Positions 1 through 64,000 of a stretch of 64,000 nt of DNA are shown piece by piece. The stretch is from a plasmid. Below the pieces are notes generated by a model. It was not told the origin of the DNA and searched no databases. It saw only the letters and a program-made list of their open reading frames with translations. The stretch is from assembly GCF_054482595.1 (NCBI RefSeq), contig NZ_JBTHVH010000001.1. The stretch is one strand, 5' to 3'. A program made the position numbers and the translations under genes. Positions within the stretch are counted from its first letter, which is position 1, and each line of letters opens with the position of its first letter.

Positions 1-386
1 AGGTTTTCATTTTTGATTACTTCGAACGCAAGCACCCTGACATCTATGAGCTGTTGCATGCAACGCCTAACGGAGGGAAGCGTTCAAAAGCAACCGCCGG
101 GAAAATGAAGGCTGAAGGGCAGAAAAAAGGTTATCCGGACATGAGTCTCGATAAAGCATGCGGTATTTATCACGGCATGCGAATTGAGCTTAAAGAACCA
201 AATGGTAAAGCCCCGACGAAAGAGCAGATCGCCTGGATGCGCAGGCTTAGAGAGGAAGGCTACTACGTTGTTCTTGCGTATGGTGCAGAACAAGCGATTA
301 CCGCCATCCTGGAATACATAAGTCTTAAAAAGGGTGAGGCTATTGAGCATGTATTGAACGGCGATAAGTGGTTGCATGCTGCTTAA
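1..386 (+). CDS. VRR-NUC-like nuclease domain protein, 5' partial (frame open to window start)
   Basis: ORF 54..386 stays open in frame back to position 3; motif region IELKEPNGKAPTKEQIAWMRRLREEGYYVVLAYG resembles VRR-NUC / PD-(D/E)xK fold. Confidence 0.5.
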   Translation, partial: VFIFDYFERKHPDIYELLHATPNGGKRSKATAGKMKAEGQKKGYPDMSLDKACGIYHGMRIELKEPNGKAPTKEQIAWMRRLREEGYYVVLAYGAEQAITAILEYISLKKGEAIEHVLNGDKWLHAA

Positions 387-549
387 AATAATAAATTAAT
401 TAGTGCATGTACGCTCTTTGTGGTAGTGCACTTTAACATCGGGAGAATAATCGTGTCATCCAAGGTTAATTATGAGTCGCTGGCATCGGTCATGCCGCGT
501 AATGAACAGGAAACAGATGCTGTAGTGGACCCTGTAATCGCTGAAATGA

Positions 550-1212
550 ATGCTCGCCTGGAGGCTGAATTTGCAGCTGAGAATGAACATACCACCCAGG
601 GCGACTAGGACTGTTTTTTGTGTCGGTAGCGGTCCGTCACTCACTCGTGAGGACTGTGCTGCTATAGAAAAAACTGGCTGTTCAATCATCGCGGTTAACA
701 ATTCCTGGCAGATGTTCGATGACATTTATGCCTTATACGCCGGTGATTTGTCATGGTGGAAGCAATACGGATCCACCATACCGGGAGGGAGATTCCGCAA
801 AGTGACAGCCAACCTGGCGGCGGCGAAATCATTTTCGTTGGAGTACAGGCGATATTGTGGACCGGCGGAAGGGGTAAATAGCGGCGCGCAGGCTATCAGT
901 CTGGCTGCTGAATCAGGGGCTGAAGTAGTGGTATTAGTCGGCTATGACTGTTCTCTGCAAAACGGCCTTCATTGGCATGGCGCGCACCCTCAAGCACTAC
1001 GGAATCCAACGCAGGTGTCTATTTCAAAATGGCAACAGCAGTTCCTGGATACCCGCAAAAAACACGCAGATTTACATATTTTGAATGCAAGTAGGAGCAG
1101 TGCAATTCAATGTTTCCCAAGAATAAATTTAGAGGCAGTGATCGCGTTATTATCGTCGGCAGTGGCCCAAGCGCCGCAAACTTTGTTGCGCCGCGCGGAG
1201 TGCCGATTATAG
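550..1212 (+). CDS. hypothetical protein with VGSGPS...IIAVNN motif (paralog of next gene); start uncertain
   Basis: 220-aa ORF; FCVGSGPSLTREDCAAIEKTGCSIIAVNNSW parallels the next ORF; pattern reminiscent of DUF115/MptE-like fold (from memory). Confidence 0.45.
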   Translation: MLAWRLNLQLRMNIPPRATRTVFCVGSGPSLTREDCAAIEKTGCSIIAVNNSWQMFDDIYALYAGDLSWWKQYGSTIPGGRFRKVTANLAAAKSFSLEYRRYCGPAEGVNSGAQAISLAAESGAEVVVLVGYDCSLQNGLHWHGAHPQALRNPTQVSISKWQQQFLDTRKKHADLHILNASRSSAIQCFPRINLEAVIALLSSAVAQAPQTLLRRAECRL

Positions 1213-1736
1213 CGGTCAATGGGGCCATCGACTGGCTTAACCGCGCTTCTTATTTTTTCACCCTTGATCCATCCCCAGACAATATGCGGCGCGTTGGTCG
1301 TGGCCGCCGTCGCCGTGGTGTTTGTTATTGCATGGCACTACCCGATGTTAAAGAACGTGAAGTCAGAGATGGCGTTCTGTGCTTCCGTCGTGTGGCTGAA
1401 CGCGGCATGGAGCCAAAAAATACGAATTCTCCCGAGTGGTGGGCGTGGCGCTGGTCCGCACATTTCGGCCTTTGCGAAGATGAGAATGAAATTGCCAGCG
1501 GCAATAGTGCATATGGTGCTCTGAACCTGGCTTTCCATATCGGATTCAAACATGTAGCTCTGGTGGGCGTTGACGCTACGCAAGAACTACGCGTTCACTC
1601 CGGCGGCACGCCAAAAAATCTAAGTCACCTGCCTTTGTTATTCCAGTCTGCGCGTGAACAGATTGACGTTGTTTCATGCGGGAAAATGGGAGGTATTCCG
1701 CAGATGACTCTTAAAGAATGGCTGAAGAATACATGA
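1110..1736 (+). CDS. hypothetical protein with VGSGPS...IIAVNG motif (paralog of previous gene)
   Basis: 208-aa ORF; [29 protein letters not shown]; overlaps the previous ORF by about 100 bp in another frame. Confidence 0.5.
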
Positions 1737-2410
1737 TGGCACCCACAATTTATCACCGTATCGACGGTACCAAATACAGGAATGTCTGGGTTGTTGGTGA
1801 TCTGCATGGTTGCTACACCAGACTGATGTCCGAACTCCATCGTGTGGATTTTGACCCGGCGCAGGATTTACTGATATCGGTCGGCGACCTTATCGATCGC
1901 GGTACTGAAAATGTCGAATGTCTGGAACTATTGCAGATGCCCTGGTTCAGGGCAGTGATGGGGAACCATGAGCGGCTGATGATTGATGCGTTAAGTCCAG
2001 ATGGCAACGTGAATAACTGGCTAATGAATGGCGGACAATGGTTCTTCATGCTGGACACTGATCAGGAAATATTAGCCTGGGCGCTGGTGGAGCTGGTAAA
2101 GCGTCTGCCCTATATCATTGAGTTGAACACGGGGCAAGAAACTATCGTTATAGCCCATGCCGACTATCCGGATAATGAATACCAATTCGGTAAGGAGGTG
2201 CCGCTTTTCAACGTTGTCTGGGCGCGCGAGCGTATCAGTGATTCGATGGATGATATTGGTGGCGAAATTTCGGGCGCAGATCGTTTTATCTTTGGTCACA
2301 CTCCGGTGAAAAGCCCGAAGACATTCTGGAATCAGCAGTATATCGACACTGGTGCCGTATTTTGCGGAAACCTGACATTGATGAAAGTGAAAGGTGATGG
2401 TGCAGCATGA
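1718..2410 (+). CDS. ppp: Ser/Thr protein phosphatase, lambda-PPase/calcineurin-like
   Basis: Metallophosphatase motifs GDLHG, GDLIDRG, GNHE; position matches P1 ppp as recalled; start could be 1733/1736. Confidence 0.8.
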
Positions 2411-3108
2411 AGATTGCTTTAGTTTTTCGCTCTGGTGGTGACTATAACGCTTCCGATGTGCAGTGGCTGGTTAATCAACTGCCAAAAGACTATGAAATTA
2501 TTTGCCTGACAGACCTGAAGTGTTTACATGTACCTGGCGTCAAAGTTATCCCATTGATCAACCAGTGGCAAAAGTGCCGTGGCTGGTGGGCGAAAATCGA
2601 GTTGTTCCGACCGGATATAACCGATGATCTGTTCTATCTGGATTTGGACACGGTTATTGCCGGTGATATACGCCCAATCCTAGAGCATCCACCAACCAGC
2701 TTCACCATGCTTAGGGATTTTTACCATCCACAATATCGTGGCAGCGGTGCCCTGTGGATACCAAATAGTGTTAAAGCGCATATCTGGAGTTCATTCTGGC
2801 AAGATCCGGAAGGTTGGATTTCTCGTTGTGTCACTACTGAGTGCTGGGGTGACCAGGGGTTCTTACGAAAGGTTATGGGCGATGATACACCAGCATTTCA
2901 GGATCTGTATCCAGGATGGTTTGTAAGTTACAAGGCCGATGTTGTGGAACCTGGTTCAAAATATGCGAGCGCGCGTTACTCCAGGGGGAATGGGGCATTA
3001 CCAAAAGACTGCCGAATAATCTTTTTCCACGGCAAACCGCGACCTCGCGAAGTGTCAGAGGATTGGCTTCCCCTTATCAGCTCATTTTTTGAGCGAGAAT
3101 CAGAATAA
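2407..3108 (+). CDS. hypothetical protein (233 aa)
   Basis: ORF with ATGA start/stop overlap to the phosphatase gene; DLD motif, fold not assigned. Confidence 0.55.
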
Positions 3109-3109
3109 T

Positions 3110-3126
3110 ATTGCTCTAATAATTCC
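3110..3126 (+). promoter_or_regulatory. C1 repressor operator-like site
   Basis: ATTGCTCTAATAATTCC vs P1 C1 operator consensus ATTGCTCTAATAAATTT. Confidence 0.6.
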
Positions 3127-3137
3127 ATATTTTTAAA

Positions 3138-3166
3138 ACGTGATGTACACTCATCACGTTTTTTAT
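3138..3166 (+). terminator. Rho-independent terminator-like hairpin
   Basis: stem acgtgatg / catcacgt with 7-nt loop followed by T-run. Confidence 0.5.
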
Positions 3167-3175
3167 TAGAGCAAT
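3159..3175 (-). promoter_or_regulatory. C1 operator-like site (inverted)
   Basis: ttttttattagagcaat, reverse complement resembles operator consensus; forms inverted pair with 3110..3126. Confidence 0.45.
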
Positions 3176-3189
3176 CTACAAGGTGCACT

Positions 3190-3408
3190 ATGTGGCCATT
3201 CCGACGGAAATATCACTACTGGCTGATCGCCTTTGTTACGCCGACCGGCGGTATCAGGCATGTCATCACCAGGTATCGCAACAAGAGACTCACCTTAGCC
3301 AGAATTTTACAGGCTGCCATAGGTGAGGGACTGGATACAAATTGCGTAGTCCTTCCTCCTTCATACTTAGGAAAAATGACCGAAGCACAAGCTAATACGG
3401 AACTTTGA
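3190..3408 (+). CDS. hypothetical small protein (72 aa)
   Basis: ORF directly downstream of operator pair; weak SD. Confidence 0.4.
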   Translation: MWPFRRKYHYWLIAFVTPTGGIRHVITRYRNKRLTLARILQAAIGEGLDTNCVVLPPSYLGKMTEAQANTEL

Positions 3409-3409
3409 A

Positions 3410-4672
3410 ATGAGCACTTCAGCACAAAACCAATCAATCGAAAATGTATGTATCCCTGATGTCCTGAATGCCGGTATCCCGGCCATTATCCAGAACATCC
3501 GGGCCGCGCAACGCCGCGTTAGTTGTGATGACCTCACAGCACGTTTTTTTGATAATGCGGTTCAGTCAGCGGAGATGCTTCACGCACAGCTTATTGATGT
3601 TTATAACGCAGAAGCTGATAGCCATAACTCCCTGGTAGATGCAGCTGAAAATATGCAGTTGGATCTCGGTCTGAAGGGTAAAGAAATTGAAGAGCTTCAG
3701 CTGCAAATTGAACATTTGAAACGCCAGCAACAGGACGCGATCGACGATGCGACGCATGACGCCAACCAGCGTGCTGATAATGCCGAACGTATAAGCATTG
3801 AGCTGGAAACAAAACTCAATGAAATGACCGCGATGGTTGAACTGCGGAACTCACAGATTTCAACGCTAAAATCTCAATATAAAGAGATCATGAAACTTGA
3901 TCCTTTTAACCTTGAGAAACGCTATAACAAAGCTAAAAGCGAGCGACAGGAACTGCGTAAGCAGGTCGCCGACCTTAACCAACAGCTCAAAAAAACTATT
4001 AAAGATGCAAGCGAAGCGCGCGTGGCATTTGCTAATAAAAAAGCAGAGGTTACCGCGCTGGTTAATGAGAATGCCAAATTTGCGACGCTCAAGAAGGAAA
4101 TGTATGGCATTACTGAGCGCCGTTTCCCTGCAAGCAAACTTCATCCGACGTTAGGGCAAATCTCCTTCTTCCCGCGCCTCCTGGCTTATGGGATCTCATC
4201 GCCTAAAGAGTTCAATAACGAGCGTCCTTATATCGTTTCTAAACTGGACTTTGCTTATCAGTTCTGCTGCGACATGGGCTATGCCATTGATATCCGAATC
4301 AACGAATGGTTGATGCCAAACTTCCAGCCGCTGGCCATTTTCCGCGAGTTCCAGCCGGAAGGTTGGGTAGAGTTCTTCCATGAATTGATCTGTAAAGAGA
4401 TGGAAAGCCGCCGCCCGGAACTGGTCCGCCGTGTCGAGTGGGCGCAAGAGGTTATGTTGGCAGATGCAGAGCTGCCGTTCGAACCGGAATTTATTGATGA
4501 TCTGGCAGCTAAAGGGCTGCATACCCTGTTTGATGTGGTTACCCGCCGTCATGAGCAGTTGGTTGTCGAATTGGGTTTAGAGGAAACAGCGGCAAGAAGA
4601 CTTCTCGATGTTTGCTATGCACGTAGCGATGCATGGGAAAAAGAGAACGGCGGCACTATTTACGTTCGCTGA
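3410..4672 (+). CDS. coiled-coil protein (420 aa)
   Basis: Long ORF, heptad-rich central region (EELQLQIEHLKRQQQ...), followed by terminator. Confidence 0.6.
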   Translation: MSTSAQNQSIENVCIPDVLNAGIPAIIQNIRAAQRRVSCDDLTARFFDNAVQSAEMLHAQLIDVYNAEADSHNSLVDAAENMQLDLGLKGKEIEELQLQIEHLKRQQQDAIDDATHDANQRADNAERISIELETKLNEMTAMVELRNSQISTLKSQYKEIMKLDPFNLEKRYNKAKSERQELRKQVADLNQQLKKTIKDASEARVAFANKKAEVTALVNENAKFATLKKEMYGITERRFPASKLHPTLGQISFFPRLLAYGISSPKEFNNERPYIVSKLDFAYQFCCDMGYAIDIRINEWLMPNFQPLAIFREFQPEGWVEFFHELICKEMESRRPELVRRVEWAQEVMLADAELPFEPEFIDDLAAKGLHTLFDVVTRRHEQLVVELGLEETAARRLLDVCYARSDAWEKENGGTIYVR

Positions 4673-4693
4673 CAGTTACAGTGTCACTTTTAA

Positions 4694-4728
4694 TGCTGGT
4701 GGAGTGCGCCCACCAGCATTTTTTTCGT
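4694..4728 (+). terminator. Rho-independent terminator
   Basis: gctggtgg agtgcgc ccaccagc hairpin followed by attttttt. Confidence 0.55.
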
Positions 4729-4744
4729 CCAATGAGGAGGGCAT

Positions 4745-5251
4745 TTGAGTATTTTCAATAAACACGCACACCAGGAACGTCCGTATATCGTCATAGTTGA
4801 TATTGATGGAACAATATCAGAGGCAACTGAAGACAGACTGCATTTGCTTCCGCCACCAGGTAAAGGTGCATTAACAAAGGACTGGAACGAGTTTAATCTC
4901 GCCTGTGACACCGATACTCCCATCACTCCAGTTATTGATATGGTGCGCCAGTTATTTAACGTTTACACGGTCTGGTTTGTAACCGGGCGCTGTGAGATCG
5001 CAAGGGATAAAACACGAGCCTGGCTGCGGAAGTACGTAACAAACGGGGCTGAGCCTTTGCTATCTATGCGTCCTGCCACCGATGACAGAAATGACGGCCC
5101 AGCAAAGATTGATCTCCTTAAGAAAATTGGTCTAAGTAAAATCGCGTTCGCGCTGGAAGATAAGATTGAAGTGGCGCGTGTTTTCAGGAGGCACGGCGTG
5201 CTTACGTTAATGGTCAGGGAGTATGAAAATGCGCTTCTTCATCAACAATGA
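4745..5251 (+). CDS. HAD-superfamily phosphatase/nucleotidase-like protein
   Basis: TTG start with AGGAGG SD; VDIDGTI (DxDGT) motif near N-terminus. Confidence 0.6.
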   Translation: MSIFNKHAHQERPYIVIVDIDGTISEATEDRLHLLPPPGKGALTKDWNEFNLACDTDTPITPVIDMVRQLFNVYTVWFVTGRCEIARDKTRAWLRKYVTNGAEPLLSMRPATDDRNDGPAKIDLLKKIGLSKIAFALEDKIEVARVFRRHGVLTLMVREYENALLHQQ

Positions 5252-5267
5252 TTGCTCTAATAAATCT
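5251..5267 (+). promoter_or_regulatory. C1 operator-like site
   Basis: ATTGCTCTAATAAATCT, 16/17 match to consensus. Confidence 0.65.
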
Positions 5268-5349
5268 TGATTTTTAAAACGGAGAAAGTGAAAATAAAAA
5301 CATGCCGCAAGGCGCGGCATGTATCCAATCAATCACAGGAGCTGAAAAT

Positions 5350-5436
5350 ATGAACACGGCATTCAAAATCATTATGGCCGCGATCTATTTCTGGCTGTTC
5401 TCTATCACTTTTGGCGGCATCGTCGCACATGGGTAA
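5350..5436 (+). CDS. candidate small hydrophobic peptide (28 aa)
   Basis: AGGAG SD 7 nt upstream of ATG; MNTAFKIIMAAIYFWLFSITFGGIVAHG; below the ORF-track size cutoff. Confidence 0.3.
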   Translation: MNTAFKIIMAAIYFWLFSITFGGIVAHG

Positions 5437-5445
5437 GGGGGATGC

Positions 5446-6174
5446 ATGAAAGGCGAAGTGAAAGAGCGCGGCATGATTTTCAACGATGAGATGGTCCGGG
5501 CCATCCTCGAAGGAAGGAAAACGCAGACGCGGCGGATAATGAAAAATCAGCCTGCGGAAGTTGGTCCAGAAGCACCAGTGATGGTTAGAAAAATTGGTGC
5601 AGGTTTTCAGTGGTACGGGGCTGATGGTGTAAGCAGTGTTTTCAATTGCCCATTTGGTATCGTCGGCGATCGAATTTGGGTTCGTGAAACATGGGCGATA
5701 TTAGGCAATGAGGATGGTTGCAGTGTGGACTGGAACGACAACCTTTGTCGTGGCGATGAGAAGAACGCAGCAAGGATTTATCGGGCCAGTTGCGAGCAAA
5801 AACCTGGTGATTACGGCTTATGGTCGATACCCGATGATGCCGACTGGAAACCTCACACTGTGAATGAAAAGTTTGATGGTGGGTGGCGTCCATCAATTCA
5901 CATGCCGCGATGGGCATCACGCATTCTGTTGGAAATTACCAACGTGCGCGTTGAACGGTTGAACGATATCAGCGAATGCGATGCAAGGGCTGAGGGCGTT
6001 CCGCCTGCTGGAAGTTTGCTTCCTGATCACCCGGGAACATTCCTTACTCCCAAGGGGGATTTCGCAATGGCCAAGGTTGCGTTCCAGCGCCTGTGGGAAT
6101 CCATCTATGGTGAAGAAAGCTGGAACGCTAATCCCTGGGTGTGGGTAATCGAGTTTAAGCGCATTCAGGAATAA
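5446..6174 (+). CDS. ASCH-like domain protein (242 aa)
   Basis: N-terminal FNDEMVRAILEGRKTQTRR resembles ASCH/PUA-like motif; good SD. Confidence 0.5.
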   Translation: MKGEVKERGMIFNDEMVRAILEGRKTQTRRIMKNQPAEVGPEAPVMVRKIGAGFQWYGADGVSSVFNCPFGIVGDRIWVRETWAILGNEDGCSVDWNDNLCRGDEKNAARIYRASCEQKPGDYGLWSIPDDADWKPHTVNEKFDGGWRPSIHMPRWASRILLEITNVRVERLNDISECDARAEGVPPAGSLLPDHPGTFLTPKGDFAMAKVAFQRLWESIYGEESWNANPWVWVIEFKRIQE

Positions 6175-6177
6175 ACC

Positions 6178-7056
6178 GTGAGTATGCATCAAGTCGTCAG
6201 CTTTTCAGGTGGACGAACATCGGCTTATCTCGTTCATCTGATGGAAGCACAGCGAAAAGCTGGCGCTAGCGTCCATTTCATTTTTATGGATACCGGCTGT
6301 GAACATCCTCTGACGTATCGCTTTATTCGTGAGGTTGTGAAGTTCTGGAACGTACCGCTAACGGTGTTGCAGGTCGATATAAATCCAGAACTTGGGCAGC
6401 CAAATGGTTATACGGAATGGGAACCAAAGGATATTCAGACGCGAATGCCGGTGCTTAAACCGTTTATGGACATGGTTAAAAAGTACGGTACGCCATACAT
6501 CGGCGGCGCGTTCTGTACCGACAGGCTAAAACTCACCCCTTTCACGAAATATTGCGATGACCATTTTGGGCGAGGGAATTACATCACATGGCTCGGTATT
6601 CGTGCGGACGAACCCCGTAGGCTGAAACCGAAACCGGGCGTCCGGTATCTTGCCGAACTGTCAGATTTTGATAAGTCGGATGTTATCCGGTGGTGGCGAA
6701 AACAACCTTTTGATTTGCAAATCCCGGAGCACCTCGGGAACTGTGTTTTTTGCATCAAAAAGTCAACGCAAAAGCTGGGGCTTGCATGTAAAGACGAACC
6801 AGGTCTGATGCGGGTTTTTAATGAACTGGTTACAGGCAAACACGTCAGGGATGGTCATCGCAGAACAGGTAAAGACGTTATGTACCGTGGCCACCTGACG
6901 CTTGACGGGATTGCCAGAATGTATGCCGACAGTGACTACAGAAATTTGTATCAGGCGATGGTGCTGGCCAAGCGGTTTGATACTGGTTCGTGTTCCGAAT
7001 CATGTGAAATCTGGGGTGACCAATTGGAGTTGAAATTCGAAGAGGTAGTGGAATGA
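6178..7056 (+). CDS. PAPS reductase-like PP-loop ATPase family protein
   Basis: SGGxxS PP-loop motif VSFSGGRTSAY; 292 aa. Confidence 0.75.
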   Translation: MSMHQVVSFSGGRTSAYLVHLMEAQRKAGASVHFIFMDTGCEHPLTYRFIREVVKFWNVPLTVLQVDINPELGQPNGYTEWEPKDIQTRMPVLKPFMDMVKKYGTPYIGGAFCTDRLKLTPFTKYCDDHFGRGNYITWLGIRADEPRRLKPKPGVRYLAELSDFDKSDVIRWWRKQPFDLQIPEHLGNCVFCIKKSTQKLGLACKDEPGLMRVFNELVTGKHVRDGHRRTGKDVMYRGHLTLDGIARMYADSDYRNLYQAMVLAKRFDTGSCSESCEIWGDQLELKFEEVVE

Positions 7057-7256
7057 CAATCGTAAAAACCCATACCGGTACCGTGATCACCAAAGATGGC
7101 CCGAAGGTAAAAAAACTGCACCAAACAGAGCGGATGTGGGTCGTTGGCAAAAACGAGTTTTACCACAAAGAAACTGGACGCCGCCACTTTGCAGAAAATA
7201 CGCGCCGTCGACTGCTGTTAGACACCATCAAGCCTATCGAGGTGAAGCATGTTTAA
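7053..7256 (+). CDS. hypothetical small protein (67 aa)
   Basis: ATGA overlap with upstream gene suggests translational coupling. Confidence 0.45.
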   Translation: MTIVKTHTGTVITKDGPKVKKLHQTERMWVVGKNEFYHKETGRRHFAENTRRRLLLDTIKPIEVKHV

Positions 7257-7488
7257 ACAGAACGAAAAGGCTATCGCTCAAATTGCTGATTATATCCCGC
7301 GTGCGTGCCGGGGTATGCAGTTGCAGGAAGCCAAAGCGCGCCTGGAGAAAAAAATTGCGCTCTATATTGATGACGGCTGTGATGCTGCTGTTCTTAACGC
7401 AGCGTTCGCGCCAGCTCTTAACAGTCATACGCGGGAGTCTTTTTTTTCGCGCATCGCAGCGCAGATCCGTAAAGGAGGCAACCAGTGA
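7249..7488 (+). CDS. hypothetical small protein (79 aa)
   Basis: ORF overlapping stop of previous gene. Confidence 0.45.
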   Translation: MFKQNEKAIAQIADYIPRACRGMQLQEAKARLEKKIALYIDDGCDAAVLNAAFAPALNSHTRESFFSRIAAQIRKGGNQ

Positions 7489-8132
7489 GCAAGATTGATT
7501 ATCAAAAGCTTCGTGAAATCGCTGAAAAAACAAAAATTGCTGGTGAAGCACCTGTAATGCCTTTCGATCAGCGAATTAATGCGCTTAACGATTTTATGAA
7601 GCACTTTTCGCCAGATATCGCGCTGGCATTGTTGGATGAACGGGAAAGAAACCAGCAATACATCAAACGCCGCGACCAGGAGAACGAGGAAATTGCGCTA
7701 ACGGTAGGGAAGCTGCGTGTTGAGCTGGAAGGCAAAGACAGCAAAATAGCCAATCTTACCGCCGAACGCGATGCTCTTCGTGAAGGTGAGATGGGCGACG
7801 CTAGGCATAGCAACACACGGGCCGCAGCTGATATCTACTTCCAACTGGTCGAGGAGTGCGAAATTCCTGCTGGCGGATCTCTGGTCGAGTACGTTGACGA
7901 TATGCGCGAGAAGCTGGAAGCCGCAGAGAAGCGCATTGCAGAGTTAGAAAGTGGTTCTCAGGCACAAAAGTTAGTTGAAGCAATCATTGTTGCGATAGAA
8001 AACGAACAGGAAAGGCTTTTTGATGAAGATTACCTAATGGATTCGAAAGAATGCATTGACGTAATTCGTGAAGAAGTAAAGCGATGGAATGATTCCCGTG
8101 CCGCTGGCATTCGCATCAACGGAGGTGAGTAG
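7485..8132 (+). CDS. coiled-coil protein (215 aa)
   Basis: GTG start with AGGAGG SD; heptad-rich. Confidence 0.55.
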   Translation: MSKIDYQKLREIAEKTKIAGEAPVMPFDQRINALNDFMKHFSPDIALALLDERERNQQYIKRRDQENEEIALTVGKLRVELEGKDSKIANLTAERDALREGEMGDARHSNTRAAADIYFQLVEECEIPAGGSLVEYVDDMREKLEAAEKRIAELESGSQAQKLVEAIIVAIENEQERLFDEDYLMDSKECIDVIREEVKRWNDSRAAGIRINGGE

Positions 8133-8304
8133 TGCGTGTGGCATGTATCGGCTTGTTACCGTACCCGACTCGTTTTTGGGCTTCTGCGCTAATTGCAAAG
8201 CCACATGTCCTGATGGCTGACAACATCATCCCGGCACCAAAGCGCCGCCATACCGGTATTGCAGCGGCACGACGAGCAGCAAAGAGACGCAGGAGAGCAA
8301 AGCG

Positions 8305-8493
8305 ATGAAAAACCGTAAAGCAAAGATTCTGTTAGTTCGTAGAAACGCTCCTGGCGTCTGGCAGTGGGTGAGACTCAGCAACCGACGGATGGGGTTAATG
8401 AAACATTACGGGATGATGGATTGTGGTTTTTGCAAAAAGCCCAGCGCGGCGCAAAACCGCTGGAAAAACCACTTGCGCACTAAAGGAGAGTGA
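8305..8493 (+). CDS. hypothetical small basic protein (62 aa)
   Basis: AGGAGA SD upstream of ATG. Confidence 0.35.
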   Translation: MKNRKAKILLVRRNAPGVWQWVRLSNRRMGLMKHYGMMDCGFCKKPSAAQNRWKNHLRTKGE

Positions 8494-8495
8494 TA

Positions 8496-9010
8496 TGGCG
8501 TTAACACACCGCGAACTCTGTCAGATTGCGTACAAGTTCCTTAAGCGCAACGGGTTCAAGGTTTGTTTTCATGACCGCTTTATAGCTGTAACCAGTACCG
8601 GAGAACAGCCAGATGCTATGGGATTCAGAAATTCAGCATCATGCCTGATAGAGGCGAAATGTTCTCGTGCTGACTTGTTGGCAGATAGAAAAAAGCGTTT
8701 TCGTAAAAATCCGTCTCTTGGAATGGGCGACTGGCGATTCTTTATTAGTGAGCCGGGAATTATTTCAATTGAGGATTTACCACCTGGCTGGGGATTACTT
8801 CACGTTGTTAACGGAAGAGTACGGAAAGTACATGGGTGGCCCAAGGGTAATTGCTGTTGGGGTAATCCTGACGATAAGCCATTTACTGGAAATAAGCAGG
8901 TTGAATGCGATTACATGTTATCTGCATTAAGGCGCATGGAGTTAAGAGGGCACCTTAATGAAATATATGACGGTGTAATTGTTAATAAGAAAGAAGGAAA
9001 CGCGGCATGA
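8496..9010 (+). CDS. hypothetical protein (171 aa), possible PD-(D/E)xK-like fold
   Basis: ATG with AAGGAGAG SD (ORF-track ORF 8423..9010 trimmed to this start); motif CLIEAKCSRAD. Confidence 0.5.
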
Positions 9011-9915
9011 TCACTATTACCAAAGAGCGACTACTGACAATCAAGCAGTGGCGCGAAACATACGGACCTGGTAGCAACGTTGTACTGCCAGCAGAAGAAG
9101 CGGAAGAACTGGCACGAATTGCTCTGGCATCGCTGGAGCAGAATGTACTATCGGGCAACTCTCCGCTTATTCCTGGTGAAGTGTTGTCCGCAATCCGGGA
9201 GGTTGCCAGGATTCGTGCCGATTTCGATGATTTTGACGGTGACAGGCGAGGTATCGGTGATTGTCTGGATGAGGCCGAGCAAGAGCTTATCGTTACCATT
9301 AACAAATATGCCAGTCAGTTGGCAGCAGAACCGATAGCGACTAATGACGTTCGAGAGCAAACAGCCGTTCCGCCAATACAGGCTGATGTCGCGCAAGCAA
9401 TTGAAAATCTCAAGCAGAAGTTAGTGGAATGCAATCGCTATAACTACTGCGCAGATGCAGTGAAGAACGTAGAGGATGCCTGCCGTGCTGTTAGCTATAG
9501 CCAAGCCGACAATCAGCCAGCATCTGGCAACCAGGCTGCCGAATCCAATCGCGGTAATGAGTGGACTGGCAATCCTGATATTGATAACGCCATCATCATG
9601 CTCGACCGCATAGATACGCTGGAAAATTGCGATGATGACCGTATTGAGGCTGTTAAGGCTGTTTTGCGTAGACTGGCTGGCAACTCTCCGGTAACTCCGG
9701 ATGGTTGGATAAGCTGTAGTGAGCGAATGCCGGATACCAAAACAGCCGTTCTTGTTGCCAGGGAGTTTGACAGGAAAGGTGACTGGCGAATGAAATGGGC
9801 GACTTACATCCCGGGGCATCCTGACGCTAATGATGGGTGGGTAATACCTGGTGCGTCGTGGATTCCATCACACTGGATGCCGCTACCAGAACCGCCGCAG
9901 GAGGTGAATCAATGA
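9007..9915 (+). CDS. hypothetical protein with DUF551-like C-terminus
   Basis: 302 aa; C-terminal DGWISCSERMPD...HWMPLPEPP resembles DUF551. Confidence 0.55.
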   Translation: MITITKERLLTIKQWRETYGPGSNVVLPAEEAEELARIALASLEQNVLSGNSPLIPGEVLSAIREVARIRADFDDFDGDRRGIGDCLDEAEQELIVTINKYASQLAAEPIATNDVREQTAVPPIQADVAQAIENLKQKLVECNRYNYCADAVKNVEDACRAVSYSQADNQPASGNQAAESNRGNEWTGNPDIDNAIIMLDRIDTLENCDDDRIEAVKAVLRRLAGNSPVTPDGWISCSERMPDTKTAVLVAREFDRKGDWRMKWATYIPGHPDANDGWVIPGASWIPSHWMPLPEPPQEVNQ

Positions 9916-9979
9916 GCTGGCCTGAAGCATTCACCACGGTAGGAATTGTGATGGCGGCAGCACTGGGTTTGTATTCAAT

Positions 9980-10231
9980 TTGTCGCTGGTGGTAACGATG
10001 GGAAAAATAACTTTTGTAGTCGAATTTGAGGATGGCAAAGAGCCACCTGTTAGCGCCAATCTTGATGTTGCTGGTGGCAGGCTTGTTTCGGTTCTATTTG
10101 GTGACTACCGAGATGACTTCTTCCAACCAGAAGAAGTTGATGTAGTGCGAGAGGCATTAAACGAGTTAAGTGTTGATAACGATGATGCTCATGCGGAAAT
10201 CATCCAAAAAATGGAACTGCTAACTCACTAA
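9980..10231 (+). CDS. hypothetical small acidic protein
   Basis: ORF only; start uncertain. Confidence 0.35.
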   Translation: MSLVVTMGKITFVVEFEDGKEPPVSANLDVAGGRLVSVLFGDYRDDFFQPEEVDVVREALNELSVDNDDAHAEIIQKMELLTH

Positions 10232-10279
10232 ATTATCAATTATGGTGCTATCACCTACGACACCGAGAGAAAATTTATA

Positions 10280-10402
10280 ATGTCAAAAGTAAATGTTTTG
10301 ATTTTTTCAGCAATTGTTGGCTTTGGTTTTACTGCCGGAGTGCAGATTTATATTACGTGGGAAAAAATCATCAACTACGCATGGAGTTGTTTTATTAAGT
10401 GA
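10280..10402 (+). CDS. candidate small membrane peptide (40 aa)
   Basis: MSKVNVLIFSAIVGFGFTAGVQIYITWEKIINYAWSCFIK; hydrophobic; below ORF-track cutoff. Confidence 0.25.
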   Translation: MSKVNVLIFSAIVGFGFTAGVQIYITWEKIINYAWSCFIK

Positions 10403-10409
10403 GGTAAGT

Positions 10410-10703
10410 ATGTGGAGAGGTAATAGTCATGGCAAAAGCCAGATGATACTTACCGAATATCAGTTTGACCATAAAACCAATAAATCACGTTCAGTATATT
10501 TGCTTCGGCACAATAGCCGCGTAAGGAATACCGTGCTGGAGCAAAATCTGACTGTTGAAATAGATAGTTACGGGGGCTTCAAGCCAACAATTTCGCTTGA
10601 TGATTTTCCTCGTGGTTTAAGCGAAAGAGAAGCAATGCTGAAATTAGCAGAATGGCTACAAAGATTAAGCATTGCTATTGAAGATAACTGGTCTGAACCT
10701 TAA
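10410..10703 (+). CDS. hypothetical protein
   Basis: ATG with GAGGTAAG SD inside ORF-track ORF 10314..10703. Confidence 0.4.
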   Translation: MWRGNSHGKSQMILTEYQFDHKTNKSRSVYLLRHNSRVRNTVLEQNLTVEIDSYGGFKPTISLDDFPRGLSEREAMLKLAEWLQRLSIAIEDNWSEP

Positions 10704-10709
10704 ATTTAT

Positions 10710-11084
10710 ATGATGACACTAAAACATTTTCTTGACCGCCCATTATGGGCGGCAGCCGCAGGCTATGACTTTAATTATATGGATTGCATGTCTTATACCG
10801 CCAATGCATACGACTATTCCTTCAGTCTGCTGCTTAATTCTTTAAGAATATTGCCGCAAACAGAAGTTGGAGAGCTTCATTTATGGCTATTGGGCTTTAT
10901 CGCGGCTGTCGTTGGTATTGCTGTATGGCCTTTTATTTTCTGGCTGGTGGCTGTTGTAGTGTGGTTTAAGTGCAAGACATACCGGAAAAAGTATTTCTTA
11001 GGTGATGGAATGACTGATATTGCCAAAATGAACATTGAAGAATGGACTAAGGAATGTGAAAAGAAATGGCGCAAAAAGAAATGA
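10710..11084 (+). CDS. putative membrane protein (124 aa)
   Basis: hydrophobic segment LWLLGFIAAVVGIAVWPFIFWLVAVVVWF. Confidence 0.5.
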   Translation: MMTLKHFLDRPLWAAAAGYDFNYMDCMSYTANAYDYSFSLLLNSLRILPQTEVGELHLWLLGFIAAVVGIAVWPFIFWLVAVVVWFKCKTYRKKYFLGDGMTDIAKMNIEEWTKECEKKWRKKK

Positions 11085-11923
11085 CCAGAATAACTGAAGA
11101 GCGCATATCAGAGATTATTTCCCGTATCGAAATGTATGGTCACGGTGCTGGATATACGGCAGATGAAGGATTGGAAATAGCCCAGCAGATGCTGGCCTTG
11201 AGACAAAAAGAGCAACATGAAAGTAATACGTGTAGATTGAATTTTGAGCATTGGCTGGAACAGCAACGCGGAAAAATCGATGTGGACTGTGGTTGTGTGT
11301 CCACTGAAACATTCATGCACTGGCTGTGGGTAGCTTACGAGGCTGGCAACTATCCGGATATTCCGGATAGTTCGGTGCCAGCGCCAGGAAAGGGCGTCAC
11401 CGGTGAACGTATCCGCATTAAGCCGCATGTTTATCGCGAACTGGTTAACCGTCTCCACGATACAGCGATCAAGTGTGCTGGCACCCAGCAATTACGAGAA
11501 AGAATTAGCCGTGTTTTGGGCGACGTTATTACACCAGATCATCATAAACAAGCCGAGAAAAGTGACCTGGAAAGGTGTCACCTTGAGGCGGCATTAAACA
11601 TTAAGCCGGGGCATACGCTTGGCATTATTGATGCACTATTGGTTCATAAGATGGCCAGGGCTTTATTGCCGCTGGTGGCTGAAAAAGAGAACGCGAGCCT
11701 CAAAAAAATGCTGTCGCGGGCGGAAAGGGAATTATCAGGCAAATTATTGCCAGAAGAACTGCCACCAGCAGATATACCAGATCGAGTGTCCCAGTGGATG
11801 AAGTCTTTTGGTTTGCCGTGGGAGGCTTTTTGGTGCTACGACCATCGCAGATGGTGTGATGAACTTGATAGCAATTTTCCCTACTTTGCGGAAGGGAACA
11901 CCTGCCCTCAATGCAGGGGATAG
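11066..11923 (+). CDS. hypothetical protein (285 aa)
   Basis: ORF; C-terminal CPQCRG Cys motif. Confidence 0.55.
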   Translation: MAQKEMTRITEERISEIISRIEMYGHGAGYTADEGLEIAQQMLALRQKEQHESNTCRLNFEHWLEQQRGKIDVDCGCVSTETFMHWLWVAYEAGNYPDIPDSSVPAPGKGVTGERIRIKPHVYRELVNRLHDTAIKCAGTQQLRERISRVLGDVITPDHHKQAEKSDLERCHLEAALNIKPGHTLGIIDALLVHKMARALLPLVAEKENASLKKMLSRAERELSGKLLPEELPPADIPDRVSQWMKSFGLPWEAFWCYDHRRWCDELDSNFPYFAEGNTCPQCRG

Positions 11924-12258
11924 CATTTGACGAAATCGATCACCCTATCCTGAACTTCAGAAAGAAGGTCTTTTTCACGCGCCAGGACGTCAGGATATTG
12001 ACGTTCTGGCCTTACCAGATGCCGGAGCTTCCCATTAAGCAGAATGGCCTCAGAAAACACTTTTACGCTGTGCTTTATCCCCTCTGTTTCACTTTTCAGC
12101 GTCAAAATAAAGCGCAATTGCTTATTAGCCTGATTCGGATTCAATACACGAATTTGCAGTTCGTCTATGCTGTTTCGCAATGGGATTGATGCCACCACAC
12201 TGGTGCAGTCTCTGATTGTCTGAATTGAACGGCTAACATTGAGAACGTTATTGTGCAT
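11908..12258 (-). CDS. hypothetical ORF (116 aa), uncertain
   Basis: Only minus-strand ORF in an otherwise plus-strand block; weak SD. Confidence 0.25.
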   Translation of the reverse strand: MHNNVLNVSRSIQTIRDCTSVVASIPLRNSIDELQIRVLNPNQANKQLRFILTLKSETEGIKHSVKVFSEAILLNGKLRHLVRPERQYPDVLAREKDLLSEVQDRVIDFVKCYPLH

Positions 12259-12290
12259 GTGCCTGATCCACTAACTCCTGGAGGTTTCTT

Positions 12291-12542
12291 GTGTCAGATC
12301 GAAATATAGCAGCTAAAAGCCAGGAAGAGCGAGACAAGGTGAACGTAGACCTTGCCGCCAGCGGCGTTGCTTACAAAGAACGGCTGAATATACCTGTGAT
12401 TGCAGAGCAGGTGGCCCGTGAGCAACCGGAAAACCTGCGCGCCTATTTCATGGAACGGCTACGGCACTACCGGCAGTTAAGCCTCCAGTTGCCAAAAGGG
12501 AGCGATCCGGTGTATCAGAACGAGGATGCACCAAAAAAATAA
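12291..12542 (+). CDS. hot: DNA polymerase III theta-subunit homolog
   Basis: [36 protein letters not shown] aligns with E. coli HolE; GTG start with GGAGG SD. Confidence 0.85.
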
Positions 12543-12629
12543 CGGCAAGATGGGGGAGAAATGTGATTAGCCCCCAGCGTGGCGCGCCTACAAACCCCGC
12601 TTTCACAAACTATGCCTTTTCAATGTATA

Positions 12630-12645
12630 CTGTATGAATAAACAG
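12630..12645 (+). promoter_or_regulatory. LexA (SOS) box upstream of humD
   Basis: CTGTATGAATAAACAG matches CTGT-N8-ACAG. Confidence 0.6.
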
Positions 12646-12665
12646 TATCATTGAGGTAAAACGCT

Positions 12666-13055
12666 ATGGGCTTCCCTTCTCCTGCGGCGGATTATGTTGA
12701 AAGCCGAATTTCTCTTGATCAGCAGATAATTAGACATCCTTCAGCGACCTACTTCATGCGGGCAGCTGATAGCCATCACCGTGAGGGAATATTGCAGGGT
12801 GCTTTGCTGGTGGTTGATTCCTCGCTTACTCCGGTTGATGGTTCTCTGCTTGTGTGCGCTATGGAGGGTGAATATCGCATAAAGAGATACAGGAAGTATC
12901 CGCGCCAGCACCTGGAGGACTTAAGCACCGGGAAGAAAGAGGCGTTACCAGTAGATGACGATGGATACACGGGCAGTAATGCTGTTTTTGGTGTGATCAC
13001 TCATGTCATCAATGATGCCCGAAGTGGGGAATTTGATGATTGTCCGGTTATTTAA
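12666..13055 (+). CDS. humD: UmuD'-like S24 peptidase-family SOS mutagenesis protein
   Basis: GFPSPAADYVE...HPSATYF... aligns with UmuD; 129 aa as P1 HumD. Confidence 0.85.
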   Translation: MGFPSPAADYVESRISLDQQIIRHPSATYFMRAADSHHREGILQGALLVVDSSLTPVDGSLLVCAMEGEYRIKRYRKYPRQHLEDLSTGKKEALPVDDDGYTGSNAVFGVITHVINDARSGEFDDCPVI

Positions 13056-13084
13056 GCTGCAAAGTGCTGGTGCTTTATGCCTGT

Positions 13085-13122
13085 GAAGTTTATAATTGTG
13101 TACACATAACGAGTACACGAGG
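13085..13122 (+). promoter_or_regulatory. phd-doc promoter/operator region
   Basis: TATAAT followed by palindromes TGTGTACACA and GAGTACACGAG. Confidence 0.5.
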
Positions 13123-13127
13123 TGTTT

Positions 13128-13349
13128 ATGCAATCCATTAACTTCCGTACCGCGCGTGGCAACCTTTCTGAAGTGCTCAACAATGTTGAAGCCGGGGAAG
13201 AGGTTGAAATCACCCGCAGAGGCCGTGAGCCAGCAGTAATTGTCAGCAAGGCTACTTTCGAAGCCTACAAAAAAGCGGCGCTGGATGCTGAATTTGCATC
13301 CCTGTTTGACACCCTGGACTCCACCAACAAGGAACTGGTTAACCGATAA
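13128..13349 (+). CDS. phd: Phd antitoxin
   Basis: 73-aa [17 protein letters not shown]... matches recalled P1 Phd; 1-nt overlap with doc. Confidence 0.9.
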
Positions 13350-13729
13350 TGAGGCATATATCACCGGAAGAACTTATTGCGCTTCATGATGCGAATATAA
13401 ACCGCTACGGCGGCCTGCCGGGAATGTCAGATCCGGGTAGGGCAGAGGCCATTATCGGGAGAGTTCAGGCCAGAGTTGCCTACGAAGAGATCACCGACCT
13501 TTTCGAAGTCTCCGCCACCTACCTGGTGGCTACAGCGAGAGGGCATATATTCAATGATGCCAATAAGCGTACCGCGCTAAACAGCGCGCTGCTATTTCTA
13601 CGCCGTAACGGGGTGCAGGTATTTGATTCACCTGAACTGGCAGACCTTACTGTAGGCGCTGCGACTGGCGAGATATCTGTATCTTCTGTCGCCGACACGT
13701 TACGTAGATTGTATGGTTCTGCGGAGTAG
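13349..13729 (+). CDS. doc: Doc toxin (Fic-fold kinase)
   Basis: 126 aa; Fic-like motif [11 protein letters not shown]. Confidence 0.9.
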
Positions 13730-13733
13730 ATTA

Positions 13734-13913
13734 ATGGCACGCAAATACAACAAATTGTCCCGTGAAGCGTTAAAGATGCTTCTTGATGGCGTGAGTCGCC
13801 GCAAGGTAAAGCAATACCTGGTTGGTAAGCAAATTGGAGTCAGGACCGCTATTGCTGTGTTATGCCGTCAGGAAATGGTTGTGCTTAAACAGAGAATGCC
13901 GGGCAGCAGATAA
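13734..13913 (+). CDS. hypothetical small protein downstream of doc
   Basis: ATG inside ORF-track ORF 13713..13913. Confidence 0.4.
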   Translation: MARKYNKLSREALKMLLDGVSRRKVKQYLVGKQIGVRTAIAVLCRQEMVVLKQRMPGSR

Positions 13914-13940
13914 AGCCCAATCAGTGATTAAAGGTGTGAT

Positions 13941-14984
13941 GTGAAAGCCGTAATTACTCCCTTTGTACAGAAAGAGCTTGGCCTCGCCACGTTCAAAGTG
14001 GATCAGGAGGTCAGAAAGCTGGTGGAGGCTGGCCGTAAATTTATTATGGAGCCGGTGCCGCGTGAGTTAATCGAGCACATGGAAGACGGCCTCGTTGTTA
14101 CCGAGCAAACCATGGCAACAAATGAGGCGTTGCAGCCGTTTTTTAACAGCGATGAACTGTTTCGCCGTATTGGTGGAATTGACGCGCTGGTGGCGTGGTT
14201 GCGTAGGAAAGAGAGTCAATGCCAGGCCGCAGATCGTAGTTGGTGTGACAACCATATTGTCCACGCTGAACGAGACAATAGCGCGGTGTTGTTGTGCTGG
14301 CATCACGATAACCATTACCGGATGCGTGGTTTTAATGAGCTGAAAGAAACGCTGCACAATAATCGCGTTAACTGGATACTGGATGTCGCCCGTCAGGAAA
14401 TGGGCCTTTCAAATAGCCATGATTTAAGTATTCAGGAGTTGTGCTGGTGGGCTTTCATGCGCAACATGATGCACCTGATGCCGGAAGAAGTCTGCCGCAT
14501 ATCAATAAATAAGATGAAGGCTACTCCGCAGGATAGCGGACCTCTGAAAGAGGCGGATATTCGCCCGTATGACGATCGCGCTACAGCATATGTTCAGATG
14601 ATGGAAGAACGCGCCGCGCCGATGCGTGCAAAAGTATGCCCTGTGGATGTTGACTCCGACCCTGGCATGGCGCATTTCAAAATACCAAAACTGCAATCGC
14701 TAAAATTACCTGAGTACATGGACTTTGTTGCTTCCCGTCCATGCTGTGGGTGTGGAGCGGCGGGAGCTGGCGCTCACATTACGCCTTATATCGTTCGTCA
14801 TAGTCGATTATGCGCGCATGACATTTACGCAATTCCTCTGTGCCAGTCATGCCAGCGTGATATTGAGCGTGACCGCGATAATTGGGAGAAGACGCACGGT
14901 AGGCTGGCGATGCATCAACGATTGTTCTTTGATTACGCGCTTGGAGTCGGCGCTATCACAAGTTACTCGTCGAGTGTTAGATAA
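13941..14984 (+). CDS. hypothetical Cys-rich protein (347 aa)
   Basis: ORF; C-terminal cluster CCGCG...CAHD...CQSCQ. Confidence 0.6.
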
Positions 14985-14985
14985 A

Positions 14986-15002
14986 ATTACTCTAATATAT
15001 TG
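14986..15002 (+). promoter_or_regulatory. C1 operator-like site upstream of lpa
   Basis: ATTACTCTAATATATTG, 14/17 to consensus. Confidence 0.5.
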
Positions 15003-15072
15003 CTATTTCTTTAATCGATGGTATTATATTCCACGTTGATTAGTTGACATGAGCTAATCAGTAGGTGACAGG

Positions 15073-15525
15073 ATGTTACTTAACTGGCAGGGACGCCACT
15101 TCATGGAAATAAATCACTCACGAATAACATCGTACGAGATTGCGGATTACATGATCCGCACTAAATCTCTTCTATCAGCGAAAGAACTCGCAGCAATTCT
15201 TGAAAAGGAATACCCGCATCTGGATGTCGATAAGCGCGATGTTTATCTGCGCTTAAAGGCTATCGCTGTGTCTAAGTATTCGTCTGTTTTGATTGATGAC
15301 AGTACACGCCCACGTAGATTTCAGATCCACTCTCTGAATCCTGAATTCTTTCGCCGTAGCCGCGCTCCGCGCCGGTTTGATGAAAAACTCCAGAACGAAC
15401 TCTATATGACGCAGGACGAAAAGGAACGCCGGGAGCACCAGCCTTGGGTAATGGCGCGTCAACTTTTCAATAAGGTGGCCCGTCAGCACCGTCATTACGG
15501 TAATGCCACATCCGCACGTATCTGA
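15073..15525 (+). CDS. lpa: late promoter activator-like protein
   Basis: 150-aa ORF immediately upstream of pacA, downstream of a C1 operator; assignment by synteny. Confidence 0.6.
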   Translation: MLLNWQGRHFMEINHSRITSYEIADYMIRTKSLLSAKELAAILEKEYPHLDVDKRDVYLRLKAIAVSKYSSVLIDDSTRPRRFQIHSLNPEFFRRSRAPRRFDEKLQNELYMTQDEKERREHQPWVMARQLFNKVARQHRHYGNATSARI

Positions 15526-15610
15526 TTGATTGCTTGCCCGTTCCGGGCCTTTTGACATGTGACTTTCGTTACCCTCGCGTCAAAAAGAGTTTTTACGAAA
15601 GGAAGCATAA

Positions 15611-16804
15611 GTGACCTGGGACGATCACAAGAAGAATTTTGCTCGCCTGGCGCGAGATGGTGGTTACACCATCGCACAGTATGCCGCCGAGTTTAATCTT
15701 AACCCTAATACTGCACGTCGTTATCTCCGTGCCTTCAAAGAAGACACCAGGACAGCGGACAGCCGCAAGCCAAATAAGCCAGTCAGGAAGCCACTAAAAA
15801 GCATGATCATTGATCACTCTAATGATCAACATGCAGGTGATCACATTGCGGCTGAAATAGCGGAAAAACAAAGGGTTAATGCCGTTGTCAGTGCCGCAGT
15901 CGAGAATGCGAAGCGCCAAAATAAGCGCATAAATGATCGTTCTGATGATCATGACGTGATCACCCGCGCCCACCGGACCTTACGTGATCGCCTGGAACGC
16001 GACACCCTGGATGATGATGGTGAACGCTTTGAATTCGAAGCTGGCGATTACCTGATAGATAACGTTGAAGCGCGGAAGGCCGCTCGCGCTATGTTGCGTC
16101 GGTCCGGGGCCGATGTTCTGGAAACCACTCTTCTGGAAAAGTCTCTTTCTCATCTCCTTATGCTGGAGAACGCCAGGGATACGTGTATTCGTCTGGTGCA
16201 GGAAATGCGCGATCAGCAAAAAGACGATGATGAAGGGACTCCGCCTGAATATCGTATCGCGAGCATGCTAAACAGCTGTTCCGCGCAGATAAGCAGCCTG
16301 ATCAACACCATTTACAGCATCCGGAATAACTATCGAAAAGAAAGCCGGGAGGCGGAAAAGCACGCTTTATCTATGGGGCAAGCTGGCATTGTTAAGCTGG
16401 CATACGAACGAAAGCGTGAAAATAACTGGTCAGTGCTGGAAGCAGCTGAATTCATCGAGGCGCATGGCGGAAAAGTGCCGCCCCTGATGCTGGAGCAAAT
16501 CAAAGCCGATCTGCGTGCTCCTAAGACCAATACCGATGATGAGGAAAGGCAAACAGCCGTCGGTGGCCCTTCTCTTGAAGATCTGGACAAAGTTGCGCGA
16601 GAACGGGCCGCCAACCGCCGCGCCGATGCCGCATTGTGGATTGAGCAGCGTAGGGAAGAAATCGCCGATATCGTTGATACAGGCGGTTATGGAGATGTTG
16701 ATACTGAAGGTGCATCAAACGACCCATGGCTGGAACAAGACCTGGACGAAGACGAGGAGGAAGACGAAGAAGTTACCCGCAAGCTATACGGGGATGATGA
16801 TTAA
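15611..16804 (+). CDS. pacA: terminase small subunit / pac recognition protein
   Basis: 397 aa; contains the hexanucleotide pac site; GTG start with AAGGAAG SD. Confidence 0.9.
15804..15962 (+). other. P1-type pac site (packaging cleavage region)
   Basis: Four TGATCA elements (15804, 15811, 15823, 15838) and three TGATCA/G elements (15934, 15946, 15957) flank a ~90-bp core. Confidence 0.8.
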
Positions 16805-18288
16805 TGGCCAGAAGTTGCGTAACGGATCCACGTTGGCGCGAGCTGGTGGCGCTATATCGTTATGACTGGATTGCTGCCGCTGATGTTTTGTTCGGCAAAA
16901 CACCTACCTGGCAGCAGGATCTGATTATTGAGTCTGTGCAGGAACAGGGTAGCAAGACATCTGTTTCGTCTGGTCACGGTACCGGGAAATCAGACATGAC
17001 TTCTATCATGATCATGTTGTTCATAATCATGTATCCCGGTGCCCGCGCCATTATCGTTGCGAACAAAATTCAGCAGGTAATGACCGGTATATTCAAGTAC
17101 ATCAAGATAAACTGGGCTACTGCCACCAGCCGTTTTCCATGGCTTGCTGATTATTTTGTTCTGACAGAAACCGCTTTCTATGAGGTTACTGGTAAAGGTG
17201 TATGGACTGTAGTACCGAAGGGCTTTCGTCTGGGAAGTGAAGAAGCTCTCGCCGGTGAACACGCAGATCATCTTCTGTATATTATCGATGAAGCCTCCGG
17301 TGTCAGTGATAGAGCTTTCGGTATCATCACCGGTGCTCTTACCGGACAGGATAACCGCATCTTATTACTGTCACAGCCTACACGCCCAAGCGGCTATTTC
17401 TACGATACTCATCATAAACTGGCCAAGCGTCCTGGTAACCCTGATGGCGTTTATACGGCGATCACGCTTAACAGTGAGGAATCACCGCTGGTAACGCCAG
17501 CATTTATCAAAATGAAGCTGGCGGAGTACGGCGGGCGCGATAACCCTATGTACATGATTAAGGTACGCGGCCTATTCCCTAAATCACAGGATGGCTTCCT
17601 TCTTGGACGTGATGAGGTTGAACGTGCAACGCGGCGGAAAGTCAAGATTGCCAAAGGATGGGGCTGGCTTGCATGTGTGGACGTTGCTGGTGGTACGGGA
17701 AGGGATAAGTCCGTTATCAATATCATGATGGTGTCCGGCCAGAGAAATAAACGCCGTGTAATCAACTATCGAATGCTGGAATACACAGACGTTACAGAAA
17801 CGCAGCTTGCCGCCAAAATTTTCGCAGAATGTAATCCTGAGCGATTCCCAAATATCACCATAGCGATAGACGGCGATGGGCTGGGTAAAGCAACAGCGGA
17901 TCTGATGTACGAGTATTATGGTATTACCGTACAGCGTATACGCTGGGGTAAAAAGATGCATAGCCGTGAAGATAAGAGCCTGTACTTTGATAAACGTGCT
18001 TATGCCAACGTTCAAGCCGCAGAGGCCGTAAAATCTGGTCGTATGAGACTGGATAAGGGTAATGAAACTATTGAGGAAGCGTCGAAAATCCCTGTAGGGA
18101 TTAACTCCGCAGGTCAATGGAAGGTGATGAGTAAGGAGGATATGAAGAAAAAACTCAACCTGCACTCACCAGACCATTGGGATACATATTGTTTCGCTAT
18201 GCTGGCGGATTATGTTCCCCAGGACGAAGTGCTTAGCGTCGAAGACGAAGCGCAGGTTGATGAAGCTCTGGCATGGCTTAATGAATGA
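16804..18288 (+). CDS. pacB: terminase large subunit
   Basis: 494 aa; ATG overlaps pacA stop. Confidence 0.9.
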
Positions 18289-18291
18289 ACA

Positions 18292-18308
18292 TTTGCTCTA
18301 ATAAATTG
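18292..18308 (+). promoter_or_regulatory. C1 operator-like site upstream of icd/ant module
   Basis: TTTGCTCTAATAAATTG, 15/17 to consensus. Confidence 0.6.
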
Positions 18309-18438
18309 TGTTTTTTAACTACCGATGTTACATTGAACCTGACCTCTTGCGCCTTGAGGCATTTTCGGTTTATGCTTATCAGGCACCTCAGTAAAACGGG
18401 TGCCGGGATTGGCCTCCCGCTTAAGTCTAAGGCGATAC

Positions 18439-18462
18439 AGACGCCGCTCGCGTCTTTTTTTT
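18439..18462 (+). terminator. terminator-like hairpin inside the ant leader
   Basis: agacgc cgctc gcgtct followed by T7 run. Confidence 0.45.
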
Positions 18463-18479
18463 GTATCGGCGTACACGCA

Positions 18480-18600
18480 CACCTCTACAATGGTGGGCTG
18501 TATGGGGCTACCTTCGGGTAGGCTGGTTACCTTGGACGCCAGTAAGGCCAACTCCGTACAGTCCACCGCCAGCAAGATTGGTCTCTTCTGCGGTGGTTAC
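18480..18600 (+). ncRNA. candidate c4-like antisense RNA region (boundaries not resolved)
   Basis: UUCG-loop hairpin ggctaccttcgggtaggc; CCTTGGACG (18530..18538) near-complementary to GTCTAAGG at the icd SD. Confidence 0.25.
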
Positions 18601-18627
18601 ATACCAACGTCTAAGGAGGCTGCCAAT

Positions 18628-18849
18628 ATGGCTACTATCCCTACCCCAACTCATCCTGAATTTATCTGGCGCTTTTACTCCTGCCAAAAACGTCACTATC
18701 ACTTCGTTATTGCACCGACAGAAGATGAGGCACGTTCTCAGCTTCCTGACGCCCCATGTATTTTCTCTGCCCGTTTTTCCACTGATTCACGCAATTCTCT
18801 CAGTTACTGGTGCCTCCCTGTTAACGCTTCTGCTCAGGAGGGACTATGA
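18628..18849 (+). CDS. icd: Icd-like small protein (73 aa)
   Basis: ORF whose stop overlaps ant start (ATGA); AGGAGG SD. Confidence 0.55.
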   Translation: MATIPTPTHPEFIWRFYSCQKRHYHFVIAPTEDEARSQLPDAPCIFSARFSTDSRNSLSYWCLPVNASAQEGL

Positions 18850-19964
18850 GAACATCGTTAGTTACCCGTGAAGAGATGATCGAGGCAATTGAACAGCACA
18901 CTGCCTGTATCAGTACCAGGGATATACCAGGCGTTATTGCCAACTACTTCATGATCACCAAACAACTTTACCGGAGAAAGGACAAGAACGCGGTTCACCG
19001 TATCCTGTTGTCTGATATCCGCGAATACCTGCTCGAACAGGGTCATCTGAATTACGCAACCGTCGCAGCCGAATCACGCAAGGAGGCACACAGAATGAAA
19101 GCAACTAACGTTAAATCAGAAAAAATTCATGCACCTTCAGTTCAGGAATCGGAGCTGGTGGTTGTTCAGAATCAGTCTGATGAAATTCCCGTTCTGGAAT
19201 GGCAGGGAGTGCGTGTAGTGACAACCGAGACTCTTGCTAGAGGGTATGGGACAGAAACAATCCGTATTCGCCAAAATCATCATGAGAACAAAGTACGCTT
19301 TGTTGAAGGGAAGCACTTTTTCAAAGTTGAAGGAGAATCATTGCGCGAGTTGAAGCACAGAGTAGCTTTAAACTACTCTGTAAAAATTGCTCGCAATGTT
19401 CGCTCACTCACCCTCTGGACAGAACGCGGCGCAGCCCGCCACGCTAAAATGCTCGAAACCGATCAGGCATGGGCATTCTTTGAAAAACTGGAAGACAGCT
19501 ACTTCCGACAAAAAGAACAGCAACCGATCGCAATCCCCCAAACATTACCAGAAGCCCTACGCCTGGCTGCCGAACTGGCTGAACAAAAGCAGCTTCTGGA
19601 ACAGAAAGCCCACCAGCTAAATCAGCAGCTGGTGGCCGCCGCTCCTAAGGTCGATTTTGCCGACCGGGTATCAGTAGCTAAAGGGATCCTGATTGGGAAT
19701 TTTGCAAAGGTTGTTGGACTTAAGCAAAACGCGCTGTTTGTCTGGTTACGGGAGAACGGCATCCTGATAGCGTCCGGTGGACGTAAAAATGTGCCGTTCC
19801 AGCAGTACATCAACGCGGGGTATTTCACGGTGAAAGAAGTGGTGCTGGATGATGAAGATGGCTACCAGATACGGTTGACGCCTCAATTAACGGGTAAAGG
19901 CCAGCAGTGGTTGACGCGTAAACTGCTCGATGCTGGCTTGTTAAAACCGGTGGCGGCTGAATAA
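18846..19964 (+). CDS. ant: antirepressor (central Rha/ORF6N-like domain, C-terminal KilAC-like domain)
   Basis: 372 aa; C-terminal FADRVSVAKGILIGNFAKVVGLKQNALF resembles KilAC/Ant C-terminal domain. Confidence 0.75.
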   Translation: MRTSLVTREEMIEAIEQHTACISTRDIPGVIANYFMITKQLYRRKDKNAVHRILLSDIREYLLEQGHLNYATVAAESRKEAHRMKATNVKSEKIHAPSVQESELVVVQNQSDEIPVLEWQGVRVVTTETLARGYGTETIRIRQNHHENKVRFVEGKHFFKVEGESLRELKHRVALNYSVKIARNVRSLTLWTERGAARHAKMLETDQAWAFFEKLEDSYFRQKEQQPIAIPQTLPEALRLAAELAEQKQLLEQKAHQLNQQLVAAAPKVDFADRVSVAKGILIGNFAKVVGLKQNALFVWLRENGILIASGGRKNVPFQQYINAGYFTVKEVVLDDEDGYQIRLTPQLTGKGQQWLTRKLLDAGLLKPVAAE

Positions 19965-19968
19965 TGGA

Positions 19969-19990
19969 AGAATGCCCGGTTGATGCCGGG
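19969..19990. terminator. palindromic hairpin between convergent ant and c1
   Basis: atgcccgg ttgatg ccgggcat perfect inverted repeat. Confidence 0.45.
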
Positions 19991-19996
19991 CATAAT

Positions 19997-20848
19997 TTAT
20001 TGCGCGCTTTCGGGGTTGTCGTTTACTGGCTGCCCCTTCTTGGTTTTACGGCTGCGCGTAACTGATGCGGCTGACTTAACCTTTTTCTCTTCGCGAGTGA
20101 TGGCAATTTGTTTTTTTACATTTTCAATATCTGCCAGGCGATATATTTTTGCTTGCGGCCAGCGGTCGCAGATGATCGGTTCTATGGAGTCATAAAGGCT
20201 AAATTTTGCTTTTTCGAATTCACCGTTGATGATAATTCCATCACGGAGAGTTTCATCGCAGATAAACACGCCACACAGTGGCACATGGTAACTAACTGAT
20301 TTACCATCATTGTAGTTAGGGCTACTGGAAATGTAGTGGACGCGCAGCATTGTTTCGCTAAAGCCGTGTACGCGCATACGGAATTTTTCATCCTCCGGGT
20401 ACTGCCTCATTAGCTCTTTTGTTGCTTCCAGGTTCTCTATGTATTTCGCACTGTGCTCATTGATCCCCGCGCTTTTTTGGATGCGAATGTCCTTATCAAT
20501 CAGATGAATAATGCGGCCAGCGGTCATGTTGACGCTGTTCACAGCTTCTGTCTGATAAGTTGTAACCTTGCGCACACCGCGAAGGATGTTAGGCACTGGA
20601 TATAAAATAGTCTTTGGGATATTGAGGTCTGGGTACTGTTCCAGTTCCCGCGCCATTAAAGTCCATTTATCAATTTCAGCCTGAATGCTGTCTGTTTCTT
20701 TGAACGGTAGAACGACAACCGGGCGTACAGGACGACCGTCGCTGGCGGCATCAACGTGTTGGGCGCGTGCAACAGCTTTTTTTAGAAAGAGATCCCTGAA
20801 GCTGACGAACTCCTGGTACAGTTGTTCGCCGTAGACATAATTTATCAT
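19997..20848 (-). CDS. c1: C1 master repressor
   Basis: 283 aa MINYVYGEQLYQEFVSFRDLF... matches recalled P1 C1. Confidence 0.9.
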   Translation of the reverse strand: MINYVYGEQLYQEFVSFRDLFLKKAVARAQHVDAASDGRPVRPVVVLPFKETDSIQAEIDKWTLMARELEQYPDLNIPKTILYPVPNILRGVRKVTTYQTEAVNSVNMTAGRIIHLIDKDIRIQKSAGINEHSAKYIENLEATKELMRQYPEDEKFRMRVHGFSETMLRVHYISSSPNYNDGKSVSYHVPLCGVFICDETLRDGIIINGEFEKAKFSLYDSIEPIICDRWPQAKIYRLADIENVKKQIAITREEKKVKSAASVTRSRKTKKGQPVNDNPESAQ

Positions 20849-20942
20849 TGATCCTCCTCCAGAATTGACATGGTCAATAACGCCCGGCTGAGAAAACCGG
20901 TCATTACTGACCTATATTATAGAGGGATCAAACAAAAATAAT

Positions 20943-20959
20943 AGATTTATTAGTGCATT
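20943..20959 (-). promoter_or_regulatory. weak C1 operator-like site
   Basis: agatttattagtgcatt, about 13/17 to reverse-complemented consensus. Confidence 0.35.
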
Positions 20960-21168
20960 TATTGTGAGTCTAACTGGTTAGTTGTCATGAGATATTCGAT
21001 TGTGTCAGTGAGGTCATCCAGGTCGTCTTGGGTGATGCGGTACTCCTGATTGGATATCTTTGAGTAGTGTTCAGCAATGGCGCGGGCAGCGTCGGTTTCG
21101 GCAGGGTCTACAGATAAAGCGTTAGAGCAATGTCTAACGTCGTCGATGGTTGGTTGAATGAAAGCCAT
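20959..21168 (-). CDS. coi: C1 inactivator
   Basis: 69-aa ORF directly upstream of c1 on same strand. Confidence 0.8.
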   Translation of the reverse strand: MAFIQPTIDDVRHCSNALSVDPAETDAARAIAEHYSKISNQEYRITQDDLDDLTDTIEYLMTTNQLDSQ

Positions 21169-21406
21169 AATTATGCCTCACTGTATTGACAACACAGAGC
21201 CCGAAGCTCTGACCTACTGTTTCACCCATGATCCATGCTGGGGTAATCTAACAACATTGCGCTGTGTGTAAGATGAGCAATGCATAGCTGTAATGCCGTT
21301 GTATAAGGTTTCCCTGTTTGCTCATTTCCTTCTGAGCCGCTCTACAACGCTGAAGACACATTAAATAGTGAATCCAAAGTCGTATTACGTAACGGCGGCA
21401 AAACTA

Positions 21407-21423
21407 TAATTTATTAGAGCAAT
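21407..21423 (-). promoter_or_regulatory. C1 operator (immC cluster)
   Basis: taatttattagagcaat, near-perfect reverse-complement of consensus. Confidence 0.6.
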
Positions 21424-21489
21424 TGTCAAACAACTATGAAAAACAATCCAGTTTTTAGCTGGTGGAGTGGGATTTTTCTCTCAAAATTT

Positions 21490-21506
21490 ATTGCTCTAAT
21501 AATTCT
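21490..21506 (+). promoter_or_regulatory. C1 operator (immC cluster)
   Basis: ATTGCTCTAATAATTCT. Confidence 0.65.
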
Positions 21507-21549
21507 TGATTTTTATGCGCAGCTGGACGTAAACTCCTCTTCGGATCTA

Positions 21550-21583
21550 ATAACTTCGTATAGCATACATTATACGAAGTTAT
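21550..21583 (+). other. loxP: loxP recombination site
   Basis: Exact ATAACTTCGTATA-GCATACAT-TATACGAAGTTAT. Confidence 0.98.
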
Positions 21584-21772
21584 ATTAAGGGTTATTGAAT
21601 ATGATCAATTTACCTGTAAATCCATACAGTTCAATACTGTAGCAGGTCAAATAGTGACCACTTGATCATTTGATCAAGGTTGCGCTACGTAAAATCTGTG
21701 AAAAATTGGCGGTGTTAGTCCTACAGATTTCGCGTAGCGCACTTAGCACCACCAATCAATCAGAGGTGAAAA

Positions 21773-21994
21773 ATGGGATATTCAACTGCTAAAGTGTCCA
21801 CTCATCTTGAGCTTGAGAAAAACCGTGGTTACTGGCGGGCAAAAGGGTTTGATCGTGATAGTTGCCAACTGTCATTATCGCGCGGTGAAGAGAAAATAGA
21901 ACGCACGCGCGGTCGCTGGCGTTTCTATGACGAGAACCATAAACAGGTAAAGGCAGAGCCGATCCTGTACACTTTACTTAAAACCATTATCTGA
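21773..21994 (+). CDS. hypothetical small ORF between loxP and cre (73 aa)
   Basis: GAGGTG SD upstream of ATG; may be chance ORF in cre promoter region. Confidence 0.3.
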   Translation: MGYSTAKVSTHLELEKNRGYWRAKGFDRDSCQLSLSRGEEKIERTRGRWRFYDENHKQVKAEPILYTLLKTII

Positions 21995-22001
21995 GTGTTA
22001 A

Positions 22002-23033
22002 ATGTCCAATTTACTGACCGTACACCAAAATTTGCCTGCATTACCGGTCGATGCAACGAGTGATGAGGTTCGCAAGAACCTGATGGACATGTTCAGGGAT
22101 CGCCAGGCGTTTTCTGAGCATACCTGGAAAATGCTTCTGTCCGTTTGCCGGTCGTGGGCGGCATGGTGCAAGTTGAATAACCGGAAATGGTTTCCCGCAG
22201 AACCTGAAGATGTTCGCGATTATCTTCTATATCTTCAGGCGCGCGGTCTGGCAGTAAAAACTATCCAGCAACATTTGGGCCAGCTAAACATGCTTCATCG
22301 TCGGTCCGGGCTGCCACGACCAAGTGACAGCAATGCTGTTTCACTGGTTATGCGGCGGATCCGAAAAGAAAACGTTGATGCCGGTGAACGTGCAAAACAG
22401 GCTCTAGCGTTCGAACGCACTGATTTCGACCAGGTTCGTTCACTCATGGAAAATAGCGATCGCTGCCAGGATATACGTAATCTGGCATTTCTGGGGATTG
22501 CTTATAACACCCTGTTACGTATAGCCGAAATTGCCAGGATCAGGGTTAAAGATATCTCACGTACTGACGGTGGGAGAATGTTAATCCATATTGGCAGAAC
22601 GAAAACGCTGGTTAGCACCGCAGGTGTAGAGAAGGCACTTAGCCTGGGGGTAACTAAACTAGTCGAGCGATGGATTTCTGTCTCTGGTGTGGCTGATGAT
22701 CCGAATAACTACTTGTTTTGCCGTGTCAGAAAAAATGGCGTAGCTGCGCCATCTGCCACCAGCCAGCTATCAACTCGCGCCCTGGAAGGGATTTTTGAAG
22801 CAACTCATCGATTGATTTACGGCGCTAAGGATGACTCTGGTCAGAGATACCTGGCCTGGTCTGGACACAGTGCCCGTGTCGGAGCCGCGCGAGATATGGC
22901 CCGCGCCGGAGTTTCAATACCGGAGATCATGCAAGCTGGTGGCTGGACCAACGTAAATATTGTCATGAACTATATCCGTAACCTGGATAGTGAAACAGGG
23001 GCAATGGTGCGCCTGCTGGAAGATGGCGATTAG
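22002..23033 (+). CDS. cre: Cre tyrosine recombinase
   Basis: 343-aa protein recognised as P1 Cre across its length. Confidence 0.98.
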   Translation: MSNLLTVHQNLPALPVDATSDEVRKNLMDMFRDRQAFSEHTWKMLLSVCRSWAAWCKLNNRKWFPAEPEDVRDYLLYLQARGLAVKTIQQHLGQLNMLHRRSGLPRPSDSNAVSLVMRRIRKENVDAGERAKQALAFERTDFDQVRSLMENSDRCQDIRNLAFLGIAYNTLLRIAEIARIRVKDISRTDGGRMLIHIGRTKTLVSTAGVEKALSLGVTKLVERWISVSGVADDPNNYLFCRVRKNGVAAPSATSQLSTRALEGIFEATHRLIYGAKDDSGQRYLAWSGHSARVGAARDMARAGVSIPEIMQAGGWTNVNIVMNYIRNLDSETGAMVRLLEDGD

Positions 23034-23050
23034 CCATTAACGCGTAAATG

Positions 23051-23067
23051 ATTGCTCTAATTCTTTG
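23051..23067 (+). promoter_or_regulatory. C1 operator-like site downstream of cre
   Basis: ATTGCTCTAATTCTTTG. Confidence 0.55.
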
Positions 23068-23083
23068 ATATTTATGGCGACAT

Positions 23084-23395
23084 ATGAGAAAGAATTTCAA
23101 CATCGACGGAAAATATGTAGTGCTGTCAGTGAGCACTAATATTCAGTCGCCAGCCGTCATTGTCACTGTAAAGCTGAGCGATAGAATGCCTGATATTGAC
23201 TCAATATCCGTTGCGTTCCCTGTCAGAAGTATGCGTAGTGCTGAACATTTCGTGATGAATGCCACCGAGGAAGAAGCACGGCGCGGTTTTGCTAAAGTGA
23301 TGTCTGAGTTTGGCGAATTTTTGGGGCACGTTGACAAAGCCCTCTCAATCAGTTCAGCAAGATCCAAAGCATTAACAGCTTCCATGATGAAATAA
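23084..23395 (+). CDS. hypothetical protein (103 aa), cre-adjacent
   Basis: ORF preceded by operator-like site. Confidence 0.5.
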   Translation: MRKNFNIDGKYVVLSVSTNIQSPAVIVTVKLSDRMPDIDSISVAFPVRSMRSAEHFVMNATEEEARRGFAKVMSEFGEFLGHVDKALSISSARSKALTASMMK

Positions 23396-23396
23396 A

Positions 23397-23420
23397 AAAA
23401 GCCTGGCAAGGAGCCAGGCT
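23397..23420 (-). terminator. terminator-like hairpin (minus-strand U-tract)
   Basis: gcctggc aagga gccaggc with A-run on plus strand (T-run on minus). Confidence 0.4.
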
Positions 23421-23526
23421 GCACAAAAGAGCGGGTTTGTATTCCGCATCCAATCAATCAAGAAGGAGTATAGCACACAGGTACTGACGTGAAAAAATAT
23501 GATTCGCGATAAACAAAATACCTATC

Positions 23527-23543
23527 ATTGCTCTAATTGAGCC
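23527..23543 (+). promoter_or_regulatory. C1 operator-like site
   Basis: ATTGCTCTAATTGAGCC. Confidence 0.45.
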
Positions 23544-23623
23544 GCAGTTTTTGTCAACTACGAAGACGTGGCCATTACCTACTCCTTTGAAATCATTGGC
23601 GACCATTAGGCCGCCTTTTTTAA

Positions 23624-24676
23624 TCATTCAGCCGCCACCGGTTTTAACAAGCCAGCATCAAGTAGCTTGCGAGTCAACCACTGCTGGCCTTTACCCGTTA
23701 ATTGGGGCGTCAGCCGTATCTGGTAGCCATTTTCATCATCCAGCACCACTTCTTTCACCGTGAAATACCCGGCGTTGATGTACTGTTGGCGCGGTACGTT
23801 TTTGCGCGCACCAAAAGCCATGAGAATGCCGTTCTGGCGCAACCATGAGAAAAGGGCGTTTTGCTTCAGTCCAACGACCTTTGCAAAGTTCCCGATCAGG
23901 ATTCCATTAGCCACTGATACCCGAACGGCAAAATCGACTTTAGGGGCTGCGGCCACCAGCTGCTGATTTAGCTGGTGGGCTTTCTGTTCCAGAAGTTGCT
24001 TTTGTTCAGCCAGCTCGGCAGCCAGGCGCAGAGCTTCGGGGAGTGTTTGGGGGAGCACTGGAGAAGCAGTGTTAGCCTGCTGCAATTCCTCCAGTTTGTC
24101 GATCAGCGAACGGCGGACCGCTTTTGACTCGCGCGCGGCAACTCGCAGGGCTTGTTTGTAGGTCATGGAGATAGTTTCAGATGTTGTGTTGTTTAATTTT
24201 TGCACTACGAAAATTTCGTAGTACTCACCATCCAGTTCATCCTTAACTCTGGCAATAAAATCATTATTGCGAACTGGTTTTTCGCTGCATAATTTCCGCG
24301 CTTCATTGACCATCTTCAACAATGTTTGGCTGTCTATTGTGTCGCCGCTGTTGGGGATAACATTCACGGCTGGTGCAGTTGTTCCCAAAGACTTCGTAAC
24401 TACAGCGTCTGGTTTGCTTGCTTTCATTCTGTGTGCCTCCTTGCGTGTTTCGGCTGCGACGGTTGCGTAATTCAGATGCCCCTGTTCGAGCAGGTATTCA
24501 CGGATATCGGTTAGCAGAATGCGGTGAACCGCGTGTTTGTCCTTTCTCCGGTAAAGTTGTTTGGTGATCATGAAGTAGTTGGCAATAACGCCTGGTATAT
24601 CCCTGGTACTGATACAGGCAGTGTGCTGTTCAATTGCCTCGATCATCTCTTCACGGGTGACTAATGACGTTCTCAT
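23624..24676 (-). CDS. antirepressor paralog with alternative central domain
   Basis: 350 aa; first ~85 aa and last ~110 aa nearly identical to 18846..19964 product, middle unrelated. Confidence 0.7.
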   Translation of the reverse strand: MRTSLVTREEMIEAIEQHTACISTRDIPGVIANYFMITKQLYRRKDKHAVHRILLTDIREYLLEQGHLNYATVAAETRKEAHRMKASKPDAVVTKSLGTTAPAVNVIPNSGDTIDSQTLLKMVNEARKLCSEKPVRNNDFIARVKDELDGEYYEIFVVQKLNNTTSETISMTYKQALRVAARESKAVRRSLIDKLEELQQANTASPVLPQTLPEALRLAAELAEQKQLLEQKAHQLNQQLVAAAPKVDFAVRVSVANGILIGNFAKVVGLKQNALFSWLRQNGILMAFGARKNVPRQQYINAGYFTVKEVVLDDENGYQIRLTPQLTGKGQQWLTRKLLDAGLLKPVAAE

Positions 24677-24894
24677 AGTCCCTCCTGAGCAGAAGCGTTA
24701 ACAGGGAGGCACCAGTAACTGAGAGAATTGCGCAAATCGGTAGAAAAGCGGGCAGAGAAAATACAGGGAGCATCCGGAAGCTGAGAACGTGCCTCATCTT
24801 CTGTTGGTGCGATAACGAAGTGATAGTGACGTTTCTGGCAGGAGTAAAAGCGCCAGATAAATTCAGGGCGTGCGCAAGGATTGGCATTAACCAT
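24673..24894 (-). CDS. Icd-like small protein, second copy (73 aa)
   Basis: Same architecture as 18628..18849; differs in first ~10 residues. Confidence 0.55.
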   Translation of the reverse strand: MVNANPCARPEFIWRFYSCQKRHYHFVIAPTEDEARSQLPDAPCIFSARFSTDLRNSLSYWCLPVNASAQEGL

Positions 24895-24899
24895 AGTTA

Positions 24900-25205
24900 C
24901 GGCCTCATGTACAGGTTTAACAACCTGCTATCCGCTGCTAAACGGGTGGCAGGACGTGACGGGGTTAGCAGACTGGCGTACATGAAACCAGCAGGCCGAA
25001 GCCTCCCCATCACGCCCCACCATAATTCGGGCGTAACGTGGTTTTACGGACACAAAAATACCGCAATATCGGATATCTGCGGTTGTCCGCATGTACATTC
25101 AGGCTGCTAAACCCGGTCGCAGAATTTGCTACGACGGCGGAACTATAAGCCTGAATGACAGGAAGATCAATAGTCTGGCGTTCAATGGTAGTATTTTTGC
25201 TCCAA
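24900..25205 (-). ncRNA. candidate c4-like antisense RNA region of second module (boundaries not resolved)
   Basis: Leader between operator and icd-like ORF; UUCG-loop hairpin gaggcttcggcct; sequence unrelated to forward-copy leader. Confidence 0.2.
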
Positions 25206-25211
25206 TAAATC

Positions 25212-25228
25212 AAATCTATTAGAGCAAT
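25212..25228 (-). promoter_or_regulatory. C1 operator-like site upstream of second icd/ant module
   Basis: aaatctattagagcaat. Confidence 0.6.
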
Positions 25229-25370
25229 AAATTATTATCCCAAGCTTTACAGTGCGCTGTAAAATTCAAACCTTCGGGTCAGTGGCGGAATCGTATTTCA
25301 CTCACGGAATGAGTATTATTAGTTTTGTCATACATAGCTAGGTAATGAATCACTTGAAGGAACTACGAAC

Positions 25371-26171
25371 ATGTCCGTGACCATTAGCGTCCTGCTGGAA
25401 AACAGACTTAAGCTTGGAGTTAAAAACTCGCTGCGTGCTAAAGCAGGACTTAGTCTGTTGATACAGGATGAAAACGATTCAATCCTGTTTGATACTGGGC
25501 CTGATGATAGCTTCATGTATAACGCAGGTTTAATGGGGGTCGATTTGACAAAACTGACCGCAGTTGTACTTTCCCATGGTCACTATGACCACTGCGGAGG
25601 TGTTCCGTGGATACCAGACACATGCAGGATAATATGCCATCCTATGGTGTCGGATGAGCGCTATTCGGCAATCAGGTTTTTAGGCTATACCGCCAGAATA
25701 AAAAAATTATCATTACATAATGATTTTTCACGTTTCCGCATGGAATACAGCAACACACCATTGCATATCAGTGAGCGTTTTATGTGGTCAGGAGAGATCC
25801 CTGTTGCCAGGCCACGCGCTTACGGTGTTATCGGGTGTAAGAATACGAAAGAAGATTACGTAAAAGATGAGGGGGTTTTAATTTATAAATCAGACTATGG
25901 GTTGATCATTTTTATCGGTTGTGGTCATTGCGGGGTAATTGATATTGTGCGCCACTGCCAAAATATAACCGGGATAAATCATATTCATGCAATTTTTGGT
26001 GGTCTTCATCTGCGCTGTGCGTCCCCTCTTATGCTCTGGAAGGTGAGACAGTTCTTACGCCTTCATAAACCAGATAAGATAATGGGGTGTCATTGTACTG
26101 GCAAATGGGGACGCTTGTGGTTACCGGAATCAACCTCTCCGGCAACAGGTGATGTTTATGTTCTTGGATAG
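25371..26171 (+). CDS. metallo-beta-lactamase-fold hydrolase (266 aa)
   Basis: HxHxDH motif SHGHYDHCGG preceded by ILFDTGPD; lower GC than backbone. Confidence 0.75.
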   Translation: MSVTISVLLENRLKLGVKNSLRAKAGLSLLIQDENDSILFDTGPDDSFMYNAGLMGVDLTKLTAVVLSHGHYDHCGGVPWIPDTCRIICHPMVSDERYSAIRFLGYTARIKKLSLHNDFSRFRMEYSNTPLHISERFMWSGEIPVARPRAYGVIGCKNTKEDYVKDEGVLIYKSDYGLIIFIGCGHCGVIDIVRHCQNITGINHIHAIFGGLHLRCASPLMLWKVRQFLRLHKPDKIMGCHCTGKWGRLWLPESTSPATGDVYVLG

Positions 26172-26488
26172 ACATGGTGCTGTTTCTGTTCATGTCGATT
26201 GTGTGGTTGGGGGCAAGAAAGAATTCACCTTGCTGAATAAGTCAGAGATGGAGTTGCTGGCTGACGCCTATGAGATGGCAAACGTCATGCACTAATAAAT
26301 ATATTATTTTTAATGATAAATGATTGACAACTGACAAGTGACTTCAGCCAGAATCATCACACGCCCGGTACGGATGGATCCCTTTTCAAATATTCCATGG
26401 ACGGCACAGTCTGAGTACCGGGCGCTACCTTCAGTTGTATGTATTGCTAAGCCGCCGCTGGTGGCTTTTCTTTTTTGTAGGGGGCGCT

Positions 26489-27130
26489 ATGGATAAGAAA
26501 ATATGCGTTGTTTCGATGAGCGTCGGCAAACCGGCGTCAATGACTGCTGCATGGATCAATAACGAGCTGATAATGGCTGAGCGGACCAGCTACCCTGAAC
26601 GCCGCCGCGATATGGAACTCCAGCTGCTGCGCGAATTGCGAGAAAAAGAGGAAAAGGGGTTTATCGTGCTGGTGGAAGAGGAAAACAGCTTTATTACTGG
26701 TCGAGTTGGCCAGCGTGTAAGGTTGCGCGATCCCTTCATGAACGGCAGGCCGGTACTAATTGAGGCAATGCAGATTTATAAGGAGTTGGAACGCCAGAAA
26801 GCAATCAAGTTACCGCGCAAGGAATCCGGCAAATACATCCTCCACCAAAGCATCTTCGATTCCGAACACGATAAAAAAGGCGATGAATTTTTCAACATCA
26901 ACTGGAGCGAAATAACGACAGAGCATGTTCTGACGTTACTATGTTGCTTTGCGACGGAATACAACAACGTTGCCAGCGCCGACTACATCAGGGCAATGGC
27001 TGGAGAAGTTGAGGCACGCCAGGAACCATCGTTACTAAGCCCTCTGATTAACATAATTCGCAGAACCCAAACACTGGCGCAAAAACAAGTACCACAAGGG
27101 GAATTGACGGGTAAAGGTAATTATCTCTGA
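26489..27130 (+). CDS. hypothetical protein (213 aa)
   Basis: ATG with AGGGGG SD inside ORF-track ORF 26435..27130; no recognisable motif. Confidence 0.55.
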   Translation: MDKKICVVSMSVGKPASMTAAWINNELIMAERTSYPERRRDMELQLLRELREKEEKGFIVLVEEENSFITGRVGQRVRLRDPFMNGRPVLIEAMQIYKELERQKAIKLPRKESGKYILHQSIFDSEHDKKGDEFFNINWSEITTEHVLTLLCCFATEYNNVASADYIRAMAGEVEARQEPSLLSPLINIIRRTQTLAQKQVPQGELTGKGNYL

Positions 27131-27169
27131 AAGATGCCCGGCGATAGACCGGGCAAAAGGGCGGAAAGT

Positions 27170-27418
27170 TTAATCAGCATTCAGGAGCAATGCGTTATCT
27201 ATGATGATCTGCTCCCATTCTTCGAATGCCCGATCGCGGACGCCCTGGGGAACACTGTTAGTTTTGAAATCGACGACCGTACGCCATTTCCCGTCCGGAC
27301 GGTACATGCGCAGAGCTTTACTTCCCCCTTCCCTGCGCACCTCAACGTTATGCTTGTCAGCAAACTCTTGTAATGCTCGTAACGTCCCATGCTTTACTGT
27401 GTAGTATCGCTTTTTCAA
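27170..27418 (-). CDS. lxc: Lxc/Bof-like C1 co-repressor modulator
   Basis: 82-aa ORF downstream of darB-ulx on same strand; assignment by size and synteny. Confidence 0.5.
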   Translation of the reverse strand: MKKRYYTVKHGTLRALQEFADKHNVEVRREGGSKALRMYRPDGKWRTVVDFKTNSVPQGVRDRAFEEWEQIIIDNALLLNAD

Positions 27419-27855
27419 GTTTTCTCTCCAGCCTGTGCCAAGGCTTCAACTTCCAAATCATAAGACTCAAACTCATAGTCCTGGTCGTCAACTTCTTCAG
27501 GCACTGGCAGTAAATGCCAGGCTGAGTATATCTGACCATTATCAAAACGCTCCTGGCTGTAGAGCGTAGCGGCTATGAGTGTTAGCGCCGGGCGGTCATA
27601 ACGGTAAATTTTGCGAACGTCACGGTCAACGAGACGACCGAAATTACCATAACCGCGCTCCAGTAATAATTTTTTAATTTCCGGCCAGTATGGACCATAG
27701 CTGCGGTACAGGCGGGGATTTTTCAGTAATCGCCCGCGTAGCCCTGACAGGAAGAAATCAACGTATTCGTCTTCTGTCTTTCCTAACAACGCCGTACGCA
27801 GTACCGCCTCAAGATATGTTTTATTCGGTTTTATTGTATCAGATAGTGTGGCCAT
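27415..27855 (-). CDS. ulx: Ulx-like protein (darB operon)
   Basis: 146-aa ORF between darB and lxc; synteny-based. Confidence 0.45.
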   Translation of the reverse strand: MATLSDTIKPNKTYLEAVLRTALLGKTEDEYVDFFLSGLRGRLLKNPRLYRSYGPYWPEIKKLLLERGYGNFGRLVDRDVRKIYRYDRPALTLIAATLYSQERFDNGQIYSAWHLLPVPEEVDDQDYEFESYDLEVEALAQAGEKT

Positions 27856-27888
27856 ATTATGCGACGCCCGGCGAACCGGGCGCTCCTG

Positions 27889-30800
27889 TTATGCGTATTG
27901 TTGGATGACGGCCAGAACGTCCGCCACGTTGTGTTTTGTCTCGATAATCCACCAGTTACCCGGGAAATCGCTGTTCTTTGCCTTCGCTGGCAGCCAGCGA
28001 GCGCCGAATTTCGCCTTGATTGCGTCTTTCGCACGGAAAAGAATGCCTTTCATGCCGGACGCCTCCTGAAGCCCAAATACCTCGCCAGCGGCGAATTTTG
28101 GTGCGTACATCATCTTCAGGTCGGCGGTGGATACGCGATAATTCAGACCAAGAGACTGAGCTATGCTGGTGGCATCACCCTGTATTGATGATAACTCTTC
28201 TTGTTTCTCGTTTCTGGCGGCAATTTCTTCCTCCGTGATGTTGCCAAGGGCCAGGTTTATCCGATCAGCGTCGGCCTGTTTCTCTTCATCGGTGCGCCCG
28301 GCAAGAACCGTGTTAATTCTCTGCAATATCTCCACATGATTCTTGCGCATGCTGAGCAATTCCGGCGTAACCTCGTTAAGATCCACCAGCCCAAGGATGG
28401 CAAGGTCGGAAAACATTGATACCAGGTTGTAGGTCATGCGATAGCTGAGTTGGCCATAGGCTGATGGCAACTGCACCGCATCCATTTTATAGGCATCCAT
28501 AAATTTAGAGCCGTCGTTTACGACATCCGCAATTGCCGGTGTGATTTTCCCTGTGGTGGCGGCCTCCCTGATTGCTGTTACCCACGATTGAGTCAGTGCG
28601 GCGACTGCATGATTCAGATTGGCTTCCCGTTCTGCTGCGATGCGCGCGCTTGCTGCGTCCATTGCCTGCTTGATCTCGGCTTTATTGCTGTAAATGCCAA
28701 TGGTGCCAAACTGTGCTGTGGTGATCTCATAATCTGACGCCCGGAACTCATGGGTACCGAAAATGGCATTGGTGACCTCAAGTTCAGAATCCCCGTTACG
28801 AGTAGCCCCCTGGCTTGTTTTCTCCGGCATTCTGGCGATCGCATCCGCTATTTTCTCCTGAATTGCTTCAGGGGATAGCGTATCTCCATATGACGCGATT
28901 ACATCGCCATAATTGGAGCCAAACAGTTCAGTCAGGAATACTTCTGCCAAACGGACCTGGCGGTTATTCCCTTCAGACATCATACCAAGCACCCATTTTG
29001 CAATTGACGACTTCAGCGCGCCGTCACGGCGATCCGGGTAAACCGCATGCTTCAGTGGGTCCGTATAGGTACCAACAAAATCAATGCTATAGCCTGACTC
29101 TGTAGTCTGAACGCCGTATGAGTCAGTGATTTTGATCATGCCGCGCTGCTGGAAACGGTAGAAATCGTCACAGGAAATGATGTCGTTAATCCCGGCGATG
29201 GAGACGCCACCACTGATTTTCTGCATAACAGCATCTTCATCGGGAGTTACATCCACCTGTTTATCCAGCGTCTTCACATCCCAGTTACCCGATTTGGTGC
29301 CTCTTAAGGTAAAGATGATCTCCACGTCTGCGCGCTGGCTGTCGAAGTCCAGCGACTTAATGCGAACGATATCACCGGCACAATCGTAGTATTGGCCTAC
29401 ACGCCATGAGCGATCGCCGATAACAAGGAACTCATTCGCATGGTTAACCAGATCAGGATCAACATCCAGAATGCCTTTATTTATTGCATCCTCCACCAGC
29501 GGGCGCAGGCGTTTGATATCCGTCGCGGCCTTCTGAGTACGGTTCAATAATTTCTCATAGCGGGAGATGGCCTGAGAGATATTAGCCTTGCGCTGAATGG
29601 CGCTTTTCAACGACGCGCGATACTGTGCTAACAACATACGGTCTGTGTGATGGACACTCCCCCAGCGGGCCTTCCAGTCTGCGTTATCCGCTGCCTTGGC
29701 CATTGCCGCCTGTTTGAATTTAGCTACCTCGGCGGTGGTCTTTTCAAGTTCCGCTTTGCTTCGCTCTAATTCAGCGGTAAGTACCTCCACATCCTCGCCA
29801 GCTGCGTGCTGCGCCTTGATGTAGTTCTGAAGGTCGATAGTAGCCTGTTCTTTCTGGCGAGCGCGTTTCGCAGCTTTCGCCTTATCCATTTGAACCTGCA
29901 TCATTGCCAGACGTTCGCCGTCATCCTTCGCGGTATACATCTGCATTTCGATCATGTCATTGGCGTCGGCGTTCTCCATTTCTGACTTATCTGAACGGAG
30001 GATATCGGAGATCCAGCCTGCTTTACGCTTCAGCGTCTTCAGTCGGTATTCATCGAAAGACCCCTTGCCGCAGTAGTAGTGAACGCGAACGCTTGCACGG
30101 TTGGAACCAACTCGGGCACCGCGACCGTTACGCTGTGCGATACTGGCTGGTGTCCACGGCAACGTCAGGTGGTGGATATCCGTCGTTCCTCGATGCAGGT
30201 TGATACCCACCTCTGCCTTTTTGTTGCAGATGATGATCGGAGTCCGGCCCTCCTGGAAGTCGGCTGCAATCTTTTCCAGACCGCCCAACGACATTTCATT
30301 TTGCTGCGCGATATAGGCGTCATACAGAGCCATTTGCTCGTTGTATTTCGCTATCTGTGCATCTGTTGGTTCATCCGGTAGCTCTTTCGGCGGTTTAACC
30401 GCTTTCAGTTTCTTACCGGTTTTACCTGCCTCGGCAACCGTCTGAGCATTCAGGATCCCCACCTTTGAAGGTTCAAGGTTTAGAGCATTGCAGATAATGC
30501 GCTTGAGCTTCTGGTGCTGCGTTTTTTCATCGGTGAAGATGATTTGCTTACCTTCCGGGAAAAACTCCTTCAGCGTGGCGATCAGCTTCGCGTATTTCGG
30601 CGTAACGGGGTGAGTTACGGTCTGTTCGTCAATGCCAAACCTGGCCAGGCGCTTATTCACTTCCTGCTCGAACGCTTCCGGAACCTGCAACTGAATAAAC
30701 TCGCCCTTATCTATCAGGGAGTATTGCGATTGCTGCGTGATTGAATCATCACTGTCGTCGTCTTCGCTGGTGGCTTGTTTAGGCAAACTGTCCGCCAGCT

Positions 30801-33800
30801 GCTGCACCGCATCGGCGTACTCCGGCAGGAAACGATAGGTGATCCGGCGATAGTACAGGTCCATGTCAGTACATACGCGGTCCATATCCCTGATTATTGA
30901 GAAGATCGGACGGGCTTTCTCGTGCTCAATCACGCCATCTTCATTGACCGAGGTCGTTACGCCATTGTTGGCTTTGGCCGCCGCTTCCGCCTGCTGACGC
31001 AATTCTTCATACGCCGCCAGTTGTTCTTCAGTAAGTGGTGCATCCTGCTGGTGTTCGTCCAGCTCCGGGATCTCCACGGTATCCTTAACGTCTTCCGCCG
31101 TTTTAAGCGTTACCCAGCGATGGAATATACCGCGCAGCGCATCAAGGTTTTCAAAGCCCACCAGCGCCATTTTTTCTTCAACTTCACCGCTAATTTTCTG
31201 TACCGTTTCCAGCCTGGTCTTGCCGAAGAATTTAACGAAGTCATCAGGACCGTAGATCCCCATGTTCTGCCAGTATTCCTTCGGCAGAACATGAGAAAGC
31301 ATGTTGTATGCATCGATCGGGGTGTTAACGACTGGCGTTGCAGTCAGGAGAACCGGCCCGCGCCCGCCATTCTTTTTCATCAGGTACGCGTTTTTAATTG
31401 CCATATCTCGCGCCGATTGCGCCACCGCGCTGGTGGGCAGATAGGCCAGTTGTGACGCTTCGCGACCATTTTTATAGCTATTGCGGTAGTTGTGACCTTC
31501 GTCAGCGATCACACTATCGAAGCCCATATCCTCAAAGTACGGATACTTCTCTGCTTTTTCGGTGCCGGTATCTGAATACTCCGACAATACCCGGCGACGC
31601 GCAGCCTCTTTGCGGTGGGAGTCGGAGTCCATTGCGCTGGCTACGCGCCCGGCGGCAACGAAGTCATAAAGCATATCCTGTGCATGCTCATCTACGGTGT
31701 CATCACGTAGCGGAATGCGGGCGTATTGTTCTTTGGTAAACACGACTGCACGGTAATTTGAGTGCGGGATCGCGTTCATCCGCGCCGTGATAGTGGCTTC
31801 ATCTGCCAGCTTAAGAGCATCGCGCATAACGGGAGTGCCATCTGCACCAACGACAGGTTTACCGTTCTCATCGAGCACCGGCACCAGGCGAATCTGATCG
31901 CCATCCATCAGCACATCAAGACCGACGAACAGGTAGTTACTGAATGCCTCTTCACTCAGAAACTCTTTTGCTTCGTAATACCAGTTTTCCAGCACTGATT
32001 TAGGCACTACATACGCAGTACGGGTGGAACGACCGTTCTCATAGTTGAACGCCTCAAGCGCCAGCGCGGTCGTGGTTTTACCCAGCCCGGTACCGAAGCC
32101 CAGGATGCCGCGCCCATCTTCGGACAGTCGGCGCACCTCGCTATTCTGGTAATCAAATGGCTGTCGCTTACCGCTTAATCCCTTCAACCCAAGCGGATCG
32201 CCAGAGTGTTCATACGGGATATTGCTATTGAACACATCGTTGTATTTGGCAACCAGCTCATCGTAGCGATCGTGCGTCTTGATCCACGTATTGAACTGGT
32301 CCTCAAGCAGTGCCATCTGCTCGCGGTAGCCGTTCGCCGTCGCGCTATCTTTGCCACCGATACGCGCACCATTGAGATACTTTTCCAGCTGTGCCGGGAA
32401 CCCGGTCGCGTTTTCACCTGATTTACGGTCCCACTCGTAGCGGATCTCGCCTGTTTCTTTATCCTTGCGCTGGACGACACCGTATCGGTGCCCGACGAAC
32501 AGACCATCACCACCGTGATAGGTGTCAGAAACCATTTCGTCGCCTTCCAGCTGCACTGACTGCACATAGCGCAGATCCGGATAGCCGTTTTCCTGCAAAA
32601 ATTCCAGAATCACGGAACGGTCGAACCAACGGCTATTGAGCTTAAACCGGATATTCTCTGCTGGCGTCTTGATGCGCTTCTCTTCGATCGCTGCCAGCTG
32701 ATTAAGGACGTTGTTCTTTACTGGACCGTCGGGGAGCGTGGCGAGGAATTCCTGTTTTGGAGCCACTATCTCGTTAATGTCGCCGCTGGTGGCGCGGGCG
32801 AACGGAACAATCCCGCCATACGGTGAAACCGCAATGCCAGGGGTGCTGGCCAATAAATTAAGCAACTCGTCATCACTGGCTGGCAGTTCGCCGGTAAACG
32901 CAAGGCGGAAATCATCGAGCTGGATTGGATCGCGGGTAAGATCGCTATAGAGATAACGCAGGGTGTCCTGATAGCTGGTGGAGTCATAACTGGCGCTGGA
33001 ATCATGCGTAACCAGCTTTCCTGTCAGCTCGTCAGAAATAGTGCCATCCAGCTTAATTGCACCACGGAAAGCAAACCAGGCGCGCGCACCGCTCCCCGAT
33101 AATTTCGCTATCGGACCGCGACCGGGGTTACCAAAACGGTCAATCTCTGCCTGCAAACGGGATACCAGAGAAAGGCGCTGCTGTTCGATTTGTTCAGCAC
33201 TATGCCCGGCGGCCTTCATGTCCTGATATTCAATTAACATCCGGCCAATCATCGCTCCGCGATACAAGCGTTCACGGTATTTTTCAGGCTGGCTGTTAAT
33301 CCAGTCCACCAGCTGCACCATATCGTCGCTGATTGATGTGGTGTACTTATCGCGGACATTTGCCATCTGGGTAAATGTCATACCGAGACGGCCTTCTGTT
33401 GTAGTCAGGTTACGCTGAAGAGCCTCCCAGCTATCCGCACCATAACTGGCAACCTCAATCTTCAGCTCCTTCCCGGCATCAGCTTCAATCCAGCGACCAC
33501 CAGCATATTTTTGCCATACGCCATTAATCAGGCGCATTTCCCCTTCATCAACAACATCTGCGGTCGGTGACGGTTCAGCCATATCGAGCAAAGACCAGTC
33601 GATACGACTTTCGAAACGATGAATCAGCTTCGCTTTAAGAGCCTGGTTATCAATCTGCCCGTCGGCACGAACCTCAATACGCCCCTGGAATCCCTTCTCC
33701 TGAGTGCCATGAACAAACCGGCGGCCGTCCTTTTCAAACCACTTGCCAGAAATAAACGTTGGCCAAAGCACATTTGCCGATTCAAGAGTGTCTTCATCCA

Positions 33801-34656
33801 CCAGGGGGATTTTCTCAGCCATCTCCGCCGGATGTTTGCGCATCAGCACCACGTCAACGACCGTACTGGTCCCGTTTGCGTCAAAAGTACCGGTAGGCAA
33901 GCGGTGGGCACCAAGAAATTCAGCTTTCCGTGATAGGCGCAGGCGTAACCGCTTCATGTTTGAACCTGAAACAATGGACGGCGGCACAATCACGCACATG
34001 AATCCGCCTGGCTTTATCTTGTCCAGCATGCGGAGCATGAAGTAAGAACCCATGTCCGTTTCTTCTGCGTAAGGCTTATCGATGTTGCGTGTGTTATCAC
34101 GACCACCGAACGGAACGTTACCCACAACATGGTCGAATGAATCGTTAGGCGTGCTTACAGCCAGTTGTTCGAACGGGGAAATCTGTACGCTGTCTTCCGG
34201 ATGTAACAGCTGGTTTATACGACCGGAAACACTGCTGATCTCAGTCGCGGTCATCACCGTACCAACCGGTTTTGTCTCATTAAAAACGCCGGTGCCCGCC
34301 GATGGTTCCAGAGTGTTACCTACGTCCGCGCCGTAGAGCTTCATGATCTCCCAGACACCTTCAGCGATCGGCTTTGGTGTGTAATATTCGGAGACGGACC
34401 CGCCAATGCCACCTTCACCGGTGTACCCAGCCAGGATCTGGCGCTGTTCATCTGTCAGTGTCGCGCCGTCCACCAGCGAATTAAGCAAATCTATCGCCTT
34501 CTGATTCGCCTCACGGCGCAGTCGGTCATAGCTTTTGCCTTCCACCTTTTCCACGCCGTATTTAATCGGCGCTCGGTGAGATGTTATTGCCCTAATGTAT
34601 TTCAATATTTCGCTGACACTTGAACAGCGAAACACCCCCATAGATAGCTTGTTCAT
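27889..34656 (-). CDS. darB: DarB antirestriction protein (methyltransferase + helicase domains)
   Basis: 2255-aa ORF; helicase motifs GFGTGLGKT and DEGHNYRN. Confidence 0.85.
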   Translation of the reverse strand: MNKLSMGVFRCSSVSEILKYIRAITSHRAPIKYGVEKVEGKSYDRLRREANQKAIDLLNSLVDGATLTDEQRQILAGYTGEGGIGGSVSEYYTPKPIAEGVWEIMKLYGADVGNTLEPSAGTGVFNETKPVGTVMTATEISSVSGRINQLLHPEDSVQISPFEQLAVSTPNDSFDHVVGNVPFGGRDNTRNIDKPYAEETDMGSYFMLRMLDKIKPGGFMCVIVPPSIVSGSNMKRLRLRLSRKAEFLGAHRLPTGTFDANGTSTVVDVVLMRKHPAEMAEKIPLVDEDTLESANVLWPTFISGKWFEKDGRRFVHGTQEKGFQGRIEVRADGQIDNQALKAKLIHRFESRIDWSLLDMAEPSPTADVVDEGEMRLINGVWQKYAGGRWIEADAGKELKIEVASYGADSWEALQRNLTTTEGRLGMTFTQMANVRDKYTTSISDDMVQLVDWINSQPEKYRERLYRGAMIGRMLIEYQDMKAAGHSAEQIEQQRLSLVSRLQAEIDRFGNPGRGPIAKLSGSGARAWFAFRGAIKLDGTISDELTGKLVTHDSSASYDSTSYQDTLRYLYSDLTRDPIQLDDFRLAFTGELPASDDELLNLLASTPGIAVSPYGGIVPFARATSGDINEIVAPKQEFLATLPDGPVKNNVLNQLAAIEEKRIKTPAENIRFKLNSRWFDRSVILEFLQENGYPDLRYVQSVQLEGDEMVSDTYHGGDGLFVGHRYGVVQRKDKETGEIRYEWDRKSGENATGFPAQLEKYLNGARIGGKDSATANGYREQMALLEDQFNTWIKTHDRYDELVAKYNDVFNSNIPYEHSGDPLGLKGLSGKRQPFDYQNSEVRRLSEDGRGILGFGTGLGKTTTALALEAFNYENGRSTRTAYVVPKSVLENWYYEAKEFLSEEAFSNYLFVGLDVLMDGDQIRLVPVLDENGKPVVGADGTPVMRDALKLADEATITARMNAIPHSNYRAVVFTKEQYARIPLRDDTVDEHAQDMLYDFVAAGRVASAMDSDSHRKEAARRRVLSEYSDTGTEKAEKYPYFEDMGFDSVIADEGHNYRNSYKNGREASQLAYLPTSAVAQSARDMAIKNAYLMKKNGGRGPVLLTATPVVNTPIDAYNMLSHVLPKEYWQNMGIYGPDDFVKFFGKTRLETVQKISGEVEEKMALVGFENLDALRGIFHRWVTLKTAEDVKDTVEIPELDEHQQDAPLTEEQLAAYEELRQQAEAAAKANNGVTTSVNEDGVIEHEKARPIFSIIRDMDRVCTDMDLYYRRITYRFLPEYADAVQQLADSLPKQATSEDDDSDDSITQQSQYSLIDKGEFIQLQVPEAFEQEVNKRLARFGIDEQTVTHPVTPKYAKLIATLKEFFPEGKQIIFTDEKTQHQKLKRIICNALNLEPSKVGILNAQTVAEAGKTGKKLKAVKPPKELPDEPTDAQIAKYNEQMALYDAYIAQQNEMSLGGLEKIAADFQEGRTPIIICNKKAEVGINLHRGTTDIHHLTLPWTPASIAQRNGRGARVGSNRASVRVHYYCGKGSFDEYRLKTLKRKAGWISDILRSDKSEMENADANDMIEMQMYTAKDDGERLAMMQVQMDKAKAAKRARQKEQATIDLQNYIKAQHAAGEDVEVLTAELERSKAELEKTTAEVAKFKQAAMAKAADNADWKARWGSVHHTDRMLLAQYRASLKSAIQRKANISQAISRYEKLLNRTQKAATDIKRLRPLVEDAINKGILDVDPDLVNHANEFLVIGDRSWRVGQYYDCAGDIVRIKSLDFDSQRADVEIIFTLRGTKSGNWDVKTLDKQVDVTPDEDAVMQKISGGVSIAGINDIISCDDFYRFQQRGMIKITDSYGVQTTESGYSIDFVGTYTDPLKHAVYPDRRDGALKSSIAKWVLGMMSEGNNRQVRLAEVFLTELFGSNYGDVIASYGDTLSPEAIQEKIADAIARMPEKTSQGATRNGDSELEVTNAIFGTHEFRASDYEITTAQFGTIGIYSNKAEIKQAMDAASARIAAEREANLNHAVAALTQSWVTAIREAATTGKITPAIADVVNDGSKFMDAYKMDAVQLPSAYGQLSYRMTYNLVSMFSDLAILGLVDLNEVTPELLSMRKNHVEILQRINTVLAGRTDEEKQADADRINLALGNITEEEIAARNEKQEELSSIQGDATSIAQSLGLNYRVSTADLKMMYAPKFAAGEVFGLQEASGMKGILFRAKDAIKAKFGARWLPAKAKNSDFPGNWWIIETKHNVADVLAVIQQYA

Positions 34657-34723
34657 TGGTAATCCTTAACAAGTGACTAGTGTTAAATTTCCGTTCAAAC
34701 ACGATGCGAATTATTCTAATTAA

Positions 34724-37454
<2,731 letters not shown>

Positions 37455-37498
37455 CCACCAAAAATAACCCCGGCGAGTGCCGGGGTTCTCGTTAACTA

Positions 37499-37753
37499 TT
37501 ATCGACTTCGCCTGCGTGCCATATATTTGCGCACCGCGCGGCGTGGACAATCTGAAGCGGTTTCTTTCTGCTGCATCAATCTCGCGGCCATGCTCAAAAA
37601 TGTCAGGCACAGCCGAAGCCCGGCATACAATAGCGGTTCCAGTGGCCACGTTTCATTAAGCACATATACCGCCATGAAAATCGAGTCGAAAACTATCGCT
37701 GCCAGCGATAACTTCATTGTCGAAAGTCTGCGGAGCTGCCGGAGTTTATTCAT
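37499..37753 (-). CDS. hypothetical membrane protein downstream of lyz
   Basis: 84-aa ORF with start overlapping lyz stop. Confidence 0.3.
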   Translation of the reverse strand: MNKLRQLRRLSTMKLSLAAIVFDSIFMAVYVLNETWPLEPLLYAGLRLCLTFLSMAARLMQQKETASDCPRRAVRKYMARRRSR

Positions 37754-38303
37754 TGACCAGTCCCGTCAGGCAAAGCTGGCGTTCTTTTTCACGGCGAATC
37801 TTTAAACCTCGCAGGGGCACGCCGTTACTGTTCACAAAATCAGGGAGATGGTTACACATATTCACCCATTCCCCTTTCTGCGCCCACTTGTGGATGGACG
37901 TTTCGACTCGCATGCCTCGCGCTTTGCTGTAGTAGGTCCGTAAGCTATTGCATCCCATATTGAATGCCGCGCTTGTCATTGCACTAAAGGCATTATCGGG
38001 CATGTCTTTGCCCCGGAAGTGCTGATTAATACAGCGTTCAGCGATCAGGATATTCTTTTCCCAATCAGCGGCGATTTGCTGGTCGGTTTTTCGCACACCC
38101 GGCGTTACCCCGTGTGTATTACCGATCCCGTCAGTCCATACCCCCGCCGGGCACATGTATGGATCACGTCGGCAACCTTCAGCGTTACCAATCAGCTCAA
38201 GCCCCGCCTGGTTGGTTCGCACATTGCCATTACCCATTACGATGGTAATCATCACCGCGATAGCGCAAATTGCACCGCCTCCTGCGGCTGTTTTTCCCTT
38301 CAT
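37746..38303 (-). CDS. lyz: SAR endolysin (T4-lysozyme family)
   Basis: 185 aa; N-terminal Gly/Ala-rich SAR segment AAGGGAICAIAVMITIVMG. Confidence 0.9.
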   Translation of the reverse strand: MKGKTAAGGGAICAIAVMITIVMGNGNVRTNQAGLELIGNAEGCRRDPYMCPAGVWTDGIGNTHGVTPGVRKTDQQIAADWEKNILIAERCINQHFRGKDMPDNAFSAMTSAAFNMGCNSLRTYYSKARGMRVETSIHKWAQKGEWVNMCNHLPDFVNSNGVPLRGLKIRREKERQLCLTGLVNE

Positions 38304-38435
38304 AAAGACCTCATAAGCGAATTTTTACGCTCCAGGACAAACACCCATTCACAGCCAATACCGACTGACTCGATCCCTTTAGAAGGCACAGGATAATGCA
38401 AATCACTTGTTAGCTACGTTTCAAAGATATACATT

Positions 38436-38452
38436 ATTGCTCTAATCATTTT
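38436..38452 (+). promoter_or_regulatory. C1 operator-like site upstream of ssb
   Basis: ATTGCTCTAATCATTTT. Confidence 0.55.
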
Positions 38453-38471
38453 ATTTTATTAGGTAAGATAA

Positions 38472-38960
38472 GTGGCACAACGCGGTGTAAACAAAGTCAT
38501 CCTGATTGGTACCCTGGGGCAAGACCCGGAGATCAGGTATATACCAAATGGCGGAGCGGTCGGAAGACTAAGCATCGCAACAAATGAATCATGGCGCGAC
38601 AAGCAAACGGGCCAACAGAAAGAGCAAACAGAATGGCATAGAGTCGTTTTGTTCGGGAAACTTGCTGAAATTGCGAGTGAGTATTTACGAAAAGGTTCTC
38701 AGGTCTACATCGAAGGGAAACTTAAAACCCGTAAGTGGACAGATGACGCCGGTGTAGAACGTTACACGACGGAAATTATCGTCAACCAGGGCGGCACCAT
38801 GCAAATGATCGGCGCTCGCCGTGACGATTCACAGTCCTCAAATGGCTGGGGGCAATCGAACCAACCTCAAAACCACCAGCAATACAGTGGTGGCGGTAAA
38901 CCTCAGAGCAACGCCAATAACGAACCTCCAATGGACTTTGACGACGATATTCCGTTTTAG
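38472..38960 (+). CDS. ssb: single-stranded DNA-binding protein
   Basis: [22 protein letters not shown]... OB-fold; C-terminal DFDDDIPF tail. Confidence 0.9.
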
Positions 38961-39162
38961 AGTTTATGAGTAAAAAACGACTGAAAGAAAAGCGGTGGTC
39001 AAGACGCCGACAAAAGCACGAACTCGCAAACAAACGCCAAAGTTGGCAATGGCACGCGCTTTTAACGAATAGAACACCCCGAGATATTGCTTTCGCTGGT
39101 GGGAAAACATTCCTAACCAACCTGAAGGCGCAATACATCAGTTTTTAAGCAGAGAAAAGACT

Positions 39163-39957
39163 ATGACAGCACAAAATACTAAAACCATTCAATACCGCCT
39201 GCGTAATGGCCAGAGTGTAGAAGTGACCATCAATAATGATGGTGTACCTGGCGAAAAGGTTTCGATCTCTGATCTGGCTATCGAAAAAACCATCATGTGC
39301 CACCTTGGCTTTACTGAAGAAGTGAGCAAAAAGCATGGTGTAGCTATCTGGCGCACAATGGATACTGGCATGCGCAGATTCATTACTGCTCGTACCCCTG
39401 GTATGACCATGATGGACCTCATACAGATTGCGCCGCTGTTTGAGTGTGAACCTTTGGATGTATTCAGCAATCCAGCTATCTGCCAGCAGTTATATGGTGA
39501 GATGAAACTCGCGGTTACCCCCATTGTGCTGCATGAAGGATCGCTTGCTGGCGTATGGAAAGTAGAGCGAATTTCAAGCTACATGCCATTCCACATCCAT
39601 GTCAACGGCGTAATCGCAGGTGAAAATCAACCTGTTTCCGTTATAAAGTCAGACCTCAATCGCGCAATTCTTGAAGCAAGTTGTCGAGTTATCGGCCTGG
39701 GCAAACAGTCTTATGTTTCCTTCCCGGCTGGTCCTGAAGGCCCGGCAGAAATTCTGATTATGGATGCTGATCTGCTCTGGCAAATACAGTTTCTGATTGG
39801 CAAAAGCATCATCCGTGCTGAAGAACTCGATCAGTACATTACCTGCACGATGACGGATGAAGTCAAAAGTGTGGCTATAGCCAATGCCCGGAACCTGTGT
39901 CGTGCTGCATTAACAGAACCGCAAGAAAACATTCCAGAAGAAACAGAAAGTGACTAA
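39163..39957 (+). CDS. hypothetical protein (264 aa)
   Basis: ORF with SD; followed by hairpin. Confidence 0.55.
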   Translation: MTAQNTKTIQYRLRNGQSVEVTINNDGVPGEKVSISDLAIEKTIMCHLGFTEEVSKKHGVAIWRTMDTGMRRFITARTPGMTMMDLIQIAPLFECEPLDVFSNPAICQQLYGEMKLAVTPIVLHEGSLAGVWKVERISSYMPFHIHVNGVIAGENQPVSVIKSDLNRAILEASCRVIGLGKQSYVSFPAGPEGPAEILIMDADLLWQIQFLIGKSIIRAEELDQYITCTMTDEVKSVAIANARNLCRAALTEPQENIPEETESD

Positions 39958-40154
39958 TAAAAACCCCGTCAGTTGGCGGGGAACTCCACGTCAAATGGCC
40001 AATTGTTATGTCAGCTAGCAGTTAAAGCGCCTAGTCATCATCTTTTAAAGAAGTCTTTTTAACTTACCTAAATTAGTGACACCTCCCGTTTTGCTTGCTA
40101 TTGTACGCATTCATGAATCTATTCATTAATCTATTCACAATAGTAATTAAAACT

Positions 40155-41459
40155 ATGGCTATACATGCAACAACAATCCGTAATTTGCTCAATCAAGGTC
40201 CTATGACACCAAGACAATTGGTTGAAAGACTAGGTGTTAGCCAACCAACGATATCTAGAGCATTAAGAGATCTTGGTGATGAAATCGTTAGGATCGGAAA
40301 TGGAAGATCTATTCAATATGCTTTACGAGACTCTTTTAGAGGATTCGAATCAGTCCCCATTTATCGTATAACTGAAGAGGGGTGTATTTGCGTTCTTGGT
40401 ACTCTCATTCCGGTGAGGCCAGAAGGCTATGTTATGGTTGAGGAAGGGAAAAATAACAGGCATAGCGATGGGTTACCTTGGTGGTTATTTGATATGCGTC
40501 CACAAGGCTTCCTTGGAAGAGCATATGCATCAGCATATGCTCTTGAACTTAACCTTCCCTCAAATCCAGAGCAATGGTCAGATACTGACGTGATCAAAGC
40601 CTTACTTAAGCATGGGCATGATGTTGTTGGTAATTTGTTAATTGGAGAGCAAGCACGCACGCATTTTTTAGAGATGCAGCCTCCTGTTCCTGTTAATCGT
40701 GAAAGTGAATATCCTGTATTAGCTTTAGCTGCTGGTGAAGGTGATGTGCCCGGTTCATCTGCTGGAGGTGAACAACCCAAATTTTGTACTTTCACAGAGC
40801 GTGGACATGTATTAGTGAAATTCTCTGCGCCTAACGACACCCCTATAAGTGAGCGTTGGAGAGATCTCTTGTTTGCTGAACATCTCGCATTAAAAGTTCT
40901 GGGGGTAGAAACAGAAGTTTTTGATTATAACGGTCAGAGATTCTTGGAAATTCCCCGATTTGATCGTGTTGGTCAACTAGGTCGGGTAGGTGTATTCTCA
41001 CTTCGTGCACTTGATGCAGAATTTGTTGGGAATGCAAGAGCAACATGGCCCTTGCTGGTTAAAGAGTTGGTAAAAAATAAGTGCGTCCATCCTGATGCGA
41101 TTATTATAGCAACAAGGCTATGGTCTTTTGGTTTGCTAATAGGCAATACCGATATGCATAATGGTAACCTATCGTTTATTAGTAGCCACGGACGCCCATA
41201 TCATATTGCTCCAGCCTATGACATGTTACCTATGGGTTTTGCTCCACGCTCTGGGGGAGCAATATCTAATGAGCTTAGAAAAACAGCACTACCAGACTTT
41301 GTAAGTCGAAAAATATGGGATGAATCTCTTGAATTGGCTGAAAAATTTTATGCATTGGCCTGTGAGTCCGACAAATTCTCAGCTAACTTTACTCCATGTT
41401 TAGAAGCGCTACGCATCCACCTAGATGATTGTAAGATACGCATAGCCCGCCTGGCATAA
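40155..41459 (+). CDS. HipA-family Ser/Thr kinase with N-terminal HTH (YjjJ/HipH-like architecture)
   Basis: HTH MTPRQLVERLGVSQPTISRALRDLG; catalytic-loop GNTDMHNGNLS; AT-rich; start could be 40095/40113. Confidence 0.7.
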   Translation: MAIHATTIRNLLNQGPMTPRQLVERLGVSQPTISRALRDLGDEIVRIGNGRSIQYALRDSFRGFESVPIYRITEEGCICVLGTLIPVRPEGYVMVEEGKNNRHSDGLPWWLFDMRPQGFLGRAYASAYALELNLPSNPEQWSDTDVIKALLKHGHDVVGNLLIGEQARTHFLEMQPPVPVNRESEYPVLALAAGEGDVPGSSAGGEQPKFCTFTERGHVLVKFSAPNDTPISERWRDLLFAEHLALKVLGVETEVFDYNGQRFLEIPRFDRVGQLGRVGVFSLRALDAEFVGNARATWPLLVKELVKNKCVHPDAIIIATRLWSFGLLIGNTDMHNGNLSFISSHGRPYHIAPAYDMLPMGFAPRSGGAISNELRKTALPDFVSRKIWDESLELAEKFYALACESDKFSANFTPCLEALRIHLDDCKIRIARLA

Positions 41460-41490
41460 ACAACAAATCCCGCCGATTGGCGGGATTTCT

Positions 41491-41799
41491 TCAATATACG
41501 ATCTGGTCTGCATGATCACCAAAATCATCGTCGTCGTCCTCATCGCCACCATCTACTGCTGGCCAATCAACAAACCAGCCAGCGTAAAGATGCAGCGTTC
41601 GGAGAACATCACTTGCGGGAGCATCAAGGGTGTTAACGAATCCCATATAGCTATTGGGATTTGCCCCAGCTATGGCTTCAGCGATCATGTCCTCGGTAAT
41701 GTCACCGGAGATAATGCTTAAACGCCCGGAAACTTCTTCATTATCATCAAATTCGATAATGGCATCTCCGCCTAATGGCGCTGCGATTTTAATCTGCAT
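41491..41799 (-). CDS. hypothetical acidic protein (102 aa), distal gene of dar operon
   Basis: ORF overlapping ddrB stop; poly-Asp C-terminus. Confidence 0.5.
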   Translation of the reverse strand: MQIKIAAPLGGDAIIEFDDNEEVSGRLSIISGDITEDMIAEAIAGANPNSYMGFVNTLDAPASDVLRTLHLYAGWFVDWPAVDGGDEDDDDDFGDHADQIVY

Positions 41800-44776
41800 T
41801 ATTTAGCTCCTTTGCCACACCTAATAACAGTTCCAGCAATCCGTCACCATTCATCAGTGATGCGGCAGCGGCCTCTTTGTCATGATACAACTGAAGAGCC
41901 ATAGAGAATACTTCCGTTGCTGACGTTTTGGAAATAGTCGGTGATTTCTGCCGAATTTTCCCGGTGTTACTTACTGAGGCTGGCGGGTATACCTTCGCCA
42001 TATAAATATTACTCAATCGAGATCTGAAGCACCATTCAGGCTTGCCACGCCCACCGATATTAACGAAAGATGGCTTATCCCCTTCAACATTGGCCTTCAG
42101 GAATGACCGGGCTTTCTCTAACAAACCAGGGTTACTGTACTCAAGATGATGACCCAGCTCGTGCCACAGTGCACTTGCATTTTCATCGTTCAAATTGACA
42201 GCAACAACACCATTAAGATTTGCATATGCCCTTCCCTGGTGGTGAACCACCTTTGATAAGGTCGATATTTTCCCGCCGGTCAGGCGATAAATATCAGCAA
42301 GTTCCTTGCGCAGGTCTATCCCACCACTCTGTCCAGCGCGGGCTTCTTCCACTTCTTCCGTGATAAAAGAGTCGGCCCACTCAAGAGCTTTTTCTTCAGA
42401 TACGGATGAGTTGGCTATCGCACTATTCATGGCAGATAACACTTTCTCGTGGACCGAACCCATACTTCGCTGATTCATTTGCCAGCGTGTCTGCGGGTTA
42501 TATGAGAATCGCTTAAGTAGTTGGTCAAGATGCTCAAGTTCTTCTTCGCTGACATACTTTTTAGCCTCACCAATAATGCCGGGGAGAATATTGCCGTTAG
42601 GATTAAACGCTCGCGAAAGGAAGAGTTTCAGCGCCCCCATGCCCTCCGATGCTTCAATATCACCAATAACACGGTTAACAATGGCCGCACTCTTCGGATT
42701 AGCATCCGCCAACGCTCTGGCTACGATTTGCAGGGACGATACGACCTCACGCTGCATATCAGTCCTGATCTCATCAATAAACTCTGGCGTTATGCCGTGC
42801 TCTTTAAGGATATCCCTGCCTTCCGCCGTTACCCCATCGATATCACCGACATGTTTATTAACCTGACTTTGCAATGCCTTAAATGCCTTCAGAATTCCAC
42901 GGGCATCATCAGCTTTACTAACGGCCTTCCTGAATGCTGGCAAGAAGTCAGAGTTAACCTCATTTTGTTGATCGGCCCACTGAATGGAGGCTTCTTTCAT
43001 CTCGTCCAGAGTCAGATCACCCAACGCGGTATGGTCTGTGAATATGAGCGACAACCTCTGAACCATTTCTGCCAATGGTGATGCCGAATGCGCCGCGCTA
43101 AGGAATGCTTTCACCCTGGTTGGGCGAATGGAAAACCAGTCAATAGCTGGTGGCATATCTCCGTTTTTTATCGCCTGCGCTATCTCGTCAAAGCCATCGC
43201 GCCCAAGGGAGGATGCGTGATTTAACAAGCCGCGAAGTAACGAATTGCTGATACCGAATAATCGGCACCATTTTTTCACGTCGGCAACAGGCATTCGAAC
43301 AAAATGCGCAAGCACTTGTACAAGCTGTTCATCCTGGGGATCTGTGCGGGAAAGCAGCCTGATCAGATGAATAATGTCTTTGATGCCGGATGCCCGATGT
43401 AATAGCAAACTGGTATACGGAGCAACACCGTTGTAACTACCGCCGGAAACGGACTCGAAAAGACCGCCGGATATCCCTTGCATGCCTTCGTTTTCCAGTT
43501 CCTGAGACACCTGGCGAAGGATATCCTGTAACGACACATCACCACCGCCAAACATATCCCCCAGCGCCTGGCCCTGGTGCTGTAACTCATCATTGATACG
43601 TTGAGCCATCAATTTAAAGGCGGTGGCCATACGCTTCGCGCTACGGTTATTCGCGACGATGAACAACGCGAGCGCTTTCACTTCCGGGGCTGTTTCGCTG
43701 AACATATCCCCCTGAGCAATAACATCGATAATATGTTGGCCTGACTCCTTCGATTGCCTTACCAGGTCTACCGCATCTTTCAATGCCGCCAGCGCCTTTT
43801 TATCGAGACTATCCGCTGTCTCAATACCATCAACAATAGTTGTCACAGCCTGCTTGTGCGCTTCTCCTGATAAAGCCTGCATCTGGACAAAATCATTGGC
43901 TGCCGCATTAAGCGCCGTCAGAACATTACGCATATCCGGATCAGGTTCTTCTGCAACCATCCTTACCAGGCGCGCATCCTTATATGCCTTGGCAAAGATC
44001 GCGTTTTGTATACGGTCTACAAGTTGCCGTGTTGGTCGCCCATCTTCCGTTACAAGGCCAGCAGCCTGTGTGGCACCAACTTGCGTCATGAATCCGCGAA
44101 TAAACGCGTCATTACTGCGGCTAAGCAGATCTCCGCTTTCTGATGGGTTAAACAGCGTCATCATCGCCGGAGTTATGCTGTCAGCATCAACAAAAGCCTT
44201 TTCACTGGCTGCCATTTCCTGAAGATCAGAAATATTTGAGTCCTTGGCAAACTGAACGCGGTCAACCTTAGTTAACCGGCGGCGCACCAGTACCGGAGCC
44301 GCCATTGATTCAACCTTTTCAGGTCGTATGCCGAATTCGGTCGCATGATCAATCAGGTACTCACGATACCGATCCGCATTGCCGTCCTGATAGGCTTTGA
44401 TGATCCCCATGGTCCGTCCATTACCTGACTCAACGGCATTGTCCTCACCAATTATCGGCGCGCCATGGCTGGATAAACCGGAATCGGTAAGCTGGGCAGG
44501 ACGCAAATCCTTGGATATCTGGTTGACCTGAAGAAGACTGGATGCGCGGGTCCGGTCGCGCGGCTGAAGTTCCTGGGGATAGTCAGGGTTAATTTTCCCG
44601 TCCAGAGTATTGGATACCAAAAGAGCTGAGGCATCGACGATATCAAACGCTGTTTTTACCTCGTCTCCCTTCGCTGTCACCACATACGAAACCCGCCCGT
44701 AATTGGGCAGGTTTTTTAGCAGCTCGATCAGCGTTTCTATGCTGGTGGCCATTACCACCTGATCGCTTAAGCTCAT
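41789..44776 (-). CDS. ddrB: DdrB-like capsid antirestriction component (995 aa)
   Basis: Large ORF downstream of darA-ddrA; contains HExxH-like WHELGHHLE motif; synteny-based. Confidence 0.5.
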   Translation of the reverse strand: MSLSDQVVMATSIETLIELLKNLPNYGRVSYVVTAKGDEVKTAFDIVDASALLVSNTLDGKINPDYPQELQPRDRTRASSLLQVNQISKDLRPAQLTDSGLSSHGAPIIGEDNAVESGNGRTMGIIKAYQDGNADRYREYLIDHATEFGIRPEKVESMAAPVLVRRRLTKVDRVQFAKDSNISDLQEMAASEKAFVDADSITPAMMTLFNPSESGDLLSRSNDAFIRGFMTQVGATQAAGLVTEDGRPTRQLVDRIQNAIFAKAYKDARLVRMVAEEPDPDMRNVLTALNAAANDFVQMQALSGEAHKQAVTTIVDGIETADSLDKKALAALKDAVDLVRQSKESGQHIIDVIAQGDMFSETAPEVKALALFIVANNRSAKRMATAFKLMAQRINDELQHQGQALGDMFGGGDVSLQDILRQVSQELENEGMQGISGGLFESVSGGSYNGVAPYTSLLLHRASGIKDIIHLIRLLSRTDPQDEQLVQVLAHFVRMPVADVKKWCRLFGISNSLLRGLLNHASSLGRDGFDEIAQAIKNGDMPPAIDWFSIRPTRVKAFLSAAHSASPLAEMVQRLSLIFTDHTALGDLTLDEMKEASIQWADQQNEVNSDFLPAFRKAVSKADDARGILKAFKALQSQVNKHVGDIDGVTAEGRDILKEHGITPEFIDEIRTDMQREVVSSLQIVARALADANPKSAAIVNRVIGDIEASEGMGALKLFLSRAFNPNGNILPGIIGEAKKYVSEEELEHLDQLLKRFSYNPQTRWQMNQRSMGSVHEKVLSAMNSAIANSSVSEEKALEWADSFITEEVEEARAGQSGGIDLRKELADIYRLTGGKISTLSKVVHHQGRAYANLNGVVAVNLNDENASALWHELGHHLEYSNPGLLEKARSFLKANVEGDKPSFVNIGGRGKPEWCFRSRLSNIYMAKVYPPASVSNTGKIRQKSPTISKTSATEVFSMALQLYHDKEAAAASLMNGDGLLELLLGVAKELNNAD

Positions 44777-44788
44777 CCCTGTTACGCC

Positions 44789-45154
44789 TTACTCTGCCTC
44801 TTTAATGTTGGCGGCTATCCATGCCGCCGTGTGCTGTTTAACCTGGTCCAGATCGATGTATGTGCCAACATATTGACTCAAGTCCTGCAACGTACCGATA
44901 AATGCATCGGTGCTCTGATCGACGAATTTATCAGCCAGGAAATCAGCAACCAGTTTTGGCACACCATCATGTACCGAAGGTTGTTTTTCCTCGCCACTAC
45001 TGCCGCCGGACACACCGTACCCCATCTGTTGCATGATCTGGTCAATTTCATCGCTGATATCCAGCAACTCCATGCCACTCGCGGTAGCCGCTTTGGACAT
45101 CAGAGCATCCAACTTATCGCTGAGATCCATTAACTCAATAGCTGATAGTGTCAT
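44789..45154 (-). CDS. ddrA: DdrA-like protein
   Basis: 121-aa ORF between darA and ddrB. Confidence 0.45.
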   Translation of the reverse strand: MTLSAIELMDLSDKLDALMSKAATASGMELLDISDEIDQIMQQMGYGVSGGSSGEEKQPSVHDGVPKLVADFLADKFVDQSTDAFIGTLQDLSQYVGTYIDLDQVKQHTAAWIAANIKEAE

Positions 45155-47070
45155 GCCGCTACCCCCGCTTTCTGGATTGCTACCAACAGATCAGCCAGGT
45201 GGCGAGCTGCGCCGTTAACCAGCTCTTCGTTTTCCTCAAAACGTCCGGCAGCCTGAAGGGCTGCAATCGCTTCCCGGACATTGCCCCGGGCGTTACGGAT
45301 CTCCGCCATGTCAGTGCTTTGTATATCCATCACGTTATTGAGATATTCAATGGCTTTATTAGCCTCTGCATCTGCTTCGCTAACCGTTTCATCAGGCTGT
45401 GCCGGGGCCGGTTCTGGCTGAGTAATCTCACCGACTTCGGCCTGCAATGCATTGATCATGCTCTGCACCATTTTCTCGGTGCCAGCGCCCCCAGGAAACG
45501 CAATATTGGGGAAAGTTTTTTGAAACTGAGTTTTCAGCATTACGCGGAACTCGTCTGGTGAGCTGGTGGCCAGCTCCAGAGCTTTTTGTGCATATTTGCC
45601 AAACGGACCATTAGTAAGTGTCTTCGCCAGGAAGTCGAAAGAATCCTCGCGAGGCAATAACTTCAGGTCGTACTCACTCATTTGCTGATCAGAAAGCGGG
45701 GTATCGTAAGTAGCAATGCCGTAGCGTGCATATTCATAATACGGGTCACCTTCATCAGGGCGCGGCAGAATTGCTTTGTTACCTTCAGGTATTGCGCCAG
45801 GGGCCGCCGGACGCATTTGCAAGGCATATCGATATGCACCTACAGAGACTTCTGGTTCAGGCGAAGAGCTACCGGTATCCTCCGCTGGTTCAGGTTCGAC
45901 GTTTTCCGGTTTATGTTCTTCTGGTTGGACCAGATATTCCGATACATTACCCGCTTTGTAGGCTTTAAACAGCTTGCCGATCGCATCTGCCATGTCCACA
46001 CCCTGTATGGATTTAGCCTTGATCATGTACACGCTGCCATCCGAATCGGTTAACTGGATATACCCTTCGCCGTCCTCAATGAATTGCTTCATTGATGCTC
46101 CATTACTGAGCGTCACTTCCCCGTTCATATGCATACGATTTTTGATACTGGCAAGGCGATCCGTCAGCGCGCGCGAGTGCCCACCAGTCATCCCCGCTGG
46201 ATCAATGGTATCGCGCCCACCTGTGCGATTGAGCTGATCAATCTCCGTCTGCAAACGCTCATTCTCTTCATAAAGAGAATCCGCTTCCGATGCAACAGCG
46301 TTAATTTTCTGCTCCAGATCTACCTTCTGCCCTTCTACCGCTGCCACCTGATCCGCGAGGTCGCTCATGGCATCCTCTTTCTGGTCACTGTCAGCCTGTA
46401 GTTGGGTTATTTCATCAACCAGGGCTTTTTTCTTCTTCTGCGCACGCTGGAATTTTGCCGAGTTTTTCTCTGCAAGGTTGGCAAGTTTCATGGTGACCTG
46501 CGCCAGCGTCATATCACGTCCACTCATCGGAGCAACGGTGTGAGTAACGTCTTTTTTATTCAGTAAGAACTGGAAAGCAACCAGCGTATCGCTATTGGTG
46601 ATCCGGTTTTCCGCTGTCGGGCTATGAAACAGAATGCTGATAGTCTGACCATCACTGAGCGGAATAATGGCTGGCAGGACCGGCAGCCCGTTAACGTTAC
46701 GTGCCCGGCCAATTTCAGCACCGCCGATCGCGCGCGCGCCGCTCTGGGCCACCTCCCCCGTTTTATCACTCCCCGCAGAGATTCCGGTACCATTCAGCTT
46801 CTGGTTCAATGCCCGGACAAATGCCTGCATGGTCCGGTGTAACTGCAAACGAGTAGAACTAATCGCCTCCAGTAAATCCGTAGCACACCAGTGGATCGGC
46901 GTGTCATAGAAGAACGTAGCCTCGATTTCCTCCAGGGTGTTGGATTCCGTCATCAGATAGCGGTCCTCACCGGCCATTAATGCGCGATATTCATCATCAG
47001 TCACTGGCGGGGGAAGCACGTCAAGCCCAGGCTTGATCGTCACCCCTTTATTGATATTTAACTGTTCCAT
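45151..47070 (-). CDS. darA: DarA-like antirestriction/head protein
   Basis: 639-aa ORF; assignment by size and operon context. Confidence 0.55.
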   Translation of the reverse strand: MEQLNINKGVTIKPGLDVLPPPVTDDEYRALMAGEDRYLMTESNTLEEIEATFFYDTPIHWCATDLLEAISSTRLQLHRTMQAFVRALNQKLNGTGISAGSDKTGEVAQSGARAIGGAEIGRARNVNGLPVLPAIIPLSDGQTISILFHSPTAENRITNSDTLVAFQFLLNKKDVTHTVAPMSGRDMTLAQVTMKLANLAEKNSAKFQRAQKKKKALVDEITQLQADSDQKEDAMSDLADQVAAVEGQKVDLEQKINAVASEADSLYEENERLQTEIDQLNRTGGRDTIDPAGMTGGHSRALTDRLASIKNRMHMNGEVTLSNGASMKQFIEDGEGYIQLTDSDGSVYMIKAKSIQGVDMADAIGKLFKAYKAGNVSEYLVQPEEHKPENVEPEPAEDTGSSSPEPEVSVGAYRYALQMRPAAPGAIPEGNKAILPRPDEGDPYYEYARYGIATYDTPLSDQQMSEYDLKLLPREDSFDFLAKTLTNGPFGKYAQKALELATSSPDEFRVMLKTQFQKTFPNIAFPGGAGTEKMVQSMINALQAEVGEITQPEPAPAQPDETVSEADAEANKAIEYLNNVMDIQSTDMAEIRNARGNVREAIAALQAAGRFEENEELVNGAARHLADLLVAIQKAGVAA

Positions 47071-47071
47071 G

Positions 47072-47683
47072 TTAATTTCCTGCTTTCAGTTGCTTAAGAC
47101 GACGTTTGAGTTCGCCATTCCGTGCCTTTTCGTTATTGAGTCGGCCCGTCTCCTTATCCAGCTTCGCCCGCAAATCAGTGATCTGCTGTTGATTGAAAGA
47201 CACCGAATTCTGCGCGGACTTATAAGCGGCAACCACCTGAGCATTCCGCTGTTTTGCTTCTTGCAGGCGCTGAAAGTTGGATTTAACTGCCGGTTTCTTG
47301 TCTACCGGATTGGCAACACGCTTCGCTTTGGCGATCAGTGATTTCTGGAATTTTGCGGAGTTTTTGCGGGCCGCCTGTCCCATGACGGTACCAAGCGTCT
47401 TGATATCCGGCGACTGAGCGTTAGGAATAGCTTTTCCATTCAGTTTCACAGACGATATATCGCCAGTATCGTTTACCTGTATGGCAAGAATTTGTCCGTC
47501 GTTAAGAACCAGCTTTGCGGTTTTAACTTTAACGCCATCTTTCGTTGTTGCGCGGTTGCTGGAGTCAACCTCAATTACCGTAACACCGGTTTTATTGATC
47601 GCCGCGATAAGGGATTTCAGCCCCTTTTCATTAACCTGGTCAAAATCGACCGTTGCATACTTATTTTTCGTCATCTGACACAT
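47072..47683 (-). CDS. hdf: Hdf-like protein (first gene of darA operon)
   Basis: 203-aa ORF immediately upstream of darA. Confidence 0.45.
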   Translation of the reverse strand: MCQMTKNKYATVDFDQVNEKGLKSLIAAINKTGVTVIEVDSSNRATTKDGVKVKTAKLVLNDGQILAIQVNDTGDISSVKLNGKAIPNAQSPDIKTLGTVMGQAARKNSAKFQKSLIAKAKRVANPVDKKPAVKSNFQRLQEAKQRNAQVVAAYKSAQNSVSFNQQQITDLRAKLDKETGRLNNEKARNGELKRRLKQLKAGN

Positions 47684-48104
47684 CCTGTGCGAGATTTATT
47701 ACGTAACTTCTGCGGATTTGCTGAGTAACAGGGAAAATCCGATACAACGGGTTAATGAACGAGTCGCCATGCGTAACCATGATGTTGAAATGCCACAGTC
47801 GCTCTCCTTTACCCATATATTCAGTGGGTATGTACAACCATTCACTGTTTTCGCCCTGTTCAGCCGACGTCAGACAACGTTGTTCACCTTCAATCACTGT
47901 CGTCGGCTTCTGAACATCGCGGATCCAATATCTGACCGTTGCGCCGCGCAAAAACGGGAATTTAGACCGGTACTTGAACGGCACCCGGATGAAACCCGGT
48001 TTAATTTCCACATCACCAAGTTCTAAATGCGTGATGTCCTTGCGTTTTAGCAAATAGCGATCGGCTAAGGCTAACGCAAGAACGCATACACCCCAGCCAA
48101 TCAT
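47661..48104 (-). CDS. lydB: antiholin-like protein
   Basis: 147-aa ORF downstream of holin; synteny-based. Confidence 0.4.
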   Translation of the reverse strand: MIGWGVCVLALALADRYLLKRKDITHLELGDVEIKPGFIRVPFKYRSKFPFLRGATVRYWIRDVQKPTTVIEGEQRCLTSAEQGENSEWLYIPTEYMGKGERLWHFNIMVTHGDSFINPLYRIFPVTQQIRRSYVINLAQDVSDDEK

Positions 48105-48430
48105 TTCCCGCCTCCCTTTTTCACCAAACTTGTAAGAACATTCAGAATGCTATCGATATTCACTCGTTTCATCCCTGAAATCACCTCATGACCGTTATTG
48201 CTGGCTATCGTTACCATTAAGTACGTAATTGATAACTCCCAGCCCTCGTGTTGCCCCAATAGGTACGCCACCGCGCCAGCTGTCACTGCAACAAAGATCT
48301 CCGTAACCAATCCCAACAAATTGCCAGACTGGCGACCGTCTCGGACATCCATCAGGAACGTGCCTATCCCACCAATTACTGAAAGCAGGAGCGCAATAGC
48401 AACTGGAGCTAATTCCTGTGTGTCAAGCAC
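48101..48430 (-). CDS. lydA: holin
   Basis: 109 aa with hydrophobic helices (VAIALLLSVIGGIGTFLM, IFVAVTAGAVAYLLG). Confidence 0.55.
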   Translation of the reverse strand: MLDTQELAPVAIALLLSVIGGIGTFLMDVRDGRQSGNLLGLVTEIFVAVTAGAVAYLLGQHEGWELSITYLMVTIASNNGHEVISGMKRVNIDSILNVLTSLVKKGGGK

Positions 48431-48497
48431 AAGTTCCCTCCTACGTTGTCAGGAGGTAATGGTATGCAAAGTAACTTCTCAACCGGTCATTTGTTGC

Positions 48498-48779
48498 TTA
48501 AGAGGCATTTCTATTGAGGTACGAATCGATAATCCTTTGTAACTTTTCAAGAATGAGCCTGTTATTGATGCTGCAAATAATAGTCACGCAATTCTGAAGA
48601 CTTTCATCCATACCCTTATATTCCGCGAAATACATGCCTATAAAGCCTGCAAGTACGGCAGCAATACACTCGGCCATCAATTGCCTGTATGACGCTTCGT
48701 AACGTTTTTCACGAACCCCATTCAGAAACGAATGCACCCCGCCAAGGATGGAGAGGAGCATTATTGTGAAATCACACAT
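48498..48779 (-). CDS. holin-like small membrane protein
   Basis: 93 aa with two hydrophobic segments. Confidence 0.45.
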   Translation of the reverse strand: MCDFTIMLLSILGGVHSFLNGVREKRYEASYRQLMAECIAAVLAGFIGMYFAEYKGMDESLQNCVTIICSINNRLILEKLQRIIDSYLNRNAS

Positions 48780-48906
48780 AACTATTTCCTTAATAGTGAA
48801 TTAAATATCATTGGGAAACGGTATGTACTTTGTGATTTCCACACATACTGGTTTTTGTTAATTAAAATCCGCAGCTTGCTATAAATAACGATAGTGAGCA
48901 GAAAAT

Positions 48907-49041
48907 ATGCTAATAGGCTATGTACGCGTATCAACAAATGAACAAAACACTGCTTTACAACGAAACGCTCTTGAAAGCGCAGGATGTGAGCTAATTTTTG
49001 AGGACAAGGCGAGTGGAAAAAAGGCTGAACGACCAGAGTGA
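48907..49041 (+). pseudogene. cin: truncated cin-like serine invertase (first ~44 codons only)
   Basis: [44 protein letters not shown]-stop matches Hin/Gin/Cin N-terminus with catalytic Ser; no resolvase core or HTH follows. Confidence 0.7.
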
Positions 49042-49214
49042 AAAAGGCTTTTGATAGGTAAACTCTGGTCGTATGAAAGTTAAATTTGCGTGGGTGCAGC
49101 ATGCGCTCACTCTTGAGGCATGAACGGTAATCATCTGATAACTTGTAGCTCGATTATCCGGACGCACTGGAACCAGTCGATGCTTCCAGCGATCCAGATA
49201 TTTCATTAAATGGA

Positions 49215-49625
49215 CTACGCCTCCGGGAACGCTGGCCAATTGACATCTGGTGCAGTGCTGGTATCCGTTGCGGTCACCGCATCGATATAATCCAGCACAG
49301 CGTTAAGACGGGTGGTTTCAGCCTGCGTAAGATTCCGCCCGGCCTGTAATTTCAGTTGAATAAGACTAATGGAAGCCATTGCGGTATCAATCAGCGACTG
49401 TTTTTTCTGTTCAGCGTCAGCTACCAGTTCATCATGAGAACGTTCCGGAGTGGGTGGCGCAGTAAATCCCCCGTCTGAATACACCCAGCCGATTCCGGGC
49501 TGCTCACTGATATCAGAAATATTAATGAGCTGCTGATTATCCGGCACTGTGAATTCAGCCTCGCCATCCCAGACAATGACATTCACAACCATCCCATTTT
49601 CAATAACTGCATATGATGTATTCAT
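49215..49625 (-). CDS. tail fibre assembly chaperone (U/Tfa-like)
   Basis: 136-aa ORF with TAATG overlap to tail fibre stop. Confidence 0.65.
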   Translation of the reverse strand: MNTSYAVIENGMVVNVIVWDGEAEFTVPDNQQLINISDISEQPGIGWVYSDGGFTAPPTPERSHDELVADAEQKKQSLIDTAMASISLIQLKLQAGRNLTQAETTRLNAVLDYIDAVTATDTSTAPDVNWPAFPEA

Positions 49626-52600
49626 TATGCAAACTCCTCGATAATACAAATCCCTGCAGCGCCTTTCCCGCCCGTCATACTGGTTCCGCTATAACCGGCA
49701 TCGTATGCACCACCGCCGCCCGAACCATATGCCCGACCGATAACGCCACCGCCAGCGCCTGCGCGACCACCGCCCCCCCAGAACGATGATCCTCCTTCAC
49801 CACTGACGCTGATATTTCCGGACTGACCGTCACCTCCATGCCCACCAATAATGCGGACATCACCAGTATTCGGCGCGCCTCCATTACCACCGTTCGTGTT
49901 TGTGACTCCTACTTTCCCGCCGCCTTCACCGCCAGGGGCTATTACCGTTCCGAACGAGCTATCACCGCCCTTGAGGCCGTTCGTCGCACCAACACCGCCG
50001 CCCCCACCTGCGCCGATAGTGACTGGATAACTATTCTGTGTCGGGGTCATTATTGAAATTATTGTCCCACCGGCCCCACCGCCAGCACCGAAAAACGTCT
50101 CGTTATTGGATGTAGCCTGGCAGCCACCACCTCCGCCACCGCCGCCCGTAATTGTGACCCTGATTCGTTTTGTTCCTGGCGTCGGGGTATACGTACCTGA
50201 TGAAGTGAAAACCCGGGTATTCACCAAACGCCCAACATATCCGCTTGAATCGCTCAGGCCAAGGTTAGCAGCAGTTAAAGTAATATTTGCAGAACCATCA
50301 AACTTAACACCGTTGATAGTGCGTGCAGTCTGTAGTTTCGTTGCGGTTGCGGCATTACCGGTAGTGCTCTGATTACCTGCTTTATTCACGCCCGGCAGGT
50401 CGATATTGGCACTACCATCGAATGACACTCCGCCTATTGTGCGTGCTGTTTGCAGTTTTGTTGCAGTTGCAGCATTGCCGGTAGTGCTCTGATTACCTGT
50501 TTTATTCACGCCCGGCAGGTCGATATTGGCACTACCATCAAATGACACCCCGCCGATTGTGCGTACTGTTTGCAGTTTCGTAGCGGTTGCAGCATTGCCG
50601 TTCAAACTACCATTGATGCCGCCAGTAACATTGAGTCCATTACCGATCGTAACAGTACCATTGGCATTGTTAATGATAAGCGGCCTTAAATTATTATAGG
50701 TTCCCAGGCTGTTACCCGAATTGGTCAACATGAAATATGTGTTTGAACCATCGTTTCGGATAAAGAATCCGTAGTTTCCGTAGGCAATGCGCAGACCATT
50801 CGCCGATTTTGAAATGATCTCACCAGTAGCCGTTAAACCGCCGTTGAGATTTCCTCCGGTTATTGGTAATGCGCCGACATCCGTGGCGGTCGGTTTAATG
50901 TGCGAACTGTAAATTACATATACAGTTCCATCTGTCAGGCCTGTTGGTTTATTCGCTGTATAAGATGGTGATGTATGAATCGTTACGCTGGCGTTACTGG
51001 TATAATCCCACTGAATATTAACACGTGTGGTGTAATTACCTATTTCAACATAAACATCATAGGTATCACCGGATGTATTCACCCATGCAAAATTAGTAAA
51101 TCCAACCGATGTCCGTCGCCATAACGCACCAGTAAGACCTTTTGGATTCCCATTTCCCGCACGAAGAACAAGTTCAGATATACCAGCCTGCATAGGGGAG
51201 TTAACATTATATCCAGAACCACCAATCAGGCTTATGTAAACCACGGAACTGGACTGTGGCATGGTTACAGTTGCCAGCTTGAACCATCCAGTACCACCAC
51301 TAAAAGACATTGTTGTTGAGTTGATCGTGCCTATAGACCTTGGAGTTAGCTCAATGTTTTTAGAACCGTCAAACAACACCCCATTTATAGTTCTAGCGGT
51401 TTGTAACTTGGTCGCTGTCGCTGCATTACCGGATGTATTCTGATTACCCGCAACGTTAACACCAGGTAAATTAATATTCGCAGTACCATCAAAGCTAACT
51501 CCGCCGATAGTTCTTGCCGTCTGTAGTTTTGTAGCAGTTGCCGCATTGCCAGTTGTATTCTGATTGCCAGTGGCATTCACACCAGGAATGGAGTCCCTTG
51601 ATGTATATACCTGCGCCCACGCTGACCATGCCGCATCAGTGTGATCTCTTCGGGAGCGAATGAAAACCGGCGCATGTGCACCGCTCGTACCACTCCAGCC
51701 AATAAGCAACTCGCCCTCACCAGCAGCACTCGCACCTTTCATGTGCAATACGTTGCCATACGCGGTCGGGTAGCTATTGTTGTACGCCTCATACATCTGC
51801 AATCCAGTAGAAGCACCTTGTGTTGTATCGGTGAGCGCAGTAACACGCCCTCTGGACGCAATTGTTGGTATCGAAATGTTCGCAGAACCATCAAACTTAA
51901 CACCGTTGATTGTGCGTGCTGTTTGCAGTTTTGTTGCAGTTGCGGCATTACCGGTAGTGCTCTGATTACCTGCTTTATTCACGCCCGGCAGGTCGATATT
52001 GGCACTACCATCAAATGACACCCCGCCGATTGTGCGTACTGTTTGCAGTTTCGTAGCGGTTGCAGCATTGCCGGTAGTGCTCTGATTACCTGCTTTATTC
52101 ACGCCCGGCAGGTCGATATTGGCACTACCATCGAACGACACTCCGCCGATTGTGCGTGCTGTTTGCAGTTTTGTGGCGGTGGATGCATTACCTGTCAAAG
52201 ATCCACTAAGAGCCACGGCACTAAGAGACTTAACACTTACATCCTGACCCCATCCGGAAACAACAACCTGACTCCACGCTGTCCAGTTTCCATTAACAAC
52301 AAAGCGAACGTATATACGTTTTGTGTCGCTGTTAATCAGCGTTTGCATGTTCGCATAATCTGATCCCGTAGTCTTACGAATCGACTCTACACGAACCAAA
52401 AAGTTACCGCTTACGCCGTCAGGCTTATTGGTAATATTTGCACCACCTGCGACAGTTTTGCATTGATAGTATTTAACGGATCCAGCTTCTGTATTAGCAA
52501 TAATCAAGTCGTTTAAATCAATAGCCCGGCCGTCAATGGCTTCCGGCTCGATGGCTCCTGCTATCCCGGCACTGAATGTAGCAGCGGCTGAAAACGCTGT

Positions 52601-54139
52601 CTTACCTTTGAAAGTCTGTTGAGAACTCCAGGTATTAGCTGTGCTCAACAGGGGGATCTTTTCGCCGCTGGTTCCGATTTCTCTTAAACCAAGGTATTGG
52701 ATAACAGCCAGTGTGCTTGTTTTAGCCAGGATATCGCGACCGACTGACGTTAAATCAGTCTGGGAAACAGTGTCTGTACCGGTAAAGTACGGCAATTTAT
52801 TTGCGCCTGTCGCAAGACCAGCAAGCGCGGTTAAAGTTGCATCCAGAGGCTGTTTGCCTGCCAGCGCATTTGTCATTGTTGTCGCAAAGTTCGGGTCATT
52901 GCCCAGTGCTGCTGCAAGCTCATTCAGGGTATCAAGAGCTTCAGGTGATGAGCCGACCAATGCAGAGATAGCAGCTCTTACATAAGCGGTCGTAGCAATC
53001 TGCGTGTTATTCGTACCCTGTGCAGCGGTAGGCGCAGTAGGTATTCCCGTTAATGCAGGACTTGCTAAAGGAGCTTTAAGAGCCAGAGCATTGTTGATAG
53101 TTGTGCTGAAATTCGGGTCGTTATTGATCGCAGCAGCTATTTCTTTAAGCGTATCCAGTGTGCCAGGTGCACCGTTGATAAGTGCCGTTACAGCTGCCTT
53201 AACAAAGGCTGTATTTGCGATCTGCGTGCTGTTTGTACCTTGCGCTGCCGTCGGCGCGGTTGGCGTTCCTGTCAGACTCGGGCTTTCTATTGGCGCTTTG
53301 GTATCAGCCAGCTCTTTTACAGACTTAACGGCTTTAGGGGTAGCCGCCATTGTTTCGCTGTCGCTGTTAGTTGCGCTACTGAGCTGAACTAATCCCTTTT
53401 GTGTTGTGCTTGCATCCTGCGCCGTATACTTGCTTTTAGCCAGATCGTAGGCTTTTTTAACCGCCAGCGAACTTGCAGCGACATCACTTCTGGTACTGGT
53501 TACAGAGTCGGAAATTTCAATGCCTATCGCGAGATCGATGCGGTCGGATACATCTATCATTTCCTTAGTAATAGCAGATACGCCAGCAGGGATATTCACC
53601 GTACAAACAAGCAGTTCCCCATCTCCTAACTGATATGAATCGGTATAGGTTCTGGCAACAAATTCAGCCGCATGAATATGTGACGCGGTATTAACCTGAT
53701 AAGAATCTTCTCCAAGGAGGTATCTTCCCTTCAGCACAATTGCATATTTCTTACCTGCGCTAAGTGCAAGAGAAATATCCTTACGCTGCTGAATAGTTAC
53801 CTGGTAGAATTCACCAATATTCACTGACGCCGCGCCAGCGGTTTTATCACCATCCACTGAGGTGATTAACAGGTTCATCCCACCGCCAGGCTTAGGAAAA
53901 AAACCGGCATAAAATCCAGGGTCAACAATTCCCCTGAATTTTCGGTTTAGCGCGGCTGACAGATATGGTTCGTGGTATTGCACATCAGCCACCAGAGCCA
54001 ACGACTCGGGTGATGGGTAAGTAACCGATGTGACAACTGTAACGTCATTCATCAAGCATATCCTTATGCTGTAGTCGTGTTTATGGCCATAACTGCGGTA
54101 TATGTTTTGCCCACATACAGCGAGTCTTCCTGGACACAA
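49625..54139 (-). CDS. tail fibre protein (S-like), repeat-rich shaft and Gly-rich C-terminal domain
   Basis: 1504 aa; ~38-aa repeats GNQSTTGNAATATKLQTARTIGGVSFDGSANIDLPGVN; followed by Tfa gene. Confidence 0.8.
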   Translation of the reverse strand: MCPGRLAVCGQNIYRSYGHKHDYSIRICLMNDVTVVTSVTYPSPESLALVADVQYHEPYLSAALNRKFRGIVDPGFYAGFFPKPGGGMNLLITSVDGDKTAGAASVNIGEFYQVTIQQRKDISLALSAGKKYAIVLKGRYLLGEDSYQVNTASHIHAAEFVARTYTDSYQLGDGELLVCTVNIPAGVSAITKEMIDVSDRIDLAIGIEISDSVTSTRSDVAASSLAVKKAYDLAKSKYTAQDASTTQKGLVQLSSATNSDSETMAATPKAVKSVKELADTKAPIESPSLTGTPTAPTAAQGTNSTQIANTAFVKAAVTALINGAPGTLDTLKEIAAAINNDPNFSTTINNALALKAPLASPALTGIPTAPTAAQGTNNTQIATTAYVRAAISALVGSSPEALDTLNELAAALGNDPNFATTMTNALAGKQPLDATLTALAGLATGANKLPYFTGTDTVSQTDLTSVGRDILAKTSTLAVIQYLGLREIGTSGEKIPLLSTANTWSSQQTFKGKTAFSAAATFSAGIAGAIEPEAIDGRAIDLNDLIIANTEAGSVKYYQCKTVAGGANITNKPDGVSGNFLVRVESIRKTTGSDYANMQTLINSDTKRIYVRFVVNGNWTAWSQVVVSGWGQDVSVKSLSAVALSGSLTGNASTATKLQTARTIGGVSFDGSANIDLPGVNKAGNQSTTGNAATATKLQTVRTIGGVSFDGSANIDLPGVNKAGNQSTTGNAATATKLQTARTINGVKFDGSANISIPTIASRGRVTALTDTTQGASTGLQMYEAYNNSYPTAYGNVLHMKGASAAGEGELLIGWSGTSGAHAPVFIRSRRDHTDAAWSAWAQVYTSRDSIPGVNATGNQNTTGNAATATKLQTARTIGGVSFDGTANINLPGVNVAGNQNTSGNAATATKLQTARTINGVLFDGSKNIELTPRSIGTINSTTMSFSGGTGWFKLATVTMPQSSSVVYISLIGGSGYNVNSPMQAGISELVLRAGNGNPKGLTGALWRRTSVGFTNFAWVNTSGDTYDVYVEIGNYTTRVNIQWDYTSNASVTIHTSPSYTANKPTGLTDGTVYVIYSSHIKPTATDVGALPITGGNLNGGLTATGEIISKSANGLRIAYGNYGFFIRNDGSNTYFMLTNSGNSLGTYNNLRPLIINNANGTVTIGNGLNVTGGINGSLNGNAATATKLQTVRTIGGVSFDGSANIDLPGVNKTGNQSTTGNAATATKLQTARTIGGVSFDGSANIDLPGVNKAGNQSTTGNAATATKLQTARTINGVKFDGSANITLTAANLGLSDSSGYVGRLVNTRVFTSSGTYTPTPGTKRIRVTITGGGGGGGGCQATSNNETFFGAGGGAGGTIISIMTPTQNSYPVTIGAGGGGGVGATNGLKGGDSSFGTVIAPGGEGGGKVGVTNTNGGNGGAPNTGDVRIIGGHGGDGQSGNISVSGEGGSSFWGGGGRAGAGGGVIGRAYGSGGGGAYDAGYSGTSMTGGKGAAGICIIEEFA
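50240..52200. repeat. three clusters of ~114-bp near-identical direct repeats inside the tail fibre gene
   Basis: gcattaccggtagtgctctgattacctgctttattcacgcccggcaggtcgatattggcactaccatc recurs around 50350, 50470, 51940, 52060, variant around 51420. Confidence 0.6.
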
Positions 54140-54498
54140 ATAATGGCGATTGGCTTGTTCTCGTTATCCAGAACAACCAGAGTGTTGAATGGGTAGTTTT
54201 TCCCTTTCTGCAACTGGCTTTGATCAAGGTCCATTCGGACAGTAATTATCCCGCCTGAGTAGGTTGGGACGAGGTTGATGGTGCAAAATTTACTGGTCAG
54301 TTCTGCCAGATCGAAAGCCTTTGGCAGTTCTCCAATCTCATAAGTGCCATCTCCTTTCTTAGTAACCAGTGAACTGGTACCGAAAACGGCCTTGCTGATT
54401 AAAAATCGAGAGCCTTTGTTAATGGACGATTCAGCGCGCCGCTGATAGTAATAGTCCAACAACTGACTCTTATAGAGGTTTGTTGAGACGTCAGACAT
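54064..54498 (-). CDS. tail fibre-associated structural protein (R-like)
   Basis: 144-aa ORF immediately upstream of tail fibre gene. Confidence 0.4.
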   Translation of the reverse strand: MSDVSTNLYKSQLLDYYYQRRAESSINKGSRFLISKAVFGTSSLVTKKGDGTYEIGELPKAFDLAELTSKFCTINLVPTYSGGIITVRMDLDQSQLQKGKNYPFNTLVVLDNENKPIAIICVQEDSLYVGKTYTAVMAINTTTA

Positions 54499-54576
54499 GA
54501 TTTTCCCTAATCAATGTTGTGAAGCCTCATTGTAAGAAAAGTAACTTGTCACCCCGCCCTGCGGACGGGGTGATTG

Positions 54577-55416
54577 TCAGGCGTCGCTATCCAGCAACAA
54601 ATCATCTGCGCGTGTGCGATCAAACGTAGGTGTCGCTTTCACAATAGTGCCACCAGGCGTTGCGGTGATCGGGGCGCTAATCGACGTAACTCCAGTAAGC
54701 GAAGTTGTATCCGAAGTTTCAAACCAGCAGTACGCTTTTTCGGTATCAGAAATCTCGTTCAAAGTGATCATGTCGGCCTGTTCATTCACAACAACCGACA
54801 AATAGAGCGTAAGCCCATCAAACACTATATGCAGTGGCAGTAGAGGCTTTACGAACTGATTAAACTTTCTGAGAATTTCTTCTGTAATTGCGGACTGATC
54901 TATCGTGCCAGTAATACCCATTGTCCGGGCCAGGTCGTTTATGGGAATACTGATCATCCCTCTGGAAGTCAGAAACATCTCACCGAATGTGCCGCCGGTA
55001 GTTTCCAGTGTGCTTTCTGGTATTAGAACTGTGCCATAGGGATGACGTTCAAGGTCCACCGGTGCATATATCGGATCCCATAAAACAGAAATACCATTAA
55101 ATTCGCGGTAAATTGTCTGGTTTATAGGGCGTTCAGTCCCCTTAAAGTGAATCTCATCAAGCCGCTGTTGTAACAACATCGGAACGGAAGATGAGTTTGA
55201 GGTTCTGATAGTAAAGAACTGGCCAAGTTCATTTGTCCTGGTCTCCAGATCCTCCTTGCTCATGGAAAAAATAGACTTCCGGTTGGTAATTCGCTCCAAC
55301 CATGGGTCAACAAAGGTGTCCATCATTGACTGAACCAAATCAGCCAATGATTTATAGAGCAATGACTTTTGCTTAGCTGATGTAAGCCGATTATTAAACC
55401 AGGAACGTTGCATCAC
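54577..55416 (-). CDS. baseplate protein
   Basis: 279-aa ORF in baseplate/tail-fibre cluster. Confidence 0.45.
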   Translation of the reverse strand: MMQRSWFNNRLTSAKQKSLLYKSLADLVQSMMDTFVDPWLERITNRKSIFSMSKEDLETRTNELGQFFTIRTSNSSSVPMLLQQRLDEIHFKGTERPINQTIYREFNGISVLWDPIYAPVDLERHPYGTVLIPESTLETTGGTFGEMFLTSRGMISIPINDLARTMGITGTIDQSAITEEILRKFNQFVKPLLPLHIVFDGLTLYLSVVVNEQADMITLNEISDTEKAYCWFETSDTTSLTGVTSISAPITATPGGTIVKATPTFDRTRADDLLLDSDA

Positions 55417-56846
55417 TCCTCCTCATACGAAATATTAAAGGTGGAGTTTTCTGTATCCAGATAAACGAAATCGTAAAAGCCGTTGGACTCATTCCACTCG
55501 ACAAATTCCAGATAAAAGTCGCGGAAATAACCCAGCGTTTCGATAAATGCCCAAACGTCTTTTTTCTTGATCAGGATGTACTTGCCGACACCGTTCGGAT
55601 CAAAGAAATTTGAGTCGCGCCCAAATTTTGTTTCCAGTGCCGACTTCAACTCATCAGTCACGTTCTCAATAGTCAGGCTTGCCGATATCCGCCCGGTGAT
55701 GGTTATCTTAAATGGTAGTTTTCTGACCTCTTTATAAGAGAATTTCTTGTTCAGTTCATTCGGTACCTTCTTAAAGGCAGTCAGGATCATTTCTTCAAGC
55801 TCTGACTGGCTTTTATTTGGATGCCATCCTGAAATAAATATCTTATTGATATTCTGAACATTATAAGCACCATCTAATTTCTCTTGCTGGCCTTCGCCCC
55901 ATGCCTTTACCCAGGACAGCCCCGGGATGTTACGAACCAGAAAATACGTATAGTCCCCGCCCCATACGACCTGATCATCATAGGCAAGGTAATATTGTGC
56001 ACGGTTACGTGTGATCTCCGTTGTTTCAGCATCGGTACCTGCGGTTATAGGTGTCGTTGTCTTAACTGAAATCAAATTAGCTAAATTAGCCGCAGAATCG
56101 ACAGGCGTCAGGTTTTGGCCAGCAACCAGGGTTATATCGCCGTTGGTGCACCATACCTTAAGCGTAATTGTCGAACCTTCTGGCGGTATTTGCCCAATTA
56201 GCCCATCGCCGAATCGAACCCCCAACTGCTCGGATGGTTTATAAAACTCAACGTAGACCTGGCTTTTACTACCGGCTAACCGGAACATAGTGCTGGAAGA
56301 CCACTGCGTGGTCTTACCATCGGTCGTCACGAATACTTCCAGCTTATAGCAGACAGCAGTAAGAGCCTTTGATAACACGACTTCCAGAAATTCTTTGGCT
56401 GCCGTAACGGTATATGTCACCTCCTGGATTTCCAACTGTGCCACTTCTACCGTACCGGTGCCGTCAACCAACCTGCATACATCCATAGTCATGTAAGGGT
56501 ACTGGTCGTCAGATATTAAAGGCATGTTTTTGGGGATTACCGCTGGGGCATCTTCACTTGTGGCGGTGATCTCAATCATCCCCGATGACGGTGTTGGCTT
56601 GGTACCAACGTAACTATTCGTTTCTGCCGCTGCCAGGATAGAGGAACGCCGCGTCGCGGTCGATATAAAGCCTTCAGCCAGCGCCGCATCGGCATACTGA
56701 AAGCACCTGTAGACAATCTGGGTAATAAACAATGTCAGCATCGAGACAAATTGAGAGCCGACAAACTTCGACCAGAATGAATCTTTCTCGACAAGCTCTT
56801 CAAACTCTGCACGAATACTGTCTTTAGTCGGTGTTGTTTTACTCAT
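55413..56846 (-). CDS. baseplate J-like protein
   Basis: 477-aa ORF; size and position typical of baseplate J family. Confidence 0.5.
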   Translation of the reverse strand: MSKTTPTKDSIRAEFEELVEKDSFWSKFVGSQFVSMLTLFITQIVYRCFQYADAALAEGFISTATRRSSILAAAETNSYVGTKPTPSSGMIEITATSEDAPAVIPKNMPLISDDQYPYMTMDVCRLVDGTGTVEVAQLEIQEVTYTVTAAKEFLEVVLSKALTAVCYKLEVFVTTDGKTTQWSSSTMFRLAGSKSQVYVEFYKPSEQLGVRFGDGLIGQIPPEGSTITLKVWCTNGDITLVAGQNLTPVDSAANLANLISVKTTTPITAGTDAETTEITRNRAQYYLAYDDQVVWGGDYTYFLVRNIPGLSWVKAWGEGQQEKLDGAYNVQNINKIFISGWHPNKSQSELEEMILTAFKKVPNELNKKFSYKEVRKLPFKITITGRISASLTIENVTDELKSALETKFGRDSNFFDPNGVGKYILIKKKDVWAFIETLGYFRDFYLEFVEWNESNGFYDFVYLDTENSTFNISYEEE

Positions 56847-57202
56847 AGCACCACGTCCTGTGTGATAGTTATATCCCTGATACGAATGGATATTTTCAAC
56901 TTATCAAAAGCATCTCCCTCGGCTACTGACAAGCCAGAAATCGGTATGTCAGGTAAATCTACCGTCAGTTTTTGCAACAGCATTGCCTCAACCGCAATTT
57001 GAACATGCGACAAGTTGGTCGGTTCGTGTTTAAACTGCGGTAAAACATTGCCCCATGACGGATCTCCGTATACCTCACCCTGATAAGTGTTTAGCCACTC
57101 ATATAAACGAGCGCCCCAGGCCTCCTCCTGGGACTCATACGTTTTTACGCCGGATAACTCCAGCGTCAGCAAAGGATCAATTTCGTTATTGTTGGCCATC
57201 AA
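56843..57202 (-). CDS. baseplate wedge (gp25/W-like) protein
   Basis: 119-aa ORF between sit and baseplate J-like gene. Confidence 0.4.
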   Translation of the reverse strand: MMANNNEIDPLLTLELSGVKTYESQEEAWGARLYEWLNTYQGEVYGDPSWGNVLPQFKHEPTNLSHVQIAVEAMLLQKLTVDLPDIPISGLSVAEGDAFDKLKISIRIRDITITQDVVL

Positions 57203-60200
57203 TCAACTCTCGCGTAGTCATTCATCAACGGATCATCAATTGACAGTGGTACCGTGCGCATAACGCCCGGCTGAGGCGTGCTGACCTTTACGACAGTTCC
57301 CTGGCCTTTCGCCGAGTCTTTGGTGTGCTCTTCAATCCTGGCAAGCAATGAGGTCATCTGCGCAAACAGCCGCTTCGTTTCACCATCAAGTGAAACGGTA
57401 TTATCAGCCAACTGCATTGTCGGCTTGGCACCGGAACCGCCAAGGTCACTAATAACCTGCCCGTCTATCTGCATACGACCGGTTGGTTGCTGCAAATCGT
57501 TGGCGGCAGTCGTCACCTTGGACGTGGAGGCTGGTTCAGGCGCATTATTTTTCCGCATCCCCGGCGAGTTGCGGAGTTTATCGAATAGTCCATCAATCCC
57601 CATTTGTGCGCCGAGTTGGTCAAAGTAACTTGAGTTGCTGGCCACCGGACGCGCCTCTTCAACTGGCATCGGAATATCAACATACACATTGCCAGCTGCT
57701 GTTGCGGTCCCCTTCCCTCGTGCACGTTCTTCGAGCGTTCCCTGAACGACTTCCCGACGCATACCCCGGCCATTCATGAATTTGTTGACCAGATCGTTAA
57801 CGCCAACAGCATTGCCGATTTTGTCTACCAGACCGCCTTTCTCAAACGGGCTATCACCAGGGGTAAACGCCAGGCCAGTAGACTGATCGATAACAGCGTT
57901 ATCAGGCAGTGGTCCCCTCACTCCATATTGCGCCCCACCCTGTGCTCCTGCTCCAGGTGTATAGATTTCACCACCTAAATAGCGAGCACGATGAGTATTG
58001 ACCTTGATCGCGTACTCACGGTTTTCTTTCGATAAGTCACCTGTGCCTTTTTTCCACTTATTGATAGTGCCAAACCCAGCGTTATATGCAGTGATGGCCT
58101 CGTTTAAGTCTCCATTGGCTTGCTTCAGATACTTGCTCATGAGAAGAGCCGCAGCTTCTGCCGATTTCACAGGATCAAACGATTCACCTTCAGCTAAGCC
58201 AGTCTCTTCACGAGCAATCCCCGTGAACTGAAACATTCCCAGAGCACCGGTTTGGGATTTTGCATACGGATTACCACCAGATTCAGTTGCAGCAATCGCG
58301 TAAAGAGTGCCTTCTGGAAGACCATATTTATTCTCTAGTTCAGCAAAATACGGAGCCAACTTATCGAGATTTGCCTTACCTTCAGATCCAAGACTTCCGA
58401 CTTTTACATCCAAGCGGCCATTGTTGTAGGTATCCGCAGCTTTCTGAATGTCACTCCTGGTGCCAGTGGTATTAAGCGACGATGATGACGAGCTATTTTG
58501 ACCAATAGCTTTATCAATTTTCTGCAACGCGCTATTGCCCGTTTCTACGGCATTTGCATTGATAATCTGATTCGCAGTTTCTTTAACTGTTTTATTGCTA
58601 TCTTTCGCCGTGTCCAGTGCCGCATTTATCACGCGGGTAACAATATTAGTCTGTTTGGCATCGGATTCAGTTTTAGAATCAGATGTCTCCTGGTGGCTAT
58701 TAACCGGAGCTTTTAACTCTGGAGTGATTTCTTTGGCATTAGCCTCGCTATTAACCGGAGCTTTTAACTGTGGAGCGATTTCTTTCGCATTAGCCTCGCT
58801 ATTAACCGGAGCTTTTAACTCTGGAGTGATTTCTTTCGCATTAGCCTCGCCGATCGGATTGGGTATTTTTGATACAATCATTGCCGCAGGGGTATTTTTA
58901 ACGGCATCAACCGCTGCATCTAATGCTTTACCAGGTAAATTTTTAACCCCATCCCAAATATTACCAGCCGCCTCTTTAATGTGTTTCCCTGGGTTCTTAA
59001 TGAAATCAATTGCACTATCAATTGCATCACTGAAAACCTGTTTCAGGTTATCAACAGTAAAGAAGTCTTTGATGGCATCCAGCTTTTCAAGCAGCTTATT
59101 AGATGTATCGCTAAACCATGCTGAAACAGCATCACCAATCTTTGCTGTGTAATCTTCGAACTTGGTAGAAATGGTGTCGCCAAGGTTAGAAATATATGTT
59201 TCTAAGTTGGTAATCCCACTATCAATGGCCTGGGCAATACTTTCCGTCGAAAATGATTGCAACATATTGCCGATATCCTCAAATCCAAGTGATTTGAGAA
59301 CCTCACCAATGGCGCTGCTAATACCAGATACCAGTCCCCCCATATCAAGAACATTGGCTAACGTATAAGCGGCTTTTTGCTGGAATGATGGATCTTGTCC
59401 TGATTTAAGCCCAAACGCTCGACGTTGCGCTTCTGTATCATTCCAACCGGTTACCGCATCATAAATACCTCCAGCCACTGTGCCGACTAAGGGAATTGCG
59501 CGTAACGCCCCTTTACCAACTGCCTTTAATCCAAGTTTACCTGCTGCCCGGGCAGCCAAATCTCCACCTTCATGGGCGATAGTCTTCTTGCCACCACCGC
59601 GTAGCATTCCTACAAGTTTCTTTGCCCCCAGAGCGCCAAAAGCGAGTGCTCCAGCTTTTTTCAGCATGCCACGCCCCATTAACAACGACGCGACGCCACC
59701 GGCCCCCTTCCCTAACAGGCTAAATAGTTTGGACAGCAAGCCGCCCTTCTTTTTCCCGGTGTTTTTGGCTATCTGATCAAGGGCGCTGAGAATCTTGTCA
59801 TTGCCCTCTTTAATTTCGCTGGTCTGCTCCTGAAGTTCCTGAACTGTCCGTTTTTGGGTGTTAACCTGAACGACATCGGCACTATTTTGCGATTTACGCC
59901 TAAAAAAACCTTTTCTACGGCTGTTATCGTCATTGCCACGAATCACATCGGCAATAGACTTTCTGGCACCATTAAGCGATCCACCAACTTCTTTTGATAT
60001 CCCGCCAAGCTCCTTCCCTGCTGCCCACAATGGACCAGCAACGGCATAACCTAACGCATCAACGGCACGAGTCTCTGAAGGGTTACCTATGCCTTCAGCT
60101 ACTTTTGACAGTTTTTTTAATAAACCTGATTCAGCATTTAGACGCTCATCATCCTCTTTACGCCTGGCCTTTTCAGCACGTTCAGCACGGGCATCTTCCG

Positions 60201-60990
60201 CTGCGGCCTTACTCCCTGACTTTCCAATAAAACGACCACGCGCATCGCGTTGGTTTTGGCTTTTTTGCGCACCGCCTTTTTGATCGAACATTTCGCGAGC
60301 GTGTTCGGCTGCTTCGGTCCGTTGTGCCTTTATATCCTCTGGTATAGCCTTCCTGCGTCGTTTTTTACCCTTTGGTGTAGTTGATTTGGCCTGCTGTTCC
60401 TGTTGAGCAATGCCCTCCTGAACTACACGAGAAACGTCCCCTAAATTAAGCCGTTTCATTGCGTCAACAATAGGGTCTACTGATGGCGCATTGGCCACAA
60501 AGTCTGGCCGGGAATTTTCGATTGTTCGATTTAATGCCGACACACTGCGAGATACTGGGTCAACCGTTGCAACGCGTTCCCCTTTCAAATCACGAGCGAG
60601 TTTAACCGTTTCTAACCGCTGTGCTTTAACATCCTCTGTTATTGCCTCTCTTCGTCTATTTGGGGGATTGTGCGCTGTTGGTGCAGCCTGCTGTGCACGG
60701 TTAGTGACTTTGTCCTCCCGTATACGAGAAACGTCCCCTAAATTAAGCCGTTTTATTGCGTCAACAATAGGGTCCACTGATGGCGCATTGGTCACAAAGT
60801 CAGGACGTGAATTTTCGATTGTGCGATTTAATGCCGACACACTGCGAGAGACAGGATCAACAGTTGCAACTCGTTCCCCTTTCAAATCTTCAACAGCTTC
60901 CCGAATACCTGCAAGCTCTTCCAGCTCTTTCGCGCTGGCGGTTTCAACTGTCCTTATAACATCGTCAATATTGGCGTTTTTTCTTTCCAT
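57199..60990 (-). CDS. sit: injection transglycosylase / tape-measure-like protein with SLT domain
   Basis: 1263 aa; lytic transglycosylase motif YAIAATESGGNPYAKSQTGALGMFQFT; internal tandem repeats. Confidence 0.7.
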   Translation of the reverse strand: MERKNANIDDVIRTVETASAKELEELAGIREAVEDLKGERVATVDPVSRSVSALNRTIENSRPDFVTNAPSVDPIVDAIKRLNLGDVSRIREDKVTNRAQQAAPTAHNPPNRRREAITEDVKAQRLETVKLARDLKGERVATVDPVSRSVSALNRTIENSRPDFVANAPSVDPIVDAMKRLNLGDVSRVVQEGIAQQEQQAKSTTPKGKKRRRKAIPEDIKAQRTEAAEHAREMFDQKGGAQKSQNQRDARGRFIGKSGSKAAAEDARAERAEKARRKEDDERLNAESGLLKKLSKVAEGIGNPSETRAVDALGYAVAGPLWAAGKELGGISKEVGGSLNGARKSIADVIRGNDDNSRRKGFFRRKSQNSADVVQVNTQKRTVQELQEQTSEIKEGNDKILSALDQIAKNTGKKKGGLLSKLFSLLGKGAGGVASLLMGRGMLKKAGALAFGALGAKKLVGMLRGGGKKTIAHEGGDLAARAAGKLGLKAVGKGALRAIPLVGTVAGGIYDAVTGWNDTEAQRRAFGLKSGQDPSFQQKAAYTLANVLDMGGLVSGISSAIGEVLKSLGFEDIGNMLQSFSTESIAQAIDSGITNLETYISNLGDTISTKFEDYTAKIGDAVSAWFSDTSNKLLEKLDAIKDFFTVDNLKQVFSDAIDSAIDFIKNPGKHIKEAAGNIWDGVKNLPGKALDAAVDAVKNTPAAMIVSKIPNPIGEANAKEITPELKAPVNSEANAKEIAPQLKAPVNSEANAKEITPELKAPVNSHQETSDSKTESDAKQTNIVTRVINAALDTAKDSNKTVKETANQIINANAVETGNSALQKIDKAIGQNSSSSSSLNTTGTRSDIQKAADTYNNGRLDVKVGSLGSEGKANLDKLAPYFAELENKYGLPEGTLYAIAATESGGNPYAKSQTGALGMFQFTGIAREETGLAEGESFDPVKSAEAAALLMSKYLKQANGDLNEAITAYNAGFGTINKWKKGTGDLSKENREYAIKVNTHRARYLGGEIYTPGAGAQGGAQYGVRGPLPDNAVIDQSTGLAFTPGDSPFEKGGLVDKIGNAVGVNDLVNKFMNGRGMRREVVQGTLEERARGKGTATAAGNVYVDIPMPVEEARPVASNSSYFDQLGAQMGIDGLFDKLRNSPGMRKNNAPEPASTSKVTTAANDLQQPTGRMQIDGQVISDLGGSGAKPTMQLADNTVSLDGETKRLFAQMTSLLARIEEHTKDSAKGQGTVVKVSTPQPGVMRTVPLSIDDPLMNDYARVD

Positions 60991-61071
60991 GATCTTATCG
61001 CCTACCGTTTCGGTTTAAGTTTTTCTTCCAGTTTCTCCAACAGGAAAAACGCATAGGATTCAGTAAGCCTT

Positions 61072-61953
61072 TCAGCGTCCTGAATCGGTATACCCCCATA
61101 CAAAACCAGGTTGGACACTAAGGTCTGATAGCTTTTCAATCCCCACCTGTGGAATGAAGTCGGTAGCCCGAAAGGGCACCCACAGACGGGTATATGCACC
61201 CTCTGTGGACTCCTTTTTATCCTGATTTGGGCATTTATGCGGCGGGAGACGAAGACGCATTTCACCTTTATCGATGTAGCACGGTAAACCATGTTCGAGC
61301 TTTTCATGAGCCAGTCGGATGTGTGCCGCCAGCTTCATAAATTCAGTATCAATGGCCATCCGTTTAATCGTTTCATAACGACGCTCAGCCTGATCTTCAC
61401 GAGTACCGCTAACATCGTTATAAAGCTCACACTGATAAGCGAATTCCCAAAAACGCAAATCAACGATCGCTTCTTTGAATTCCGCGTCGTCTTCAGCTGG
61501 CAATGCTGCACGGCGCATCTCCAGCATTTCCATTGCCCAACCATCAAGCGGCACGATACGCCATTGATAAGGTACTCCCTCTACAGACACCTCAATATCG
61601 TCAATGAAAGGTTCCACTTCCAGGACCTGGATATCTTCAGCCAGAGCATTCATATCGCAATCGTAATAATGCTCTTTACCGCAATGTTTACAGGTGTAGG
61701 TGAATGTCTCGACCGGTGTTTCACGGGAGCCGGTAAATATCCACCATAACGCGGTAATCCGGTCCTGCGCCGTCCATGTCAGGGGATCATGTTTCGCGGG
61801 TTCAGCCAGCAAGGCTTTTAAATACGCCGTTGTCTGTTGTTCTTGTTCCTCCGGTGTTATCGAGTTGAAACGCATCGCATCAGCAATATTTGGCTGACGG
61901 AACTGGATCAATTCAGTTGGCCGCGATGGTAGCGGGAAAAGGGGTAAAAGCAT
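61072..61953 (-). CDS. hypothetical tail-module protein (293 aa), full-length copy
   Basis: ORF downstream of tail-tube-like gene. Confidence 0.5.
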   Translation of the reverse strand: MLLPLFPLPSRPTELIQFRQPNIADAMRFNSITPEEQEQQTTAYLKALLAEPAKHDPLTWTAQDRITALWWIFTGSRETPVETFTYTCKHCGKEHYYDCDMNALAEDIQVLEVEPFIDDIEVSVEGVPYQWRIVPLDGWAMEMLEMRRAALPAEDDAEFKEAIVDLRFWEFAYQCELYNDVSGTREDQAERRYETIKRMAIDTEFMKLAAHIRLAHEKLEHGLPCYIDKGEMRLRLPPHKCPNQDKKESTEGAYTRLWVPFRATDFIPQVGIEKLSDLSVQPGFVWGYTDSGR

Positions 61954-61967
61954 CCTTGCTCCTTAAT

Positions 61968-62579
61968 TCAAAGAGAAAAACTAAAGCCCAGAAGGGAAGC
62001 CAAAGAACTTGAGGATTGGTTAAACGTGCTGTGCAATGCGAAGGTCATTGGGAATGACTTAAATTCCGTAACCTGATCCCGCGCATAGGTGACATCGCCG
62101 GTAGTGACCGGGAATACCGTCATCTCATTTTCCAGTTTGGTTAAGCCGGAAGACAGCAACCGATAAATACGCACATTGAGCAAATATTTAGACGGTATAT
62201 TCCCGGTACCGTCCGGATTGATCACCCGACTTTTTGCCGTCTTAAACCAGTCTAAAACGAGGCCATCAACGGTATCCCTGACCATCATTGTTATCTGCCC
62301 AGGCGAACGCTCCGTTGGTTGAAGGATATTCCCTCCGCCGATTTTAATCGTTTCATATTCGATGCTGTAATCGTGGTAGGTAATGTCTTTGGCAAAGAAG
62401 TCTGCCCCCTCCAGTCCATCAACTTCGACAGAGAACTGCCATCCTTGCGCGAACAGCATTTTGTTCATGATGATTGACGTCAGCTTACCAACTTCCCGCT
62501 CACCAACGCCGGAGCCAAATAATGTCGTCGTTAATGCCGAAGATACATAAGACTTTACTGAAGCAACATTAAGCCCCAT
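61968..62579 (-). CDS. tail tube-like protein (203 aa), copy 1
   Basis: ORF with GAGGGGG SD. Confidence 0.5.
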   Translation of the reverse strand: MGLNVASVKSYVSSALTTTLFGSGVGEREVGKLTSIIMNKMLFAQGWQFSVEVDGLEGADFFAKDITYHDYSIEYETIKIGGGNILQPTERSPGQITMMVRDTVDGLVLDWFKTAKSRVINPDGTGNIPSKYLLNVRIYRLLSSGLTKLENEMTVFPVTTGDVTYARDQVTEFKSFPMTFALHSTFNQSSSSLASLLGFSFSL

Positions 62580-62589
62580 ATCAGCCCCC

Positions 62590-63294
62590 TCACTTCAACA
62601 TGGATGAGAAAAGAACAATCCCCGGGATAATTGCCCTTGTTGCGCTCATTTTCTCTTCCATGTGTGCCGCCAGCTTCATAAATTCAGTATCAATGGCCAT
62701 CCGTTTAATCGTTTCATAACGACGCTCAGCCTGATCTTCACGAGTACCGCTAACATCGTTATAAAGCTCACACTGATAAGCGAATTCCCAAAAACGCAAA
62801 TCAACGATCGCTTCTTTGAATTCCGCGTCGTCTTCAGCTGGCAATGCTGCACGGCGCATCTCCAGCATTTCCATTGCCCAACCATCAAGCGGCACGATAC
62901 GCCATTGATAAGGTACTCCCTCTACAGACACCTCAATATCGTCAATGAAAGGTTCCACTTCCAGGACCTGGATATCTTCAGCCAGAGCATTCATATCGCA
63001 ATCGTAATAATGCTCTTTACCGCAATGTTTACAGGTGTAGGTGAATGTCTCGACCGGTGTTTCACGGGAGCCGGTAAATATCCACCATAACGCGGTAATC
63101 CGGTCCTGCGCCGTCCATGTCAGGGGATCATGTTTCGCGGGTTCAGCCAGCAAGGCTTTTAAATACGCCGTTGTCTGTTGTTCTTGTTCCTCCGGTGTTA
63201 TCGAGTTGAAACGCATCGCATCAGCAATATTTGGCTGACGGAACTGGATCAATTCAGTTGGCCGCGATGGTAGCGGGAAAAGGGGTAAAAGCAT
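62590..63294 (-). pseudogene. chimeric truncated duplicate of 61072..61953 gene created at duplication junction
   Basis: First ~212 codons identical to the 293-aa gene, then 22 unrelated codons read from the repeat-unit end. Confidence 0.5.
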
Positions 63295-63308
63295 CCTTGC
63301 TCCTTAAT

Positions 63309-63920
63309 TCAAAGAGAAAAACTAAAGCCCAGAAGGGAAGCCAAAGAACTTGAGGATTGGTTAAACGTGCTGTGCAATGCGAAGGTCATTGGGAATGACT
63401 TAAATTCCGTAACCTGATCCCGCGCATAGGTGACATCGCCGGTAGTGACCGGGAATACCGTCATCTCATTTTCCAGTTTGGTTAAGCCGGAAGACAGCAA
63501 CCGATAAATACGCACATTGAGCAAATATTTAGACGGTATATTCCCGGTACCGTCCGGATTGATCACCCGACTTTTTGCCGTCTTAAACCAGTCTAAAACG
63601 AGGCCATCAACGGTATCCCTGACCATCATTGTTATCTGCCCAGGCGAACGCTCCGTTGGTTGAAGGATATTCCCTCCGCCGATTTTAATCGTTTCATATT
63701 CGATGCTGTAATCGTGGTAGGTAATGTCTTTGGCAAAGAAGTCTGCCCCCTCCAGTCCATCAACTTCGACAGAGAACTGCCATCCTTGCGCGAACAGCAT
63801 TTTGTTCATGATGATTGACGTCAGCTTACCAACTTCCCGCTCACCAACGCCGGAGCCAAATAATGTCGTCGTTAATGCCGAAGATACATAAGACTTTACT
63901 GAAGCAACATTAAGCCCCAT
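63309..63920 (-). CDS. tail tube-like protein (203 aa), copy 2
   Basis: Identical to 61968..62579. Confidence 0.5.
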   Translation of the reverse strand: MGLNVASVKSYVSSALTTTLFGSGVGEREVGKLTSIIMNKMLFAQGWQFSVEVDGLEGADFFAKDITYHDYSIEYETIKIGGGNILQPTERSPGQITMMVRDTVDGLVLDWFKTAKSRVINPDGTGNIPSKYLLNVRIYRLLSSGLTKLENEMTVFPVTTGDVTYARDQVTEFKSFPMTFALHSTFNQSSSSLASLLGFSFSL

Positions 63921-64000
63921 ATCAGCCCCCTCACTTCAACATGGATGAGAAAAGAACAATCCCCGGGATAATTGCCCTTGTTGCGCTCATTTTCTCTTCC

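Follow-up and report, generated by a model that had tools for sequence, protein, structure and literature searches.

The window analysed here, a 64-kb stretch of DNA, comes from a phage-plasmid of the P1/P7/SJ46 type, and the wider region around the feature shares 98-99.7% identity with phages SJ46, P7 and P1. Between positions 2400 and 4700 the window is slightly closer to SJ46 (99.7% identity) and P7 (99.3%) than to P1 (99.1%). The feature itself, at 3110-3175, occupies most of the 81-bp gap between two plus-strand genes assigned from the list of open reading frames and the phage annotations. Upstream lies pmgQ (hdmD in P7; 2407-3108, stop codon TAA at 3106-3108), which gave no Pfam match and is the last gene of the pmgN-pmgO-pmgP-ppp-pmgQ unit; in the P1 annotation this unit has a C1 operator of its own, Oppp/Op83. 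An earlier note on this DNA spoke of an upstream phosphatase operon. The metallophosphoesterase gene ppp (1718-2410) is indeed part of the unit, but it lies one gene further up, and the gene that directly adjoins the feature is pmgQ. Downstream are pmgR (shtA; 3190-3408, +), preceded by a Shine-Dalgarno-like AAGGTG at 3180-3185, and pmgS (shtB; 3410-4672, +), the second gene of the pmgR-pmgS unit. This unit is closed by a strong canonical plus-strand terminator at 4692-4725, detected by both the terminator scan and our custom scan and folding at -17.6 kcal/mol. The pmgR gene is essential for the production of infectious P1 particles, and its deletion leaves unjoined heads and tails, a head-completion/head-tail joining phenotype (PMC9024508).

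The 66-bp feature is bounded by two inverted matches to the C1 operator consensus ATTGCTCTAATAAATTT, whose 17-bp length and asymmetry are described in PMC8546580. The first, ATTGCTCTAATAATTCC, is on the plus strand at 3110-3126; the second, at 3159-3175, is on the minus strand, with ATTGCTCTAATAAAAAA as its reverse complement. Both sites match the consensus at 14 of 17 positions. The mismatches are confined to positions 14-17, and in the second site all three fall at positions 15-17, where TTT is replaced by AAA. The 13-nt cores (3110-3122 and 3163-3175) are thus perfect and form a perfect inverted repeat, with 32 bp between the two 17-mers. Since the sites are this far apart and form no compact palindrome, they do not constitute a bivalent (overlapping) operator. 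Allowing up to three mismatches, the 64-kb window contains 11 matches to the consensus, compared with 0.30 expected from shuffled sequences, and none of 100 shuffles reached 11.

The inverted pair of operator-like sites postulated in the earlier note is therefore present, and the repressor gene is encoded in the same window: c1 (20000-20848, minus strand), which would supply the trans-acting factor, encodes a product with 99.3% identity over 283 amino acids to P1 C1 by tblastn. PMC8546580 and PMC8198154 provide background on C1 and Coi, and on Lxc, the corepressor. Upstream of coi/c1 we observed two divergent strong C1 operator matches 83 bp apart, at 21407-21423 (minus strand) and 21490-21506 (plus strand), which by position correspond to Oc1d/Op99d and Oc1e/Op99e. 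At 21407, a near-consensus promoter (TTGACA-operator-TAGTTT) has the operator as its 17-bp spacer. The offset between window and P1 coordinates shifts by ~4.1 kb along the sequence (3110 corresponds to P1 82152 and 13000 to P1 87918), so the window has extra DNA relative to P1 somewhere within ~5300-13000.

Comparison with the P1 operator catalogue, as the earlier note had proposed, revealed that the two sites are byte-identical to annotated P1 operators and hold the same positions. The first corresponds to P1 82152-82168, described in GenBank as 'monovalent C1-controlled operator OpmgRa', formerly Op86a, controlling expression of pmgR and pmgS; its protein_bind entry names 'phage repressor C1'. 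The second corresponds to the protein_bind entry at P1 82201-82217 on the opposite strand, OpmgRb, formerly Op86b. (We use the former names, Op86a and Op86b, below.) In the P7 record, identical bases are labelled Op(sht[a]) and Op(sht[b]). A 121-bp segment spanning the feature is 100% identical to P1 (AF234172) and P7 (AF503408), and the stretch is contained in 19 phage records and 687 PLSDB plasmids. By sequence identity, then, the stretch at 3110-3175 is the already catalogued P1 operator pair, and its detection here is a rediscovery rather than a new find. The P1 GenBank note on OpmgRa and OpmgRb cites no binding data. What the present analysis adds to the annotation is comparative support for a terminator, doubt about the deposited -10 element and the overlap between U-tract and operator, all of which are minor.

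Between the operators lies a terminator-like hairpin. Folding delineates a perfect inverted repeat at 3135-3162 on the plus strand, with the 5' arm AAAACGTGATG at 3135-3145, the loop TACACT at 3146-3151 and the 3' arm CATCACGTTTT at 3152-3162. It is followed by a T-run, TTTTTTATT (T6-A-TT), at 3159-3167, which would serve as the U-tract and overlaps positions 9-17 of Op86b. The earlier note had placed a stem-loop plus T-run at 3138..3166, coordinates that prove approximately right. The 11-bp stem includes a 7-bp core with C and G residues (3139-3145/3152-3158) and four G-C pairs. RNA folding of the hairpin gave -13.4 kcal/mol with a z-score of -5.0; the 7-bp core alone yields -8.5 kcal/mol, and the stem extended to 11 bp -12.9 kcal/mol. 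With a core of such modest stability, only some of the transcripts may terminate. The stem begins 27 nt past the pmgQ stop codon, 3' of the gene end on its coding strand, and an A-tract is located upstream of it. Neither the P1 record nor the P7 deposit annotates the hairpin as a terminator.

A generic promoter/terminator scan of the window did not call the hairpin, because the stem is extended into the T-run by pairing of the flanking A and T runs, leaving too few T residues. We also ran a strict custom scan of both strands of the 64 kb, requiring a perfect 7-bp stem with at least three G-C pairs and at least six T residues in the next eight bases. It returned six loci, among them the hairpin at 3135-3162, compared with 0.17 in shuffled sequences. 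These counts confirm that the operator matches and the terminator-like hairpin are not a chance pattern. An Rfam search of 2800-5600 at E <= 1 gave two sub-threshold chance matches, both elsewhere, and no family at the hairpin.

To follow the module across relatives, we gathered 80 P1-group viral contigs through homology to the PmgS protein, that is, independently of the operators. Both exact 13-mer cores were present in 79 of the 80 loci. The sole core substitution (Op86b TTATCAGAGCAAT) occurs upstream of pmgR in one contig (IMGVR_UViG_2744054872_000006, L045), in which the Op86a 3' end and the stem (CATCATG) are changed as well and which is perhaps a decaying copy or a contig of low quality. 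When the unique P1-group sequences were aligned, no substitution was seen in the operator cores, compared with variation at 6 of the 14 bp that separate Op86b from the pmgR start codon ATG and at 5 of 11 positions in each stem arm. The T-run, alignment columns 50-55 (window 3159-3164), is invariant in all 31 variants examined. Diverged relatives were found in three lineages: Cronobacter phage JK004 (PmgS 69.5% identical) together with a metagenome contig of the same stem type (L247), a group of Salmonella plasmids, and a viral contig (L141). All of them keep the 66-bp length, both operator cores and the T-run. When contigs were scanned for the operator-pair pattern itself, genome contigs yielded only two examples, both from Escherichia; metagenomes yielded 50 contigs, nearly all with the P1-type hairpin, the JK004-type contig being among them.

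These comparisons bear on whether C1 occupies the two sites at all. Each has three mismatches to the consensus, and one could suppose that they are chance or relic matches that C1 does not bind in vivo. We regard this as highly improbable. The mismatches are limited to the variable 3' part of the site (positions 14-17), only 0.30 such sites are expected by chance per 64 kb, and the perfect 13-nt cores are invariant across the P1, P7, JK004 and Salmonella lineages although nearby non-coding bases vary.

The stem behaves differently from the operator cores: its sequence changes between lineages and its pairing is kept. The diverged stems read CATGGTG/CACCATG or CGCCATG, compared with CGTGATG/CATCACG in the P1 type. 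Among the P1, Salmonella-plasmid and JK004 types, two stem pairs differ by substitutions in both arms, one G-C having become A-U and one A-U having become G-C, although these compensatory changes represent only one or two evolutionary events common to related lineages. A G.U intermediate occurs in the Escherichia albertii plasmid pEA36_1 (NZ_CP117591.1, L087), where the module is intact; in this plasmid an IS911-family transposase gene (169-1337 in the locus) lies ~0.5 kb upstream of the module, at the position of hdmC/ppp in P7. Across lineages, pairing is kept in 97.7% of inner-helix cells, and the folds are equivalent (-12.8 to -14.5 kcal/mol). The alignments thus show that the hairpin is maintained by compensatory change and that the operator cores are strongly constrained.

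It could be argued that the hairpin is no terminator but a DNA palindrome (a protein site or cruciform) or a structure in the 5'-UTR of the pmgR mRNA, the T-run being simply the opposite-strand reading of the A-rich 3' end of Op86b. The T-run does coincide with operator positions 12-17, the core stem reaches just -8.5 kcal/mol, the generic terminator scan was silent, and several rare P1-group variants break a stem pair. Change of stem sequence with retention of pairing nevertheless argues against a sequence-specific protein site. One-sided stem variants are of the G.U type on the plus strand at 10 distinct site changes, compared with 4 of the A.C type, and those present in many contigs are exclusively of the G.U type. 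Such variants fit only plus-strand RNA, and this preference suggests that the structure is formed by the RNA of rightward transcripts and is not a protein site or a palindrome acting as DNA. Moreover, Op86b leaves the consensus precisely where a U-tract results, the change of TTT to AAA at positions 15-17 being exactly what yields the plus-strand U6 tract; the hairpin stands 27 nt past the pmgQ stop on the coding strand; and it matches no Rfam family. A non-terminator role therefore seems quite unlikely to us, and the hairpin has the appearance of a true intrinsic terminator, serving the pmgN-pmgO-pmgP-ppp-pmgQ operon on the plus strand. We also considered a second RNA structure, an outer 13-bp stem that the two operator cores would form in read-through RNA (-26.9 kcal/mol). 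This was set aside as a selected structure because 12 of the 13 pairs are constant and a change at position 1 of Op86b, in the terminal pair, brings no compensating change; operator identity alone explains the pairing.

A possible promoter for the downstream operon had been suggested in the earlier note, in agreement with the P1 record, which places a 'predicted sigma 70 promoter PpmgR' here for pmgR-pmgS. Mapped onto the window, the deposited promoter (3111-3139, +) consists of the -35 element TTGCTC at 3111-3116, a 17-bp spacer and the -10 element TAAAAC at 3134-3139. It matches the consensus at 7 of 12 positions and lacks T at position 6 of the -10. We noted an alternative candidate at 3124-3151 (+), in which the -35 element TCCATA (3124-3129) overlaps the 3' end of Op86a and, after a 16-bp spacer, the -10 element TACACT (3146-3151) is the hairpin loop. 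This candidate also scores 7 of 12 in the window, and the generic promoter scan of the window called neither of the two. The lineages differ in how they treat them. The deposited -10 is not conserved: some P1-group contigs have TGAAAC in its place, and JK004 has TGAAGC. The loop hexamer, TACACT in P1, reads TATCAT in the diverged lineages, with T1, A2 and T6 kept in all variants, and the JK004 homologue of the loop candidate, TTTACT-16-TATCAT, scores 9 of 12 and is called by the promoter scan.

A similar pattern is seen at another P1 operator, OpmgT (Op88; ATTGCTCTAATAAATCT, window 5251-5267), which is associated with the promoters P1pmgT and P2pmgT. As with Op86a, a single operator sits immediately behind the preceding gene, the first base of Op88 being also the final base of the pap stop codon, and nearly the same ATTTTTAAAAC stretch comes after it. 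The TAAAAC after Op88, analogous to the deposited -10 at Op86a, is TAAGGT in JK004 and so likewise lost. JK004 does retain the second Op88 promoter, in which the -35 starts where the operator ends on its 3' side, much as in the loop -10 candidate. We think a promoter with its -10 in the loop more likely than the deposited TTGCTC-17-TAAAAC, since the -10 predicted in the deposited records is not the element conserved in diverged relatives. We would put the loop candidate at a little short of an even chance of being the pmgR promoter. It is rather unlikely that neither candidate is the promoter, and somewhat more unlikely still that PpmgR as deposited is.

Two other kinds of promoter were considered and rejected. 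No resemblance to the -22 box of a P1 late promoter was found in comparison with LPpmgL and LPhot. Nor is there a leftward promoter in the P1 type, in which a minus-strand promoter-like match of the JK004/Salmonella type is not conserved. That match, ATGATA-18-TAAAAT, was called by the scan in loci of the JK004 and Salmonella-plasmid types (L003 2212-2241 and L084 1896-1925). The hairpin loop provides the -35 of this match and the Op86a homologue, with its 3' end, the -10; a transcript from it would run antisense into pmgQ.

Taking the evidence together, the locus is very probably best explained as the Op86a/Op86b pair placed around an intrinsic terminator with an embedded weak promoter for pmgR-pmgS. 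C1, a monomeric repressor, would bind Op86a and Op86b as separate monovalent 17-bp sites that face opposite ways. The plus-strand terminator (7-11 bp stem, 6-nt loop, U6AUU) is predicted to end transcripts of the pmgN-pmgO-pmgP-ppp-pmgQ unit 55-60 nt beyond the pmgQ stop, and a weak sigma-70 promoter within the module would restart transcription for pmgR-pmgS. From either promoter candidate, the start would lie inside or after the hairpin, so that the transcripts would lack the 5' arm and thereby escape termination. In the lysogen, C1 (with Lxc) at both operators would silence the pmgR-pmgS promoter.

The earlier note suggested that C1 binding could control read-through from the upstream operon, a proposal that finds no support here. 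On such a reading the repressor would act mainly on read-through rather than by repressing a local promoter, either as a roadblock, when bound at Op86b over the U-tract or at Op86a, or by altering terminator efficiency. Op86b does overlap the U-tract as well as the 3' base of the stem, the local promoter candidates are both weak, and pmgR, as an essential morphogenetic gene, could depend partly on read-through. We nonetheless judge this improbable as the main role of the pair. The upstream unit would already be off under C1, given its own operator Oppp/Op83, which makes control of read-through unnecessary; in the deposited annotation the sites serve to control pmgR/pmgS expression; and nothing in the sequence requires it, roadblock and promoter occlusion being compatible. 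Read-through control as a secondary roadblock effect is, in our estimate, similarly improbable.

Within the preferred explanation, local repression of a pmgR-pmgS promoter around the pmgQ terminator, a more compact arrangement can be considered tentatively, although we think it more doubtful than otherwise. Three functions would overlap in the 66 bp: the -10 of pmgR would be the loop of the pmgQ terminator, and the U-tract would be the 3' part of Op86b, whose mismatches would lie there to make the U-tract. With the loop promoter, the positions relative to the start would be about -48 to -32 for Op86a and about +2 to +18 for Op86b. If the three-function reading were true, the GenBank promoter would be misplaced and C1 would bracket the true core promoter at these positions.

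With respect to known systems, P1 OpmgRa/OpmgRb with PpmgR and P7 Op(sht[a])/Op(sht[b]) share the sequence, position, orientation and flanking genes of the present module, with no sequence difference. Bivalent P1 operators such as Oc1ab (Op99a/b) likewise present two opposite C1 sites on one promoter region, but there the 17-mers overlap within 28 bp, whereas Op86a and Op86b lie 32 bp apart with the hairpin between them and are entered in GenBank as two monovalent operators. Bacterial intrinsic terminators with an embedded or adjacent restart promoter share with the module a stem-loop and U-tract right after a stop codon, an upstream A-tract and a new transcription unit starting within a few tens of bases. 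Unlike the typical case, the stem at 3135-3162 is AU-rich and of modest stability, and its U-tract doubles as part of a repressor site. Outside P1 biology the locus is of little importance, although it confirms that catalogued C1 operators can be recognised from sequence alone. The picture of how the pmgQ and pmgR units may be insulated from each other, by two C1 sites packed together with a terminator and a restart promoter into 66 bp, also becomes a little clearer. Since pmgR is essential (PMC9024508), those who engineer P1 phagemids or P1-like resistance plasmids should keep the module intact.

Op88 differs from the pair described here in that it is monovalent, has no inverted partner and is not separated from its gene by a plus-strand terminator. 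A strong hairpin does occur at 5300-5322, about 30 nt beyond the Op88 region, with its T-run on the minus strand; it resembles a terminator of leftward transcription within the leader of the rightward pmgT operon.

Follow-up and report, generated by a model that had tools for sequence, protein, structure and literature searches.

The pap, pmgT and ninC genes of a P1-like phage-plasmid: a PNKP-type phosphatase, an ASCH-fold protein and a NinC orthologue

Described relatives of the three genes

In bacteriophage P1, the genes pap and pmgT (P1_gp094 and P1_gp095) are accompanied by the C1 repressor operator OpmgT, formerly Op88. Using CRISPRi, the P1 genes pap and pmgT and the lambda gene ninC were found to be non-essential (PMC10695390). 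[quoted passage not shown]

The phosphatase domains of T4 Pnkp and Capnocytophaga Pnkp1 adopt the HAD DxDxT fold of the PNKP subfamily, as does pap, but pap has neither the polynucleotide kinase domain nor the associated ligase. Escherichia coli YqfB is an N4-acetylcytidine amidohydrolase of 103 amino acids with an ASCH fold (PDB 9kyf/1te7). The K21A, T24A, and R26A mutants of YqfB are inactive, and the activity of the E74A mutant is lower by 100- to 1000-fold (PMC6972931). In one study, 19 of the 19 ASCH proteins tested were shown to deacetylate ac4C in tRNA (bioRxiv 10.64898/2026.02.27.708502).

Lambda NinC (lambdap64) and the Stx2-phage protein annotated as NinC (e.g., VT2phi_272 ADU03694) share a PP-loop and six cysteines with the NinC described here, and the phosphorothioation sulfurtransferases DndC and SspD have the N-terminal PP-loop domain in common with it. 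The genomic settings differ, with ninC found in the nin region of lambda (flanked by ninB and ninD), in the early-left region of Stx phages, and here in a P1-type phage-plasmid behind a predicted C1-controlled promoter. The PAPS-Dam gene of Vibrio phage 44E38.1 (p0018), when moved with its neighbor p0019, confers anti-Dnd activity (bioRxiv 10.1101/2021.05.05.442762). That transfer combined the PAPS-Dam gene with a second gene, and the share of the PAPS domain itself was not isolated.

A P1-like locus at the edge of the hypervariable region

The window, the whole stretch of 64,000 nucleotides that was analyzed, derives from a P1-like phage-plasmid. Positions 1–6140 are 99% identical to P1 at the nucleotide level and span pap and pmgT, and the P1 gene order, operator, and predicted promoters are retained. 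Three co-oriented open reading frames on the plus strand, at 4745–5251 (168 amino acids), 5446–6174 (242 amino acids), and 6178–7056 (292 amino acids), correspond to pap, a pmgT-like gene, and ninC, respectively. These are genuine, widely conserved genes, and chance open reading frames are excluded. A small unannotated open reading frame on the same strand (5302–5436, 44 amino acids) encodes a hydrophobic product and is kept in P1-like loci. Its status is uncertain, and it may instead start from the ATG at 5350 that follows AGGAG, giving 28 amino acids.

A mosaic accessory block of 5.2 kb (6141–11334, plus strand) is missing from reference P1 and is internally deleted in other P1-like phages. 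It contains the 3′ end of pmgT, ninC, orf67, orf79, an Ead/Ea22-like gene, a gene for a DUF551 protein, and others. The start of orf67 (7053–7256, plus strand) overlaps the preceding stop in the ATGA at 7053–7056, and the start of orf79 (7249–7488, plus strand) likewise overlaps the stop before it; both accompany ninC in Stx phages. The published hypervariable region of P1-like plasmids extends from pmgT onward (PMC9603915), and the three genes are placed where the conserved pmgR-pmgS-pap backbone joins this region. The earlier note had allowed that they may be conserved P1 backbone genes. This holds for pap, a near-backbone gene of the P1-like phages, but not for pmgT, which opens the hypervariable region, or for ninC, a lambdoid mosaic gene that is foreign to P1. 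No tRNA genes were found in a tRNA scan of the window.

A C1 operator had been noticed between the first and second genes, and it was located at 5251–5267 (plus strand; ATTGCTCTAATAAATCT) with one mismatch to the consensus, as the counterpart of the annotated P1 operator OpmgT/Op88. The window contains 11 sites of such quality versus 0.3 expected by chance. The predicted sigma-70 promoters P2pmgT and P1pmgT (5252–5295, plus strand) overlap the operator; their coordinates were transferred from the P1 annotation, and they were not recovered by a separate promoter scan of the window. A terminator-like hairpin with an 11-bp stem followed by a T-run is found between pmgS and pap (4692–4720, plus strand). 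The operator and the predicted promoters set pap apart from pmgT. Because pap lies upstream of these elements and downstream of the hairpin, the arrangement points to pap as its own cistron in another transcription unit. The gap between pmgT and ninC is 3 nt, and these two genes and those that follow probably share transcription from the predicted, C1-repressed PpmgT promoters. On this reading of the DNA sequence, the unit would be off in the lysogen and on at induction, when the lifting of C1 repression would enable PpmgT to turn on pmgT, ninC, and the genes beyond.

Identity and predicted chemistry of the three proteins

The position and length of pap match those of the annotated P1 gene within the 99%-identical block. 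The sequence DIDGT (residues 19–23) had led to the assignment of the first gene as a HAD phosphatase, and this was borne out. Pfam HAD_PNKP (PF25109) reaches 46.5 bits over residues 53–158, above its cutoff of 27.6 (E = 5e-12), and the four HAD motifs were located at D19-x-D21-G-T23 (I), T80 (II), K121 (III), and E138-D139 (IV). PHROG 415, labeled polynucleotide kinase, also matches pap (E = 6e-57). Among PDB entries, pap is closest to the phosphatase domain of Pnkp1 (4xrp), a weak match (E = 2e-4) in which motifs II–IV are aligned. No kinase domain was found in pap: there is no Walker A motif, and the profile match is confined to the phosphatase part. A bifunctional polynucleotide kinase-phosphatase of the T4 Pnkp type is ruled out by the missing domain. 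As a stand-alone PNKP-type HAD phosphatase, pap would strip 3′-phosphates from nucleic-acid ends or from 3′-nucleotides via an aspartyl-phosphate on D19.

PmgT is an ASCH-fold protein with an active site of the YqfB (GKTR) type. The ASCH beta-barrel is seen in the structural evidence, and the octapeptide G23-RKTQTR-R30 aligns with GRKTITIR of YqfB. Residues K25, T28, R30, and E183 align with K21, T24, R26, and E74 of YqfB, respectively, with E183 placed on E74 by an ungapped block alignment, so that both the G-x-K-x-x-T-x-R motif and the E74-equivalent acidic residue of the type are present. All 80 homologues of PmgT share K25, R30, and E183, and conservation of T28 is at least 90%. PmgT has Asp in place of YqfB H70, and YqfB Y89 is not kept across the family. 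The 242 residues of PmgT, compared with the 103 of YqfB, include two large insertions, at roughly residues 32–75 and 87–157, that total about 115 residues.

No matches to the PmgT of the window were obtained from the Pfam, NCBIfam, or PADLOC profiles, Pfam ASCH (PF04266) included, and among 80 family members 42 have weak matches only to Pfam ASCH, the best with an E-value of 1.2e-4. The profile built from the 80 homologues matched nothing among all PDB sequences at E ≤ 1. Alignment of this profile with YqfB by hhalign covered 22 columns only, in the region of the octapeptide, with 15% probability, and BLASTP of the C-terminal half of PmgT against YqfB gave no match. When the two proteins were aligned globally at a low cost of gap extension, the central part of the protein was misaligned (z = 3.2). 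Since sequence-profile methods alone miss the ASCH domain, the call rests on structure, motif, and the ungapped block alignment. The ASCH-like domain proposed for the second gene was therefore recovered by fold and GKTR motif, and the HMM searches suggested as a check supported pap and NinC above their cutoffs but not PmgT.

In the proposed mechanism, Lys25 of PmgT would serve as the base, Thr28 as the nucleophile, Glu183 as the acid, and Arg30 as the oxyanion hole. The predicted reaction is removal of the N-acyl group of an acylated cytosine-like base, which would belong to a nucleoside, to tRNA (ac4C), or perhaps to DNA. Literature searches found no functional study of PmgT or of ASCH proteins in phage anti-defense. 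Intact PmgT is a member of PHROG 874, a prophage family that is very large (some 45,000 clusters at 50% identity) and functionally unannotated.

The window carries the intact 242-residue form of PmgT, with the C-terminus ...NPWVWVIEFKRIQE, whereas PmgT of P1 (309 amino acids) is a deletion fusion that is without the last ASCH strand and has a 78-residue out-of-frame tail. A clean microhomology was not found at the P1 deletion junction, and only TGTGGGTA is common to both end regions. The reference P1 copy is a shortened fusion, and P1 knockouts are therefore uninformative on intact pmgT. P1 is fully viable though it lacks ninC and carries this truncated pmgT.

The historical P1 annotation, in which pmg denotes putative morphogenetic, speaks for a role in virion morphogenesis, and the likelihood of such a role is in our estimate close to nil. 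The fold and motifs are enzymatic rather than structural, both pmgT and pap proved dispensable under CRISPRi (PMC10695390), and the pmgT of reference P1 is truncated. The virion-associated proteins listed in the available part of PMC9024508 include neither gene product. A morphogenetic role for the genes was rejected on the enzymatic fold and the non-essentiality.

The third gene (6178–7056; the PGAP start is the ATG at 6184) is an orthologue of lambda ninC. The protein is 79–80% identical to lambda NinC over 98% of its length and 96% identical to NinC of Stx phages, and it is matched by PHROG 424 (E = 4e-93). It belongs to the PAPS-reductase/adenine-nucleotide alpha-hydrolase superfamily. The PP-loop and PAPS-reductase-like character noted previously was confirmed by the sequence S8-F-S-G-G-R-T-S15 and by a match to Pfam PAPS_reduct (PF01507; 37.7 bits, cutoff 22.5) that covers residues 6–72 only. 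The above-cutoff profile together with SGGxxS places NinC in the PP-loop ATP pyrophosphatase superfamily. The PP-loop is invariant, as are six cysteines (C113, C126, C189, C192, C272, and C276).

The C-terminal catalytic Cys motif of CysH is ECGLH. The C-terminus of NinC is GSCSESCE, without ECGLH, and the score against the CysH equivalog PRK02090 (NCBIfam) is 21.9 bits, far short of its cutoff of 154. A genuine PAPS reductase of sulfate assimilation, that is, an auxiliary metabolic gene as the PHROG label has it, was rejected on the basis of the canonical PP-loop, the missing CysH motif, and an equivalog score that is far too low. With the PADLOC profiles, NinC was matched by SspD (E = 2e-13) in its N-terminal half only and by DndC (E = 5e-4). 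NinC is not a true DndC or SspD, as it scores 17.8 bits with TIGR03183 against a cutoff of 290.4, and no DndA/D/E or SspA/B/C partners were found among the open reading frames neighboring ninC. NinC domains are recurrently fused to Dam methyltransferase, and the PAPS domain of 44E38.1 p0018 is 55% identical to the NinC of the window, which lacks the fused methyltransferase. From its sequence, NinC is a predicted PP-loop ATP pyrophosphatase of the DndC/SspD-like branch with a probable Cys-ligated metal or Fe-S site. It would adenylate its substrate in preparation for the transfer of sulfur or nitrogen, and it may act on DNA in counter-defense against phosphorothioate-based (Dnd/Ssp-type) immunity.

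Linkage of the genes and alternative readings

The three genes show no conserved linkage. In the plasmid records of PLSDB, pap was found 590 times, this pmgT allele 162 times, ninC 64 times, and the contiguous trio 34 times; the trio is present in 38 of 1404 matching E. coli genomes. The comparison of synteny across P1-like genomes, proposed as a check, showed the genes to be largely unlinked, with ninC missing from P1 itself and deleted to a remnant in phage 813R1 and the IMG/VR loci L005 and L006, which keep pmgT. Lambda and Stx phages contain ninC without pap or pmgT. Outside the P1-like phages, pap was never found beside PmgT-like or NinC-like genes in the loci surveyed: within 6 kb of a PmgT-like gene, a NinC-like gene was present in 3 of 76 non-P1 loci and pap in 0 of 76.

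The earlier note read the three genes as one concerted pathway of nucleotide or nucleic-acid modification, and they are indeed consecutive, co-oriented, and all predicted to encode nucleic-acid- or nucleotide-directed enzymes. This reading, which we hold to be highly improbable, is largely refuted by the missing linkage in the plasmid records and beyond the P1-like phages. It is further opposed by the location of pap, with the operator and predicted promoters downstream and the hairpin upstream, and by the full viability of P1 without ninC and with a truncated pmgT. We conclude that pap, pmgT, and ninC are probably independent, dispensable accessory enzymes that stand side by side at the edge between backbone and variable region.

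Another reading joins only pmgT and ninC, without pap, as a functional pair, with both genes transcribed together from the C1-controlled promoter and both products directed at one nucleic-acid substrate. As one possibility, NinC would install or hijack a modification, and the ASCH hydrolase would remove or read a base mark, countering modification- or phosphorothioate-dependent defense. The genes follow each other in one orientation, only 3 nt apart, and the pair is present at 87–92% nucleotide identity in four divergent P1-family loci (L093–L096) that are without pap. An independent case is an unrelated lambdoid prophage (L072), where a PmgT-like gene of 44% protein identity is followed by a NinC-like gene of 30% identity, the stop of the first overlapping the start of the second. 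These adjacencies suggest that some functional coupling of the two genes is possible. PmgT-like genes in lambdoid prophages often adjoin MT-A70-type or Dam-type methyltransferases (20 of 80 loci), and together with the NinC-Dam fusions this indicates that both families keep the company of DNA-modification genes. However, a PmgT-like gene is missing within 6 kb in 68 of 80 close NinC loci, and a NinC-like gene is missing over the same distance in 73 of the 76 non-P1 loci with a PmgT-like gene. Furthermore, 813R1, L005, and L006 retain pmgT with ninC deleted, and ninC of lambda is located between ninB and ninD. Both families inhabit the same variable early regions, and chance adjacency is therefore expected now and then. 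We consider a functional pair doubtful and the independence of the genes the better account.

It is unlikely that PmgT and NinC form a recurrent counter-defense pair that jointly rewrites nucleic-acid modification. In such a pair, NinC might, for example, direct phosphorothioate-type or amidation chemistry at the phage DNA, and the ASCH enzyme would take an N4-acyl mark off either DNA or host tRNA (ac4C34). If this were true and the mark were on host tRNA, PmgT would be a phage-encoded epitranscriptome eraser.

A tRNA-directed toolkit, which would reprogram or repair the tRNA pool in lytic growth, is very unlikely. PmgT would erase ac4C34 on host tRNA-Met, NinC would act on a tRNA base in the manner of TilS or TtuA, and pap would heal the 3′-phosphate ends of cleaved tRNA. 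The deacetylation of tRNA ac4C by every ASCH protein tested favors this proposal, as does the origin of the closest solved relative of pap in the RNA-repair enzyme Pnkp1. Against it, the recurrent fusion partner of NinC is a DNA methyltransferase and its sole experimental link is to DNA defense (Dnd), pap is without a kinase domain, no RNA ligase gene was found in the flanks surveyed (window positions 2400–12700), and the window is without tRNA genes. The same lack of gene linkage counts against it.

The three genes are already catalogued, and the locus is ordinary, with little that is new; its practical value is in annotation. The label of putative morphogenetic misleads for pmgT, the intact product of which is an ASCH-fold protein with an active site of the YqfB type. 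Similarly, ninC, a classic orphan gene of lambda, encodes a PP-loop/Cys enzyme, the sole experimental link of which is to anti-Dnd counter-defense. The three-gene module is not worth pursuing as a unit, but PmgT and NinC are testable leads for the biology of phage counter-defense or tRNA modification.

Layout of the locus

Three co-oriented open reading frames of 168, 242, and 292 residues were found at 4745–7056, which confirms the consecutive genes of the earlier note. The window is 99% identical to P1 over positions 1–6140 (megablast, phage genomes), and ORF1 (4745–5251, plus strand) and ORF2 (5446–6174, plus strand) are P1 pap and P1 pmgT. ORF3 (6178–7056, plus strand) is missing from P1; it shares 80% identity with lambda NinC and 96% with the "NinC" of Stx2 phages, and Stx phage VT2phi_272 matches window positions 6179–7533 at 92% nucleotide identity. 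All three genes are already catalogued, as P1 pap, P1 pmgT, and lambda ninC.

The C1 operator proposed between the first and second genes was also found. This site, OpmgT in the P1 annotation (formerly Op88; ATTGCTCTAATAAATCT), lies at 5251–5267 with one mismatch to the consensus, and the window contains 11 operator-type sites versus 0.3 expected by chance. The predicted promoters P2pmgT and P1pmgT overlie the operator according to the same annotation, and neither was recovered by a simple promoter scan. The pap gene is located upstream of the operator and these promoters, and a strong terminator-like hairpin is found between pmgS and pap at 4692–4720. With the hairpin upstream and the operator downstream, pap is therefore set apart from the genes that follow it.

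The gap between the operator and pmgT also contains a small unannotated ORF (5302–5436) that would encode 44 residues, or 28 residues (MNTAFKIIMAAIYFWLFSITFGGIVAHG) from an ATG at 5350 that is preceded by AGGAG. The product is hydrophobic and is 98–100% conserved in four P1-like loci (L005–L007 and L032). A terminator-like element on the minus strand (5300–5322) consists of a GC-rich hairpin of 10 bp and a T-run, but no minus-strand gene lies nearby; the plus-strand copy of this stretch overlaps the beginning of the small ORF.

Assignment of the three proteins

The HAD phosphatase, ASCH-like, and PP-loop PAPS-reductase-like domains proposed earlier for the three products were all found to be correct. 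ORF1 scored 46.5 bits against Pfam HAD_PNKP (cutoff 27.6) and matched PHROG 415, "polynucleotide kinase," with an E value of 6e-57. The translation shows each of the four HAD motifs (D19-x-D21-G-T23, T80, K121, and E138-D139). Among solved structures the best match is to the phosphatase domain of Pnkp1, an RNA-repair enzyme (4xrp, E 2e-4), with an alignment that spans motifs II–IV. Because the kinase domain is absent, "polynucleotide kinase" was rejected as a name for pap, and "3'-phosphatase" would be a fair choice.

ORF2 has no match in Pfam, NCBIfam, or PADLOC and falls in PHROG 874, a function-unknown family; sequence-profile methods alone were insufficient to link PmgT to ASCH. The PmgT family is very large, with 45,690 representatives (50% identity level, E ≤ 1e-3). 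NCBI labels some members "ASCH domain-containing protein," and Pfam ASCH is weakly matched by 42 of 80 aligned homologues. PmgT carries an N-terminal octapeptide, GRKTQTRR, that aligns with GRKTITIR of YqfB, the N4-acetylcytidine amidohydrolase of E. coli; it is the "GKTR" variant, of the threonine type, that is described in bioRxiv 10.64898/2026.02.27.708502. An ungapped block alignment places E183 on E74 of YqfB and the terminal WVIEFK on YVIEFK. K25, R30, and E183 do not vary within the family, and T28 is conserved in at least 90% of members; the K21A, T24A, and R26A mutants of YqfB are inactive, and activity of E74A is reduced 100- to 1000-fold (PMC6972931). Taken together, the octapeptide, the E183/E74 match, the conserved residues, and the YqfB mutants suggest that PmgT is a diverged and probably active ASCH hydrolase of the YqfB type with two large insertions.

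ORF3 matched Pfam PAPS_reduct above the cutoff over residues 6–72 only. The NCBIfam equivalog scores for CysH, the true PAPS reductase, and for DndC were far under their cutoffs, and both identities were rejected. The top PADLOC match is to SspD (E 2e-13, N-terminal half only), and 30 homologues retain without exception the PP-loop SxSGGRxS, DTG, EH, and six cysteines. Fusions of a phage Dam methyltransferase (PF05869) to a NinC-type PP-loop domain recur (homologous proteins P0363, P0376, P0385, and P0387; viral locus L045, 3490–4941). One such fusion is p0018 of Vibrio phage 44E38.1, whose PAPS domain is 55% identical to ORF3; when p0018 was moved together with its neighbor p0019, the phage escaped the host Dnd system (bioRxiv 10.1101/2021.05.05.442762). 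A later preprint cites this result as evasion of Dnd promoted by a phage PAPS reductase. The SspD match, the invariant motifs, the Dam fusions, and the anti-Dnd link thus place NinC in the DndC/SspD-like branch of PP-loop enzymes, with a role that would most plausibly be DNA-directed and counter-defensive.

Linkage of the genes

The concerted modification module suggested in the earlier note is not supported, as relatives mostly carry the genes unlinked and the operator separates pap. Among PLSDB plasmid records, at a coverage of at least 80%, pap was found in 590, this pmgT allele in 162, and ninC in 64; a query spanning the three adjacent genes and their flanks (window 4600–7300) was matched in 34, and the trio occurs in 38 of 1404 matching complete E. 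coli genomes. In phage 813R1 and the IMG/VR loci L005 and L006, pap and pmgT are kept and ninC is internally deleted. Among 80 viral PmgT-like loci, pap was found only in four P1-likes, and just 3 of the 76 non-P1 loci carry a NinC-like gene no more than 6 kb away; 68 of 80 close NinC orthologue loci have no PmgT-like gene nearby. The region from pmgT onward is one of eight hypervariable regions in P1-like phage-plasmids (PMC9603915), and pap, pmgT, and lambda ninC are dispensable (PMC10695390). The five genes that proved essential in a P1 knockout library include neither pap nor pmgT (PMC9024508). The fallback description as P1 backbone genes is half right: it suits pap, which is near-backbone, and fails for the hypervariable stretch from pmgT onward and for ninC.

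A weaker case can be made for pmgT and ninC as a functional pair without pap. The two genes are separated by 3 nt in the window and are kept, at 87–92% nucleotide identity and without pap and pmgS, in four divergent P1-family loci (L093–L096). The same order arises independently in a lambdoid prophage (L072, 5998–7547), where the stop of a PmgT-like gene (221 residues, 44% identity) overlaps the start of a NinC-like gene (295 residues, ~30% identity). However, occasional adjacency may be explained by a common neighborhood. The usual site of lambdoid-prophage PmgT-like genes is the early-left accessory region, and NinC-like genes inhabit the same variable early region. Across 80 loci (L005–L084), methyltransferases lie upstream within 4 kb, often directly (MT-A70-like in 14, Dam-like in 6), as do RecT/exonuclease genes, and xis/int (excisionase, integrase) lie downstream in 31.

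The deletion in reference P1

Homology to P1 halts at window position 6140 and restarts at 11335. Relative to the window genome, P1 NC_005856 carries a 5.2-kb deletion at 85182, equivalent to window 6141–11334. The 8-bp TGTGGGTA was observed near each end of this deletion. The 309-residue "PmgT" of P1 consists of the first 231 residues of the ASCH protein and a 78-residue out-of-frame tail from a 285-residue ORF (11066–11923), and it therefore lacks the final strand of the barrel. P1 "pmgU" resembles a 3' remnant of the same ORF. The remainder of the non-P1 block (7485–11923) is typical lambdoid "ea"-region cargo: an Ead/Ea22-like protein (7485–8132), a DUF551 protein (9007–9915), a 124-residue ORF with hydrophobic stretches (10710–11084), the 285-residue ORF, which has no Pfam match, and several small ORFs.

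The gain from this analysis is incremental: PmgT is placed at the structural and motif level among the YqfB-type ASCH hydrolases, the pmgT of reference P1 is recognized as a deletion fusion, and ninC is placed beside an experimentally supported anti-Dnd PAPS domain.

Follow-up and report, generated by a model that had tools for sequence, protein, structure and literature searches.

Does the short stretch between the C1 repressor operator OpmgT and the first annotated gene of the pmgT operon in P1-like phage-plasmids encode a protein, and, if it does, is it the protein or only the act of translating it that matters? The question is raised by a plasmid sequence of 64,000 nucleotides (contig NZ_JBTHVH010000001.1; this whole stretch is referred to as the window), of which positions 4700–6200 are 98% identical to phage P1 and positions 5200–5500 are 100% identical to the E. 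coli plasmid NZ_LR130557. The element is a P1-like phage-plasmid. Few phages have been annotated as thoroughly as P1, and resistance genes are commonly carried by P1-like phage-plasmids. A first-pass annotation, made from the letters of the window, proposed a 28-codon gene for a hydrophobic peptide at this place. Here, we examine the locus, its counterparts in divergent relatives, and the explanations that can be offered for it.

The Small Open Reading Frame and Its Annotation

The small open reading frame (sORF) comprises 28 codons and a TAA, runs on the plus strand from an ATG at 5350, at about position 84392 in P1 coordinates, to the stop at 5434–5436, and has the product MNTAFKIIMAAIYFWLFSITFGGIVAHG, with one hydrophobic helix. 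The Shine–Dalgarno (SD) sequence AGGAG that the first-pass annotation had noted ahead of it lies at 5337–5341, 8 nt 5′ of the ATG, and shuffling the intergenic region yields an AGGAG-led ATG reading frame of at least 28 codons in 0.45% of cases. The single transmembrane helix that it had predicted agrees with the Kyte–Doolittle profile, in which the 19-residue maximum is 2.10 over residues 7–25. Its observation that the stop overlaps the SD of the next gene is likewise borne out: the TAA is the opening part of TAAGGGGG, the SD of a 242-aa reading frame with its ATG at 5446, and the sORF stop is thereby embedded within the stop/SD/start junction TAAGGGGGATGCATG (5434–5448, plus strand). Leader and whole sORF together show no extra structure, with a folding z-score of −1.1.

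The description of the gene as unannotated is correct for part of the record. The P1 reference has no feature between the operator and pmgT, and the PGAP and RefSeq records have no CDS at the sORF, but one E. coli O111 record annotates the 28-aa version (P0008), and in Salmonella phage SJ46 (YP_009293555), phi456 (Orf75), and JL22 (gp98) an in-frame 44-aa product is listed as a membrane protein or hypothetical protein. That product belongs to the same locus and frame, and its C-terminal 28 residues are the MNTAFKIIMAAIYFWLFSITFGGIVAHG peptide; it starts at the equivalent of an ATG at 5302, whereas the conserved start is at 5350. We reject the in-frame N-terminal extension (5302..5349, plus strand) as coding, since the ATG at 5302 lies within a hairpin stem, is without an SD, and has no counterpart in other lineages. 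Gene callers most likely chose it only because 28 codons fall below their length cutoff.

The full module to which the sORF belongs is present in 563 of 5426 complete E. coli genomes (about 10%), and 884 of the 5426 match some part of the segment. Most of the partial matches consist only of an 84-bp fragment that lacks the start codon and adjoins hsdR. This fragment (5357–5440 of the window; 4001–4084 of our locus on the IncF plasmid pKBN10P04869A, L008), which has neither SD nor start codon, occurs in hundreds of plasmids other than P1, of IncF type, where IS1A flanks it on one side and the 3′ end of a type IC hsdR on the other, and the P1 record notes the same 84 bp for R124/3. It indicates a molecular fossil: an hsd cassette once stood beside the sORF in a P1-like element and took a piece of it along.

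Operator, Predicted Promoters, and Upstream Neighbours

The position of the sORF downstream of a C1 operator, also claimed by the first-pass annotation, is supported by the P1 annotation and by a motif scan. The operator is OpmgT (formerly Op88), ATTGCTCTAATAAATCT, an asymmetric 17-bp site on the plus strand at 5251–5267 that is one mismatch from ATTGCTCTAATAAATTT. The scan detected six C1 operator matches in the window where 0.01 would be expected, and a C1 operator stands ahead of the module in all four lineages described below. Two predicted promoters on the plus strand are given in the P1 annotation. The sigma-70 promoter P1pmgT (5267..5295) has a −35 element TTGATT at 5267–5272, which abuts the operator, a 17-nt spacer, and a −10 element GAAAAT at 5290–5295; P2pmgT has its −35 element at 5252–5257 and its −10 element at 5275–5280. 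The pair TTGATT-17-NANAAT is found at the same position in every lineage, with the predicted −10 element ending 3–7 nt 5′ of the stem of a hairpin, and an A/T-rich spacer separates operator from hairpin. The operon, called the pmgT operon in P1, is predicted to be C1-controlled on the basis of the P1 record, which lists Op88 as a C1-controlled operator.

The upstream neighbour in the window is pap, which encodes a HAD-type 3′-phosphatase (4745..5251, plus strand, stop 5249–5251). Three of the four lineages lack pap, and there the module comes straight after pmgS (3335–3500 in locus L075, 2834–3000 in L076, and 2755–2920 in L081); pap is thus a variable insertion or deletion independent of the module. 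Between pmgS and pap, the window has a strong terminator-like hairpin of 11 bp followed by TTTTTTCGTCC (4692–4720, plus strand), which suggests that pmgS ends a transcription unit.

The Leader and a Predicted 5′ Stem-Loop

The sORF is preceded by a conserved leader, CCAATCAATCACAGGAGC, which includes the AGGAG (5325–5342, plus strand) and is near-identical across lineages, with the consensus (C)CAATCA(A/C)TCA(C/T)-GGAGC, while the flanking spacer diverges. Among P1-clade copies the leader is invariant, 54 of these copies having been retrieved through an exact-match anchor over 5323–5347. The leader motif recurs (CCAATCAATCAGAGGTGA) at 21752–21769, directly 5′ of a 73-aa cra-like reading frame (21773..21994) upstream of cre, in a region that also contains operators at 21407–21423 and 21490–21506 and loxP at 21548–21581. 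The operator and TTGATT block upstream of this second copy is 88.6% identical over 35 nt to 5242–5276. The motif may be a translation-initiation leader shared by C1-controlled early genes.

The GC-rich hairpin placed at 5302..5322 by the first-pass annotation does exist upstream of the sORF, at 5300–5322 on the plus strand, its division into loop and arms having been off by one base. It has a 9-bp stem and a 5-nt loop, ACAUGCCGC-AAGGC-GCGGCAUGU (arms also given as ACATGCCGC / GCGGCATGT), and folds at −16.3 kcal/mol (z = −5.0), a stability reached by none of 200 shuffles. Comparison between lineages shows, beyond that description, that the hairpin covaries, and its conserved distance from the −10 element puts it where the mRNA is predicted to begin. 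Six differing stem sequences occupy the same position; 89.9% of cells are paired, against 26–42% in slid controls, both partners have changed in 8 of the 11 pairs, and none of 500 shuffles reached the covariation score, in an alignment registered by hand in which the shorter P1 loops were padded with N. It is known that 5′-terminal hairpins such as that of ompA protect mRNA from 5′-end-dependent decay. The module resembles these systems in having a stable hairpin at the very start of the (here predicted) transcript and in keeping structure rather than sequence, and by this analogy we infer that the stem-loop would stabilise the mRNA. Unlike a pure stabiliser, the hairpin outside the P1 clade also keeps the sequence of its loop, which is 9 nt long and close to RYRCTWYCA in loci L069 (3043–3051), L072, L073, L075, L076, and L081, although the stems differ completely; the P1-clade loop differs and is shorter, AAGGC or variants with an added G or GG. 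The conserved loop outside P1 suggests a sequence-specific binding partner.

On the minus strand, the P1-clade hairpin and its tail TTTTATTTTC read as an intrinsic terminator, located just beyond the SD, which brings in a different account of the locus. The first-pass annotation had remarked that toxins or modulators are frequent among small membrane peptides of this sort. The peptide could be a type I toxin-like product checked by an antisense RNA that ends at this terminator, supplied in copies of hsd type (those followed by a convergent type IC hsdR) by read-through from hsdR. Like Hok, Ldr, Ibs, TisB, and ShoB, the peptide is small and hydrophobic and has a single helix; the minus-strand terminator recalls Ibs/Sib-type loci, and the minus strand has a sub-threshold Rfam match to the sRNA model GcvB. 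That match, at 20 bits, is below the gathering score of 42, however, and the terminator is confined to the P1 clade, in which the U-tract merely complements the A-rich region from −10 to +1. The other lineages have no minus-strand U-tract, and in L073 and L076 there are G-U wobbles that form pairs in plus-strand RNA only and weaken the minus-strand hairpin (in L073, −19.8 kcal/mol on the plus and −14.3 kcal/mol on the minus strand). A consensus scan at 8 of 12 matches, which is weak evidence, gave no minus-strand promoter candidate within 5300–5600 of the window or in the hsd-type copies; one candidate was seen, only in the P7-type downstream gene. The peptide matches no NCBIfam or PADLOC model, and, according to the P1 annotation, expression is already under control of the C1 repressor, a transcriptional mode unlike that of type I systems. 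Model matches and the minus-strand promoter scan thus gave no support for a toxin–antitoxin arrangement, which we consider very improbable. For the hairpin itself, the absence of a U-tract elsewhere, the wobbles that pair only on the plus strand, and the lack of a minus-strand promoter led us to reject a terminator or antisense RNA end as its general explanation.

At the sequence level, the comparisons define a module of five parts: C1 operator, abutting promoter, covarying stem-loop, SD leader, and micro-ORF.

Conservation Across P1-Like Lineages

Three further lineages with the module were located by Pap-based and peptide-based searches, while operator-anchored scans gave a sparse yield of two loci in IMG/VR and two in the GTDB representative genomes. 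The four lineages are that of E. coli P1, with a peptide of 28 aa; that of Salmonella plasmids, represented by pCFSAN058588 and its relatives, with 46 aa; a metagenomic clade, represented by the contig L075, with 48 aa; and the Cronobacter JK004 clade, made up of phage JK004 and four metagenomic relatives, with 53 aa. All share one layout, in which operator, promoter, hairpin, leader, ATG, and a reading frame for a hydrophobic helix follow each other, with the frame stop–start coupled to the next gene. Over their first 25 or so residues the peptides can be aligned gap-free; M1, K6, A11, and W15 do not vary, and other residues give way to similar, hydrophobic ones. The Kyte–Doolittle means of the helix are 2.0–2.3. 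An AlphaFold model of the 53-aa homologue has a helix over residues 2–23 at a pLDDT of 83–89, followed by a tail of low confidence.

Conservation of the reading frame in relatives was what the first-pass annotation had named as the check on a real small gene and as the point on which the idea could fail. Start, frame, and hydrophobic core are all kept in the three further lineages, and the constraint on them is specific to the frame. Over the 24–25 codons of the core, pS and pN are 0.80 and 0.19 for the window against L075 (p = 2.6e-5), 0.84 and 0.26 for the window against L081 (p = 6e-5), 0.63 and 0.17 for L081 against L075 (p = 7e-4), and 0.95 and 0.32 for L081 against L072 (p = 1e-5). Synonymous sites in the core are near saturation and non-synonymous change is low. 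In the other two frames of the same DNA, pS and pN are about equal and stops are present. Within the JK004 clade, dN/dS is 0.22–0.39 in four of six distinct pairs (Fisher p 0.0002 to 0.02); the pairs with L076 give 0.47 and 0.56, which are not significant. With the frame conserved and the constraint specific to it, the coding interpretation stands. As read from these substitution patterns, the hydrophobic core of about 25 residues has been under purifying selection across four P1-like lineages, and 5350–5436 is in all likelihood a genuine, conserved gene whose product is a tiny membrane peptide with a single helix.

The C-terminal tails are wholly different between lineages. The forms outside P1 carry 18–25 extra residues, the L075 tail looks frameshifted relative to that of JK004 just past K25, and the P1 form ends after the helix, with exactly the conserved core and no tail. 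The JK004-clade tail is constrained as well, with a dN/dS of 0.15–0.33.

The extra residues in other lineages could also mean that the P1 sORF is a non-functional relic, the stump of a longer ancestral gene of 46–53 aa that was cut by cargo recombination and is kept by the conserved regulatory DNA around it. Variation within the P1 clade is compatible with this. In a set of 60 full-length copies, taken from loci of phages, plasmids, and metagenomes with anchors outside the body of the reading frame and with the frame whole save for two truncations at contig ends, there are seven non-synonymous and four synonymous substitutions, a pattern that at a divergence of about 2% is indistinguishable from neutrality (p = 0.20). 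The block 5252–5440 is also far more uniform than pap, synonymous sites included, pap itself falling into two haplogroups about 7% apart. Nevertheless, the part of the family that is conserved is exactly the part that P1 keeps, and the comparisons of the window with L075 and L081 show strong constraint on the lineage leading to P1. Furthermore, in 73 P1-clade copies there is no frameshift or premature stop apart from two cuts at contig ends and three stop-loss deletion fusions, whereas the upstream spacer has indels among the same clade; the fusions retain the whole core and are broken only past it. A relic is, on this evidence, quite improbable.

Downstream Context and Coupling

The end of the sORF is a mosaic boundary, beyond which the cargo differs between elements. 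Among the 73 P1-clade copies, the sORF is followed by a pmgT/upf86.8-type gene in 44, by a convergent type IC hsdR with a break in homology at 5440 in 24, and by a deletion fusion that adds ten codons in 3. We reject site-specific recombination at the stop codon: a deletion over a 2-nt “TA” microhomology into upf87.4 accounts for the common “HGY...” variant. In the elements of hsd type a 12-bp hairpin follows the sORF, and a search for a terminator there found no U-tract on either strand.

In the window, the first cargo gene encodes 242 aa (5446..6174, plus strand), shares its N-terminus with both P1 PmgT and P7 Upf86.8, and has no Pfam match. Behind it, a 292-aa reading frame (6178–7056, plus strand) has a PP-loop/PAPS-reductase domain (Pfam PF01507, 2.8e-9), with the best PADLOC similarity to SspD and weaker similarity to DndC and BrxP. 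This frame is cargo of the variable region, missing at that place from the P1 reference and from the otherwise identical NZ_LR130557, and might serve in DNA modification or counter-defence. In the JK004 and L075 clades, the sORF is followed by a gene of about 104 aa, with weak MarR/TrmB-like Pfam hints in L073. Its Salmonella homologue (L081 3045–3338, NZ_CP077703.1) seems to be without PGAP annotation, an overlapping reading frame at 3235–3840 being called in its place.

The coupling of the sORF to this changing cargo suggests that the sORF might be a cis-acting leader cistron, in which only the act of translation counts, ribosomes are fed to the gene behind, and the peptide has no function in trans. 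A stop–start arrangement suited to coupling is kept in the four lineages, wherever a cistron follows, despite the differing downstream gene and by differing geometry: P1 has its stop inside the next SD, the JK004 clade has an ATGA overlap, L075 a TGATG overlap, and Salmonella a 5-nt gap. The mosaic breakpoint falls exactly at the stop codon, and the tails are unrelated or frameshifted between lineages. The main argument for such a leader is the distribution of peptide variants, which occur in 12 of the 24 stand-alone copies of hsd type, where no downstream cistron follows, and in 1 of the 44 coupled copies. This excess may reflect relaxed constraint after loss of the operon, or no more than the greater depth of that lineage. 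On the other side, a reading frame that serves to deliver ribosomes needs no particular sequence, yet pN is far below pS, K6, A11, and W15 do not vary, and a hydrophobic helix is kept at about 50% nucleotide identity. The constraint on the JK004-clade tail and the intact reading frame in 24 of 24 stand-alone copies likewise run against an effect in cis alone, which in our judgement is rather unlikely.

Relation to Known Small Membrane Proteins

The peptide has no significant match in Pfam, PHROG, NCBIfam, or PADLOC. An exhaustive profile search of 1.84 billion representatives returned the clades of the family itself with their fusion and truncation variants, together with three weak matches (E 8e-7 to 8e-4) to unrelated longer proteins of 148–953 aa, one of the three having been examined. 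None of the papers searched mentions the peptide, and the P1vir transcriptome paper is silent on the operon. The peptide represents a new, unnamed small-protein family, while phage-encoded single-pass membrane micro-proteins missed by annotation are a known kind.

Small inner-membrane proteins of up to 50 aa in E. coli include AcrZ, MgtS, KdpF, and YohP, a class presumed to act by binding larger membrane proteins. The peptide is like them in its length class, its one hydrophobic helix, its own SD, and its being missed by gene callers on account of size. It differs from them in showing no similarity to curated families and in being encoded by a phage-plasmid, repressed by C1, and at the head of an early operon.

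Phage holins and antiholins, such as LydA and LydB of P1 and S of lambda, are likewise small phage-encoded membrane proteins. The P1 lysis genes are late and Lpa-dependent and lie beside the lysozyme gene. The sORF, in contrast, stands behind an early promoter under C1 control among genes unrelated to lysis (pap, pmgT-like, and Ead-like), and the P1 form of the peptide is without a charged C-terminal domain. Promoter and neighbours thus set it apart from a holin or lysis cassette.

A Model for the Function of the Module

The reading that we favour, and hold to be probable as a whole, is that of a real membrane micro-protein gene which opens a C1-repressed early operon, is coupled to the cargo behind it, and has a role at the membrane in trans. 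The gene and its place as first cistron are the better supported parts of this reading; the trans-acting role at the membrane is one that we infer.

In a lysogen, the promoter would be held off by C1. Upon derepression, the transcript would start at the base of the stem-loop, which would protect the mRNA from 5′-end-dependent decay. Ribosomes would load on the unstructured, CA-rich leader with its SD, translate the peptide, terminate at the next start site, and pass on to the cargo genes. Being too short to be targeted during its synthesis, the peptide would insert into the inner membrane after its release and, as a small membrane modulator, would act there in trans early in lytic development. 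No defect in lytic growth followed CRISPRi knock-down of the operon (PMC10695390); the operon is non-essential for lytic growth in that screen and dispensable for plaque formation, and any role would be accessory.

A more far-reaching version of this model combines two proposals, and taken jointly we regard them as doubtful. The module would be a portable expression head for cargo exchange, with its breakpoint at the stop of the micro-ORF and with cargo of pmgT, upf86.8, wHTH, and PAPS-reductase type, and the peptide would be an early-lytic membrane effector that might, for example, alter the membrane potential or a host membrane complex in the service of takeover, exclusion, or counter-defence.

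Implications for P1 Biology

A conserved gene under selection that is absent from the reference and PGAP records, and is given the wrong start where a 44-aa product is annotated, merits addition to those annotations. The module marks the boundary of a region of cargo exchange. Should the module indeed be a portable head and the peptide an effector, the peptide would represent a previously unrecognised early function of P1. Were the peptide to act on the host membrane early in the lytic phase, P1 biology would gain a new player; were the sORF to work in cis alone, it would offer a clean natural case of a leader cistron with, all the same, a constraint on its peptide sequence.

Follow-up and report, generated by a model that had tools for sequence, protein, structure and literature searches.

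A small open reading frame (ORF) of 40 codons, lying between a 77-aa gene and a 97-aa gene in the window (the whole stretch of 64,000 nt of plasmid DNA that was analysed), is best read as a genuine gene of the phrog_5525 family. It would encode a helical membrane microprotein, belong to an early accessory block, be dispensable, and have come under relaxed constraint in the P1-like lineage. Taken as a whole, this reading is probable. The product is MSKVNVLIFSAIVGFGFTAGVQIYITWEKIINYAWSCFIK (40 aa), and retranslation, on the + strand, gave exactly the ORF at 10280-10402 and the peptide that an earlier note on this DNA had reported. The features that bear on the analysis are collected in Table 1.

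Table 1. Position and character of the small ORF, its neighbours and other features of the window.
Feature	Position	Strand	Remarks
P1 C1-operator-like site, 1 mismatch	5251-5267	+	Heads the gene run 5350-11923
77-aa gene, phrog_3876	9998-10231	+	In P1-like elements, moves with the small ORF as one cassette of two genes
Leader, 48 nt	10232-10279	+	AT-rich, weakly structured; between the 77-aa gene and the small ORF
Small ORF, 40 codons + stop	10280-10402	+	ATG at 10280, TGA at 10400-10402; phrog_5525 member, predicted single long helix or single-pass membrane microprotein
Junction with next gene	10400-10412	+	Overlap of the small ORF's TGA with the SD of the 97-aa gene (ATG at 10410)
97-aa gene, phrog_1258	10410-10703	+	Not a conserved partner of phrog_5525
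124-aa gene, phrog_2638	10710-11084	+	Hydrophobic stretch LHLWLLGFIAAVVGIAVWPFIFWLVAVVVWF; SD -2.2 kcal/mol
UmuD/HumD-like ORF	12666-13055	+	By eye from translation
Phd-like ORF	13122-13349	+	By eye from translation
Doc-like ORF	13349-13729	+	By eye from translation

The window is a P1-like phage-plasmid of the SJ46 / vB_EcoM-813R1 type. Identity of the region with such elements from E. coli and Salmonella, namely vB_EcoM-813R1, SJ46 and some 300 plasmids, is 99.9-100%. Sites resembling the P1 C1 operator, with at most 3 mismatches, number 11 in the window and span 3110-38452, compared with 0.3 expected by chance. Examples are found at 5251-5267, 21407-21423 and 25212-25228, the operator consensus being, as we take it from the P1 literature, ATTGCTCTAATAAATTT. 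Such an excess establishes that the window carries a P1-type immunity circuit. The UmuD/HumD-like, Phd-like and Doc-like ORFs (12666-13729) stand in the same order as in phage P1.

In such elements the small ORF is already known as a hypothetical gene. The exact 123-nt CDS is called as a "hypothetical protein" in the GenBank phage records ON470617 and KU760857, the annotated copies being URC10368.1 (vB_EcoM-813R1, 100% identical) and J46_0090/AMR60008.1 (SJ46). In the PGAP/RefSeq plasmid records inspected, the interval is left empty. The earlier description of the ORF as missed by the ORF track is therefore right for the PGAP/RefSeq plasmid records and wrong for these two GenBank records. With the identical sequence annotated in GenBank and the family catalogued in PHROGs, the ORF cannot count as new. 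Among 5,426 complete E. coli genomes, 203 contain its DNA. In the papers searched, neither the accessions nor the PHROG id nor strings from the peptide gave a match, and neither did the Enterobacteriaceae microproteome supplements.

The earlier note also described an AT-rich spacer in which the ORF lies against the SD of the next gene, and both points hold. The 178 nt from 10232 to 10409 are 34% GC compared with 48% for the window, and the TGA stop overlaps the sequence TGAGGT (10400-10405). The low-GC zone is not confined to this spacer; it spans the next two genes too, to about 11100. Dinucleotide shuffling of the spacer produced an ATG-initiated ORF of at least 40 codons on the + strand in 187 of 5000 trials (3.7%). 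Taken alone, then, a 40-codon ORF is weakly beyond chance. AT-rich intergenic DNA, moreover, tends to encode hydrophobic (pseudo-)peptides (PMC11188072). Given this tendency and the shuffle rate, the coding decision must rest on comparative evidence.

An SD-like GAGAG at 10265-10269, within the leader, is weak: its anti-SD duplex is worth -3.0 kcal/mol, a value equalled or bettered at 36% of the ATGs in the window. Around the start, a stretch of 70 nt folds with only -6.5 kcal/mol. For the downstream 97-aa gene (start 10410), the SD is worth -9.6 kcal/mol. No stable RNA structure was detected in the small-ORF region, which folds no better than shuffled sequence (z=+0.83). An Rfam scan of the same region gave no match at E<=1, and promoter-like and terminator-like sites occur around the ORF at the background rate only. 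There is no support for explaining the spacer as purely cis-regulatory or as an sRNA.

The peptide matches phrog_5525, a 40-position PHROG profile of unassigned function, with E=1.2e-24, residues 1-40 falling on positions 1-40 of 40. phrog_5525 is a small family of hydrophobic helical proteins of temperate E. coli and Salmonella phages. Copies of identical length (40 codons) were detected by tblastn in the epsilon15-like/Uetakevirus phages EC.W1-9 and phiv142-3. The P1-like and epsilon15-like copies are 59% identical in nucleotides and 53% in amino acids over the first 36 codons (48% over 40 residues). Other annotated members include WYA78225.1 (EC.W1-9), QGF19637.1 (phiv142-3) and WP_261629295.1 (from an E. 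coli prophage). A word-indexed protein search gave only 7 close relatives, and divergent members needed an exhaustive profile search, which yielded 18 matches among 1.8 billion representatives, including more divergent members of 41-46 residues. The full set comprises 174 loci, 171 of them with the motif, and 160 loci came from two viral-contig scans. The 171 motif loci reduce to 57 distinct protein variants, almost all of 40-46 aa. Pfam, NCBIfam and PADLOC returned sub-threshold noise or nothing for the peptide, and a sequence search of the PDB returned nothing meaningful.

Comparison of these sequences shows that the phrog_5525 family is a genuine protein-coding gene, because outside the P1-like clade it has codon-position bias, a low pN/pS, strong SDs and alternative frames broken by stops. 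In the non-P1 clade the minimum numbers of changes at the three codon positions are 46/24/92, unsaturated pairs give a pN/pS of 0.17, and stops break up each of the five other frames in 30-40 of 41 haplotypes. A GGAGG-type SD lies 5-9 nt ahead of an ATG or GTG in nearly all non-P1 variants, and this strong SD is kept despite at least 10 unrelated upstream gene families. SD energies of the lambdoid copies range from -7.4 to -11.6 kcal/mol, compared with -3.0 for the window copy. When the window copy is set against distant subfamilies (31-53% amino acid identity), pS is 0.71-0.79, which is saturated, and pN is 0.30-0.45, an asymmetry not seen in other frames. For example, the comparison with a lambdoid copy gave pS 0.73 and pN 0.36 (Fisher p=0.002). 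Copies with 49% GC and with 32% GC alike retain the hydrophobic profile; since it is present at normal GC, it is not a by-product of AT-richness. Conservation of the frame in relatives, the check that had been proposed for this ORF, is borne out by a same-length open frame in 83 of 87 close loci and by the open frame in the distant subfamilies too.

Within the P1-like clade of the window the evidence is weaker. Of the 87 close loci, 83 have an ATG and exactly 40 codons, and the exceptions are two stop-loss alleles running to 47 aa, a CTG start (L033) and one extra T in a T-run (L070). The clade shows 8 synonymous and 19 nonsynonymous events, a ratio indistinguishable from neutral (p=0.23-0.5). 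Pooled pN/pS is 0.50 (omega about 0.5) and the codon-position counts are flat (8/8/10). Nonsense changes are absent, which is unsurprising (P about 0.2). Coding GC is about 32-33%, with GC3 at 28% compared with 51% in other clades. The small ORF diverges by 6-11% where the flanking genes diverge by 1-6%; in the most diverged P1-like relative, the 5' spacer differs by 29% and the small ORF by 10.6%. All 19 nonsynonymous events spare the family-invariant residues, in a test that is partly circular. A related idea, that P1-like changes avoid the positions shared with lambdoid copies, was rejected: the 18 shared positions take about 10 of the 19 events, where about 9 are expected. Length, hydrophobic profile and invariant residues have nevertheless been kept through a fall in GC3 from 51% to 28%, which argues for long protein-level constraint. 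The P1-like copy is probably functional, as judged from these comparisons, with relaxed constraint and modest or weak translation.

These same data can be read as those of a decaying relic. The family would then be real, and the P1-like copy a weakly expressed or unexpressed remnant that came with its cassette and is drifting neutrally. The neutral-like ratio of events, the pN/pS of about 0.5 and the flat codon-position counts all suit such a remnant, as do the weak SD of -3.0 kcal/mol, the lowered GC3, and the alleles with an IS1, a frameshift, a lost start or a lost stop. In several comparisons, moreover, no other segment of the block diverges as fast as the small ORF, and about a quarter of the related plasmids have another cassette. 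What makes decay unlikely is the integrity of the frame in 83 of 87 close loci, together with the untouched invariant residues (a partly circular point) and the retention of length, hydrophobic profile and motif through a compositional shift in which nucleotide identity has dropped to 59% and synonymous sites are saturated. The weak SD loses some of its force beside the accepted neighbour gene at 10710, whose SD is weaker still at -2.2. Far less credible is the reading that the ORF arose by chance in an AT-rich spacer, the true function of which would be cis-regulatory (promoter, terminator or sRNA) or confined to translational coupling into the 97-aa gene. Ribosome passage could aid that gene since the stop overlaps the downstream SD, and both the shuffle rate of 3.7% and the common occurrence of hydrophobic peptides in AT-rich intergenic sequence (PMC11188072) lend the idea some plausibility. 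The coding signature at normal GC and the phrog_5525 match, however, are not explicable by chance; no promoter or terminator signal rises above background, no Rfam match or stable fold was found, and a coupling role is in any case compatible with coding. On these comparisons the chance reading appears largely refuted and would be a very surprising outcome.

A different alternative accepts the gene and makes its product a toxic membrane peptide, akin to type I toxins or holins, which would oligomerise and depolarise the inner membrane for stabilisation of the plasmid or prophage or for lysis timing. Fewer than 60 aa with one hydrophobic helix and short termini is the general build of type I toxins (PMC12648545). 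Close helix packing could be allowed by the Gly-rich GFGxxAG block, and the plasmid-prophage also carries phd/doc. The surroundings of the gene are not those of such a toxin. Neither an antitoxin RNA family nor any other Rfam match was found, antisense promoter-like sites occur at the chance rate (5 compared with 5.7 expected), and no minus-strand terminator lies nearby. The 48-nt leader is unstructured. The start/stop overlap in L004, L088 and L089 and the strong SD of nearly all non-P1 variants amount to constitutive operon coupling, just the reverse of type I toxins, whose translation is typically under tight repression. Lysis genes are not adjacent: the neighbours are all unassigned genes of ead/DUF551 type, with no endolysin/spanin cassette. 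PADLOC gave no match. A toxin of this kind is accordingly very unlikely.

The product of the small ORF, as preferred here, is a predicted single-pass inner-membrane microprotein. The best 19-residue Kyte-Doolittle window is 1.83, at residue 7, where the usual threshold for a membrane segment is 1.6. AlphaFold2, run with a 12-sequence alignment, gave a single continuous helix over residues 3-38 with a mean pLDDT of 87.6. A short N-terminus with K3 is followed by a hydrophobic segment at about residues 6-27, which ends at W27, and by an amphipathic tail. The hydrophobic segment carries the block G14-F15-G16-x-x-[A/G]19-G20. Residues K3, G14, F15, G16, G20 and W27 are invariant across subfamilies, and A19 and W35 are nearly so. 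The earlier name of "small membrane peptide" thus stands as regards a conserved coding gene, and its membrane part is a prediction from the hydropathy of 1.83 and the AlphaFold helix.

Two further features of the peptide were considered and dropped. A conserved, one-sided helical face was not supported, the conservation moment being nonsignificant: 5578 of 10000 permutations equalled or exceeded it. Since there is no supported face, "packing interface" would be a term without direct support, and no defined interface is claimed. A lipoprotein was rejected as well: the only cysteine, C37 in A-W-S-C, is unfit for the lipobox [LVI][ASTVI][GAS]C, and Ala, Phe or Leu is found there in other subfamilies.

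The small ORF is part of a co-directional, tightly packed run of genes of unassigned function (5350-11923), in which the largest gap is 48 nt when the ORF is called and 178 nt when it is not. We infer that the C1-operator-like site heading this run is the control point of an operon that includes the small ORF. No convincing + strand terminator was found between that site and the ORF, and a promoter scan of 4600-9000 gave no sigma-70 consensus site. In lambda, ea22-region genes are among the earliest transcribed (PMC10834534). The 124-aa gene at 10710 is, from its sequence, another probable membrane protein in the low-GC block.

Two other short hydrophobic ORFs were seen in the same run. A 28-aa ORF (MNTAFKIIMAAIYFWLFSITFGGIVAHG, 5350-5436, + strand) comes after an AGGAG SD motif (caggagctgaaaatATG), just downstream of the C1-operator-like site at 5251-5267 and of a hairpin (5300-5322). 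It directly precedes a 242-aa gene at 5446 and has no PHROG match. The other, of 27 aa (MSWPEAFTTVGIVMAAALGLYSICRWW, 9912-9995, + strand), has an ATG that overlaps the TGA of a DUF551 gene (9007-9915) and a very strong SD of -11.6 kcal/mol. It follows a ...PQEV-type end and the CCGCAGGAGGTGAA junction, the slot held by phrog_5525 ORFs in lambdoid phages, and it too is without a PHROG match. In SJ46 the stretch 9912-9995 is 32% different and holds an 87-aa gene (called "eaa protein" in pSA186_4).

Exchange of genes around the small ORF is evident from close relatives. In the RCS47-type P1 phages (L092/L093; RCS47, MH422554), the cassette of the 77-aa and 40-aa genes (9998-10404) is swapped for an unrelated 93-aa gene annotated as a "putative RNA-binding protein". 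The right-hand breakpoint with these phages falls at about 10404, at the SD of the 97-aa gene, and a breakpoint at the SD of a downstream gene fits the expectation for modular exchange of accessory genes. A different cassette is found in about a quarter of related plasmids. In one plasmid, pAVS0973-B (L094, NZ_CP124473.1; 2620-3450), an IS1B is inserted after about codon 23 of the small ORF. By this natural knock-out, the small ORF is dispensable for plasmid maintenance.

Across the loci no conserved partner gene was detected, with at least 10 unrelated families upstream and at least 14 downstream; the lambdoid downstream genes are without similarity to the 97-aa gene. In lambdoid contexts the phrog_5525 gene follows genes that end in ...PQE[VS]K and are often of DUF551/Ead type. 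A conserved junction, CCGCAGGAG(G/A)..AA.T.ATG, supplies the SD there, and the start overlaps the upstream stop, as in all three fully annotated non-P1 loci (L004, L088 and L089). The boundary in its wider form, CCGCAGGAG(G/A)..AA.T.(A/G)TG, is found at 9890-9914 in the window, 2478-2503 in L004, 1024-1049 in L088 and 1939-1964 in L089. It closes upstream genes that are otherwise unrelated (C-terminus ...PQE[VS]K) and gives an SD to the small gene that follows. As a sequence it looks like a recombination linker between modules of the ea region. In L089, a DUF4224 gene and an integrase come three genes after the phrog_5525 ORF and share its orientation, a layout of the exo-xis/ea type.

Likeness to known systems is closest with the annotated phrog_5525 members, which share with the window copy the full-length HMM match, the 40 residues, the K3/GFGxxAG/W27 signature and the context of a temperate enterobacterial phage. 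The window copy differs from them in its AT-rich coding sequence, in having its own 48-nt leader and a weak SD in place of a start/stop overlap, and in its relaxed constraint. The lambda ea region (exo-xis/ead/Ea22/DUF551) offers the same neighbourhood, phrog_5525 genes coming after ...PQE[VS]K genes by way of the CCGCAGGAGGTGAA junction, and the genes of that region are mosaic, non-essential and transcribed early. The characterised ea-region proteins are soluble (the C-terminal domain of Ea22 has been solved), whereas the small ORF specifies a hydrophobic microprotein.

Enterobacteria have small membrane regulators of their own, for example MgrB, which binds PhoQ (reviewed in PMC12648545). 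MgrB/AcrZ-like regulators have in common with the small ORF a size of about 40-50 residues, one predicted TM helix and no enzymatic domain. They act by helix-helix contact with a larger membrane protein, a mode of action that by analogy would be plausible for the small ORF too. Unlike MgrB-type regulators, the small ORF is phage-borne, not chromosomal, has no conserved neighbouring partner, and shows no sequence similarity to them. Like the type I toxins (Hok/Gef, TisB, Ldr, Ibs), it lies on a mobile element and specifies a peptide that is small, hydrophobic and helical; it differs in having no antisense RNA, dedicated promoter or structured leader, and in being operon-coupled in most members. 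The resemblance to small membrane regulators and to type I toxins is one of size and build only.

The following course of events is proposed for the phrog_5525 gene. The small ORF sits in a mosaic block of accessory genes of ead/Ea22/DUF551 type, which in the window is probably read within a C1-repressed operon starting near 5250. During infection or induction the helix may insert into the host inner membrane, where the GFGxxAG block of small residues could pack on a host or phage membrane protein and modulate it, or could self-associate. Modulation of a membrane partner has a little less than an even chance of being the true action, and a self-assembling or perturbing (depolarising) peptide is doubtful indeed. 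Partner modulation is favoured over toxin-like action because of the strong operon SDs, the start/stop overlap, and the lack of an RNA antitoxin or repressive leader. The gene itself is dispensable.

A broader proposal, tentative and on balance unlikely, is that phrog_5525 proteins are a hitherto uncharacterised class of phage membrane effectors that dock through the invariant GFGxxAG block on a conserved machine of the host inner membrane. The dock might be a transporter, a DNA-entry route, the divisome or a sensor kinase. Expression would be early, and the outcome could be exclusion of competing phages or reprogramming of the host. Such effectors would constitute an autonomous one-gene module that has spread between lambdoid/epsilon15-like phages and P1-like phage-plasmids.

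For annotation, the point is that in those RefSeq records of P1-like plasmids that were inspected, PGAP does not call a real and conserved gene of 40 residues. In biological terms the small ORF is an ordinary small phage gene and adds one to the many small hydrophobic proteins that temperate phages encode in their early accessory regions. Should it turn out to have a host target, it might provide a compact tool, or prove to be a new exclusion or host-takeover factor, which at present is a reasonable guess only.

Follow-up and report, generated by a model that had tools for sequence, protein, structure and literature searches.

Two immI-like C4 RNA–antirepressor modules flank the c1–cre core of a P1-like phage-plasmid

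Two complete immI-like modules around the c1–cre core

The 64,000-nucleotide plasmid stretch analysed here (GCF_054482595.1, NZ_JBTHVH010000001.1; hereafter "the window") contains two full operator–leader–C4 RNA–icd–ant modules, at positions 18292–19964 on the plus strand and 23624–25228 on the minus strand, both of which point toward the c1–coi–loxP–cre–c8 region. These modules are true immI-like units, each consisting of an operator, a leader, a C4 RNA, icd, and ant, and the ORFs, the repeat finder, the operator scan, and the Rfam C4 matches all agree with the convergent, inverted arrangement proposed in a preliminary description of this DNA. We consider it likely that a P1-like phage-plasmid gained two extra complete immI-type cassettes around immC, with each C4 RNA gating its own ant gene.

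The region between the modules encodes c1 (19997–20848, minus strand), coi (20959–21168, minus strand), cra (21773–21994, plus strand), cre (22002–23033, plus strand), and c8 (23084–23395, plus strand), with a single, exactly matching loxP site at 21550–21583. The operator scan located core C1 operators at 20943–20959, 21407–21423, and 21490–21506, and C1-operator-like 17-mers had 11 matches in the window as a whole, against 0.3 expected by chance. In P1 (NC_005856), the single immI lies far away, at 48.1–49.7 kb, and is followed by kilA–repL, the stop codons of pacB and c1 are 24 nt apart, and cre is followed by c8–ref–mat–res; the P1 layout given in the preliminary description was thus correct, and neither extra module is present there. 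The left module occupies the pacB–c1 spacer, and the right module, together with an MBL-fold gene, takes the place of ref between c8 and mat. Neither window module has kilA–repL downstream: the left one leads to the 3′ end of c1, whose stop codon is 32 nt away, and the right one to a terminator and c8. In related plasmids, kilA–repL follows only a third, canonical module, and this context is a trait of the canonical locus rather than of the cassette.

The left module, all elements of which are on the plus strand, begins 4 nt past the pacB stop codon with a C1 operator-like 17-mer (18292–18308; TTTGCTCTAATAAATTG) that has two mismatches to the consensus ATTGCTCTAATAAATTT. An isrK-type leader (18383–18460; 60.0 bits against Rfam RF01394 isrK, gathering score 50) contains two decoys complementary to the C4 loops, a1 (18409–18415; TTGGCCT) and b1 (18425–18432; GTCTAAGG), as well as an intrinsic terminator identified by the terminator scan (18439–18455 plus a T-run). 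The left C4 antisense RNA (18486–18573), the scaffold of which is designated LA, scored 75.9 bits against RF01695 (gathering score 45), and its predicted fold (−41.6 kcal/mol, z = −3.5) places b′ (18530–18537; CCTTGGAC) in a hairpin loop and leaves a′ (18545–18551; AGGCCAA) single-stranded. The targets a2 (18578–18584; TTGGTCT) and b2 (18609–18616; GTCTAAGG), the latter overlapping the icd Shine–Dalgarno sequence, pair with a′ and b′, respectively, each with one G–U wobble; among the LA copies in IMG/VR, a2 was complementary in 30/30 and b2 in 29/29. The left icd (18628–18849; 73 codons), which encodes an Icd-like protein according to the nearest database record, has a stop codon that overlaps the ant start (ATGA). 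The left ant (18846–19964) encodes a 372-aa protein with an Ant1-type N-extension (residues 1–85), an ORF6N central domain (Pfam, residues 116–202, E = 4.6e-19), and a KilAC C-terminal domain (Pfam ANT/KilAC, residues 260–361, E = 3.7e-30). The terminator scan also detected a G+C-rich hairpin (19972–19993; nine pairs, six of them G–C) between the convergent ant and c1 stop codons, and the ORFs of the window include no antQ-type antiterminator downstream of the left ant.

The right module, all on the minus strand, is preceded by a predicted promoter (25263–25234; TTTACA-18-GATAAT) that abuts a C1 operator-like 17-mer with one mismatch (25228–25212), so the C1 operator-like sites claimed for both modules were recovered. 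A second predicted promoter (25170–25142; TTGATC-17-TATAGT) occupies the position of P1 P51b, and both predicted promoters line up with annotated P1 promoters. The right leader (25090–25148) scored 55.5 bits over 25096–25148 against Rfam RF03163 c4-a1b1 (gathering score 46.7), and its decoys, a1 (25104–25110) and b1 (25090–25096), show 100% pairing with C4. The right C4 antisense RNA (24942–25027), which has the P1 scaffold, scored 71.7 bits against RF01695 (gathering score 45), with a predicted fold of −45.4 kcal/mol (z = −5.2); its b′ (24978–24984; CATGTAC) and a′ (24965–24971; CTGCTAA) combine a P7-type a element with the b element designated b3. The targets a2 (24935–24941; TTAGCAG) and b2 (24906–24912; GTACATG), the latter at the icd ribosome-binding site, pair at 100% throughout an alignment of 21 leaders (alignment A3). 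The right icd (24673–24894; 73 codons) overlaps the start of ant (23624–24676), which encodes a 350-aa protein with N-extension and C-terminal variants shared with the left Ant, a P1/P7 Ant-like central part, and a Pfam ANT/KilAC domain (residues 238–339, E = 9.6e-28). Transcription of the right module would end before c8 and cre at a strong intrinsic terminator (23400–23420; AGCCTGGCTCCTTGCCAGGCT followed by TTTTTTATTT).

The 73-aa icd and its 4-nt overlap onto ant are therefore common to both modules. The two Ants are 65% identical to each other, and the right Ant is 76% identical to P1 Ant1. Met84, the Ant2 start, was invariant in an Ant comparison that included P1, and nested Ant1/Ant2 starts appear to be present in both genes.

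The central regions of the Ants have relatives outside P1. In Stx phage P13374, an isrK-type locus is 79% identical at the DNA level to the leader of the left module and encodes an ORF6N protein with 58% amino acid identity to the central domain of the left Ant, and part of the central region of the right Ant is 90% identical in DNA to a Stx2a-phage antirepressor. Some Gifsy antirepressors act across prophages. Because the ORF6N domain of the left Ant is related to lambdoid-phage proteins, the target of this Ant may differ from C1, and the extra Ants, the left one above all, could act on the repressors of other prophages (e.g., lambdoid or Stx), so that the phage-plasmid induces or interferes with its competitors. 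According to earlier work cited in the isrK paper (PMC4825925), the target that Gifsy antirepressors bind and inactivate is the lysogenic repressor. We regard a non-C1 target as rather improbable, given that C1 operator-like sites front both modules, that both modules adjoin immC/c1, and that the Ant1 N-extension, the Ant2 start, and the KilAC C-terminus are nearly identical to those of P1 Ant in both proteins. C1 is the presumed target of both Ants.

Inverted arms and the orientation of the core

The repeat finder identified two inverted arms, I1 (18655–19104/24418–24867; 450 nt, 94% complementary) and I2 (19534–19975/23613–24054; 442 nt, 87% complementary), and the homology of the arms expected in the preliminary description was thereby borne out. 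The left copy of I1 comprises icd codons 10–73 and ant codons 1–86, and that of I2 the C-terminal 143 codons of ant. The arms are probably a conserved cassette scaffold (icd and the Ant1 N-extension, and the KilAC C-terminus) present in opposite orientations, rather than a dedicated inversion switch.

The preliminary description had suggested that the arms could mediate inversion of the ~3.6-kb c1–coi–loxP–cre segment; with c8 included, such flipping would generate two isomers with different immunity. Arms of ~450 nt with 87–94% identity are long enough for RecA-dependent recombination, and, judging from the ORFs and the Ant comparison, a crossover in either arm would keep both ant frames open as chimeras. 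Occasional exchange between left and right arms has apparently occurred, in that the I1 arms of one plasmid (L018) reach 98.9% identity and the nearest matches of some right arms are left arms of other plasmids. However, when a synthetic query joining pacA–pacB to reverse-complemented cre–c8 was used, with a criterion of ≥80% coverage, the inverted isomer was found in 0/708 matching PLSDB plasmids and 0/699 complete E. coli genomes, whereas a control built in the same way for the native orientation was found joined across the 1.7-kb module in 558/703 records. The window's orientation was shared by every record that has the two modules (at least 51). Within plasmids, the left and right arms were 95.0% (I1) and 92.9% (I2) identical, compared with 94.7% and 93.0% between plasmids; this comparison revealed no concerted evolution of the arms and gives no sign of frequent intramolecular exchange. 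In addition, there is no recombinase candidate beside the arms, loxP, the site of cre, occurs only once, and ref is absent. Inversion through the arms is thus very unlikely, although rare RecA-dependent flipping within a population may occur, and the claim of an inversion device was not upheld.

Recognition elements of the C4 RNAs

In both window modules, the a′ and b′ elements of each C4 RNA match their own a1/b1 leader decoys and their own a2/b2 targets at the icd ribosome-binding site. The recognition codes differ: a GGCCAA/b CCTTGGAC in the left module, a CTGCTAA/b CATGTAC in the right module, and a CTGCTAA/b CACAATC in the canonical, P7-type immI of close relatives. In alignment A3, C4–a2/b2 pairing was complementary in 168/168 cells, as was a1/b1–C4 pairing (168/168), with both-sided changes in 8 of the 14 pairs; the observed covariation score was reached by 0/500 shuffles, and slid controls paired at only 24–52%. 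This pattern extended to 114 independent C4 copies in IMG/VR (a′–a2, 113/113; a′–a1, 110/110; b′–b1, 110/110; b′–b2, 112/113), for an overall complementarity of 445/446 site comparisons. These copies contained 11 codes, which arise through reassortment of two a alleles with five or six b alleles. A further five codes were contributed by the isrK-type scaffolds, of which the LB scaffold has four codes, with 71/71 complementarity for both a′–a2 and b′–b2.

The predicted duplex energies separate the modules. Cognate pairs are at −26 to −29 kcal/mol, the right module against the P7-type canonical module at −18 to −20 kcal/mol, which equals the value of the heteroimmune P1/P7 pair, and the left module against the other modules at −8 to −11 kcal/mol. 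The heteroimmunity of P1 and P7 has been put down to small differences in immI (PMC6906374). Since the a/b codes of the left, right, and canonical modules differ, each C4 RNA should gate only its own ant, and we infer from the codes that the modules represent orthogonal immunity specificities; partial cross-repression between the right and canonical modules is possible because they have a common a element. The codes of same-scaffold module pairs within one element differed in 20/20 cases, but such within-genome distinctness is only suggestive, with P at about 0.06–0.08 against random draws and with non-independent pairs.

Alternatively, the extra modules could be inert leftovers from recombination with other phages, immI copies that are duplicated or decaying and now have no function. 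This would accord with the mosaicism of P1-like genomes, in which the insertion sites have been recognised as regions of difference (PMC6906374), and with the truncated ant genes at these positions in some relatives (on the left in L013, on the right in L014). We regard it as very unlikely, because icd and ant are full length in both window modules, the C4 RNAs both score above their Rfam gathering thresholds and have significantly better folds than shuffled sequences, and the predicted operators, promoters, and terminators are all in place. The strongest point is that variation is focused on the recognition elements and is in every case compensated at three separate sites, a pattern that neutral decay would not yield.

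Recurrence and a model of stacked cassettes

Both modules occurred together in at least 51 PLSDB plasmids (the left module in 270 and the right in 55) and in 40/5,426 complete E. coli genomes. The double arrangement, found in approximately 6–7% of P1-like plasmids, is recurrent without being the norm, and it is not unique to this plasmid; in the literature, each insertion has been described separately. A 99.5% identical plasmid, NZ_CP123256.1, has a third, canonical immI, as did 6/6 other double-module plasmids checked. The window stops about 2.1 kb before the corresponding position, so the presence of three modules in this genome is deduced from its relatives. The number of such cassettes per P1-like element ranges from one to five. 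It is plausible, as the preliminary description proposed, that immunity would be altered by two antirepressor circuits sharing a C1 regulon, but the proposal was understated, because relatives carry a third immI and the C4 specificities differ.

In the model that we favor, the gain of two extra cassettes, the left cassette combines an isrK-type leader with an ORF6N–KilAC Ant, and the right cassette a P1-type leader with a P7-like Ant. Each would be self-contained, with a C1 operator and promoter, a1/b1 decoys, a processed C4 RNA, a2/b2 targets at the ribosome-binding site of icd, and translational coupling of ant to icd. By analogy with the established biology of P1, pairing of C4 would block the translation of icd and keep ant off, and Ant, when expressed, would inactivate the C1 repressor. 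Stacking may widen superinfection immunity, in that more types of C4 would silence incoming ant genes, and may also widen anti-immunity, in that more ant genes would lie beyond the silencing capacity of a resident prophage. There is perhaps an even chance that the a/b elements constitute a combinatorial antisense "barcode" of P1-like immunity, the product of an arms race, with free reassortment, three-site matching, at least 16 natural specificities (including those of P1 and P7), and up to five mutually orthogonal cassettes per genome at several fixed sites. If so, each cassette added would both broaden protection against superinfection and defeat the immunity of rivals.

Comparison with known systems

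Inverted repeats around a few kilobases are also a feature of the P1 C-segment (cin/cix), but the arms in the window have no adjacent invertase candidate and the sequenced relatives show no other orientation. In the P4 immunity system (CI RNA, seqA–seqC), as in the window modules, a processed antisense RNA pairs upstream and downstream in its own transcript, a likeness that we draw from its description; its target is transcription termination of the replication genes, not an antirepressor.

The mechanism of the isrK-type leader has been described for the isrK–orf45–anrP locus of Gifsy-1 in Salmonella, and P4 seqA has been named as a structural homolog of IsrK (PMC4825925). Only the left module of the window has an isrK match above the gathering score. 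It resembles the Gifsy-1 locus and its Stx/lambdoid equivalents in its isrK RNA, its Rho-independent terminator, its processed C4-like RNA (predicted here), its small ORF coupled to an antirepressor, and the complementarity between leader and downstream sequences. It differs from the Gifsy-1 locus in its P1-type icd, its P1-type Ant termini, its C1 operator, its location on a phage-plasmid, and its lack of an antQ-type antiterminator.

The insertion sites in the window are those of RCS47 and pTZ20_1P (both with ant between pacB and c1) and of pSvP1 (icd–ant1/2 homologs in RD-1). The published descriptions consulted for these three elements concern single extra genes and do not mention C4 RNAs, codes, paired insertions, or stacking with canonical immI. 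The code of the left module of RCS47 differs from that of the left module in the window.

A close counterpart is the P1/P7 immI (Op51–c4–icd–ant1/2), with which the window modules share the same order of parts, namely a C1 operator, a promoter pair, a1/b1, a C4 RNA (RF01695), a2/b2, the icd/ant overlap, Met84, and KilAC; the right module matches P1 over the whole of its RNA scaffold (about 94% identity). Unlike canonical immI, which lies upstream of kilA–repL, the window modules flank immC, and there are two extra copies in the window and three modules in relatives. The right code joins the P7 a element to a new b element (GTACATG), the left module has another scaffold, and neither code is that of P1 or P7. 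The left module further differs from P1/P7 immI in encoding an Ant with an ORF6N central domain.

Results

Two antirepressor cassettes flank the immunity core

The double arrangement suspected in the preliminary description, in which two immI-like modules bracket the immunity core on homologous inverted arms, is real: each module has its ORFs, a C1 operator, and a C4 RNA in its leader. In the left module (plus strand), an icd-like ORF of 73 codons (18628–18849) overlaps a 372-codon ant (18846–19964), and the right module mirrors this arrangement on the minus strand, with a 73-codon icd-like ORF (24673–24894) overlapping a 350-codon ant (23624–24676). A repeat finder resolved the arms into two inverted pairs, I1 (18655–19104 with 24418–24867; 450 nt, 94% complementary) and I2 (19534–19975 with 23613–24054; 442 nt, 87% complementary). 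The interval between the two modules contains c1, coi, three operators, an exact loxP, cra, cre, and c8. A terminator hairpin is predicted between the left ant and c1 and a strong terminator 3' of the right ant, and the right module contains two predicted promoters, one of which abuts its operator. When the window was scanned with the P1 C1-operator consensus, 11 sites were detected versus 0.3 expected by chance, including one in the left module (18292–18308), 4 nt past the pacB stop codon, and one in the right module (25212–25228, minus strand). Operator-like 17-mers also occur beyond this region (3110–3175, 5251–5267, 14986–15002, 34586–34602, and 38436–38452), two of them (3110 and 3159) close together and inverted relative to each other; they probably serve other C1-controlled operons.

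Rfam searches identified a C4 antisense RNA above the gathering score in both leaders, preceded by an isrK-type element in the left module and by a c4-a1b1 element in the right. In the alignment, the leader parts were in register across both window modules, P1, P7, RCS47, and the third module of the nearest relative, plasmid NZ_CP123256.1, in the order operator, promoters, a1, b1, C4, a2, b2, with b2 lying on the icd Shine–Dalgarno sequence; exactly these leader sites are annotated in the P1 record (NC_005856). In the predicted C4 folds, the second hairpin carries b' in its loop, and a' lies in the unpaired stretch that follows this hairpin.

The P1 gene order given in the preliminary description agrees with NC_005856, in which immI is a single locus at 48.1–49.7 kb followed by kilA-repL, and the genes after cre are c8, ref, mat, and res. 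Only 24 nt separate the pacB and c1 stop codons in P1; the left module is thus cleanly inserted at that point, adding 1.7 kb, and, given the P1 order, the right module and an MBL-fold gene occupy the position of ref. This MBL-fold hydrolase gene (25371–26171) and a mat-like gene (26435–27130), both to the right of the right module, replace the ref and res/mod neighbourhood of P1. In NZ_CP123256.1, the mat-like gene is followed by a 1.3-kb SIR2-family gene (40478–41871), which is missing from the window (27126–27158); the region has the look of a variable site for cargo or defence genes. Two other stretches of the window (39958–41465 and 49027–53363) are not collinear with the nearest relative and, by position, lie in the tail-fibre or invertible C-segment neighbourhood. 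At the right end, window positions 60724–62660 map to 6105–4169 of the relative's record, and 62660–64000 map again to 5510–4170; this looks like a tandem duplication of approximately 1.3 kb, which could be real or an effect of assembly or window construction.

The arrangement recurs, and its core is not found inverted

The preliminary description had raised the question of whether the double arrangement is novel or the norm. It is recurrent rather than unique, and its two halves are already in print. At least 80% of 16800–26200 was found in one collinear place in 51 PLSDB records from E. coli, E. albertii, E. fergusonii, and Shigella, the best match being NZ_CP123256.1 (99.5% identity). The left module was detected in its pacB-c1 context in 270 PLSDB records and the right module in its cre-c8 context in 55; the right module is thus nearly always accompanied by the left. 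Among 5,426 complete E. coli genomes, 699 matched a P1-like pacAB/cre-c8 query and 40 had the double arrangement. The left module is also present in the sequenced phages RCS47, JL22, and vB_EcoM-673R5. An ant between pacB and c1 "as in RCS47" and icd-ant1/2 homologs in RD-1 of another plasmid were both noted without further analysis (PMC6906374), and these genes are not mentioned in PMC9603915. Beyond those brief notes, we found nothing on multiple immI loci or C4-code diversity in the open-access literature; earlier descriptions may exist.

It had also been proposed that the arms mediate inversion of the c1-coi-loxP-cre segment, and this proposal was not supported. A query joining pacA-pacB to reverse-complemented cre-c8, which only an inverted isomer could match in a single place, reached 80% coverage in none of the 708 matching PLSDB plasmids and none of the 699 matching E. 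coli complete genomes. A native-orientation control built in the same way (pacB plus c1-coi, with the 1.7-kb module left out) had its two parts joined in 558 of 703 plasmids, which means that the method detects such junctions, and inversion as a fixed or common state is therefore rejected. Concerted evolution of the arms, considered as an indirect sign of intramolecular recombination, gave no signal across 13 double-module elements: left–right identity within versus between plasmids was 95.0% versus 94.7% for I1 and 92.9% versus 93.0% for I2 (permutation fractions 0.08 and 0.67, respectively). Left–right arm exchange was seen in a few elements, such as L018 (I1, 98.9%). Because identity within plasmids equals that between plasmids, the arms in the sequenced genomes behave as conserved scaffold segments from a shared pool rather than as a switch.

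Recognition codes differ between modules and match within them

The predicted recognition sequences are different between the modules and matched within each. The a and b targets are TTGACAG and GTTAGTG in P1, TTAGCAG and GATTGTG in P7 and the canonical module of the nearest relative, and TTAGCAG and GTACATG in the right module of the window. The left module has a1 TTGGCCT, a2 TTGGTCT, and a' AGGCCAA, with the b target GTCTAAGG and b' CCTTGGAC. An alignment of 21 leaders with the P1-type RNA scaffold (246 columns, 94% mean identity) had 45 variable columns, of which 24 fell within the 42 columns of the six recognition elements. Pairing was complete (168/168 cells) both for C4 with a2/b2 and for a1/b1 with C4; in each comparison, 8 of 14 pairs had changed on both sides and none of 500 shuffles reached the score, with slid controls at 24–52% and 26–40%, respectively.

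An independent sample of 114 C4 copies came from IMG/VR viral contigs, using a scaffold pattern without internal Ns; the same pattern with Ns had no viral-contig matches, probably through pattern handling and not biology. Complementarity held for a'-a2 in 113/113 copies, a'-a1 in 110/110, b'-b1 in 110/110, and b'-b2 in 112/113. The sole exception (L055, on the 4,928-nt contig IMGVR_UViG_2565956613_000015) pairs an ACGAATG-type C4 with a GTTAGTG target, so that b' and b1 mismatch b2; either this copy arose by natural recombination between C4 and the icd ribosome-binding site, which is predicted to leave ant ungated, or the contig may be chimeric. On the P1 scaffold in IMG/VR, two a alleles occurred in all ten combinations with five b alleles, and a sixth b allele was also found. 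The isrK-type scaffold LB had 2 × 2 = 4 codes, with a'-a2 and b'-b2 each complementary in 71/71 copies, and LA, the scaffold of the window's left module, had a single code in 30 copies; the three scaffolds together give at least 16 codes. The a and b alleles reassort, with each change mirrored at three separate cassette sites, and such compensation fits selection on RNA–RNA specificity, not decay.

The predicted Ant proteins of the window are likewise mosaic. Both have a common N-extension (residues 1–85, reaching Met84, the conserved start of Ant2) and a KilAC C-terminus, and in these parts they are closer to each other than to the canonical Ant. The centre of the right Ant is P7-like, and that of the left is an ORF6N domain. 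In Stx phage P13374, the isrK-type locus encodes a protein with 58% amino acid identity to this domain, and the left leader has 79% DNA identity to the same locus. The "regulatory protein" ORF29 of P13374, considered as a relative of the left Ant, showed no similarity; the actual match is the neighbouring ORF annotated "antitermination", together with the leader DNA.

Cassettes with different codes are stacked in single elements

The nearest relative contains three modules, and the canonical immI upstream of kilA-repL was present in all six other double-module plasmids checked; the three codes were all different in 7/7 of these genomes. Among 31 IMG/VR contigs of ≥80 kb, 13 contained one module, 15 contained two, and one each contained three, four, and five, so that 18 of the 31 had at least two; these hand-tallied numbers count exact scaffold matches only and are lower bounds. 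A single contig had up to four P1-scaffold copies and one isrK-type copy. Of 20 same-scaffold pairs within one element, none had the same code and one had a shared b. Compared with random draws, this is in the expected direction and not significant (P = 0.08 for the same code and 0.06 for a shared b), and within-genome exclusivity of codes is suggestive only.

By site, 51 copies were canonical, 10 were at the right site, and others lay elsewhere; the left site occasionally had the P1 scaffold (L096). Two contigs of approximately 97 kb, IMGVR_UViG_2703718869_000013 (L136–L139; four P1-scaffold C4 copies and one LA) and IMGVR_UViG_2713896909_000009 (L114–L116; three and one LB), had P1-scaffold codes that were all different within each. 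In IMGVR_UViG_651053023_000001, two divergent P1-scaffold copies with different b codes (L093 and L094, at approximately 3.5 and 5.3 kb) lie approximately 1.8 kb apart, head to head, unlike the arrangement in the window. In NZ_CP142921.1, the canonical position upstream of kilA-repL has an isrK/LB-type leader (L020, 8233–8592), not a P1-type one, indicating that RNA scaffolds are exchangeable between genomic positions; the left module of this plasmid has b, but not a, in common with that leader.

Discussion

In a scheme modelled on P1 biology as annotated in NC_005856 and on the isrK study (PMC4825925), C1 would limit transcription from the operator-proximal promoter, and the transcripts would yield C4, which would pair with a2 and b2 and block icd translation and thereby ant expression. 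The a1/b1 leader segment, set free as a short RNA in the isrK type, would compete for C4; once C4 was titrated or absent, Icd and Ant would be made, and Ant would inactivate C1. The predicted duplex energies fit this scheme: −26 to −29 kcal/mol for cognate C4–target pairs, −18 to −20 kcal/mol for the right module versus the P7-type canonical module and also for P1 versus P7, which are reported to be heteroimmune, and −8 to −11 kcal/mol for the left module versus all others. From these energies, we infer that each module forms a gate orthogonal to the others. Carrying several C4 types, a resident would silence a wider range of incoming ant, and several ant modules would raise the chance that an incoming element escapes the C4 set of the resident.

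Codes that work as predicted would determine which phage-plasmids coexist, exclude, or induce one another. In E. coli, Shigella, Salmonella, and E. albertii, many such elements carry resistance and virulence genes. As a set, the cassettes would also provide ready-made natural RNA-gated switches that are orthogonal to one another. Because the a/b code can be read from sequence alone, immunity groups could be predicted from it, and the idea is open to direct testing.

The heteroimmunity of P1 and P7 via C4 antisense RNA is a textbook case resting on two phages. Three points appear to be undescribed in the open-access literature searched: that each extra module is a complete C4 circuit with a code of its own, that the code repertoire is combinatorial, compensated at three sites, and far larger than P1 plus P7, and that the stacking of orthogonal cassettes is common. 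These results suggest that P1 and P7 sample a modular code space that is much larger, and that in many natural P1-like elements several orthogonal copies of the circuit operate side by side.
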